Assembly: GCA_014859065.1 (NCBI GenBank)
Contig: JACUUU010000003.1
Span: 1-38,302, forward strand
Origin: Anaerolineales bacterium
GTDB taxonomy: Bacteria > Chloroflexota > Anaerolineae > Anaerolineales > UBA4823
Length of the DNA stretch: 38,302 nt
Direction of reading: 5' to 3'
Of this stretch, positions 1 to 38,302 are shown in pieces. Every line of letters begins with the position of its first letter. Position 1 is the first letter of the stretch. The notes beneath the pieces were generated by a model. It was not told the origin of the DNA. It was given only the letters and a program-made list of their open reading frames with translations, and did no database searches. Made by a program: the position numbers and the translations under genes.

Positions 1-30
1 CACACTCATGTGATAATAAGGTGTGGGCAT
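1..30 (-). CDS. N-terminal fragment of a protein running off the left edge (MPTPYYHMSV...), possibly zinc-dependent phospholipase C-like family
   Basis: ATG at 30-28 lies 7 nt after TGG-TATAAT (43-38) on the minus strand. MPTPxxH resembles the start of Zn-dependent PLC-family proteins, but only 10 codons are visible. Confidence 0.4.
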   Translation of the reverse strand, partial: MPTPYYHMSV

Positions 31-85
31 GGTTGAGATTATACCAGCAAGAATATCACAACATTTAGAATGAAGGGTTTAAAAT

Positions 86-120
86 TAAAACGTAAGATCC
101 TAAGAGAACCTTACGTTTTA
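86..120 (-). terminator. Hairpin downstream of tRNA-Pro, probable intrinsic terminator
   Basis: TAAAACGTAAG (86-96) and CTTACGTTTTA (110-120) form a perfect 11-bp inverted repeat, with a U-rich tail on the minus strand. Confidence 0.65.
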
Positions 121-135
121 TCAAGAAGATTGAAT

Positions 136-211
136 TGGTCGGGGTGAGCGGACTTGAACCGCTGACCCCCGCGTCCCAAACGCGGTGCGCTACCAACTGC
201 GCCACACCCCG
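136..211 (-). tRNA. tRNA-Pro (UGG)
   Basis: The reverse complement CGGGGTGTGGCGCAGTTGGTAGCGCA-CCGCG-TTTGGGA-CGCGG-GGGTCAGCGGTTCAAGTCCGCTCACCCCGACCA folds as a cloverleaf with anticodon TGG and an encoded CCA. Confidence 0.97.
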
Positions 212-220
212 GACAACATG

Positions 221-250
221 AGTATAATGCTAACAAGATGGATACGTCAA
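221..250 (-). promoter_or_regulatory. Sigma70-type promoter for tRNA-Pro
   Basis: TTGACG (250-245), 18 nt spacer, TATACT (226-221), just upstream of the tRNA 5' end. Confidence 0.6.
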
Positions 251-282
251 GGCAAAGGCAGAAATAGTTTAGGAGGAGATTG

Positions 283-1038
283 ATGCCGGTTCATTGGTTG
301 AAAAAAAATCAAGGGATTGCAATAATCCAGGTCGACCGTCCGAAGGTAAGCAATGCACTCGATTGGGAAGCGATGCATACGTTCGCTGGTTATATTGATA
401 AAGCGTATCAAGAACCGGAATTAAAGGCACTAATCCTGACAGGAACAGGTAAAACTTTCATCGCTGGCGGTGATCTTAAAAAATTGTCCACATACAAACG
501 TGAAACAGATGGTCGCCGATTAGCCAGGATTATGTCATCAGCATTAAACCGGTTGGAAGGATTACCCTGCCTGACATTGGCTGCTGTGAATGGGCTCGCT
601 CGTGGAGGTGGCGCAGAAATCGCCCTGGCATGCGACTTCAGGATCTTATCTGAGAACTCCGATCTGGGTTTCGTACAGATCTCAATGGGGTTGTCACCAG
701 GATGGGGAGGTGGACAACGCTTGTTGCGTCTGGTAGGTTACAGCCGTGCATTAGAATGGCTGATCGAAGGGCGTATTCTTAGCGCAGATGAAGCTTTCGC
801 CTTTGGTGTGGCGAACCGATTGGCACCTACCGGAAGAGCGCTTTCCACAGCGATTGAATTTGCACGGCAATTGGCTTCTCAACCTTTAGGGGTGGTGAAT
901 GCTATCAAACGTATCCTCAGAGCTGGCTTGATTTTCCCCAAAGAAACCGCTGGCGCGATTGAAATGGAGACTTTTGTGCAATTATGGACAACGGAAGAAC
1001 ATTTCCAGGCTGTGGAAAAGTTCATTAATCGCAGTTGA
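283..1038 (+). CDS. Enoyl-CoA hydratase/isomerase (crotonase) family protein, ECHDC1-like active site
   Basis: FIAGGDL and ARGGGAEIALACDFR crotonase motifs. SD AGGAGG at 271-276. Start is ATG 283 or TTG 280. Confidence 0.9.
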   Translation: MPVHWLKKNQGIAIIQVDRPKVSNALDWEAMHTFAGYIDKAYQEPELKALILTGTGKTFIAGGDLKKLSTYKRETDGRRLARIMSSALNRLEGLPCLTLAAVNGLARGGGAEIALACDFRILSENSDLGFVQISMGLSPGWGGGQRLLRLVGYSRALEWLIEGRILSADEAFAFGVANRLAPTGRALSTAIEFARQLASQPLGVVNAIKRILRAGLIFPKETAGAIEMETFVQLWTTEEHFQAVEKFINRS

Positions 1039-1040
1039 TC

Positions 1041-1793
1041 ATGGATAAGTATCCATTGCTCTTCCACGCCCATCACTCTCAACACAATGAGGACTTGCAA
1101 TTCTGGCTTGATTTAGCCTCATCGCAGGGAAGTCCTATCCTGGAATTGGGTTGTGGTTCAGGGAGGGTATTAATCCATCTGGTTCAAGCTGGGCACCAAG
1201 TTTTGGGGCTCGACCGGGATGCCAATATGCTGACTTTCCTGAAAAAACAGTGCCCAAACAACTTCAATGATCGCCTCCACCTTATACAGGCCGATATGAC
1301 AGCATTCTGTCTGCGACAAGATTTTCCATTGATCATCTGCCCTTGCAACACTTTTTCTATGCTCTCCACTCAAGAACGTCAATCCGCATTGGAATGCAGC
1401 TGCCTTCATTTAGCATCGGCTGGTCTTTTTGTAGTAGCATTGCCAAATCCTCAGGTTTTAAAAAAGCTCCCCAGCCAACCTCAACCAGAATTAGAAGAAA
1501 TCATCACTCACCCAATCAGTGGTGACCCCATTCAGGTTAGCGCTGCTTGGAATACCAGTCCAAAAGAGCTTATTGTAGATTGGTTCTACGATCATTTAAT
1601 TCCTGATGGTCGTGTAGAAAGGACGAGAATCCAAATACGTCACGATCTATCTACACCTGAAGTCTTACTTGATGAGATAAAAAATGCCAACTTGGATCCT
1701 GTGAATATCTTCGGAGATTTCGATTATTCACAATTTTCTGAGAATTCGCCTCATATGATAATACTTGCGCAGAAGAAAAGCGGCAATCCGTGA
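1041..1793 (+). CDS. Class I SAM-dependent methyltransferase
   Basis: ILELGCGSGR motif I, GLD and QADM. ATG lies 2 nt after the upstream stop. Confidence 0.9.
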   Translation: MDKYPLLFHAHHSQHNEDLQFWLDLASSQGSPILELGCGSGRVLIHLVQAGHQVLGLDRDANMLTFLKKQCPNNFNDRLHLIQADMTAFCLRQDFPLIICPCNTFSMLSTQERQSALECSCLHLASAGLFVVALPNPQVLKKLPSQPQPELEEIITHPISGDPIQVSAAWNTSPKELIVDWFYDHLIPDGRVERTRIQIRHDLSTPEVLLDEIKNANLDPVNIFGDFDYSQFSENSPHMIILAQKKSGNP

Positions 1794-1990
1794 GTTATGT
1801 AGTATTTTAATCTTATCAACTACGTATTACCCTTATATACCTTTTATTAACAACTCCCCCCTGAATTTAATAAAACGTCTATATTGTATTATCGCTCCTC
1901 TGATATACCTTTAGTATCATATGTCAATAAACAATCTAAATCTATCTTGAATATATACCTACCTGAGTTAAAAATAAGAAGGAGATCAAA

Positions 1991-2419
1991 ATGATGACCA
2001 TGTATATTTCCCCCTATCGGCGTATGAGCAACTTACGTGAAGCGATGAACCGTCTAATGGAAGAGAATATGAACGATACGACCCCCGTGGAACGCGAAAT
2101 GCAGTTGGCTGTCGATGTGCTTGCTGAAGATGAAGCCTACACGATCAGTGCGTTAGTTCCGGGCGTAGATCCCGACGATATTAATATCGAGATTTTGAAC
2201 AACACAGTGGCTATCCGTGGTGAGTTCAAAGATGTGGAGAAAAAGGACAGCAAGTATTTGGTATGCGAATTGCCCAGCGGTCGTTTCAGTCGTGTGCTTA
2301 CCCTGCCTACAGCTTTAGACCCTGCCAAAGCTGAAGCCAACCTGAAAAATGGTTTATTCACCTTACGAGTCCCCAAAGCTGAGGCTCACCGACCTAAAGT
2401 AATCAAAATCAACAAATAA
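1991..2419 (+). CDS. Hsp20/alpha-crystallin small heat shock protein
   Basis: VDV..PGVDPDDINIEI..GRFSRVLTLP..AEANLKNGLFTLRVPK. SD AAGGAG upstream. Confidence 0.95.
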   Translation: MMTMYISPYRRMSNLREAMNRLMEENMNDTTPVEREMQLAVDVLAEDEAYTISALVPGVDPDDINIEILNNTVAIRGEFKDVEKKDSKYLVCELPSGRFSRVLTLPTALDPAKAEANLKNGLFTLRVPKAEAHRPKVIKINK

Positions 2420-2459
2420 AAATTGGATGCTCATCTAAGAATATCTGTTTATTGGTATT

Positions 2460-2493
2460 TCAGGGAAGGCTTAGGCCTTCCCTGATTTTTTTT
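2460..2493 (+). terminator. Intrinsic terminator of hsp20
   Basis: TCAGGGAAGGC-ttag-GCCTTCCCTGA followed by T8. Confidence 0.9.
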
Positions 2494-2598
2494 GACCAAA
2501 ATTCATGTGACCCATGCCTTACAGATTTTTTATATGCGATTATACTTAATCCGTGATGATTTCAAGGACCGATTGTTTGAAAAAGGGATATATATCTA

Positions 2599-3291
2599 AT
2601 GATTCCTTTACGTGACAACGTACCTTCCAAAAGGTTTCCTGTTATTACCTGGATTTTAATACTGATCAACGTATTGATTTTTATCTATACGATCAGTTTG
2701 AGACCAGAGACCCAGGAACAACTGGTATTCACATTCGGTATGGTTCCAGCTCGTCTCAATCTAGGAGAACTACAGGATTTAATTCAACAGCCGGGACAGA
2801 TGATCAGCCTTTTAACCAGCCAGTTCCTGCATGCAAATTGGTTCCACTTGATCTCGAACATGTGGATCTTGTTTATCTTTGGCGATAATGTGGAAGATTT
2901 AATGGGGAAAATGCGGTTCATATTGTTCTATTTGCTTAGTGGTGTTGCAGCTAATTTTGCACACGCTCTAGCGTTGCCAAACTCGCAAATACCAGCAGTT
3001 GGTGCCAGTGGAGCAATCGCTGGCGTGTTGGGGGCATATTTCCTGTTATTCCCCCACGCTCGAGTTCAAACTGTGTTGTTCGTTTTTATTATCCCCTGGT
3101 TTATCCAAATCCCTGCGGTATTGTATTTAGGTGTTTGGTTTATATTGCAGATTTCTCAGGGATTGATTGAAGTCAACCAGAATGTTGGCGGGGTCGCTTG
3201 GTGGGCACACGTTGGTGGGTTTGTCTTTGGATTAGCTGCTGTCCATTTTTTTGTCCGGCGGAACAGATTGTCCAGCCAATACGGAAGATGA
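2599..3291 (+). CDS. Rhomboid family intramembrane serine protease
   Basis: FLHANWFHLISNM, catalytic GASG and WAHVGG, multiple TM segments. Confidence 0.95.
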   Translation: MIPLRDNVPSKRFPVITWILILINVLIFIYTISLRPETQEQLVFTFGMVPARLNLGELQDLIQQPGQMISLLTSQFLHANWFHLISNMWILFIFGDNVEDLMGKMRFILFYLLSGVAANFAHALALPNSQIPAVGASGAIAGVLGAYFLLFPHARVQTVLFVFIIPWFIQIPAVLYLGVWFILQISQGLIEVNQNVGGVAWWAHVGGFVFGLAAVHFFVRRNRLSSQYGR

Positions 3292-3341
3292 TAAGAATCA
3301 GATTTGCAATAGTAAAAATCGAAGGTGTAGATTTTCAGTCG

Positions 3342-3380
3342 AAAAAGACCTGACGGGTTAGAAGCATGTCAGGTCTTTTT
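3342..3380. terminator. Bidirectional terminator between convergent genes
   Basis: AAAAAGACCTGAC and GTCAGGTCTTTTT form a 13-bp inverted repeat. Confidence 0.85.
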
Positions 3381-3395
3381 GAACCAAAAATGAAC

Positions 3396-4496
3396 TCAAT
3401 ACCGTAATAACGCACCGATACTACCAAAACTACTTATCCTTTCACCGTTATGCAGTACTTCAACCTCCCCTCCTTCCTGCATCACCCGCCTGACAGCCAT
3501 TTCCACTGCATCAGGGATCTGTTTGAACACATTTCCGCAGAAAGGGCACGCGTCTAACTCTTGAGAAGTTAGATAATCGCAACCCTGGCAACGGTATCCA
3601 GGAGCCCGAAATCCCTCCCGAATGATTAATGTTTGCACCCGTCCATCATGGACTGCATTCAGAGTATCCTCCAACTGGAGGACACCTCCACGCCCCTTAG
3701 CGGCTGCGTCCAAAACAGATTTGACAACCTGTGCCTCTCTACGTTTCTCTGCCTGCTGACCCAATTCTAGAGTGCGCTCTAAAACTTCGGTCTGACTGGC
3801 ACTGATGCGGATAGGGAAAGTCCCGAAAATCAGACTTTGCCAGGCTTTCGGTAACAGTGCTCGAAACGGGCTAATGTTATCTTCAGTACCTCCAACTAGA
3901 ACACGCCGGATCCGGTTATCCGCAAAAAATCTGGCAGAAAAATCAGCGGCTTCTTTCATGTTCCTCTCCGCCAACTCTTCTACATATTTGGTCTGCCCAG
4001 CGACGCCACCACGTCTTCCTGCAGCCTGCGATCCACCTCCAAGTTTTGTCCGCCTGACACTTTCCCCTTCCCACTCAGCTTGCTTTCGCAGTTCTCCCAA
4101 ATGAAAGTAAAAAAGGCGCGCGCGCTGCTTGTCCACCAAGACAACCCCATAACCACCGTGTGAATCCAATAAATCAGCCAGAGGTTTAACATAAGGCCGG
4201 TCACTCACTCGTACACGGTCGCGGAGGGGAACTGCAAAGGAATACGATCGAAAAAAATCATCCGCTTCACAGGAAAAAACCGCTCTGCCCCGTCCTGTCC
4301 ACTCATGCTCGTGATTGAAATATCGTTCTACTGAAATAGTATCGGCAGTCAAATCGATTTCTTTAAGCATGCTCCTTAAACGTAGTTTATAGGTGCCAGC
4401 ACTGCCCTCCGCCGGATCGATGTTTAAATAAACACTTAAGATCGGTGATCCTGATTGATACTCCAGCAATTCTTTTAGATCGACTTCGGTGAACAT
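3396..4496 (-). CDS. Bacterial archaeo-eukaryotic release factor family protein (baeRF; eRF1/pelota-like) with a Zn ribbon
   Basis: ILSVYLN N-terminus, VVLVDKQRARLF core, GGGSQ loop, CQGC/CPFC Zn ribbon, and C-terminal IGALLRY typical of eRF1/pelota domain 3. SD GAGGAGG. Confidence 0.85.
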   Translation of the reverse strand: MFTEVDLKELLEYQSGSPILSVYLNIDPAEGSAGTYKLRLRSMLKEIDLTADTISVERYFNHEHEWTGRGRAVFSCEADDFFRSYSFAVPLRDRVRVSDRPYVKPLADLLDSHGGYGVVLVDKQRARLFYFHLGELRKQAEWEGESVRRTKLGGGSQAAGRRGGVAGQTKYVEELAERNMKEAADFSARFFADNRIRRVLVGGTEDNISPFRALLPKAWQSLIFGTFPIRISASQTEVLERTLELGQQAEKRREAQVVKSVLDAAAKGRGGVLQLEDTLNAVHDGRVQTLIIREGFRAPGYRCQGCDYLTSQELDACPFCGNVFKQIPDAVEMAVRRVMQEGGEVEVLHNGERISSFGSIGALLRY

Positions 4497-4604
4497 CGAA
4501 ACCTCCTCTTATCGAAACTCTGAATCCAGAAAATCCAACCCCAATCAACAGGTACGTGGTAATACACAAACAAATAGTTATTTAGCTTTTACATCGTCTA
4601 TTTG

Positions 4605-5801
4605 TTAAGGACGTTTCCCCAGAACAATTTCAATCTCCAGTTCTCGCTCACCTCGAAGAACAGTGAAAACCATGGTATCACCTGGGCTTTTATAGTTGAA
4701 AAGATAACTCAAAAGTTCGCTAAATTCCCGCACCGGGATACCATCCACAGCGATGATCAAATCCTGCATACCCCTCAAACCAGCCAGGTCGGCTGGGCTT
4801 CCCGGCACCACTGAAGTCACAAAGGCGCCAGTATAATGAGACAGTCCCAGCTCCTGTTGGTCAAGCAATGTTATTTCATCACGACTGGTTGAAATACCTA
4901 GGTAAGGATAATCAAAATACCCTTCCGCTATCAATGCTGGCGCAACCCGCTTTACGATATTCGAAGGTATGGCAAAACCGATTCCCGAATTCAATGGGTC
5001 TGCCTGTTCAGTGAAATTGAAGGTACGAATAGCGCGATTGACACCAATCACTTCTCCATTCAGATTGACCAATGGCCCTCCTGAGTTACCCGGATTGATC
5101 GCCGCATCGGTCTGGATCAAGTCTCCCGCTGTAAAAATGCCACCTTCAGGGGATGTGCGCAAGGAATCCAAGGTGCGTCCTTGCCCTGAAATTATACCAA
5201 CTGTCATTGTCCCGCTGAGCCGGAATGGGTTGCCTATCGCCACAACTGTCTGCCCAATATTCATCTGTGATGAATCACCCAAAGGGATTGGGTGGAGAGC
5301 TTCAGGTTCTACGTTAACTTTGATCACCGCTAAATCCGAATCAATATCCACCCCCACAACCTCACCCCAGGCTCTCAAACCGGAGGGGAAACCGACCTCC
5401 AGATGTTCGCCATCTTCGACAACGTGATAATTGGTAACAATATGACCTTCCTCGTCGATCACAAATCCAGATCCCTCACTGCGACCGCTCTGGGTTCTCA
5501 CCAAGACGGACACAACTCCAGGATTGATCCTTTCATAGATCTCAATCAGATTATTTTCGCGAACTTCCTGATCAAGGGTTACTGGCTGAGAGGCAGATGA
5601 AGCTTCACGCGGGAAAGTCGGAGTTATCACAATATCTTCGGTAGATAGCGAGGCTGCGATTGTGTTTGTTGGTGTAGAATCGTTCGCCGCCGAGGTCAAA
5701 GACTCAAGAAAAGGGACAGCTCGACAGGAGAGTAAAGCTAAAATAGTTACCGTGAGTATTAGAATTAATACCAACAGCTTTTTCGTTCTGTTCATATTCA
5801 T
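4605..5801 (-). CDS. HtrA/DegP-like trypsin serine protease with one PDZ domain, probable lipoprotein
   Basis: Triad motifs TNYHV, SDLAV and IQTDAAINPGNSGG, C-terminal PDZ, lipobox LLSC. Confidence 0.93.
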   Translation of the reverse strand: MNMNRTKKLLVLILILTVTILALLSCRAVPFLESLTSAANDSTPTNTIAASLSTEDIVITPTFPREASSASQPVTLDQEVRENNLIEIYERINPGVVSVLVRTQSGRSEGSGFVIDEEGHIVTNYHVVEDGEHLEVGFPSGLRAWGEVVGVDIDSDLAVIKVNVEPEALHPIPLGDSSQMNIGQTVVAIGNPFRLSGTMTVGIISGQGRTLDSLRTSPEGGIFTAGDLIQTDAAINPGNSGGPLVNLNGEVIGVNRAIRTFNFTEQADPLNSGIGFAIPSNIVKRVAPALIAEGYFDYPYLGISTSRDEITLLDQQELGLSHYTGAFVTSVVPGSPADLAGLRGMQDLIIAVDGIPVREFSELLSYLFNYKSPGDTMVFTVLRGERELEIEIVLGKRP

Positions 5802-5879
5802 TTCCTTTCAAATCTACTAATAAATGAGGCTGAACCCGGAGAGTTCACTGGGTCAATACTGTGAGCAAGTAGAAAAATT

Positions 5880-6809
5880 TTAATCAGCCTGTAAAAATTC
5901 TTCAAACAAGGCTCGCTGGCGTGAAGTGAGCTTATTTGGGATGTGAACATTTACTCTCACAAATAGGTCGCCGTATTCTTTCGGTTTCTTCAAATTAGGC
6001 ATACCTCGTTTAGCGAGCCTAAATGTGCGTCCTGGTTGGGTGCCAGTTGGAATGGTTAGGACCACGTTCCCACTCAAGGTAGGCACCGTCACCTCCCCAC
6101 CTAAGACAGCTTCTTTAAGATCGATGACAACATTAGTATACAGGTCATCCCCGCGGCGCTCAAAATGCGCATCATCAGAAACCTTAACCACCAGATAAAG
6201 ATCCGCTTTGGGTTGATTTGGACCCACACTGACAGCTTCCGGTACACGAATTTTGGTACCAGTGCGTGCACCGGGGGGGATAGTCACATCTAAGCGTCTC
6301 CCATTTACTTCTATGCGGCGATCAGTACCCTGATAAGCCTCTCTAAGATTTATCGTCACTGGTTGTTCAAAGGTTTGCGGTTTTTGCTGCCGCCTGACAC
6401 TGCGTGGAGATGCACCAACTCCGGACATGTCTCCAAATATCGTGCGGAAGAAATCTGAGAAACCTCCCATACCCTCTCCCCCAAACAGGTCTCCAAGATC
6501 GCCTACTTCAACTCGAACACCCCCAGGCGCAGCTCGGGACCAATCCTCCCATTGAAATCCTCCTGGAGCCCCACGTTGCTGCCAGTTGGAATATGATTCA
6601 CCTAAACGATCGTAATGAGCCCGCTTTTCAGGGTCTCGCAATACTTGATAAGCTTCGTTAATTTCTTTGAATTTTTCTTCTGCTGTTGCATCGCCAGGAT
6701 TGCGATCCGGGTGAAACTGCAGCGCCAGCTTGCGATAAGCGCGCTTAATTTCGTCCTCGCTGGATTTGCGATCGACACCTAAGATTTTGTAGTAATCCTT
6801 ATATTCCAT
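5880..6809 (-). CDS. Class II DnaJ (CbpA-like) co-chaperone
   Basis: J domain with HPD, G/F-rich region and DnaJ C-terminal domain. No CxxCxGxG Zn finger. Confidence 0.93.
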
Positions 6810-6877
6810 AAGAGCCTAATCTCATTATATTTCTTCCCCTTGCATACTGCGTTTACAATGGGATACGCGCCTCTTTT

Positions 6878-6907
6878 ATTCTATGCGCAACCAACACTGA
6901 ACGTCAA
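6878..6907 (-). promoter_or_regulatory. Candidate sigma70 promoter for the J protein/HtrA/baeRF genes
   Basis: TTGACG (6907-6902), 18 nt spacer, TAGAAT (6883-6878). Confidence 0.45.
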
Positions 6908-7020
6908 GAAGCAAAATGGTAATCTTATATGATTCTAACGCATCTCGGCAACCTTACAAGGATGTTGGGTGAATTGCTGTGTTCTACCTCTTTTTCATTA
7001 TCCATGCTATGATATAACTC

Positions 7021-7968
7021 ATGCCTCCCAGCAACTATCGCATCCTCCTGGTGGAGCTGGATCATAATGTTGGGAACCTGCTTCAACGACAGATTCTCGA
7101 ACCTCTTGGATATCAAATGACCAGGGTCGAAAGTGTCGCAGATGCGATGAGTAAAATATCCAGTTTTTCACCTGATTTAATAATTACAAACCTGAGCCTA
7201 CCAGGTTTAAGTGGAAACGATCTGTTGGTTGCTCTTACCTCTCAGGGAATTGACATCCCCGTTGTCGTGATGGCAAGAAAAGGCATGGAGAACAATATCA
7301 TTCGAGCTTTCCGACTGGGAGCATGTGACTACTTGAGCTTACCTCTGCGCGAGACTGAGGTGGTAACAGTAACAAAGCGGGTACTCAACCAGAGAAAGGC
7401 ACAAGACGCGCGTGACCAGCTAATTAGCGAATTTAAACAGACCAACCTGGTATTGCAACATAGACTGGATCGATTGACTGCAACCCTCTCACTCCCAAAA
7501 GCTAGTGCCCTTGTCTCCGACCTTAAAGGGCTATATAAAAGAATCCTTGAGGTAGCTCTGCAGGCAACCGAGACGCAACGCGGGTGGATATTGATGCGCC
7601 AAGGTAGAGAGAATACATTCATCGTGGCTGCCCACGAAAATAGCTCCGATGATCCCAATTCTGAAGAACTTCTGTGGGAGCACAGCACAAACCAATTGGC
7701 AACGATTGCAGCTGAATCTCAGTCCATGGATAGCGAAAAACCGCAAGTATTCGAACTACCTTCTCCAGGCGGATCATCCCTTGTGGGTGCCATACAATCT
7801 CATAATACACTAATCGGATTCCTGGTCGTGATGCGCGGTGATCCTACTCCATTTAATTCATTCGAGCAATCTCTATTGGAAGCGATCGTAAATTTTGCCG
7901 CCTGCTCGATCACCAAGTTTAGGCTAATTCAGGCAGTTTACAAACCAAATCATAATCGACGTAAATGA
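7021..7968 (+). CDS. Receiver (degenerate)-coiled coil-GAF protein with no output domain
   Basis: REC fold (RILLVE..PDLIITNLSLPGLSG..GACDYL) followed by a GAF-like C-terminus (LIGFLVV..PFNSFEQSLLEAIVNFAA). Confidence 0.8.
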   Translation: MPPSNYRILLVELDHNVGNLLQRQILEPLGYQMTRVESVADAMSKISSFSPDLIITNLSLPGLSGNDLLVALTSQGIDIPVVVMARKGMENNIIRAFRLGACDYLSLPLRETEVVTVTKRVLNQRKAQDARDQLISEFKQTNLVLQHRLDRLTATLSLPKASALVSDLKGLYKRILEVALQATETQRGWILMRQGRENTFIVAAHENSSDDPNSEELLWEHSTNQLATIAAESQSMDSEKPQVFELPSPGGSSLVGAIQSHNTLIGFLVVMRGDPTPFNSFEQSLLEAIVNFAACSITKFRLIQAVYKPNHNRRK

Positions 7969-8039
7969 GCGTGTAATTCCCATACGTTGTATGCACTAAT
8001 GATCAACTGAGCAATAATTTCAACTCAATTTCCACTGGT

Positions 8040-10007
8040 ATGTCAACACAGCACATCCTTATCCATCTATCTGACTCCTTTGACGGAGAAATGTTATCTC
8101 ATCGGACCTTACAGCCTGCTGGCTTCCAGGTGACTGTTGAAAAGCATCTCGAAATGTCTGCTGCATTGATCAAATCACAGGCAGTAGATGCGCTCATCAT
8201 CAGCGATGATGTTCTCGATAATGCAGGGATCGATTGGATATCCTCACTTACTAAACGTTTTCCATATTTCCCCATCATTTTACTAGCCAGACAGGGTTCC
8301 AACCTAACCCCAGTCGATGCTTACCGTTTGGGGGTAACTGACTATCTCACATTCCCTATTCAATCAAATGAAATCCTCCAAAGCATAGATCACGCACTTG
8401 GACGCACCCAAAATTGGATGGATTACATTCAAATTGAGGCTCAACGCCATACGAAATCCCTGAAAATGCAGTTGGACGAACTAAAAACCTTGGGGAAGAT
8501 TAGCCGTACTGTGACATCTTCCTTGGACCTGGACAGTGTATTGGAAGCTGTAGTAGATGGTGCGGTTGAAATCGCTAACGCTGAGGAGGGTAGCTTGCTG
8601 TTATTGGATGAGCTCAGCGGTGAACTCTTTATGCGGGCAGCCCGAAATTTTCAAGAGGATTTCGTACGCACATTCCGCCTCCCAGTTCATGATTCACTGG
8701 CTGGGGAAGTCATACGGACAGGCAAACCCCTGATTATTGACGAAGAACACCCTAAGAAAATCAAAACTTCCTACCTTGTTCACACGCTTATCTATGTGCC
8801 ACTAGCCATTAAAGGTAAAGTGATTGGCGTGCTAGGGGTTGATAACCGCTCCAGCGGTTCCATGTTCAATGAACATCATCTCACTTTGATCTCTGCAATG
8901 GCAGACATTGCCGCCATCGCCATTGAAAATGCCAAACTTTTCACGCACACAGTGTTTGAACGCAATAAACTGGAAACCATCCTGCAAAACATCCAAGATT
9001 GTGTCATCTTGGCGGACACCAACAGGCTATTGGTATTTATCAACCAAGCCGCTCGCCTAGCCTTCGGCATATCGCAGGGAGAAACTGTGACCGCTAAACC
9101 GGTTGAAAACATAATCCACAACCAGGAGTTATTGGAACTATTCGACCAACATCAAGGGCTAAGCCCTCGCCGCAGTGAAATTACGCTCGAGGATGGTCGC
9201 GTTTTCAATGCACAATTCACCCCTATCCCGCATGTCGACCTGGTGGCGGTTACCATGCAGGACATATCCCGGCTGAAGGAATTGAACAAGATCAAGAGTG
9301 ATTTCGTTAACACAGTGTCCCACGATTTAAGGTCTCCTCTTACCGCCATCGTAGGTTATGTAGATCTCATCGCCAGAACCGGTAGCCTAAATGACCAGCA
9401 GGCAGAGTACGTACGCCGCGTACAGAACAGCGTAAGGGATATCACTGACTTGATCAATGACCTTCTTGATTTGGGCAAGATCGAGGCTGGGTTAGATGCT
9501 CGCTTTGAAAGGCTGCTTCTCACCCCTATAATCACAGAAATCACCGATAATTTACAAGGTCAGCTCGCACAAAAACGGATTGCCCTGCATCTAAACCTCT
9601 TCGATGATTTACCTCAGATAATGGGCAATCCAGTGAGATTACGCCAGATGGTCACCAACCTGGTCGTCAATGCCCTTGAATATACGCCTCCTGGTGGAAC
9701 GATCGAGGTCATGGTAAGTCATGAAAGAGAGCAAATTATCTTAAGAGTCAGGGATACGGGGATTGGCATCTCACCTGCCGATCAACCCTTTATCTTCGAA
9801 AAGTTCTATCGAGGTAAGAACGTGCAAGGGAGTTCAGCAGGCAGCGGCTTGGGATTGTCGATTGTCAAATCCATCGTCGAAAATCACCAGGGGAGGATAT
9901 GGGTCGATTCAACCGTCGGTCAAGGGACGACCTTTACCGTCGTTCTGCCAGTTGTCAAACATAACGTTGAAGCATCTCAGCTTGACCGTGAGCCGGTTAT
10001 CCATTAA
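8040..10007 (+). CDS. Sensor histidine kinase, REC-GAF-PAS-HisKA-HATPase, soluble
   Basis: H-box SHDLRSPLT, N-box NLVVNA, G1 DTGIGI, F-box FEKFYR, G2 GSGLGL. GAF and PAS-like segments. No TM helix. Confidence 0.93.
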   Translation: MSTQHILIHLSDSFDGEMLSHRTLQPAGFQVTVEKHLEMSAALIKSQAVDALIISDDVLDNAGIDWISSLTKRFPYFPIILLARQGSNLTPVDAYRLGVTDYLTFPIQSNEILQSIDHALGRTQNWMDYIQIEAQRHTKSLKMQLDELKTLGKISRTVTSSLDLDSVLEAVVDGAVEIANAEEGSLLLLDELSGELFMRAARNFQEDFVRTFRLPVHDSLAGEVIRTGKPLIIDEEHPKKIKTSYLVHTLIYVPLAIKGKVIGVLGVDNRSSGSMFNEHHLTLISAMADIAAIAIENAKLFTHTVFERNKLETILQNIQDCVILADTNRLLVFINQAARLAFGISQGETVTAKPVENIIHNQELLELFDQHQGLSPRRSEITLEDGRVFNAQFTPIPHVDLVAVTMQDISRLKELNKIKSDFVNTVSHDLRSPLTAIVGYVDLIARTGSLNDQQAEYVRRVQNSVRDITDLINDLLDLGKIEAGLDARFERLLLTPIITEITDNLQGQLAQKRIALHLNLFDDLPQIMGNPVRLRQMVTNLVVNALEYTPPGGTIEVMVSHEREQIILRVRDTGIGISPADQPFIFEKFYRGKNVQGSSAGSGLGLSIVKSIVENHQGRIWVDSTVGQGTTFTVVLPVVKHNVEASQLDREPVIH

Positions 10008-10010
10008 AAT
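9982..10010 (+). promoter_or_regulatory. Sigma70 promoter for tRNA-Arg, embedded in the 3' end of the kinase gene
   Basis: TTGACC (9982-9987), 17 nt spacer, TAAAAT (10005-10010). Confidence 0.6.
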
Positions 10011-10033
10011 TTTAACAGTCATACAGAAGATTC

Positions 10034-10106
10034 GCCCTCGTAGCTCAGTGGATAGAGCATTTGCTTGCGGAGCAAAGGGCCGCGTGTTCGAATCACGCCG
10101 AGGGCG
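10034..10106 (+). tRNA. tRNA-Arg (GCG)
   Basis: Acceptor stem GCCCTCG/CGAGGGC, D-arm GCTC..GAGC with A20, anticodon arm TTTGC-TTGCGGA-GCAAA, T-arm GCGTG-TTCGAAT-CACGC. Followed by CCT, so CCA is not fully encoded. Confidence 0.95.
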
Positions 10107-10127
10107 CCTCAACAAAGCGAAACAAGA

Positions 10128-10170
10128 AACAGCTCATCAGCATGATTTATGAGCTGTTCTTACTTAATTT
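10128..10170 (+). terminator. Probable terminator after tRNA-Arg
   Basis: AACAGCTCAT (10128-10137) and ATGAGCTGTT (10149-10158), then a T-rich tail. Confidence 0.6.
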
Positions 10171-10441
10171 AGATTTTTGTTCATTAGCTTCTCTTTTCTT
10201 TGATGCACTTCTTCCAGATTTCTTGATCCAAATGATTGAGAAATGGGATTAGTTCATGATAAAATCTATGCCTTGGAGATAGATTGTCGGCACAGACGCT
10301 GGCAGTCAAGTGGAGGCCTTTTTATTATTAGGTATATCCAATCAAACCCAGTCCGTCTCCCCTCAAAATAGCTATTAGAACCAATTGCATACCTGCCTAT
10401 GGTTCTGGTGAATCAACGCTTATACCTTTTGGAGGATTGTA

Positions 10442-11080
10442 ATGGAACCAACGATTGCACAGATATTCGAGAACGTCATCAAAGGGGATCGCTCTGGTGT
10501 CGAAGAAAACGTTCAAAAAGCTGTAGAAGCAGGTCTTCCAGCCCAAGAGATCCTAAATGGGGGGTTAATTGCTGCCATGAGCGAGGTGGGGGCGCGTTTC
10601 GAACAGGGAGATTTCTTCGTGCCCGAAATGTTGATCGCTGCTCGAGCCATGCAAGCTGGCTTAGGTGTACTTAAACCTAAACTGGTAGAGCAGGGCGTAA
10701 AAGCTGCCAGTAAGGTCGTAATTGGCACGGTCAAAGGCGACTTACATGATATTGGCAAGAATCTGGTTGCTATGATGCTGGAAGGCGCCGGATTCGAGAT
10801 CGTAGATTTAGGCACCGATGTCCCACCAGAAAAGTTCCTGGCAGCCGTGAACGAACACAACCCCAGCCTTTTAGGAATGTCAGCGTTATTGACGACGACC
10901 ATGGCGAACATGAAAACGACCATCGCCACCTTAGAAGAAGGAGGCGTAAGGGATAAAGTAAAAGTAATCATTGGCGGAGCCCCGGTTACCGAAAGTTATG
11001 CTCAGCAAATCGGCGCCGATGGTTACGCAGCAGATGCCAGCCGGGCAGTAACCCTGGCGAAATCTTTGGAGACAGCCTAA
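10442..11080 (+). CDS. Corrinoid (cobalamin-binding) protein of methyltransferase systems, MtbC/MttC or MetH cap plus B12 domain-like
   Basis: Cap domain (GLIAAMSEVGARFE..FVPEML) plus GDLHDIGKNLV, SALLT and GGAP B12-binding motifs. SD GGAGG. Confidence 0.93.
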   Translation: MEPTIAQIFENVIKGDRSGVEENVQKAVEAGLPAQEILNGGLIAAMSEVGARFEQGDFFVPEMLIAARAMQAGLGVLKPKLVEQGVKAASKVVIGTVKGDLHDIGKNLVAMMLEGAGFEIVDLGTDVPPEKFLAAVNEHNPSLLGMSALLTTTMANMKTTIATLEEGGVRDKVKVIIGGAPVTESYAQQIGADGYAADASRAVTLAKSLETA

Positions 11081-11139
11081 GGCATTCTCCAGGATGAAAC
11101 CTATAATTCGTATGCGTTTCATGATTTCCTGGACAATGC

Positions 11140-11200
11140 TTAAAGTGTTCTGTCTAAAACTCTTTCAATAATAATAACCAAATTGGACAGAACACTTTAA
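11140..11200. repeat. Long inverted repeat downstream of the corrinoid gene
   Basis: TTAAAGTGTTCTGTC (11140-11154) and GACAGAACACTTTAA (11186-11200) are a perfect 15-bp pair, extending to 17/18. Confidence 0.85.
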
Positions 11201-11424
11201 AAAATCAAGCAAGCTGATTCAGGCATCTACGGATATATTTAATCCGGCAGCAGGTTGGATTATTGACCGGATAAAGGACAAATTCGAGATAGCGTCTGGT
11301 CGATCGTAAGCATTCGATTGACTCGAGCTAAGTTCTTCAACCCTCATCAAAGGTGTATTACTCGACCCTTGATGGGGGTTAACTATTAGTCGTATAAATA
11401 AAACCTACCCGGAGACAAAGAGAA

Positions 11425-12009
11425 ATGAATGCCACCCAAAAATTCCCCTCCTTCCAAAAACCTCGCCGCACCGAGATGGCGGTTGAGGATGCCTCCTGGA
11501 TACAGGATTTCCTTCTGCATGCCTCATTCGGTGTAATTGCCTTCATTCAAGACGAGCAACCTTACCTGCACACCAACCTGTTTGTTTATGAGACCGAAAG
11601 AGGAGCGATTTACATGCATTCCGGGCTTAAAGGGCGCATGCCGGCTGCCGCCTCAAAAGGGCTGCCAGCCTGTTTTACCGTCATTGAAATGGGGCGACTG
11701 CTACCCGCCAGCAAAGCCATATCTTTCGATGTCGAGTATGCCAGTGTGGTAGCCTTCGGTCAATTGACTATCCTCGCAGATCGAGCGCAACGGCGCCATA
11801 GTTTGCAGCTGCTGCTGGATAAATATGCGCCACACCTCAAGCCTGCTATAGATTACCAGCCAATCCAACCCGAAGAACTGGATAAGACGGTCGTCTATCA
11901 ATTTGCAATCGAAAGCTGGAGTGGGAAATTAAACCAGGAGGATGAGGATTTCCCCGGAGCGTACTATTACCCAGATTGGTCAGTGCTTAAACAAGCCACC
12001 TCACCATAG
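11425..12009 (+). CDS. Pyridoxamine 5'-phosphate oxidase-like flavin-binding protein (NimA-like)
   Basis: QPY..FVY, IYMHSG..GRM, YASVVAFG, and ESWSGK at the C-terminus. Confidence 0.85.
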   Translation: MNATQKFPSFQKPRRTEMAVEDASWIQDFLLHASFGVIAFIQDEQPYLHTNLFVYETERGAIYMHSGLKGRMPAAASKGLPACFTVIEMGRLLPASKAISFDVEYASVVAFGQLTILADRAQRRHSLQLLLDKYAPHLKPAIDYQPIQPEELDKTVVYQFAIESWSGKLNQEDEDFPGAYYYPDWSVLKQATSP

Positions 12010-12029
12010 CAAACCAGATAGAAAGATCA

Positions 12030-13634
12030 CTAATCACCCTCTATAAACCACCACACTTCTTTATCTGTGAGCGCCCAGGAGGGGTAAGGTTCGTGCATCA
12101 AGAATCGGTGAGCATACAGGCGCGCCAAGCGATCGTAACGCTCACCGCCCACCTGAGCCAGATCGTAGAGCAAAGCCACTTGGGCTGCATCTGCCAGTTG
12201 GGTGAGGGATTCCTTGGACACCCACTGCACTTCTTGCCGGCTTAGCATACCTAGATTTTCCAAGACTGTATCGATGGTTTGAAGTGCAAGGCGTGCCTCA
12301 GAGGTAGCAACTGCCTGTAAACGAGGGATGAAATCGTCTAAGAATGGTTCGTGTGCTCCCTTCTTGTGCATTGCCTCGACCATATCTAATGATTGGATGT
12401 TACTGGTGCCTTCCCAAATAGAAGTCACCAGGGCTTCGCGGTGCAAACGGGCAACCGTGACCTCCTCAAGAAATCCTAACCCTCCGAAGAGCTCCATAGC
12501 CAGCTGTGTGCATACCGAAGCATGTTCAGCAGTCCGGTTCTTGGCCAGGTGGGAGAGAAAACGGGCATAATGATAAGCAATCGTATAGGGAGGCCGTTCT
12601 TGCCAGGCCCGGTCGAACGCGTTTATGGCGTGGAAAACGAGGCTGAGACCAGCAGCTGTGCGAACTGCCAGATCGGTAAGATCCCACCGCACCAGGGGGT
12701 GTTCAATTAATCTCTTTTGAAAAGCGCTGCGCTCACGAGCGCGGAAAAGCGCTTCGAGATGTGCTTTCCTTGCCAGGCCCATTGCACCAACTGCGTTCGC
12801 CAAACGAGATACCGTGAGAGTTTCCAGAGTATAGTAGATTCCTTGAGACGCCTCACCAATCAAATATGCCTGGCTGCCCAAAAACTCGACTTCACCGGTG
12901 GGAACAGCCCGGGTAGCTGACTTGTCCTTTAACCTGCGTAGTAAGAAATTCAGATTGCCGTTCTCATCCAAACGCGGAACCAGGAAAAGCGCTAACCCTT
13001 TAGGACCTGCCTGGGCTCCTTCAGGTCTGGCGGTGACAATCGCACAGTCTGCCAATCCAGCATTGCTGGCAAAATACTTCGTGTCGCCATAAAGTCGCCA
13101 AACCCCATCAACAACTCTGGCAAGAGTAGTGTTGGCACCCAAATCACTGCCTCCCTGGGTCTCTGTCATCCAGGTAGCTCCCCAGGCTTCCCCAGAAAGG
13201 AGAGGTTCCAGCCAGTCCCTCTGGTCAGGCGCATACTTGTAGATTGCATAAGCAGTCTGATTTGTAACGATGAGCGAACAGTACAAGCCTGGGTCAGCCA
13301 ACAAGTAACCCAATGCAAAATGGTGATGCCAGGAGCTGCCCTCATATGGTGGGCGGTTGATAAAGGCCATATTTTTAAGAAGATCTCTATGTGCTGGGCT
13401 CAGTCTCACCCGGTCTACCCTTACGCCATTCAAATCGTGCATGACATGCAGTGGGACAGCCGTCCGGTCTACGTGATCAGCTACCTCATAAGCCAGGCCA
13501 CCTGCCAGCTCACCAAATTTTGAAAAGGTGCGTTCATGTTCGCTGTATTCAGGCCAATACCTTTTTAAATTAGTCTGAAGATCCGCATCCAATAACCAGT
13601 GGTTCTTTCCATAGGCATACGATTTGGTTAGCAT
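12030..13634 (-). CDS. Acyl-CoA dehydrogenase, AidB-like
   Basis: WMTETQGGSD, RRLKDK, FGGLGF and catalytic IWEGTSNIQ. SD GAGGT supports a start at 13634 rather than 13754. Confidence 0.9.
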   Translation of the reverse strand: MLTKSYAYGKNHWLLDADLQTNLKRYWPEYSEHERTFSKFGELAGGLAYEVADHVDRTAVPLHVMHDLNGVRVDRVRLSPAHRDLLKNMAFINRPPYEGSSWHHHFALGYLLADPGLYCSLIVTNQTAYAIYKYAPDQRDWLEPLLSGEAWGATWMTETQGGSDLGANTTLARVVDGVWRLYGDTKYFASNAGLADCAIVTARPEGAQAGPKGLALFLVPRLDENGNLNFLLRRLKDKSATRAVPTGEVEFLGSQAYLIGEASQGIYYTLETLTVSRLANAVGAMGLARKAHLEALFRARERSAFQKRLIEHPLVRWDLTDLAVRTAAGLSLVFHAINAFDRAWQERPPYTIAYHYARFLSHLAKNRTAEHASVCTQLAMELFGGLGFLEEVTVARLHREALVTSIWEGTSNIQSLDMVEAMHKKGAHEPFLDDFIPRLQAVATSEARLALQTIDTVLENLGMLSRQEVQWVSKESLTQLADAAQVALLYDLAQVGGERYDRLARLYAHRFLMHEPYPSWALTDKEVWWFIEGD

Positions 13635-13774
13635 GGAGACCTCATTTCTGAACTGAATATGATCAAAACTTGTTATTTGCATCAATATCCTACCACCAGG
13701 CAACTGCTCAGACAAGTACATAATCATATTGAACTTATCAAAGCAATGAACCAAAAAATATTACACCAATTCTA

Positions 13775-13804
13775 TTGACAGTGATGATATTATTACACTA
13801 CAAT
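13775..13804 (+). promoter_or_regulatory. Sigma70 promoter for the peptide ABC operon
   Basis: TTGACA (13775-13780), 18 nt spacer, TACAAT (13799-13804). Confidence 0.65.
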
Positions 13805-14088
13805 AGGGCAAGTCCAGTCTCCAGCGTTGATGTTCCTCAATTTAAGTAATGGTAGGTCGCACTTAACTGGAGGTGAGTGCCCACTACCAGGAATGGAGTC
13901 CAAAGTGGTGAAAGTTCTCAGGCTCCATCAAAATAAGGCGAAATTTGATTGGAGAGAAGACTTATGATATCCCTCTCAGTCTCATGCCGCCTATCTAAAG
14001 CACCATATCCAAGGTGCTTATTTTATAATCAATGACTGCCAAAGCCACCCATTAGATAATTTTTTAAATTAAGAAAAAGGAGAAGAAG

Positions 14089-15804
14089 ATGAACACAAAA
14101 AATATTTTATATATCTTCATCGTTCTGGCGCTGGTGTTAGGTTCTTGTGCCCCCGCAACAACAGAAGTACCTCCAGAGGATACTCCGGTAGTACCGCCGG
14201 AAGAAACCCCAGTAGTTCCGCCACCAGAAGAACCAACCCCAGAACCTCCAGCAGAACGTAAACTGGTGCGCTTGATTTTTACCCAGGAATTCGACACCCT
14301 CAACCCAATTTACACCAACATGTGGTTCTCTGCCATCACCCAGCAGATCTGGAATGCCTGGGCATGGGATTTTGACGTTGATAACAACCCTCGACCGATT
14401 TTGGTGAGTGAGATTCCAAGCCTGGATAACGGCGGGATTTCCCCCGATGGCACCGTCATCACCCTGACCTTGCGCGATAATATCGTCTGGTCAGATGGGA
14501 CACCGATCACCTCAGACGATTTCCGGTTCACATACGAAATGATCGTCGACCCGAATAACACGGTTGCCTCTACTTATCCTTATGATCTGATCGTAAGCCT
14601 GGAGACCCCCGATGCGTATACGGTAGTCACAACCTTCGAGGAACCGTTCGCACCCTGGGTTGGGGCACTGTGGAATGTAATCCTACCTGCTCACATACTC
14701 CGACCTGTATACGAGGCAGAAGGTACCATCGATACCGCCGCCTGGAACTGGGAGCCAACTGTAGGCGCAGGTCCATTCGTCTTCGCTGAATGGGAATCGG
14801 GCAGCTTCGCCCGCTTCGTTGCCAATGACAATTACTGGCTTGGTCGACCCAAGATCGACGAGGTCTTTATCCGCTTTGTGCCTGACGATGCCTCCCAGGT
14901 AGCCGCGCTACTTGCAGGGGATGGAGATTTGGGTACCTTTATCAGCTACTCTGATATTGGAGCTCTCGAAGATGCCGGGCTGGATATCTTTTCGGTGCCT
15001 TCTGGTTACAACGAGCTGTTGTTCTTCTACCTGCACCCCGAGAACGCCCACCCCGCTTTGTTTGATGTGCGCGTTCGCCAGGCAATTGCACTTGCCTTCG
15101 ACCGATTCGCCATCAACGAGGACCTGCTGCTGGGTCTTACCGAACCGGCTGTCTCTTACTGGGACAATACCCCTTATGTCGACCCAAGCCTTTCACCTTG
15201 GCCTTACGACCCGGAGCGAGCGCGCCAATTGCTGGATGAAGCCGGCTGGATAGATACCAATGGTGATGGTGTGCGTGACAAAGACGGAGTCGAACTTGTC
15301 TTGACTTACGGCACAACTACGCGGCAAATTCGTCAGGATACCCAGGCTGTCGCTCAACAACAGCTGGCTGAAGTCGGAATCCAGGTTGAGCTCTACAACT
15401 ACGATCCGGATATCTATTTTTCCGGATATGGTGAAGGCGGCCCGGCTGCCACCGGTCAATTAGACCTTTTCCAATACTCAACCACCACCAACTACCCCGA
15501 CCCCGATACTGCTGATTACCTGTGCAGTGAGATACCGACCGACGAATCTCCAGCTGGGGTAAACTGGGCAGCTCTCTGTGATGAAGAGCTGGATCGTCTC
15601 TTCCGGCTGCAGGCTACTCAGGTAGACTTCGAAGCTCGTCAGCAGACCTACTGGGAGATGAGCCGCATCATGTACGAGCAAGTCTATATCCTGGGAGTCT
15701 GGAGAGATCCGGATATCTGGGCAGTCAACGAAAGGGTCCTTAACGTCGAGCTCTCTGGCGCTACCCCATTCTTCAACATCCTTGAATGGGATCTGCTGCC
15801 GTAA
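14089..15804 (+). CDS. Peptide/nickel ABC transporter substrate-binding lipoprotein (family 5)
   Basis: Lipobox LGSC, Pro/Glu/Thr linker, WSDGTPITSDD, VGAGPF and VRVRQAIALA motifs. Confidence 0.95.
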   Translation: MNTKNILYIFIVLALVLGSCAPATTEVPPEDTPVVPPEETPVVPPPEEPTPEPPAERKLVRLIFTQEFDTLNPIYTNMWFSAITQQIWNAWAWDFDVDNNPRPILVSEIPSLDNGGISPDGTVITLTLRDNIVWSDGTPITSDDFRFTYEMIVDPNNTVASTYPYDLIVSLETPDAYTVVTTFEEPFAPWVGALWNVILPAHILRPVYEAEGTIDTAAWNWEPTVGAGPFVFAEWESGSFARFVANDNYWLGRPKIDEVFIRFVPDDASQVAALLAGDGDLGTFISYSDIGALEDAGLDIFSVPSGYNELLFFYLHPENAHPALFDVRVRQAIALAFDRFAINEDLLLGLTEPAVSYWDNTPYVDPSLSPWPYDPERARQLLDEAGWIDTNGDGVRDKDGVELVLTYGTTTRQIRQDTQAVAQQQLAEVGIQVELYNYDPDIYFSGYGEGGPAATGQLDLFQYSTTTNYPDPDTADYLCSEIPTDESPAGVNWAALCDEELDRLFRLQATQVDFEARQQTYWEMSRIMYEQVYILGVWRDPDIWAVNERVLNVELSGATPFFNILEWDLLP

Positions 15805-15869
15805 AACTAGATTAACATCATTTTCTGGAACTCTTTTACGCTGAGTTTCAGGACTAAGTAAAACCAAAG

Positions 15870-15917
15870 CCGGAGTCTGATTCTTTCCTGTACATATACA
15901 GCAAGGTCGGACTCCGG
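15870..15917 (+). promoter_or_regulatory. Intergenic stem-loop after the substrate-binding protein gene (mRNA stabiliser or partial attenuator)
   Basis: CCGGAGTCTGA (15870-15880) and TCGGACTCCGG (15907-15917), with no strong U-tract. Confidence 0.6.
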
Positions 15918-15940
15918 AATTATCATAAATTCGCATTCTT

Positions 15941-16975
15941 ATGACTCGCTATATCGCCCGTCGTTTACTTCAAGCCATCCCACTTCTCTTCATCATCAGT
16001 TTCGCATTGTTCTTCATGATGCAGAAAATGGGAGATCCGCTGGCTACTATGGGTGGTCGGACTATGACCCGCTCTGCAGACCGCGAAAGGCTCACCCGTC
16101 AGCTTGGCCTGGATAAACCGATCGTCGTCCAGTATCTCTACTGGTTGATCGGAAATGATTGGACCATGATTGATATGGACGGGGATGGCATTGCCGAGAC
16201 ACCGGGAACTCGTAAAGGAGTGCTGCGCGGTGACTTTGGCACCTCCCTGGTCAGCCGCGGCCGACCGGTGCTGGACGTGATCTGGGACCGGCTTCCTAAT
16301 ACTTTATTGTTGATGCTCACTGCGGAAGTGATCATCATCCTGGGTGCGCTGTTGATCGGGGTTTATTCTGCGCTGCGCCAGTATTCATTTGTTGATAACA
16401 CTGTCACCAGCGTAACCTTCGTGCTGTATTCCATGCCGGTATTCTTCTTTGCCCTGGTGGTCATGTACATCTTTGCAGTCAATTTCAAACGTTGGGGGCT
16501 GCCTTATTTGCCGACCGTCGGGATGTTTGACCCCATGGTTGGTAAAACTCCATTTGAAGTTGCCAAGCACATGGTTCTACCGGTAATGACCCTTTCATTC
16601 GGTTATTTCGCAGCTTACAGCCGCTACATCCGCAGCGCCATGTTGGAAGTCCTCAGCAAAGATTTCATCCGCACTGCTAAATCAAAGGGATTACCCCGCC
16701 ACCAGGTTGTCTATATCCACGCTTTGAAGAACGCCTCGCTACCCATTGTCACTGTAATCGGGTTAGATTTACCTTTCCTTTTGGGAGGGGCAATCGTCAC
16801 CGAGCGCATATTCGCCTGGCCAGGGATGGGCCGCCTGTTCCTGGATCACGTCTCGCGCGCCGACACACCCGTGGTCATGGGTATTTTAATGTTGATCGCC
16901 ACGGCAGTGATCGTCTTCCAGATCATCACCGATATTGTCTACGCCTGGCTCGACCCCCGTATCCGTTATGACTGA
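15941..16975 (+). CDS. Opp/Dpp ABC permease (OppB/DppB-like)
   Basis: GDFGTSL, EAA-type loop DFIRTAKSKGL, and ERIFAWPGMG. Confidence 0.95.
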   Translation: MTRYIARRLLQAIPLLFIISFALFFMMQKMGDPLATMGGRTMTRSADRERLTRQLGLDKPIVVQYLYWLIGNDWTMIDMDGDGIAETPGTRKGVLRGDFGTSLVSRGRPVLDVIWDRLPNTLLLMLTAEVIIILGALLIGVYSALRQYSFVDNTVTSVTFVLYSMPVFFFALVVMYIFAVNFKRWGLPYLPTVGMFDPMVGKTPFEVAKHMVLPVMTLSFGYFAAYSRYIRSAMLEVLSKDFIRTAKSKGLPRHQVVYIHALKNASLPIVTVIGLDLPFLLGGAIVTERIFAWPGMGRLFLDHVSRADTPVVMGILMLIATAVIVFQIITDIVYAWLDPRIRYD

Positions 16976-17924
16976 TATTTCACGACCTGCGGAAGCAAAA
17001 AACTTGCTGACACCTGATATTTTAGAAGCGCCTCCATTGAGCTTAAGCCAGATGGCCTGGCTACGTTTCCGCCGCCACCGCATGGCGATCTTTGGCTGTG
17101 TGGTGCTCTTACTAATCATCTTCTATTCACTCGGCGGTTCACTCATCTTCAGCGAAGGGGATGCTAACCGCACCGATACCACCAAGCGCCTGCAATCTCC
17201 TTCTGCCGCGCACCCCTTTGGTACCGATACTATTGGACGGGACATCCTGGCTCGTACCATATATGGTGGCCAGATCTCATTACTGATTGGTTTGACGGCT
17301 GTTATAGTCCAGGTTTTTATCGGGGTAATAATCGGAGCATTATCCGGTTACTTTGGTGGTTGGTTGGACAGTATCCTGATGCGTTTAACTGAGGCGGTCC
17401 TGGTTGTACCCCAAATTTTCCTTCTATTAGTTATGGCGAAATATTTTGGAGGTCAGCTTCCCAATATCAACCTCCTTGGTCGTACTCTTAGTGGCAGTGT
17501 GATAGTGATTATCCTGATTATCGGTGCGACCAGCTGGCCATATCTAGCCCGCATAGTGCGCGCGGAATTCCTATCATTGAAAGAAAACGAGTTCATACTG
17601 GCAGCCCGAGCGATCGGGACTCCCACCAGTCAGATCATATTTCGCCATCTCTTACCCAACAGCATTGCCCCTATTGTGGTGACAGCAACTTTAGGAGTTG
17701 CCAATGCCATCACCCTGGAAGCTTATATCAGCTTCTTAGGATTAGGAGTGCGGCCTCCTACCGCAACCTGGGGTAATATGCTGGAAGGTGCGTATAATTA
17801 CATCGAGACTGCTTATTGGTTGTGGTTGTTCCCCGGCTTGTTGATCGTTTTGATTGTATTGAGTATTAATTTTATCGGGGATGGTCTGCGGGATGCCCTT
17901 GATCCCCGTAGTAGAGCTGTTTAA
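16968..17924 (+). CDS. Opp/Dpp ABC permease (OppC/DppC-like)
   Basis: HPFGTDTIGRD, EFILAARAIG and GDGLRDALDPR. ATG overlaps the upstream gene end. Confidence 0.95.
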   Translation: MTDISRPAEAKNLLTPDILEAPPLSLSQMAWLRFRRHRMAIFGCVVLLLIIFYSLGGSLIFSEGDANRTDTTKRLQSPSAAHPFGTDTIGRDILARTIYGGQISLLIGLTAVIVQVFIGVIIGALSGYFGGWLDSILMRLTEAVLVVPQIFLLLVMAKYFGGQLPNINLLGRTLSGSVIVIILIIGATSWPYLARIVRAEFLSLKENEFILAARAIGTPTSQIIFRHLLPNSIAPIVVTATLGVANAITLEAYISFLGLGVRPPTATWGNMLEGAYNYIETAYWLWLFPGLLIVLIVLSINFIGDGLRDALDPRSRAV

Positions 17925-18001
17925 TGGTTGGAATGATTATATGATGTCCTTCTATGGTACAAGTGCCTCTACGTCATCACGAATTCATTGAACAAAATTT
18001 T

Positions 18002-18988
18002 ATGACCTACCTCCTCGAAGTTAACGATCTCAAGACTCGCTTTCGTACCCCCGAAGGGACAGTATTCGCCGTCAATGGGGTTTCCTTTCATCTCGAAGAT
18101 GGAGAGACCCTGGCTGTTGTTGGTGAGAGTGGTTGTGGCAAGTCTGTAACGATGCTTTCCTTGTTAGGCTTGATCCCTATACCTCCAGGTGAGATCGCCA
18201 GTGGCAGCGCATTTTACCGCGGGAAAGACCTCTTAAAGCTGACCGATATCCAATTGGAGGATATCCGTGGCAAGGAAATCGCCATGATCTTTCAAGACCC
18301 GATGACCTCCCTCAACCCGGTATTAACCATCGGCCGGCAGATTACCGAGACAATGTGCACCCACACCAACCTTTCCAAGAAACAAACCAGAGAGCGAGCT
18401 ATCGAGCTGCTCCAAGCTGTGGGTATCTCTGATCCTGGTCGCTGTCTCGATGAATTTCCACATCAATTCTCCGGCGGTATGCGGCAGCGTGTGATGATCG
18501 CCATGGCGCTCTCCTGCGAACCTGCCCTGCTAATTGCCGACGAGCCCACAACTGCTCTGGATGTAACAATTCAAGCCCAGATCGTCGAGCTGGTCATTCG
18601 TCTTAGGGAACAAATGGGTATGACAATCATCTGGATCACCCATGACCTGGGAGTAATCGCCAGTCTGGCAGACCGGGTGATCGTTATGTATGCTGGTTAT
18701 ATAGTCGAAGAAGCAAAAGTGGACGATATCTACGACGATCCCCGTCATCCCTATACTCTGGCTTTATTGGCTGCTTTGCCGCGCGTAGACTATCGTCGAA
18801 AGCAACGCCTGAAATCCATCCCTGGCGCTCCTCCCAACCTCCTGGTCGAGCCATCGGGATGCCCATTCGCGGTGCGTTGCGAATTTGCCTTCGATCGCTG
18901 TAGAGAAGAGAATCCACAACTGCTACCAATTTCTAACGATCATAAAATCTCTTGCTGGATTGATGTAAAGACTGGTAAACCCAGATGA
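18002..18988 (+). CDS. Opp/Dpp ABC ATPase (OppD/DppD-like)
   Basis: [24 protein letters not shown] and a Cys-rich C-terminal domain. Confidence 0.95.
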
Positions 18989-19971
18989 ACGATCCTTTGC
19001 ATCCATTAGTGCAGGTCCAAGGCCTCAAGAAGCATTTTCCTATCAAACGCGGCATCGTTATAGAGCGCCAGGTCGGAGCGGTACGCGCCGTTGACGGTCT
19101 TTGGTTTGATATTTATCGGGGTGAGACATTGGGTCTGGTTGGAGAGAGTGGCTGCGGAAAGACCACTGCTGGACGAACCATACTAGGGTTGTACCCACCG
19201 ACTGAAGGTGATGTAACCATCGACGATCACAATCTCAATTTAAAGAACAAACGCGAGATGCTTGCCATCCGCCGAAAAGCTCAAATGATCTTCCAGGACC
19301 CATTCGCATCATTAAACCCAAAGTGGACCGTCAGCGCTATTGTTGGGGAACCATTACGGGTACATAAGCTGGCAGGCAATCAAAAAGAAAGAACCGCGCG
19401 GGTCAAGGAACTACTGAACCTGGTTGGGCTAAGCAGCAGTCACGTAAATCGCTTCCCTCACGAATTCTCCGGCGGTCAACGCCAGAGGATTGGCATCGCC
19501 CGCGCTTTAGCTTCTGACCCACTTTTTATCGTCTGTGATGAGCCCATTTCCGCCTTGGATGTTTCCATCCAGGCTCAAGTCGTCAACCTGTTGGAAGATC
19601 TACAAGATCGGCTGCAGTTGACCTATTTATTCATCGCTCACGACTTGAGCATGGTGCGCCATATTTGTGACCGGGTGGCTGTGATGTACCTGGGGTTGAT
19701 CGTAGAATTAACTAGTCGGGACGAATTATACGAAAAACCATTACACCCTTACACCAAAGCATTGCTCTCCGCCGTCCCAATACCTGATCCCAAAAAAGAG
19801 CGCCTCCGCCAGAGGACTGTGTTGGAGGGCGATGTGCCCAGCCCTGTCAACCCTCCACCCGGATGCCGTTTTCACCCCCGCTGCCCAATAGCCGTTGAAC
19901 GTTGTTCCCAAGATGAACCAGAGTGGCGCGAGGTTACCCCAAATCATTGGGTAGCCTGTCATCTAGTCTAG
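18985..19971 (+). CDS. Opp/Dpp ABC ATPase (OppF/DppF-like)
   Basis: [24 protein letters not shown] and [12 protein letters not shown] overlap with the upstream gene. Confidence 0.95.
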
Positions 19972-20004
19972 AACTTGTTGGTAAAATACATCCAAAGGTG
20001 AAAC

Positions 20005-21873
20005 ATGCTACATCCTGTTTTGGATTTAGAACAGCTTTTGCGCGTCCCTCATGTTGACCCAGATCTGGGGTACGATATTTCCCCGGATGGCAAAAGGATT
20101 GCCTTTGCCTGGAATCCAACCGGTCAATGGGAGATCTATGAGGTTAACTTATATCCCAATAGCAAAGACACAGATCCAGCAATCTCCAGCAAACCACAAC
20201 CGCAGATCAACATTTCGCCTCAACTCGTTTCTGAAGGTGATGGTGCTAAATTCGCTCCTCGTTATTCCCCAAATGGCAGGAAACTGGCTTATGCTGTGGA
20301 TCTGGAGGGGGGAGAGAACTTTGATATTTACGTTTTTGACCGGGATACTGGGGAACATGTCAACCTCACCCCAAACACACCTGACGCCATCCAGCCCAAC
20401 ACCTGCTGGTCTCCGGATGGTTCCCAAATAGCTTTCTTATGGGATCGTTCCGGATGTTTTCAAACATATGTCATGCCAGCAGAGGGGGGAGAAGCTCGCC
20501 TCATTCTAGACATACCTTTCCCTGGATGGGATGTCCGTTGGTCACCTGACGGAAGGCACATTGCTGTGGTTGTCGAAGGACGGGGGCAGGATTTCCACAC
20601 CTACATCGTCCCGGTGGATGGTGGTGAAGCATGGTCGCTAGCAATTGAAAACGAGGCGATTAACGCCTTTGCATCTCGATGGTCTCTAGATGGAATGTCC
20701 TTAGCATTTAGCTCTGACTATCATGGCTATTACAATCTAGGCATTTATGAACTGGAAACCCGCAAGATAACCTGGGTGACAGATGGCGAGGGAGACAAAG
20801 GATCACCGAGCTGGTCGCCAGATGGTGAAAAATTGGCATTTGTGCTTTCCAAAGGAGCTCAGGCCTGGCTGGGCATCTTACAGCTTGGTGACAAATCCAT
20901 ACGCTTCTACCAAATTGAACCAGGGGTAATTTATGAGCCGCGTTTTACCTCAGATGGTGAGGGTTTTGTTTTCATCTTTGAGAACTACCGTCATCCAGAC
21001 GATTTCTGGCAGTTCTCCCTGGCAGATGAAAAAATGCACCAACTCACACAATCATTGCCGCCTGAGGTGCAAAATACGCACTTCATCATCCCCAGGGAGA
21101 TCAATTACCCTGCTATGGATGGCGCCAGTGTACCTGCCATACTATTTAAACCACAACAATCAGAACCTCTTCCTCCAGCTGTGGTAATCATCCATGGTGG
21201 CCCTACCTGGTTATTCCAATTCTTTTGGTATCCGATTATGCAGCATATGGCCAGTCGCGGCTGGGTAGTTCTGGCACCAAATTATCGGGGTTCCAGCGGA
21301 TATGGGCGTGAATGGCAGCTGGCTAACCGTTTCGACCTGGGAGGTGTAGACACGCGCGATGTCGTGGCTGGCGCCGATTACCTTGTAAAAGAAGGTCTTG
21401 CAGATCCTGCCCGAATCGCGGTCACAGGCACCTCGCACGGTGGTTACTTGACCATGACCTGCCTGACACAATATCCTGACCGTTGGGCAGCCGGTTCAGC
21501 AGTGGTTCCTTTCTTGAATTGGTTTACCTCCCACAAGAATTCTCGCGAAGACTTGCAGCATTGGGACAGAGAGAATTTTGGGGATCCACAGGAGAACTAT
21601 AACCTGTGGTATGAACGGTCGCCTTTCTTCTTCCTGGATCGTATTCAAGCTCCAGTACAACTAATCTGCGGTGCGCACGACCCACGCTGTCCCGCCAGTG
21701 AGTCCATTGCTGCTCGAGATGCGCTGGTAACCTTGAAAAAACCAGTTGATTTTGTTCTCTATCCGGACGAGGGTCACGGCTTTCTAAAGATTGAAAACGT
21801 CGTTGATGCTGCTTTGAAGCGAGCTGCTTTCTTGGCAAAGGCATTGGAGGCAGAAGGTCACGATGGGAAATAA
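20005..21873 (+). CDS. S9 family peptidase (acylaminoacyl/dipeptidyl peptidase) with a PD40 beta-propeller
   Basis: Repeated WSPDG motifs, HGGP, nucleophile GTSHGG, HDPR and EGHG. Confidence 0.93.
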   Translation: MLHPVLDLEQLLRVPHVDPDLGYDISPDGKRIAFAWNPTGQWEIYEVNLYPNSKDTDPAISSKPQPQINISPQLVSEGDGAKFAPRYSPNGRKLAYAVDLEGGENFDIYVFDRDTGEHVNLTPNTPDAIQPNTCWSPDGSQIAFLWDRSGCFQTYVMPAEGGEARLILDIPFPGWDVRWSPDGRHIAVVVEGRGQDFHTYIVPVDGGEAWSLAIENEAINAFASRWSLDGMSLAFSSDYHGYYNLGIYELETRKITWVTDGEGDKGSPSWSPDGEKLAFVLSKGAQAWLGILQLGDKSIRFYQIEPGVIYEPRFTSDGEGFVFIFENYRHPDDFWQFSLADEKMHQLTQSLPPEVQNTHFIIPREINYPAMDGASVPAILFKPQQSEPLPPAVVIIHGGPTWLFQFFWYPIMQHMASRGWVVLAPNYRGSSGYGREWQLANRFDLGGVDTRDVVAGADYLVKEGLADPARIAVTGTSHGGYLTMTCLTQYPDRWAAGSAVVPFLNWFTSHKNSREDLQHWDRENFGDPQENYNLWYERSPFFFLDRIQAPVQLICGAHDPRCPASESIAARDALVTLKKPVDFVLYPDEGHGFLKIENVVDAALKRAAFLAKALEAEGHDGK

Positions 21874-23023
21874 GCAAAAAGTCGATCTCTTGGTCATCGG
21901 TAGTGGCCCAGCAGGGCTTTCCACTGCCCTCCACCTGGTGAAGCATGATAAATCTTGGGCAGACCGCATCGTGATCGTTGAAAGGGATTCCCATCCCCGA
22001 CCGAAACTATGTGGTGGAGGCATAACTCGTCTAGGTTTAGATCTGTTGAAAGATTTAGGTATTGCCTATCCTCTACCCATCCCTATGGTGGAGGTGGATG
22101 ATGTCCGCCTGGTTTACAGCGAGCGCACAATCCATGTACGTGGGAAACCACAATTTGTGGTCGTCTATCGGTCAGATTTTGATGATTATTTAGCGAAGTT
22201 GGTGCAACAATCTGGTATTGTCATCCATGAAAACGAAGAAGGCAAATCTCTGCAGAGCAATGAGAAATACGTAACCGTAGAAACCAATAAATGCACCTAC
22301 CATGCGCGCGCAGTTGTGGGTGCAGACGGCTCCAATGGGATCACTCGAAGATTCGTCAATGGTCCTGGTCAGCCAAATCGGGTTGCACGCCTGTTGGAAG
22401 TGATCACATCCGCACCTGAGAACGCCGCTCACTTCATCGACCGCTTTGCCCATTTTGATTTCACACCTGTGGATGAACAACTGCAAGGGTATGCATGGGT
22501 TTTCCCAGCAAATATAAACCAGCAGCCAAGCTTTAATCGTGGAGTATACGATGCCCGATTAGCTCGCCAGCGCCCGCGCGCCAGTCTGCCCAATATCCTC
22601 GCAGACTCAATGCAGACCCATTTCAACGAGCCTTACACAACCCAATTAGCCGGGCATCCTATTCATTTGTTCACTCCCAGGAACCGTCTCTCAGTTCCAA
22701 GACTTTTACTCGCCGGAGATTCTGCAGGAGTCGACCCCCTCTTTGGCGAGGGTATCTCCCCAGCCTTAGCGTATGGCAAGCTCGCGGCGATTACCCTCAA
22801 GCGAGCTTTTCAGACCGGCGATTTTTCTTTTCGGGATTACCGGCGACGAGTCCTTGTATCAAAGCTGGGTTGGTACCTGACACTACGCTGGATCATTGCC
22901 TGGACATGCTATCACCTCAGCGGCAAACGCCGGTTCATGCATACTCTGTGGACCGTTGGTGGTCTCTTAGCCCGGGTTTGGCCAGAACCAGAAACTCTGC
23001 ATTCTTCGAAATTCCACGAATGA
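21863..23023 (+). CDS. Geranylgeranyl reductase family FAD-dependent oxidoreductase
   Basis: GSGPAG, PRPKLCGGG, GADG and GDSAGVDPLFGEGI. Confidence 0.85.
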   Translation: MGNKQKVDLLVIGSGPAGLSTALHLVKHDKSWADRIVIVERDSHPRPKLCGGGITRLGLDLLKDLGIAYPLPIPMVEVDDVRLVYSERTIHVRGKPQFVVVYRSDFDDYLAKLVQQSGIVIHENEEGKSLQSNEKYVTVETNKCTYHARAVVGADGSNGITRRFVNGPGQPNRVARLLEVITSAPENAAHFIDRFAHFDFTPVDEQLQGYAWVFPANINQQPSFNRGVYDARLARQRPRASLPNILADSMQTHFNEPYTTQLAGHPIHLFTPRNRLSVPRLLLAGDSAGVDPLFGEGISPALAYGKLAAITLKRAFQTGDFSFRDYRRRVLVSKLGWYLTLRWIIAWTCYHLSGKRRFMHTLWTVGGLLARVWPEPETLHSSKFHE

Positions 23024-23099
23024 GGAACCTCTGTGTGTTCAGCTAAAATATTAATCAGGACTGAATGATCAAAGCAATCCTACGAGACTATAAAATTAC

Positions 23100-23921
23100 A
23101 TGAAGCGACCTCAAATCCTATTAACTAACGACGATGGTATCGATTCCCCCGGTTTGTGGACAGCTGCGGAAGCTCTCTCAAAGCTGGGTTTTGTGAATGT
23201 GGTTGCACCACGGGAGCAGTGTTCTGGATCTGGCCGAAGTATGCCGATGACTTCTGATGGAATCATCCACTCACAAGAATTAAGGGTAGGCGAAAAAGAT
23301 TGGACCGTGTTTGCTGTTGGTGGTTCACCTGCTCAGGCAGTCCTCCACGGTGTCTTAGAGGTGCTGGCGGAACCACCTGACCTGGTTGTTTCTGGAATTA
23401 ACTACGGTGAAAACTTAGGGACAGGCATCACCATCTCCGGCACTGTTGGCGCTGCCCTGGAAGCTGCCTCTCTGGGCTTTCCAGCTTTAGCGATCTCTCT
23501 CGAGACAGAGCGCGACTTCCATCTTTCTTATTCAACAGAGATAAATTTCTCTGCTGCAGGATATTTTGCGGCATATTTCGGGAAAATTCTGCTCGATAAG
23601 CAAATGCCAGCGGACGTGCACATCTTAAAGGTGGATGTACCCTCAGATGCGACAGAAAAAACCCCCTGGCAGATCACCCGCCTGTCAAGGGTTCGCTATT
23701 ACGAACCTACCCCTCCTGAGAGAGATTCCTTGGATTTGCCTGGTCGGGTGGGCTACCGCGTGTCAGGCAACCTTCCCCAAGAAGATATCGAGTCCGATGT
23801 TTATGCTATCAGGGTAAATAGGGTGGTCTCAGTGACACCCTTGAGCCTGGATATGACCTCCAGAGTTCACCCACATGAATTGGGCAAGGTTATGTGCCAG
23901 GAAGGTAATATTCCAAGATAG
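23100..23921 (+). CDS. surE: 5'/3'-nucleotidase SurE
   Basis: ILLTNDDGI, VVSGINYGENLG and SGTVGAA. Confidence 0.93.
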   Translation: MKRPQILLTNDDGIDSPGLWTAAEALSKLGFVNVVAPREQCSGSGRSMPMTSDGIIHSQELRVGEKDWTVFAVGGSPAQAVLHGVLEVLAEPPDLVVSGINYGENLGTGITISGTVGAALEAASLGFPALAISLETERDFHLSYSTEINFSAAGYFAAYFGKILLDKQMPADVHILKVDVPSDATEKTPWQITRLSRVRYYEPTPPERDSLDLPGRVGYRVSGNLPQEDIESDVYAIRVNRVVSVTPLSLDMTSRVHPHELGKVMCQEGNIPR

Positions 23922-23927
23922 GCAGGG

Positions 23928-24737
23928 TTATTCTTTGATTTCCGAAAATTTGTGAAAAACTTGCAGCATCAGCGGGTGGATAGTGGAATTGGCAGCCAAT
24001 ATAGATTGTGGAGGTGACATGAAATCTGCCCCGCCCTGCATGTTGGTCACCACTGCCCCGGCTTCCCTGGCAATCAATCCACCAGCTGCAACATCCCAGG
24101 AGTTGAGGCGCATCTCCCAAAAACCATCAAAACGACCGTTAGCCACGTAACACAGGTCCATGGCAGCAGACCCCAATCGACGAACACCCTGGCTGTTTTT
24201 TGAAAAATAAGCAAAATAATCCAGGTTGTTTTGGGGGTTGGAGCGAATATCATATGGGAAACCGGTCACCAACAGGCTGTTGTCCAATACCTGGGTAGTT
24301 GAAACCTTGATCGTTTCTCCATTCAACCAGGCTCCCTTGCCAGATTGAGCAGAGAAACACTCATCTCGGTTTGGATCGTAAACCACACCCAGAAGGATTT
24401 CCCCACTGTTTGCATATGCTATGGATACGGAAAATATGGGTACCCCGTGGGTAAAGTTGACTGTTCCATCCAGGGGATCGATAAACCATTCATGTTCTTT
24501 TGATCCCTTCAACCCGCCGCTTTCTTCGGCAACAATGCTGTGGGATGGAAAGCGTTGGTGGATTTCATGCACCAAATACGATTCGGATTGACGATCGATT
24601 TCTGTCACTGGATTGATCACCCCCTTATAATCAACAGTATGAGTATGGTTGAAACCTGGTCGCGTTCCAAAACCTGCACGTAGTATTTCACCTGCCTGTC
24701 TGGCAAGGCCTTCCAGATCTGAAATGGTTGGGGTCAT
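23928..24737 (-). CDS. suhB: Inositol monophosphatase family protein
   Basis: AEE, WFIDPLDGTVNF, RRLGSAA and WDVAAG. Confidence 0.9.
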   Translation of the reverse strand: MTPTISDLEGLARQAGEILRAGFGTRPGFNHTHTVDYKGVINPVTEIDRQSESYLVHEIHQRFPSHSIVAEESGGLKGSKEHEWFIDPLDGTVNFTHGVPIFSVSIAYANSGEILLGVVYDPNRDECFSAQSGKGAWLNGETIKVSTTQVLDNSLLVTGFPYDIRSNPQNNLDYFAYFSKNSQGVRRLGSAAMDLCYVANGRFDGFWEMRLNSWDVAAGGLIAREAGAVVTNMQGGADFMSPPQSILAANSTIHPLMLQVFHKFSEIKE

Positions 24738-24788
24738 AAAGTCTCTTCTTTTTGGGGACAACTCTTCTCTGCGCCCCCGCTATGAAAT

Positions 24789-25430
24789 TTATTGCTCACC
24801 TCGTTCCTCAGCCGCCAGCCGGTTGAAAAAATTCACCATGAATTGGTGGCGGTCTTCGGCAATCTCTCGTGCTGATTGGGTGTGAAGCAAGTCTTTTATC
24901 TTGATTAACTTGAACAAGAATTCATGATACGAACTGTGTGGTTCATTGGGTTGCTTGACCCCGGTCTCCAGGAACTGCTCTGATGGTTCGGAAAACATCG
25001 GCTGACCAACAACAACATCGAAGGCAATCGTGCGTACAACACCAATCGCACCGATAACATCCAGTTTGTCTGCATCAAATAAAACTTTGGCTTCCAAGGT
25101 TTTTGGTGGATCCGAGTTGTGGCGGAAACGATGTGCGCGGATGCAGTGTTGAACTGCTGCGATGCGTTCTTGCGACCAACCTTCAGCCAACAAAACCTCC
25201 TGGGCAAATTTTGCCGAAGATTGATGATGGTCCTGGCGCCCTTGTTCCCCTCCTTCTGTCTGGCTACCTTCTGCATCATGCAGAAGCGCGGCCGCCCGAA
25301 CGATCTCGACATCTGCTCCTTCAACCAATGCCAGGCGCTCAGCCATATGATAGACACGGCGGATATGGTCGAAACCATGGACTGGATCGGTTGGCGAATA
25401 CCATGAACGAGCTTCTTCTAAAGTCAGCAT
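24789..25430 (-). CDS. HD-domain phosphohydrolase (YedJ-like)
   Basis: HGFDHIRRV, LLHD, HRF and DADKLD. Confidence 0.9.
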   Translation of the reverse strand: MLTLEEARSWYSPTDPVHGFDHIRRVYHMAERLALVEGADVEIVRAAALLHDAEGSQTEGGEQGRQDHHQSSAKFAQEVLLAEGWSQERIAAVQHCIRAHRFRHNSDPPKTLEAKVLFDADKLDVIGAIGVVRTIAFDVVVGQPMFSEPSEQFLETGVKQPNEPHSSYHEFLFKLIKIKDLLHTQSAREIAEDRHQFMVNFFNRLAAEERGEQ

Positions 25431-25440
25431 GGTGAGGCGA

Positions 25441-26700
25441 TTATACCTGGTAAACCACGCCCTTCTTGATCACCCTCTCAACCAGATTGCTGCCAAATCG
25501 ATAACCGAGATGGCGATAATCATCCACCTTAAGGATAATCATATCCGCCTGTTTACCCACCTCTAGGGAACCAACCAAATGGGCACGGGAGATCGCAGCC
25601 GCAGAATTGATCGTGGCAGCTGCGATTGCCTCAGCTGGAGTCAGGCGCATATAGCGGCACGCCAGGGCGATCGCAAACTGCATACTTTCACACCAGGCAG
25701 TTCCGGGGTTGAGATCGGTGGCGATTGCAAGCAAACCTCCAGCCTCTAAGATATCGCGTGCTGGAGTGTACTCTTTTTCTGCCAAGCCGAAGGGTGTACA
25801 TGGTAAAGCGACAGCTACAGTAGGGCTTTTACCCAGGATGGCAATATCACCTGCAGACGTAGCAACCAGATGGTCGACTGAAACAGCTCCCAACTCAGCT
25901 GCCAGAACTGCCCCACCCAGATTGTCGAATTCGTCCGCATGAATTTTGAGGGGGAAACCCAAACTCGCGGCAGTTTCAAGGATTCGTCGAGATTGCGCCA
26001 GGTCGAACGCACCAGTCTCGCAGAATACATCCACGAAAGGCAATCCCACATCGCCCCTCTCGGATGTTTGCTTTTGCCACCACTCTTTTACTGCCGGCAG
26101 CATTTCAGCGCAAACCTTGCTGGTGTAGCTATCTGAGTTATCACTGTATTCTGGAGGAATTGCGTGCGCACCCATGAAGGTCAGCACCAGGTCCATAATG
26201 TGCTCAGCATCTAAGGTTATCAATGCCTGCAGCATACGCAGCTCGGTTTCGGTTTCCAATCCATAACCTGTTTTAGCTTCAGCGGTCGTGGTGCCGTGCT
26301 CAAACATCGTCTGCAGCCGGGGACGTGTTTCATCCATCAGGGTATTCAATGGAGCAGCCCGGGTAGCGAGAACCGTCGATAAGATTCCCCCGCCAGCTGC
26401 CAGGATCTCAAGGTATGATTTTCCCTGCAGTCGCATCTCAAACTCAGCTGCGCGATCACCCGCCCAAAGTAGATGGGTGTGTGGGTCCACAAAACCAGGC
26501 AAAACCACCCGTCCCGCAGCATCCAAAGTCTCTTCATCTGGGTAGCGGGCTTTAAAATCACTGCTTTCCCCTACGGCCACAATCTTGCCATCTTGAATTA
26601 AGACAGCTCCATTTTCTATCAGCCCCAACCGACCGAGTTCACTTCCTCGTTGAGGGCCTCCAGCCAGGGTAAGTAATTGAGAGGCAGAATGTATTAACAT
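25441..26700 (-). CDS. hutI: Imidazolonepropionase
   Basis: DPHTH, RAAEFEMRLQG.SY.EI..GGGI, KTGYG, DVFCE, HADE and TDLNPG. Confidence 0.92.
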   Translation of the reverse strand: MLIHSASQLLTLAGGPQRGSELGRLGLIENGAVLIQDGKIVAVGESSDFKARYPDEETLDAAGRVVLPGFVDPHTHLLWAGDRAAEFEMRLQGKSYLEILAAGGGILSTVLATRAAPLNTLMDETRPRLQTMFEHGTTTAEAKTGYGLETETELRMLQALITLDAEHIMDLVLTFMGAHAIPPEYSDNSDSYTSKVCAEMLPAVKEWWQKQTSERGDVGLPFVDVFCETGAFDLAQSRRILETAASLGFPLKIHADEFDNLGGAVLAAELGAVSVDHLVATSAGDIAILGKSPTVAVALPCTPFGLAEKEYTPARDILEAGGLLAIATDLNPGTAWCESMQFAIALACRYMRLTPAEAIAAATINSAAAISRAHLVGSLEVGKQADMIILKVDDYRHLGYRFGSNLVERVIKKGVVYQV

Positions 26701-26841
26701 AGGTGGAATTTTACTATAGGTGATGTACAATAGATGGCTAATATAATCAAATCAAAACCCAGATAGGTATCTCGGATTTAGTGACAAAGAATTTTGTGGT
26801 AGATAATTTATCCAGACTTATTGTTAGAGGAGGAAAAGACC

Positions 26842-28281
26842 ATGAATAGCGATTTCCGAGTTGAACGCGACTCTCTAGGCGAGGTGAGAGTTCCAATTGG
26901 AGCTCTATACGGCGCGCAAACTCAACGAGCGGTCGAAAATTTTCCTATCTCAGGGTTAAAACCCTGGCGCGCTTTCATCTGGTCTATGGCGCAGATCAAA
27001 CGGGCAGCAGCAGAGGTTAACAGTGACCTGGGATTGCTGGACGCAAGAATTGCAACAGCAATCGCAAATGCTGCCCAAGAAGTTATCGAAGGCAAATGGG
27101 ATGACCAATTCGTAGTAGACCCCTTCCAGGCAGGCGCTGGCACGTCTCACAATATGAACGTAAACGAGGTCATTGCTAACCGAGCCACTCAATTGCTGGG
27201 TGGGACTTTGGGTGAGTATCTTGTCCACCCCAACGATCACGTTAACATGGCGCAGTCGACCAACGATACCATCCCCACTGCTATCCGGCTGGGTGTCCTC
27301 TGGCGATTGGACGAACTGCTCCAAACAGTCGAACAGCTGGCAGAAGGGTTGGAACGCAAAGCGTTGGAGTTCGATGATATCGTCAAATCAGGACGGACTC
27401 ATTTGCAGGATGCTGTACCCGTGCGCTTAGGCCAGGAATTTGGCGCATATGCCGTTGCAGTCAGGCGTGACGCCGAACGCATTCTCAGATCGGCTGCAGG
27501 TTTACGCCGTCTGGGAATTGGAGGCACCGCCACCGGCAGCGGTTTGAACGCTCATATAGAGTACCATCCACGCATGGTTCAACAGCTGTCCAAGCGAACA
27601 GGTCTGGAACTGTATGTGTCAGACAACCTGTTTGAAGCGATGCAGTCCATGGCCGACCCAGCAGATTTTTCAGCCGCGCTGCGCACATTATCGATCACTC
27701 TGACTCGCACTGCGAATGACTTTCGCCTGCTTTCATCCGGCCCGGCTACTGGTTTAGATGAGCTTCGCCTGCCGGCTGTTCAACCGGGTTCCAGCATCAT
27801 GCCAGGTAAGGTCAATCCGGTCATGGCGGAGATGCTGAATCAGGCGATGTATCACTTGCAGGGATGTGATTACACAATTTCCCTGGCTTCACAGGCAGGA
27901 CAGCTGGAATTGAACGTGATGATGCCCATAATTGCCCACAATCTGTTCGAGATGATGCAGGTAACAATCGGGGCGGTGCGCGCTTTCACCCTGAAAGCGG
28001 TTTATGGGCTGCAACCAAACCGGCAGAAAGCAGAAGGTTGGCTGGCGAAGAACGCCATTGTAGTTACCGCCTTGAACCCCATCATCGGCTACTCAGCAGG
28101 AGCAGCTTTAGTCAAAGAAGCCATCGCTCGTGACACCTCCATCGTTGAGATTGCCCTGGAAAAAGTGCTCTCTGGAGAGCTAAAACATCACGAAGAAGGC
28201 CGCCCTATTACCAGAGAGGAGGTCGAAGCTGCTCTTAAGGACTTGAGGAGATTGACCGAAGGAGGTCTGATCGGCAAGTGA
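26842..28281 (+). CDS. aspA: Aspartate ammonia-lyase / class II fumarase superfamily enzyme, aspartase-like motifs
   Basis: GSSIMPGKVNP signature and GRTHLQDA. GAGTS and QSTND favour AspA over FumC (GSGTQ/QSSND). SD GAGGAGG. Confidence 0.7.
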   Translation: MNSDFRVERDSLGEVRVPIGALYGAQTQRAVENFPISGLKPWRAFIWSMAQIKRAAAEVNSDLGLLDARIATAIANAAQEVIEGKWDDQFVVDPFQAGAGTSHNMNVNEVIANRATQLLGGTLGEYLVHPNDHVNMAQSTNDTIPTAIRLGVLWRLDELLQTVEQLAEGLERKALEFDDIVKSGRTHLQDAVPVRLGQEFGAYAVAVRRDAERILRSAAGLRRLGIGGTATGSGLNAHIEYHPRMVQQLSKRTGLELYVSDNLFEAMQSMADPADFSAALRTLSITLTRTANDFRLLSSGPATGLDELRLPAVQPGSSIMPGKVNPVMAEMLNQAMYHLQGCDYTISLASQAGQLELNVMMPIIAHNLFEMMQVTIGAVRAFTLKAVYGLQPNRQKAEGWLAKNAIVVTALNPIIGYSAGAALVKEAIARDTSIVEIALEKVLSGELKHHEEGRPITREEVEAALKDLRRLTEGGLIGK

Positions 28282-28309
28282 GCCAGAGAATAATTGCCAC
28301 ATTCCAAAC

Positions 28310-29170
28310 TCATCCCACAGCGACCTCGCTCACTATTCGCCGCCGCCTTTTCCAGGGCAGTCGCCAGCCCCCTTCTCCGCCCACACGAATATCACGACCT
28401 TCGAATAACCTCCATGCTAGCACCATAAATAGAATCGCAAAGCCAATCAAACCGCCAAACCATCCCCACTCAAGACCTTCCAATGCAAACCCTCCCTGGT
28501 AGTAGTAAAGCGGGGTGAATTGAGCCACTCCTTCCAGGTCCGGGTTCAAATCGATCAAAGAGATCATGAGGAAGCTGGCTACCAACAGAAAACTCGTCAA
28601 CATTGCCGAGGCACTCCGTGAAGGAAGCAGCATGCTGAGAAGCAGACCAAGGAATCCAAAGAATAAGAGTGCCGAGAAAAGGGAAAGGAAGGGTAACAAC
28701 AGCTCACCAGGGGTAATATCTAATCCAGTATTCGGGAGTACCAGGATGAATCCTGTCCACGTTATCGCTATTATCAAGATCAGGGAGACAATAAAAGCCG
28801 CCAAGCGGCTGAAGAACAAAGTTGTTCGGCTGATAGGGTGAGCCACAACCAGGTCAAGAACACCCCCCTCTTCGTCAGCAACCAACAATCCACTGCCTGA
28901 AAGTACAGCGTAGATTCCCAAGACCAGGGGCATCAAATAGAAGAAGTAGACATTGAGATAACCACCGCGACTGAACATGTCTGTCATACCACCAAAGAAA
29001 GCAAACACTTCAGGTGGGTATTGTTTTAGCAATTCCTCCATTACTTCTCTTTGTTCGATGAAGGTATCGTAAAATGTCAGGATATAGGCGCCGTAAGCTG
29101 TCAGAGAGAGACCCCAAATAATGATTGTGAAGCGTGCCCGCGAGAGATGATAGCGAAATATAGTGAACAT
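28310..29170 (-). CDS. ABC-2 type exporter permease
   Basis: About 6 TM helices, DEEGGVLDL..HPISR motif, downstream of an ABC ATPase. Confidence 0.88.
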   Translation of the reverse strand: MFTIFRYHLSRARFTIIIWGLSLTAYGAYILTFYDTFIEQREVMEELLKQYPPEVFAFFGGMTDMFSRGGYLNVYFFYLMPLVLGIYAVLSGSGLLVADEEGGVLDLVVAHPISRTTLFFSRLAAFIVSLILIIAITWTGFILVLPNTGLDITPGELLLPFLSLFSALLFFGFLGLLLSMLLPSRSASAMLTSFLLVASFLMISLIDLNPDLEGVAQFTPLYYYQGGFALEGLEWGWFGGLIGFAILFMVLAWRLFEGRDIRVGGEGGWRLPWKRRRRIVSEVAVG

Positions 29171-29232
29171 TTGGTTTGCCTTTTCTTAGAAAATATCAAT
29201 CAGGTCGGATCTAATTTCAATTTCCATGGATC

Positions 29233-30126
29233 TTATTGCCGGTAATATTCCAGGAAAATTTCTTCCAATGACGCTCTTTGGGTCTCAAAATCAACGACAG
29301 GAAATTGCGCAAGTGTCTTGATCAAGGCATCCATCTCACCTTCAGCTTTTAATACTACAACCGTGCCGTCATCGTGAGAAAGCACTTCGACTCCAGGAAC
29401 GCTCTCAAGGGTGTTGATATCCACCGGTTTTGCAAAGCGAATACGAGTGTGGCGCACCGCACGTGCGATCAAGGTCTCTGTATCTGCTACCTCAACTACT
29501 TTCCCTAGGCGGATTATGCCAACCCGATCTGAGATCTCCTGCACTTCGCTGAGAATGTGAGAGGAGAAGAAGATTGTAGCCCCTTCCTGGCGAGCTTCCG
29601 CCACCAGGTGCAGCACCTCTCGCTGCATCAACGGGTCTAACCCGAAGGTTGGCTCATCCAGCATGAGTAATTCTGGGCGGTGCATTAACGCCTGGATGAT
29701 GCCGACCTTCTGCTTGTTGCCGCGTGATAAATTCTTGATTGCAATCTTCAAATCCAGGTCTATGCGATCAGCCAGCTGGCGAATATACATCCAATCCGCT
29801 TTCCCACCGCGTAAACCATTCAAATAGCGAAGCACACCTTCTCCAGTCAGGTTCTCTTGCATGCGTAATTCCCCAGGAAGGTAACCAACGCGGGCACGCA
29901 CTGTGACTGGATCTTTCTGCGGGTCAACACCTAACACTTGAGATCTCCCCGCATCTGGTCGGATCAGATCCAGCAGGCAGCGGATTGTAGTGGTCTTCCC
30001 GGCACCGTTGGGACCAAGGAAGCCAAAGATCTCTCCGCGCCGCACCTCCAGGTCTACTCCCCTTAGCGCCTGCACTTTACCATAAGACTTCACCAAACCT
30101 TGGGTAAGAATCGCCAGTGGCTGCAT
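29233..30126 (-). CDS. ABC-2 exporter ATP-binding protein
   Basis: GPNGAGKTT, LSRGNKQK, LDEPT and SSH. SD GGAGG supports a start at 30126. Confidence 0.93.
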   Translation of the reverse strand: MQPLAILTQGLVKSYGKVQALRGVDLEVRRGEIFGFLGPNGAGKTTTIRCLLDLIRPDAGRSQVLGVDPQKDPVTVRARVGYLPGELRMQENLTGEGVLRYLNGLRGGKADWMYIRQLADRIDLDLKIAIKNLSRGNKQKVGIIQALMHRPELLMLDEPTFGLDPLMQREVLHLVAEARQEGATIFFSSHILSEVQEISDRVGIIRLGKVVEVADTETLIARAVRHTRIRFAKPVDINTLESVPGVEVLSHDDGTVVVLKAEGEMDALIKTLAQFPVVDFETQRASLEEIFLEYYRQ

Positions 30127-30174
30127 ATGAACCTCCGTGAACTGGTGTAATTTTAACACCAGCACAAACCTTCA

Positions 30175-30203
30175 TTGACCTTATCCCCTATATGTGGTTT
30201 AAT
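30175..30203 (+). promoter_or_regulatory. Sigma70 promoter of the T-box/ileS leader
   Basis: TTGACC (30175-30180), 17 nt spacer, TG-extended TTTAAT (30198-30203). Confidence 0.6.
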
Positions 30204-30227
30204 TTTCGGCATAATTAATAACAAATG

Positions 30228-30647
30228 GCAATGATGGAAACGAGTAAGCCTGTGGCGATAGATGGATAATTCGCCAGGCTGACAGCGACCTCGGGTTTTG
30301 GTGGAAGCCGGGGCAGACCAGCAGGCTGAAAATCCTTCCGGAGCTGTAAACTGAAATAGTTATCCGGCCTGTCCTCTCATCTGCACTACCATACTTATTG
30401 AAAGGATTTCCTGATTACCAGGCTTGATAACTAAAATAAGGGAACCGGTCTCATCCACCGTTACCAGAGATGCGAGTATACGTCGGTAAGTCTGTTAGTT
30501 TTCCAGCCGGACTCTCAACTCCTGGTGGAAATACCCCCGATGACTGAATGGCTGTATTCGAACTGAGCGCTCGTTTTATCGGGAACCAGGGTGGTACCGC
30601 GGGAGAAATTATGACTCTCGTCCCTAATATCGGACGAGAGTTTTTTT
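30228..30647 (+). ncRNA. T-box riboswitch, Ile specifier, transcriptional type
   Basis: Stem I elements (ATGA, AGTA, CAGCGA, GGTGGAA) with specifier ATC at 30332-30334. CCGTTA at 30458. T-box AGGGTGGTACCGCG (30588-30601). Terminator ACTCTCGTCC/GGACGAGAGT plus T run (30614-30647). Confidence 0.93.
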
Positions 30648-30684
30648 GTTTATGTTTATGAGACAATTGAAATTTGGAGGAGAC

Positions 30685-33600
30685 ATGCCCTTTAAAGATG
30701 TGCCTGTTAAAGTAGATTTTCCAGCCCAGGAACGGGATTTGTTGCACTTCTGGAAAGAGACGCACGTATTCGAGCAACTGCGCCAGCTGCACAAGGATGA
30801 CCCTCACTGGTCATTCATTGATGGCCCAATTACTGCCAATAATCCCATGGGAGTCCATCATGGTTGGGGGCGAACATACAAAGACCTTTTCCAGCGATTC
30901 TGGACTATGCGGGGACGCAAACTTCGCTACCAGAATGGTTTCGATTGTCAGGGCTTGTGGGTTGAAGTCGAAGTCGAAAAGGAAATGGGCTTTAAGACCA
31001 AGAAAGATATCGAGGATTACGGGTTGGAGCAGTTCGTGCGCAAATGTAAAGCGCGGGTCCTGCGCTTCGCTGCCGTGCAAACTGAACAATCGATCCGCTT
31101 GGGTTACTGGATGGATTGGAACGATCCCGAGCAGTTACGGCTGCTATCTGGTCTCATCGTTTCCGACCCTTCCAAGGAGATCACCATTCAAGGTCCTGAA
31201 GGCCCAATCAGCGCCACCGTAGAGCAGATCATCGGTCAGCTAGGACTACCCAGACTGGGCGGCAGCTACTTCACATTCTCCAATGAGAACAACTATATGA
31301 TCTGGACTTTCTTGAAAAAGTGCTGGCAGAGGGGTTGGTTATACCGGGGGGTAGATGTAATGCCATGGTGCCCGCGCTGCGCCACCGCTATCAGCCAGCA
31401 CGAGATCGTCACTGATGGATACGCAGAGCTGACCCATCCTTCAGTAACGCTTCGATTTCCTCTAACTGAGTCTCATAATGATCATCCTGAATCCCTTTTG
31501 GTTTGGACTACCACCCCCTGGACTTTGACCAGCAATGTTGCCGTGGCTGTTGGACCTAATCTGGACTACGTGAAGGTCAAACAAGGAGAGGAGATATTTT
31601 ACCTATCCAAAGGCACACTGCATATGCTGCAAGGCGATTACCAGGTGCTCGCAGAATTAAAAGGCAGTGAGATGCAGGGCTGGCGTTATTTGGGTCCCTT
31701 CGATGATCTGCCTGCAGCCCAAAAGGTAGGTGGGCACCATCAAAGGTTAGACACTACAGGGGAGGAAGCGATCCAAGCCTCATCCAGCACCAGCCAGGCT
31801 CATCGCGTAATCCTGTGGGATGAAGTTGGCGAAACGGAAGGTACCGGGATTGTCCATATTGCCCCAGGCTGTGGTGCTGAAGATTTCGTTCTAGGAAAGC
31901 AGTATAACCTGCCCCTGATCGCACCCTTGGAAGAGGAAGGGCACTTCGTGGACGGTTTTGGCTGGCTGTCAGGAATGCATGTCTCTGAGGTTACCGATCC
32001 AATCTTTGAAGATTTGGAACGTAAAAACCTTCTCTACCAGGTCGCCCCGTACACCCACCGTTACCCCACCTGCTGGCGTTGTGCCACAGAACTGGTCTTC
32101 CGCCTGGTGGATGAATGGTTCATCAGTATGGGTGAGGTCTATGACAAACCCCGCGAACAACTCACCCCCGAAGAGAAATCTCGCTCTCTGCGCTATCAAA
32201 TCATGGATGTTGTTGATCAGATCCGCTGGATCCCCGAATTCGGCCATGCGCGCGAAATGGACTGGCTCTACAATATGCACGACTGGATGATCAGCAAGAA
32301 ACGCTTTTGGGGGTTAGCTCTGCCCATTTGGGTTTGCTCGCAATGCGATCATTTCGAGGTCATCGGTGACGAACTCGAATTGGAGGCACGCGTCATAGAA
32401 GGGTGGGAGAAATTCGAGGGGCACAGCCCCCATCGACCTTTTGTAGATCACGTTAAGATCGCCTGCCCAAGCTGCCAGGGACATATGGACCGCATCCTGG
32501 ACGTCGGTAACCCCTGGTTGGACGCTGGCATAGTGCCTTTCAGCACCTTGTGCTATCGCAGCGACCCGGATTATTGGCGCTCTTGGTACCCCGCTCATTG
32601 GATCAGTGAATCCTTTCCTGGTCAGTTCCGCAACTGGTTCTACAGCCTTTTGGCGATGGCTACCGTTTTGGACTACAGCCCACCTTTTTTAGAAAATTTC
32701 ACATACGGCACCTTACTGGCTGAAGACGGACGCCCCATGCATAAGAGTTGGGGAAATTCAATCGAGTTCAATGAGGCAGCCGACAAGATGGGAGTGGACG
32801 TAATGCGTTGGTTGTACTGCGCCCACAAACCTGAAAATGATTTGCTTTTCGGCTACACCCGTGGAGATGAAGTGCGGCGTGGTTTCCTGATCCCGCTTTG
32901 GAATGTTTACAGCTTTTTAGTGACTTACGCTAACCTGGACGGTTGGTCTCCTGGTGATTCGTCTGCTGGAAACCAAGGCGATCATCGTTTCGATCCAGGC
33001 TTCCCTGAAGGTACAGCACCTTCCAGTGAAAACCTGCTCGATCGCTGGATTGTAGCTCGTCTCAACCAAGTGGTCTCAACCGTGACCAAGAAGATAGAAG
33101 ATTCCGATCCATTGAGCGCTACAATCGCCATGGAGTCTCTCCTGGATGATCTGACCAACTGGTTTGTGCGTCGCAGCCGGCGCCGCTTTTGGAAGAGCGA
33201 ACATGATGCAGACAAACACTCTGCCTACGCAACCCTTTACCACGTGCTGGTAAAATTCATAAAACTCCTGGCACCTTTCACCCCATTTGTAGCTGATGTT
33301 ATCTACCAAAATCTGGTCCGCTCGATGAAACCACAAGCTTATCAAAGTGTTCACCATTGCGCCTGGCCAACAGCGGAGGATTCAGCAGTCGACAGTTCGC
33401 TGCTGGATCAAATGGCATTGGCGCGTCAGATCGCCAGCCTGGGACTGAGCGCCCGCAACAGCGCTGGATTGAAAGTCCGCCAGCCACTCGCCAAAGTCCT
33501 GGTCTATGTCCCCGCAAAGCGTTCCTTGGATTCCCGATTTGTGGATATCGTCATCGATGAGATTAACGTGAAGCAGCTAGAATTTGTGGAACAGGCAGAT

Positions 33601-34143
33601 CGGTTAGTGCAGTACCGTGTCCTCCCAGACAATCAAAAGCTGGGACCAAAGTTTGGTGCCAGGTTCCCCAAAGTGCGCACTGCGCTGGAGAATCTAGACT
33701 CCTTCAAAGTCGCGCAGCAAGTCCAGGCTGGAGATGCGGTAGAGATCACCATGGATGGTGAACGAATCGAACTCAACGCGGACGAACTTTTAGTGCACAC
33801 TCAACCGGTAGAAGGGCTGGCTATCGCCGCCGACCGGGTTGTAACCGTAGCTGTGGATGCAGTCATCACAGCAGAGCTGCGTGCTGAAGGCTTGGCGCGG
33901 GAGCTCGTGAGACGCATACAAGCGATGCGCAAAAATGCCGGCTTCAACATCCAGGACCGCATCACAACCTACTACAGAGGTGAGAGCGGTGACCTGGAAC
34001 AAGTGATCGCTGCCTGGGCTGAATACATCAAAGCCGAGACCTTGACCACCCATTTAGAAGGCGGGGAGCCGCCTCAGGACGCGTATGCTGAAACCCATAA
34101 ATTAGATGGAATGGAACTGCTATTAGGCGTGAAACAAAATTAA
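30685..34143 (+). CDS. ileS: Isoleucine--tRNA ligase, type 2-like, copy 1
   Basis: DGPITANNPMGVHH, WTTTPWTL, GTGIVHIAPG..ED editing site, PMHKS at the KMSKS position, IleRS2-type C-terminus. Directly follows the Ile T-box. SD GGAGG. Confidence 0.9.
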   Translation: MPFKDVPVKVDFPAQERDLLHFWKETHVFEQLRQLHKDDPHWSFIDGPITANNPMGVHHGWGRTYKDLFQRFWTMRGRKLRYQNGFDCQGLWVEVEVEKEMGFKTKKDIEDYGLEQFVRKCKARVLRFAAVQTEQSIRLGYWMDWNDPEQLRLLSGLIVSDPSKEITIQGPEGPISATVEQIIGQLGLPRLGGSYFTFSNENNYMIWTFLKKCWQRGWLYRGVDVMPWCPRCATAISQHEIVTDGYAELTHPSVTLRFPLTESHNDHPESLLVWTTTPWTLTSNVAVAVGPNLDYVKVKQGEEIFYLSKGTLHMLQGDYQVLAELKGSEMQGWRYLGPFDDLPAAQKVGGHHQRLDTTGEEAIQASSSTSQAHRVILWDEVGETEGTGIVHIAPGCGAEDFVLGKQYNLPLIAPLEEEGHFVDGFGWLSGMHVSEVTDPIFEDLERKNLLYQVAPYTHRYPTCWRCATELVFRLVDEWFISMGEVYDKPREQLTPEEKSRSLRYQIMDVVDQIRWIPEFGHAREMDWLYNMHDWMISKKRFWGLALPIWVCSQCDHFEVIGDELELEARVIEGWEKFEGHSPHRPFVDHVKIACPSCQGHMDRILDVGNPWLDAGIVPFSTLCYRSDPDYWRSWYPAHWISESFPGQFRNWFYSLLAMATVLDYSPPFLENFTYGTLLAEDGRPMHKSWGNSIEFNEAADKMGVDVMRWLYCAHKPENDLLFGYTRGDEVRRGFLIPLWNVYSFLVTYANLDGWSPGDSSAGNQGDHRFDPGFPEGTAPSSENLLDRWIVARLNQVVSTVTKKIEDSDPLSATIAMESLLDDLTNWFVRRSRRRFWKSEHDADKHSAYATLYHVLVKFIKLLAPFTPFVADVIYQNLVRSMKPQAYQSVHHCAWPTAEDSAVDSSLLDQMALARQIASLGLSARNSAGLKVRQPLAKVLVYVPAKRSLDSRFVDIVIDEINVKQLEFVEQADRLVQYRVLPDNQKLGPKFGARFPKVRTALENLDSFKVAQQVQAGDAVEITMDGERIELNADELLVHTQPVEGLAIAADRVVTVAVDAVITAELRAEGLARELVRRIQAMRKNAGFNIQDRITTYYRGESGDLEQVIAAWAEYIKAETLTTHLEGGEPPQDAYAETHKLDGMELLLGVKQN

Positions 34144-34218
34144 TGCCATTCACAACCGGGATAATAAAGTTCAGCGGTCTTCATAAAAAGCAGTTAAGTA
34201 TTTTGGTATGAGGCCATC

Positions 34219-37200
34219 ATGTTTAAACCCGTTCCCCCTGATTTGCATATAAATCAAATGGAAGAGGGCATTCTGCGCTTCTGGAAACACCACCATATCT
34301 TCGAGAAGACCAATGATCTACGCTCAGGGTCCGCGCAGTATGTTTTTTATGAAGGGCCTCCAACGGCCAATGGTCAACCAGGTGTGCATCACATCCTGGC
34401 AAGAGCGTATAAGGATATATTTCTACGCTATAAAACCATGCGTGGATACCATGTCATCCGCCGAGGTGGTTGGGATACCCATGGGCTTCCTGTCGAGCTG
34501 GAGGTTGAGAAACAGCTCGGATTCAACTCAAAATTGCAGATCGAGGAGTATGGTATCGCTGCGTTCAATGAGTTATGTCGCCAATCTACCTTTGAGTACA
34601 TCCTGGATTGGGAACGGTTGACAGACAGGATTGCCTATTGGGTAGCTTTAGATGATGCTTATATCACTTATACGAACGATTACATCGAGTCTGTGTGGTG
34701 GATGCTGAAGGCATTCTGGGATAAAGACCTGCTCTACCAGGCCTTCAAGATCGTCCCGTACTGCCCTCGTTGCGGTACACCTCTCTCCGACCATGAAGTC
34801 GCTCAAGGATTTCAACAAACAGAAGACCCCTCAGCTTTTATCCGTCTTCCACTGGTGGACGACCCAGGTACTTCTTTGTTGGTATGGACTACAACACCCT
34901 GGACTCTCCCAGGTAATGTTGCGGTGGCTGTGCATCCTGAAAAAGAATACATAATCGTCGAGCGCGATCAACCCGACAGTGGCCGAGAAAGATTGATATT
35001 GTCTAAAGATAGCCTGGATGCTGTGTTCGGGGAGGAATCCATTGAGCGCGGTGAAACCTTTATGGGGAAAAAACTTAAAGGCTTGAAATATCATCCTCTA
35101 TTTACATTTCTGGCAGCTGACAAACCCGCACATTATGTCGTCTTGGAAGAATTTGTCAATAGCACCGAAGGTAGTGGTATAGCGCATATTTCACCCACAT
35201 TTAATACCCAAGATTTGAAAGTCGCATTAGATCACGATCTCCCCATCCTGCAGACGATTACTGAAGATGGGACTTTTATACCTGAGATCAAACCATGGAG
35301 TGGGAAATTTTTCAAAGACGCAGATCCATTAATCTTTAAAGATCTTGAGGCGCGAGGACTACTCCTAAATGTTGGTACCTATATCCATACCTATCCGTAT
35401 TGCTGGCGCTGCAGTACTCCTTTACTCTACTATGCCCGAGAAACATGGTATCTGCGCACTACTCAGTTTAAAGACCGGATGGTAGCTCTCAATCAACACA
35501 TCCGTTGGCATCCCGAACAAATCAAGAATAAACGTTTTGGAAACTGGCTTGAGAACAATGTCGATTGGGTGCTCGGGAGAGAACGATATTGGGGAATACC
35601 CCTTCCGATTTGGGAGTGTAAAGTCTGCCACCACCAATTAGCAGTCGGCTCCCTGTCAGAGCTCAATCAATATTCTGGAAAAGACCTTCCCGAATTAGAC
35701 CTTCACCGCCCATTTATTGATGGCGTTAAGATCCCCTGCCCACATTGCCAAGGAACTATGGAGCGGGTGAAGGATTTGATCGATGTTTGGTTCGATTCCG
35801 GCTCTATGCCAGCCGCTCAATGGCATTACCCTTTCGAAGGAGAAGATCTATTCAACAAACAGTTTCCAGCTGATTTTATTTGCGAAGCTTATGACCAGAC
35901 CCGCGGCTGGTTTTATTCCTTGCATGCCATCAGCACTATGCTTTTCGACCAGGAAGCTTATCGCAACGTGATTTGTCTTGGATTGATCCTAGATGCTGAA
36001 GGCAAAATAATGTCTAAGTCACAGAAAAACGTCATCGACCCCTGGGAAGTGATCAACACCCATGGATCTGACGCATTCCGTTGGTACCTTTACACCGCAA
36101 CCCCCCCAGATAAAGATCGCCGGTTTTCGGTTGAGCTGGTTGGAGGGGCAGTCCGCCAACTGACCTTACCTTTATGGAATGTGTATGCATTTTTCATCAC
36201 GCATGCTGTGCTGGAGCGATGGACACCAACCCCCGAGAATTCATCAACCAGGTCAGGTTCAAACGACTACACCTATCTGGATCGCTGGCTGCTGTCGGAA
36301 TTAAATCTTTTGATTGAAGAGGTTACCAGCGCTTTTGAAGATTTCAATACAATCCAGGCTACCCGTCCAATCCAGAAGTTTGTTGAAGCTCTATCTCGGT
36401 TGTATCTGAGGCATTCGCGCCACCGCTTCAGGAGAAATGACAATCCTGCTGATAAACAGGCTGCATTCAATACCCTTTATATAACCCTGGTCACCCTGTG
36501 CAAGCTGCTTGCCCCAGCCATGCCTTTGTTGGCTGAGGAGCTCTACCAAAACCTGGTACGCTCCTTGGATCAGGAAACCTTACCTTCTGTACACATGGTA
36601 GATTGGCCGCGAACAGATTGGAGCATGATTGACGATGTCCTCGGTCAGGAAATGCAGCTGTTGATGAAACTGGTATCGCTAGGCCACTCTGCTCGGAATC
36701 AAGCTGGTATAAAGGTTCGCCAACCCCTTTCAGAGATTCTTTTCTCAGTCCAGAATAAATCAGAACAGCTCATCATCGATCAACAAAAAAATTTACTGAC
36801 TAAAGAACTCAACGTGAAAACGGTCCGTTCATTGAATACGACCGAAGAGTTCTTATCGCACATATTGAATCCACTACCCGCAAAATTAGGCAGTAAGTAT
36901 AAGGCATTATATCCATCCATCAAACAGGCTATCCATGATCTCAATCCGGAGAAGGTAGCTTCCAATTTGCTGGATGGGATTCCTATAGAAGTGACCGTTG
37001 GTGACCAGAATTATGTGATCCAAGCGGACGAAGTCGAAATTCTAACCCAGCCACTCTCCTCAATGGTAGTCTCACGAGATGGACCTTACTTTGCTGCTTT
37101 GAATACAGAGTTGACTCCCAACTTGATCAGCGAAGGAATCATCCGCGAGCTGATTAGGCACATTCAAAGTTTACGCAAGCAAGCTGACCTTGAGTTCAAC

Positions 37201-37395
37201 GACCACATTCAGATCTACTTTCAGACCACACCCAGCATTTCGGAAATCTTCCAAGAGTACCGTGACTACATTTTGAAGGAAACTCGCGCCACTGCGATGA
37301 TCAAAGCTGCTCCTCCTGACGAATCCATTACCATGACTACCAGGTTCGATAACGAACTTTCAGTTTTAGGGCTTATGGAAGCACCTGAAAAATAG
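34219..37395 (+). CDS. ileS: Isoleucine--tRNA ligase, type 2-like, copy 2 (divergent)
   Basis: EGPPTANGQPGVHH, GWDTHGLPVE, WTTTPWTLPGN, WFDSGSMP, DQTRGWF and IMSKS. Intact 1058-aa ORF. Confidence 0.85.
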   Translation: MFKPVPPDLHINQMEEGILRFWKHHHIFEKTNDLRSGSAQYVFYEGPPTANGQPGVHHILARAYKDIFLRYKTMRGYHVIRRGGWDTHGLPVELEVEKQLGFNSKLQIEEYGIAAFNELCRQSTFEYILDWERLTDRIAYWVALDDAYITYTNDYIESVWWMLKAFWDKDLLYQAFKIVPYCPRCGTPLSDHEVAQGFQQTEDPSAFIRLPLVDDPGTSLLVWTTTPWTLPGNVAVAVHPEKEYIIVERDQPDSGRERLILSKDSLDAVFGEESIERGETFMGKKLKGLKYHPLFTFLAADKPAHYVVLEEFVNSTEGSGIAHISPTFNTQDLKVALDHDLPILQTITEDGTFIPEIKPWSGKFFKDADPLIFKDLEARGLLLNVGTYIHTYPYCWRCSTPLLYYARETWYLRTTQFKDRMVALNQHIRWHPEQIKNKRFGNWLENNVDWVLGRERYWGIPLPIWECKVCHHQLAVGSLSELNQYSGKDLPELDLHRPFIDGVKIPCPHCQGTMERVKDLIDVWFDSGSMPAAQWHYPFEGEDLFNKQFPADFICEAYDQTRGWFYSLHAISTMLFDQEAYRNVICLGLILDAEGKIMSKSQKNVIDPWEVINTHGSDAFRWYLYTATPPDKDRRFSVELVGGAVRQLTLPLWNVYAFFITHAVLERWTPTPENSSTRSGSNDYTYLDRWLLSELNLLIEEVTSAFEDFNTIQATRPIQKFVEALSRLYLRHSRHRFRRNDNPADKQAAFNTLYITLVTLCKLLAPAMPLLAEELYQNLVRSLDQETLPSVHMVDWPRTDWSMIDDVLGQEMQLLMKLVSLGHSARNQAGIKVRQPLSEILFSVQNKSEQLIIDQQKNLLTKELNVKTVRSLNTTEEFLSHILNPLPAKLGSKYKALYPSIKQAIHDLNPEKVASNLLDGIPIEVTVGDQNYVIQADEVEILTQPLSSMVVSRDGPYFAALNTELTPNLISEGIIRELIRHIQSLRKQADLEFNDHIQIYFQTTPSISEIFQEYRDYILKETRATAMIKAAPPDESITMTTRFDNELSVLGLMEAPEK

Positions 37396-37477
37396 ATCAG
37401 AATTGGGGAGACATATATTGCAAAGCAGAAGCTTCATAGCAGGCTAATTCCACCATTAGTGGTAAAATTTAGACAAA

Positions 37478-38302
37478 ATGACTCCGGAAAATTTCGGGAA
37501 GAAAAAATCACTGGTTCGACTCCGTAAGAGCTGGTTCAGCTTTCTCCTTTTCATTGCGGGAATTCTCTCCATCGGATTCGCTGTGCTGCTGATTTCTTGG
37601 GATGTTCAGAATGCCTATCTCTGGCTTGTGATATCATCGCTCGCCCTGATATTATTCCTATGGATGCTTTGGGGTTTATTGAAAGACAACTACACAATAC
37701 AGACTAATACCTTTTCTCCAATTTTCGGGGCTGGCACCAACCTGACTATCTTACGCGGCATCATAATCGCATTACTCATGGGGTTCGTGTTCTCAACACG
37801 TCCTGATAATTGGATTATATGGGTGCCTGGTTCACTTTTTACCCTAGCTGTAATCTCCGATTATTTAGACGGCTACCTGGCACGCCTCACCAACCACACA
37901 ACCCGCCTGGGTGAAAAACTTGACACCAACCTGGATGGATGGACAATCCTGATCGGGTCTATTCTCGTCATTCAGTATGGTCAGGCTCCCTGGTGGTATA
38001 TATTCGTTGGTCTGGCGCGTTTCATATTCATAGGAGGTAGCTTGATACGCCGGCAACTCAAAATGCCAGTGTATCCACTGGAAGACAGCGTGAGGCGAAG
38101 AGCTTTTGCAGGAGCACAAATGGGGCTGATTGCTGTGCTGCTGCTGCCGATTTTCTCTCCCCCCGGCACGTTCTGGGCAGCTTCACTTTTCGCGCTTCCA
38201 TTCATCATTGGCTTTTTATTTGATTGGGCAATGGTGATTGGATTTCCGTTATCTGAATTGCTGCAGAAGCTGCCTCATAACCCTGCCGATAACGTGATTA
38301 GC
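37478..38302 (+). CDS. CDP-alcohol phosphatidyltransferase family membrane protein, partial (runs off the window; absent from the ORF track)
   Basis: Manual translation from ATG 37478 stays open to the edge. It contains DYLDGYLARLTNHTTRLGEKLDTNLD, matching DxxDGxxAR..GxxxDxxxD. Confidence 0.9.
   Translation, partial: MTPENFGKKKSLVRLRKSWFSFLLFIAGILSIGFAVLLISWDVQNAYLWLVISSLALILFLWMLWGLLKDNYTIQTNTFSPIFGAGTNLTILRGIIIALLMGFVFSTRPDNWIIWVPGSLFTLAVISDYLDGYLARLTNHTTRLGEKLDTNLDGWTILIGSILVIQYGQAPWWYIFVGLARFIFIGGSLIRRQLKMPVYPLEDSVRRRAFAGAQMGLIAVLLLPIFSPPGTFWAASLFALPFIIGFLFDWAMVIGFPLSELLQKLPHNPADNVIS

What the first reader, a model, noticed from the sequence alone, without database searches (positions are those of the whole stretch)
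30228..37395. Two full-length, divergent IleRS2-type synthetases in tandem under one Ile T-box
Seen: two complete IleRS ORFs on the same strand, 75 bp apart, with no obvious terminator between them, behind an ATC-specifier T-box. They are not a recent duplication: copy 1 has DGPITANN, ESFPGQFRNWF and PMHKS, while copy 2 has EGPPTANG, EAYDQTRGWF and IMSKS. Established: well-studied two-IleRS bacteria pair an IleRS1 with an IleRS2, usually unlinked. Inference: two type-2-like enzymes of different subclades in one operon suggest a division of labour. Options are tRNA-Ile(GAU) versus the AUA-reading tRNA, trans-editing, a heteromeric partner, or inhibitor resistance. This is the best candidate for an undescribed system in the window.
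Basis: partly seen in the sequence, partly recalled or inferred. Interest (0 to 1): 0.8.

Follow-up and report, generated by a model that had tools for sequence, protein, structure and literature searches.

The report
Two different IleRS genes, one operon
An uncultured Anaerolineae bacterium keeps two anciently diverged isoleucyl-tRNA synthetase genes back to back behind one isoleucine-sensing T-box, an inherited arrangement shared by related genera in which the second copy is sometimes intact, sometimes remodelled and sometimes catalytically dead.

Summary
A T-box leader with an ATC specifier (30222-30628) precedes two complete type-2 IleRS genes: A at 30685-34143 and B at 34219-37395. They are 75 nt apart with no hairpin between them, and are 32% identical.

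It is not a chimera or a one-off. Sixteen of 137 genomes of the same family, in 12 genera, carry the same A-then-B tandem. All 15 testable loci have one T-box before A and none before B.

A belongs to a Chloroflexota-wide clade with GxHH and xMHKS motifs. It is the only IleRS found in about 65 family genomes, so it is the housekeeping enzyme. B is the Anaerolinea thermophila/Thermus-like type and is the sole IleRS in about 23 genomes.

Both copies are under purifying selection in tandem genomes (dN/dS 0.17 and 0.16). The window's B belongs to a derived subclade, B*. It departs from the consensus at 49 of 445 near-invariant columns, mostly in the tRNA-binding and editing parts, but keeps its catalytic and anticodon-reading residues.

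In other genera the second copy has lost every catalytic motif yet stays under selection (dN/dS 0.15-0.21).

Most likely this is a co-induced pair of active isozymes. The benefit of keeping both is not shown. I found no description in print.

The parts
30222..30628 (+). T-box leader with Ile specifier ATC at 30312-30314 and T-box sequence at 30588-30601. It carries two long insertions relative to the Rfam model.
   Evidence: RF00230, 72.7 bits, E 1e-15, below the gathering score of 93; sequence.
30613..30647 (+). Intrinsic terminator of the T-box: an 11-bp stem, 8-nt loop and U-run. Its 5' arm overlaps the 3' arm of the antiterminator.
   Evidence: MFE -27.1 kcal/mol, z -2.55; structure line of the alignment.
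30685..34143 (+). ileS type A, 1152 aa. An IleRS2 of the Chloroflexota-wide clade with GVHH, GFDCQGLW, ESFPGQFRNWF and PMHKS motifs and a 46-aa insert after residue ~148. It is the housekeeping enzyme. The RBS GGAGGAG lies at 30676-30682.
34144..34218 (+). 75-nt intergenic spacer with a GAGG ribosome-binding site 5 nt before the ATG. No hairpin, T-box or promoter-like site was found.
34219..37395 (+). ileS type B, derived B* form, 1058 aa. An IleRS2 of the Anaerolinea thermophila/Thermus-like clade with GVHH, GWDTHGLP, WTTTPWTL, DQTRGWF and IMSKS motifs. Its editing loop, ARD1 helix and C-terminal domain are altered.

Best explanation
The locus is a single transcription unit controlled by an isoleucine T-box. 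When uncharged tRNA-Ile pairs with the ATC specifier and the T-box sequence, the antiterminator forms and RNA polymerase reads through into ileS-A and then, across a 75-nt spacer without a terminator, into ileS-B.

A and B are two anciently separated IleRS2 lineages. A is the main, housekeeping synthetase of this lineage. B is a second enzyme with an intact catalytic core that has been kept by selection next to A since the ancestor of a large part of the family.

In this genome B is a remodelled form (B*). Its tRNA-binding C-terminal region, ARD1 helix and editing loop have shifted, while its Rossmann core and anticodon-reading residues are kept.

I read the pair as co-induced isozymes. Two differently built IleRS active sites are raised together whenever Ile-tRNA charging falls, which buffers charging against inhibitors or conditions that hit one enzyme harder than the other.

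Shown: the anatomy, the phylogeny, inheritance of the tandem, and selection on both copies. Inferred: co-transcription, activity of both enzymes, and the nature of the benefit.
For: Anatomy.

A is housekeeping.
- A-type genes occur in 104 of 137 family genomes.
- By my hand tally, about 65 genomes have A only.
- In 5 of 5 near-complete A-only genomes, A is the only IleRS locus over the ileS cut-off. One genome (G078) has an extra summed hit whose pattern looks like two ValRS genes.
- A's unusual motifs are invariant in 23 of 23 relatives. MHKS is present in 73 of 76 type-A loci, and the other 3 are cut or differ.

The tandem is inherited.
- A-then-B sits on one strand with a gap of about 220 nt or less in 16 of 137 genomes, in 12 genera.
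- G000, G004 and G070 group together, with G020 close by, in both the A tree (92, inside a 96* clade) and the B tree (96*).
- Tandem genomes include the earliest A branches.

Regulation: one T-box lies before A and none between A and B in 15 of 15 tandem loci with upstream sequence.

Selection: for the tandem pair G004-G020, dN/dS is 0.17 for A and 0.16 for B.

B* is a conserved subclade, not decay.
- The window's B groups with P0153 (76% identical) and P0154 (74%) at 100* on a long stem (0.29), with ordinary tips of 0.18-0.23.
- 30 near-invariant columns are changed in all three members.
- The catalytic motifs are kept.
- Retention of consensus residues is 93-95% in the Rossmann halves, against 74% in the C-terminal domain.

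Both copies keep the PmIleRS2 tRNA-recognition residues N647, F651, S713 (T in A), R721, Q961, R964, K965 and L969 (F in A).
Against: - No RNA data exist for this organism, so co-transcription rests on sequence alone.
- Both enzymes carry GxHH, so a pairing of one mupirocin-sensitive and one resistant enzyme, as in Bacillaceae, is not expected. No inhibitor biosynthetic cluster is seen in the window.
- B is dispensable over evolutionary time. About 65 family genomes lack it, and in at least 10 it is catalytically dead or truncated.
- The window's B deviates at 49 of 445 near-invariant columns, against a control median of 2 and a maximum of 25. These include the first Lys of KMSKS and the GN that follows it, so reduced or altered activity is possible.
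- Its dN against G004 is 1.6 times that of A (0.284 vs 0.173).
- The genomic context of the two other B* proteins could not be seen.
Confidence: 0.5

Rival explanations
1. B* no longer serves mainly as a synthetase. It is an early stage of the route seen in sister genera, where the second copy becomes a non-catalytic IleRS-like protein, for example a tRNA-Ile-binding or regulatory partner expressed with the active enzyme.
For: Catalytically dead B-derived paralogues exist. HIGH, the substrate-binding Asp, TTTPWT and KMSKS are all lost in G014, G103, G104, G116, G098, G110, G111 and G150 (8 full-length), plus the truncated G149 and G151.

Four of them lie directly behind A (G103, G104, G116, G150), and three of those four are behind the same T-box; G103's upstream sequence is cut by the contig end.

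They are under purifying selection.
- G110-G111: dN/dS 0.15 over 961 codons.
- G149-G151: dN/dS 0.21.
- The genus-g15 trio: pN 0.28-0.32 against pS ~0.77 (saturated), with intact ORFs of ~993 aa.

The g15 type has at least 9 members sharing GWQAHGLP. R964, which contacts G34 in PmIleRS2, is kept in 8 of 8 full-length dead paralogues. The changes in B* concentrate in the tRNA-binding and editing parts. A 706-aa dead IleRS-like ORF follows A by 4 nt in a more distant Anaerolineae genome (L071).
Against: B* keeps GVHH, GWDTHGLP, WTTTPWTL, the editing His and Asp, DQTRGWF and MSKS. With the better model, B* does not group with the dead paralogues; the sister pairing with G014 was not reproduced. 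The grouping of 7 dead paralogues carries a long-branch warning.
Confidence: 0.25
2. The pair is plain redundancy in transit. One IleRS2 type was inserted beside the other (gene displacement in situ), and B here is drifting towards loss with no function of its own.
For: The family shows a patchy pattern of A only, B only and both (about 65, 23 and 39 of 137 genomes). B appears in two frames in G057, G114, G047 and G053. The window's B lineage evolves faster than its A.
Against: The tandem is old: 12 genera, with A only 66-75% identical among them. B is as constrained as A in G004-G020 (dN/dS 0.16). The B* changes are shared by three species and the tips after the stem are ordinary. The 1058-codon frame is intact. 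Some of the split Bs are in assemblies where A is split too (G114, G151, G149), so they may be indel errors.
Confidence: 0.1
3. The two enzymes divide the tRNAs. One charges tRNA-Ile(GAU) and the other charges the AUA-reading tRNA-Ile (lysidine-CAU).
For: The strongest divergence in B* is in the C-terminal tRNA-binding domain and the ARD1 helix (W728, R732, R735, W738 in B numbering). TilS is present in the genome.
Against: All residues shown to read G34, A35 and U36 are kept in both copies. A alone and B alone each serve whole genomes, so each must charge both isoacceptors there.
Confidence: 0.08
4. A and B act as a heteromer, or B works as a trans-editing factor for A.
For: Co-expression from one operon. 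B keeps its editing His and Asp, with a remodelled editing loop.
Against: A keeps a complete CP1 editing domain with all motifs. From my own knowledge, IleRS enzymes are monomers. No interaction test was run.
Confidence: 0.05

Closest known systems
IleRS1 + IleRS2 pair of Bacillaceae (Priestia megaterium; Zanki et al. 2022, 10.1101/2022.02.09.479832, passages read)
   Same: Two full-length, active-looking IleRS paralogues about 30% identical sit in one genome. T-box control is present. The idea is complementary isozymes.
   Different: That pair is IleRS1 with IleRS2, unlinked, each gene with its own T-box and promoter, and one enzyme is mupirocin-sensitive. Here both are IleRS2, both carry GxHH, they are adjacent, and they share one T-box. 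That paper states that species with both genes belong only to Bacillaceae.
GxHH (non-canonical HIGH) IleRS2, mupirocin hyper-resistant (Brkic et al. 2023, 10.1101/2023.01.31.526100, passages read)
   Same: Both copies have GVHH in place of HxGH. The paper describes a major and a minor IleRS2 clade and mentions sparse Chloroflexi sequences on an early IleRS2 branch.
   Different: I could not check whether type A is that minor clade, because the trees are in supplements that are closed. The paper's text has no hit for MHKS or 'duplicat'. The xMHKS variant of KMSKS and the tandem are not mentioned in the passages I saw.
MupA / MupB acquired mupirocin-resistance IleRS
   Same: Type-2 IleRS acting as an extra copy.
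   Different: Neither copy reaches the NCBIfam exception models (529-833 bits against a cut-off of 1900). The genes are chromosomal and vertically inherited, not plasmid-borne.
Non-canonical aaRS paralogues (LeuRS-I of Sulfolobaceae, HisZ, SbzA; review PMC9437257, passages read)
   Same: Duplicated synthetases that have lost or changed their aminoacylation function but are retained. This matches the dead B-derived paralogues in sister genera.
   Different: The window's own B keeps its catalytic motifs. The dead IleRS-like proteins here sit in the ileS T-box operon and have no assigned function.
T-box-regulated ileS of Firmicutes and Chloroflexota (Rfam RF00230)
   Same: An Ile specifier, the T-box sequence, and a terminator/antiterminator switch upstream of ileS.
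   Different: The leader has long insertions and scores below the Rfam gathering threshold. It controls two synthetase genes instead of one.

Membership tests
Isoleucyl-tRNA synthetase (NCBIfam TIGR00392 ileS) | Whole-protein score over the curated cut-off of 621.4 bits | tested here: met
   Copy 1 scores 668.9 bits and copy 2 scores 880.3 bits. ValRS and LeuRS models score far lower.
Isoleucyl-tRNA synthetase | Class I signature motifs (HIGH-type and KMSKS-type) and the substrate-binding motifs GWDxHGLP and DQxRGWF | tested here: inconclusive
   Copy 2 has GVHH, GWDTHGLP, DQTRGWF and IMSKS; the first Lys of KMSKS is lost and GN is replaced by KN. Copy 1 has GVHH, GFDCQGLW, PGQFRNWF and PMHKS. 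These variants are invariant in 23 of 23 relatives, including genomes where copy 1 is the only IleRS. Activity is inferred, not assayed.
Isoleucyl-tRNA synthetase | CP1 editing domain with the Thr-rich WTTTPWT motif and the GTGxVHxAP...D His/Asp motif | tested here: met
   Both copies have WTTTPWTL. Copy 1 has GTGIVHIAPGCGAEDF. Copy 2 has GSGIAHISPTFNTQDL, with His and Asp kept and the loop altered.
IleRS type 2 (IleRS2) | Type-2 C-terminal domains (no Zn-binding domain of IleRS1), with IleRS2 enzymes as the closest relatives | tested here: met
   Pfam DUF5915 is present at the C-terminus of both. The best PDB matches are 8c8u-w (PmIleRS2) and 1ILE. IleRS1 structures (8c9e/f, 1ffy) score 180-300 bits, against 556-930 bits for the IleRS2 structures.
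IleRS2 with the non-canonical GxHH signature (hyper-resistant class of Brkic 2023) | Gly or Ala at motif position 1 and His at position 3 | tested here: met
   Both copies have GVHH. Resistance itself was not tested.
T-box leader (Rfam RF00230) | Score at or above the gathering threshold of 93 bits | tested here: not met
   72.7 bits (E 1e-15 in an 801-nt search); no hit at gathering settings. The shortfall goes with two long insertions. Orthologous leaders score 58-114 bits.
T-box leader (Rfam RF00230) | Specifier loop with a codon after GAA, the conserved T-box sequence, and mutually exclusive terminator and antiterminator | tested here: met
   GAA-A-ATC at 30308-30314, AGGGTGGTACCGCG at 30588-30601, and a terminator at 30613-30647 that shares CTCTCGTCC with the antiterminator.
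MupA / MupB mupirocin-resistance IleRS (NF000257, NF000258) | Score over the curated cut-off of 1900 bits | tested here: not met
   529-544 bits for copy 1 and 800-833 bits for copy 2.
Bacillaceae-type dual IleRS system | One IleRS1 (mupirocin-sensitive, fast) plus one IleRS2 | tested here: not met
   No IleRS1 is in the genome. The only two ileS loci are both type 2.
Pseudo-synthetase (catalytically dead aaRS paralogue) | Loss of the catalytic signature motifs with the fold retained | tested here: not met
   Not met for the window's copy 2. Met for B-derived paralogues of G014, G103, G104, G116, G098, G110, G111 and G150.

The most novel reading that the evidence does not exclude
The second gene of this operon belongs to a lineage that is turning, repeatedly and under selection, from a working IleRS2 into a new family of non-catalytic IleRS-like proteins. 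These proteins are still expressed from the Ile T-box together with the active enzyme and still keep the Arg that contacts the tRNA-Ile anticodon. The window's B* would be a functionally shifted intermediate that already does something other than bulk charging, such as holding, delivering or sensing tRNA-Ile, or modulating IleRS-A.
Probability: 0.25. Interest if true: 0.8.

Novelty: new variant of a known kind. Interest (0 to 1): 0.62.

Why it matters
Duplicated synthetases are the classic route to antibiotic resistance and to new, non-translational functions. For IleRS, the only studied natural pair is IleRS1 with IleRS2 in Bacillaceae. This locus shows a second, independent solution: two IleRS2 lineages fixed in one T-box operon and inherited across at least 12 genera.

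The relatives provide a natural series for the second copy, from canonical, through remodelled (this window), to catalytically dead but still selected. That series makes a long-standing question directly testable: how an essential enzyme's duplicate is kept, re-purposed or lost.

It also identifies a widespread housekeeping IleRS with xMHKS instead of KMSKS alongside GxHH. That enzyme is a useful test case for what the class I signature motifs really require.

Tried and rejected
- RNA evidence: no RNA holder was listed for the stretch. Only DNA contigs could be laid.
- Base composition does not set either gene apart. GC and GC3 of both lie within the range of the window's other genes.
- Metagenome scan with copy 2: 40 loci at 39-61% identity and none with an A gene in the flanks. 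It did not recover the two closest B* relatives (P0153, P0154), and the look-up of encoding contigs is closed, so I do not know whether they sit behind an A gene.
- The first tree (LG+G4) paired the window's B with the dead paralogue of G014 (98*). With more sequences and the PMSF mixture model this was not reproduced, and I dropped that reading.
- The clustering of 7 dead paralogues (99*) carries a long-branch warning. I do not claim a single origin. The G150 case is separate (98* with G023).
- Self-resistance gene beside an inhibitor gene cluster: a Pfam scan of 27 window ORFs shows no biosynthetic cluster.
- tRNA repertoire: 42 tRNAs in the MAG, none for Ile, two CAU and no UAU. This is uninformative because the assembly is incomplete.
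- No T-box was found upstream of the A gene of G002 at E <= 0.001. This is a miss I cannot explain.
- I did not run structure or complex prediction. I make no binding claim, and the two proteins exceed the size limit.
- Literature searches returned no paper on an IleRS2+IleRS2 pair, on tandem ileS in Chloroflexota, or on dead IleRS paralogues. Supplementary trees of Brkic 2023 and of the 2026 preprint, which may already contain these sequences, are closed.
Full report
**1. What is there**

The + strand carries two long ORFs. Copy 1 is listed from TTG 30646, but that codon lies in the U-tract of a terminator. The ATG at 30685 follows GGAGGAG and gives the N-terminus MPFKDVP, which all orthologues share. 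I therefore take copy 1 as 30685-34143, 1152 aa. Copy 2 is 34219-37395, 1058 aa. The spacer between them is 75 nt.

Both proteins pass the NCBIfam ileS model: 668.9 and 880.3 bits against a cut-off of 621.4. [quoted passage not shown] Their best matches among solved structures are IleRS2 enzymes, P. megaterium 8c8u-w and T. thermophilus 1ILE, well ahead of IleRS1 structures. The two copies are 32% identical over their full length.

The own genome is a MAG of 3.99 Mb in 491 contigs, 95% complete with 6.3% contamination. It has no other IleRS gene.

**2. The leader**

Rfam finds no T-box at gathering settings. A local search matches RF00230 end to end at 30222-30628 with 72.7 bits and E 1e-15, with two long insertions.

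- The specifier loop reads GAA-A-ATC (ATC at 30312-30314).
- The T-box sequence AGGGTGGTACCGCG lies at 30588-30601.
- An 11-bp hairpin with a U-run lies at 30613-30647. It shares its 5' arm with the antiterminator. It folds better than shuffles (z -2.55).

The 75-nt spacer has no terminator-like or promoter-like site on the + strand. It folds no better than shuffles (z +0.69). It has a GAGG 5 nt before the ATG. Co-transcription is therefore likely but inferred, since no RNA run holds the stretch.

**3. Not a chimera and not a one-off**

A contig from public run X1 spans 34062-36622. In run X2, from a second study, one contig covers 34120-34784 and the adjacent contig ends at 34146. X1 may be the source sample, and X2 puts only 24 nt on the A side, so this is weak evidence on its own.

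The strong evidence is comparative. I searched all 137 genomes of the same family with each protein. I call copy-1-like genes A (58-78% identical to copy 1, about 33% to copy 2) and copy-2-like genes B. By hand tally of the two outputs:

| State | Genomes (of 137) |
|---|---|
| Both A and B (or a B-derived gene) | about 39 |
| A only | about 65 |
| B only | about 23 |
| Neither, at the thresholds used | about 10 |

Forty matches were not listed, so the "both" count may be low.

In 16 genomes A is followed on the same strand by B or a B-derived gene with a gap of at most about 220 nt. These are G000, G004, G020, G055, G056, G057, G060, G070, G101, G102, G103, G104, G112, G113, G116 and G150, in 12 genera. 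The order is always A then B. Looser linkage, or an intervening opposite-strand gene, occurs in G003, G048, G072, G114, G136, G149 and G151.

Among 80 type-A loci from a species-level genome collection, a B-type or B-derived gene lies within 6 kb downstream in four: L054, L057, L059 and L071. By matching contig lengths, L054 and L057 are G057 and G003. L059 (78-nt gap) and L071 add two cases. None of 40 metagenome loci with a B gene has an A gene in its flanks.

**4. Regulation is shared**

In all 15 tandem loci with upstream sequence there is exactly one T-box hit, before A, and none between A and B:

- the window;
- G004 and G020;
- nine loci;
- G104, G116 and G057.

G103 could not be tested because its A gene is cut by the contig end.

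Where a genome has only one type, that gene has the T-box. This holds for sole B in 3 of 3 genomes (G011, G037, G039) and for sole A in 2 of 2 (G016, G021).

Where B is unlinked from A, no T-box was found before B: G002, G003 and G023, and the dead paralogues of G098, G110 and G111 with 640-780 nt of upstream flank. One miss goes the other way: no T-box was found before the A gene of G002.

**5. Which copy is which**

A looks the odder of the two. It has GVHH, GFDCQGLW, ESFPGQFRNWF, PMHKS in place of KMSKS, and a 46-aa insert. Even so, it is the lineage's housekeeping enzyme.

- Its motifs are invariant in 23 of 23 relatives.
- In five near-complete A-only genomes it is the only IleRS locus over the ileS cut-off. 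One genome has an extra summed hit that looks like two ValRS genes.

A pattern scan with DGPITANN and GFDCQGLW found at least 596 stretches in the species-level collection. In the best 80, GxHH is present in all 75 that could be read and MHKS in 73 of 76.

The tree of these sequences is mostly Chloroflexota: Anaerolineae, Ardenticatenia, Dehalococcoidia, Limnocylindria and Thermomicrobia. Bathyarchaeia and Asgard clades are nested inside (FastTree, so the topology is indicative only).

B is the type found in Anaerolinea thermophila (P0335, named by NCBI). It is closest to T. thermophilus IleRS (930 bits).

Brkic et al. 2023 describe GxHH as the mupirocin hyper-resistance motif. They also describe a major and a minor IleRS2 clade and note sparse Chloroflexi sequences on an early IleRS2 branch (passages). 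I could not check whether A is that minor clade, because the supplements are closed.

**6. Inheritance and selection**

G000, G004 and G070 group together, with G020 close by, in both trees. In the A tree they group at 92 inside a 96* all-tandem clade. In the B tree they sit in a 96* clade. Tandem genomes also include the earliest branches of the A tree (G060, G116, G101). The tandem is therefore old, and was later lost, split or broken many times.

The A and B trees are not congruent everywhere. For example, G002 and G003 are sisters for B but not for A, so some exchange within the family is likely.

Selection figures:

| Comparison | A | B |
|---|---|---|
| G004-G020, dN/dS | 0.17 | 0.16 |
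| Window vs G004, dN | 0.173 | 0.284 |

Synonymous sites are saturated in the window-G004 comparison. The G004-G020 values show that both genes are functional in tandem genomes.

**7. The window's B is a derived form (B*)**

Its closest relatives are two metagenome proteins, P0153 (76% identical) and P0154 (74%). The next hits are 65% and below. The three form a 100* clade on a stem of 0.29 with ordinary tips of 0.18-0.23.

I counted deviations at the 445 columns that are at least 97% conserved in 123 canonical B sequences:

| Sequence | Columns deviating (of 445) |
|---|---|
| Window B | 49 |
| P0153 | 53 |
| P0154 | 56 |
| Leave-one-out control, median | 2 |
| Leave-one-out control, maximum | 25 |

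Thirty columns are changed in all three B* members. Shared changes include:

- the editing loop, GTGLVHxAPAFGAED to G[ST]G[IL]AHISPTFNTQD;
- the residue before the DQ motif, V to Y;
- GN after KMSKS changed to [RK]N;
- the ARD1 helix, WYLRRSRRRFWK to LYLRHSRHRFRR in the window.

By region, B* keeps the canonical consensus as follows:

| Region | Consensus kept |
|---|---|
| Two Rossmann halves | 93-95% |
| CP1 | 88% |
| ARD1 | 86% |
| C-terminal domain | 74% |

The catalytic motifs, the editing His and Asp, and the residues shown by mutagenesis to read the tRNA-Ile anticodon in PmIleRS2 are all kept. Those residues are N647, F651, S713, R721, Q961, R964, K965 and L969 (preprint 10.64898/2026.02.03.703510, sections 7-8 read). 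Copy A also keeps them, with T at 713 and F at 969.

A burst of change on the stem followed by normal conservation looks like a functional shift, not ongoing decay.

**8. The second copy elsewhere**

In eight family genomes a full-length B-derived gene has lost HIGH, the substrate-binding Asp, the Thr-rich editing motif and KMSKS. These are G014, G103, G104, G116, G098, G110, G111 and G150. G149 and G151 have truncated forms.

Four of the eight lie directly behind A (G103, G104, G116, G150), and three of those four are behind the same T-box; G103's upstream sequence is cut.

They are not pseudogenes:

- G110-G111: dN/dS 0.15 over 961 codons (dS 0.55).
- G149-G151: dN/dS 0.21.
- The genus-g15 trio keeps ORFs of ~993 aa, with pN 0.28-0.32 against saturated pS ~0.77.

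The g15 type has at least nine members in public data. All share GWQAHGLP, and none carries a source name. The Arg equivalent to R964 is kept in 8 of 8. A 706-aa dead IleRS-like ORF follows A by 4 nt in a more distant Anaerolineae genome (L071).

At least two independent losses are supported: G150 groups with G023 at 98*, separately from the rest. The clustering of the other seven carries a long-branch warning.

Split B genes in G047, G053, G057 and G114 may be real breaks or indel errors. In G114, G149 and G151 the A gene is split too.

**9. Reading**

Shown:

- a T-box leader followed by two IleRS2 genes of different ancient clades;
- an arrangement inherited across genera;
- A as the housekeeping enzyme;
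- B under selection, and in this genome a conserved, remodelled form with an intact catalytic core.

Inferred: one transcript, activity of both enzymes, and the benefit of keeping both.

I favour co-induced isozymes that buffer Ile-tRNA charging (0.5). The main rival is that B* has already moved towards the non-catalytic role seen in sister genera (0.25). Neutral transit (0.1), an isoacceptor split (0.08), and a heteromer or trans-editing role (0.05) are less likely, for the reasons given under each rival.

**10. Comparison and novelty**

The closest studied system is the IleRS1+IleRS2 pair of Bacillaceae. It differs in the types paired, in linkage, in regulation and in inhibitor logic. I did not find any paper on an IleRS2+IleRS2 pair, on tandem ileS in Chloroflexota, or on dead IleRS paralogues (searches; supplements not seen).

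I rate this a new variant of a known kind, namely duplicated synthetases. It has an unusually informative natural series of states for the second copy.

Noticed in passing
L052:629-3607 (-) = G014:C343; L182:198-3176 (-) = G104; L183:232-3216 (-) = G103: A family of ~990-aa IleRS2-derived proteins with all catalytic motifs lost (HIGH, KMSKS, TTTPWT; GWD changed to GWQ). It is conserved in at least 9 sequences at 50-66% identity and none carries a source name. In G103 and G104 it lies directly behind the active ileS-A, which in G104 follows the T-box.
   Followed up: partly
L196:223-3117 (-) (G110) and L197:727-3621 (+) (G111): A second, more diverged type of dead IleRS-like paralogue, 961 aa. 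It is unlinked from ileS-A and no T-box was found upstream. dN/dS between the two species is 0.15.
   Followed up: partly
L071:9352-11469 (+): A 706-aa IleRS-like ORF without catalytic motifs and without the C-terminal domains. It starts 4 nt after ileS-A in a more distant Anaerolineae MAG. A T-box lies about 900 nt upstream of A, and a TPP riboswitch lies on the other strand at 4602-4713.
   Followed up: partly
G127:C1:1008509-1011667 and G133:C33:27843-31001: The only B-type ileS of two genomes of one genus (one of them a single-contig genome) is reported with one in-frame TAG. It could be a sequencing error, a pseudogene or recoding.
   Followed up: no
G078:C1:65012-69865 (-): One 1757-aa open frame gives two consecutive sets of ValRS-like hits to the ileS model. 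This looks like a tandem or fused pair of ValRS-like genes.
   Followed up: no
L084 (record titled Methanosarcinales archaeon) versus L086 and L089 (Anaerolineales): The type-A IleRS on the 'Methanosarcinales' contig is nearly identical to those of two Anaerolineales MAGs (tips 0.03-0.05). This is probably a mis-binned contig rather than a transfer.
   Followed up: no
window 28310-30165 (-): A DrrA-like ABC ATPase and an ABC-2 permease are transcribed divergently from the T-box leader. I did not check whether this neighbourhood is conserved in the other tandem genomes.
   Followed up: no
window 3396-4496 (-): A protein of the bacterial archaeo-eukaryotic release-factor-like family 10 (baeRF) sits next to an HtrA-type protease and a DnaJ gene.
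   Followed up: no
window 14089-21873 (+): An Opp-type peptide ABC transporter operon (binding protein, two permeases, two ATPases) is followed by an S9 prolyl-oligopeptidase-family gene.
   Followed up: no
window 30222-30628: This T-box and most of its orthologues score below Rfam's gathering threshold (58-114 bits; only 3 of the 24 orthologous leaders reach 93) because of long insertions. Default Rfam annotation would therefore miss most of them in this family.
   Followed up: partly
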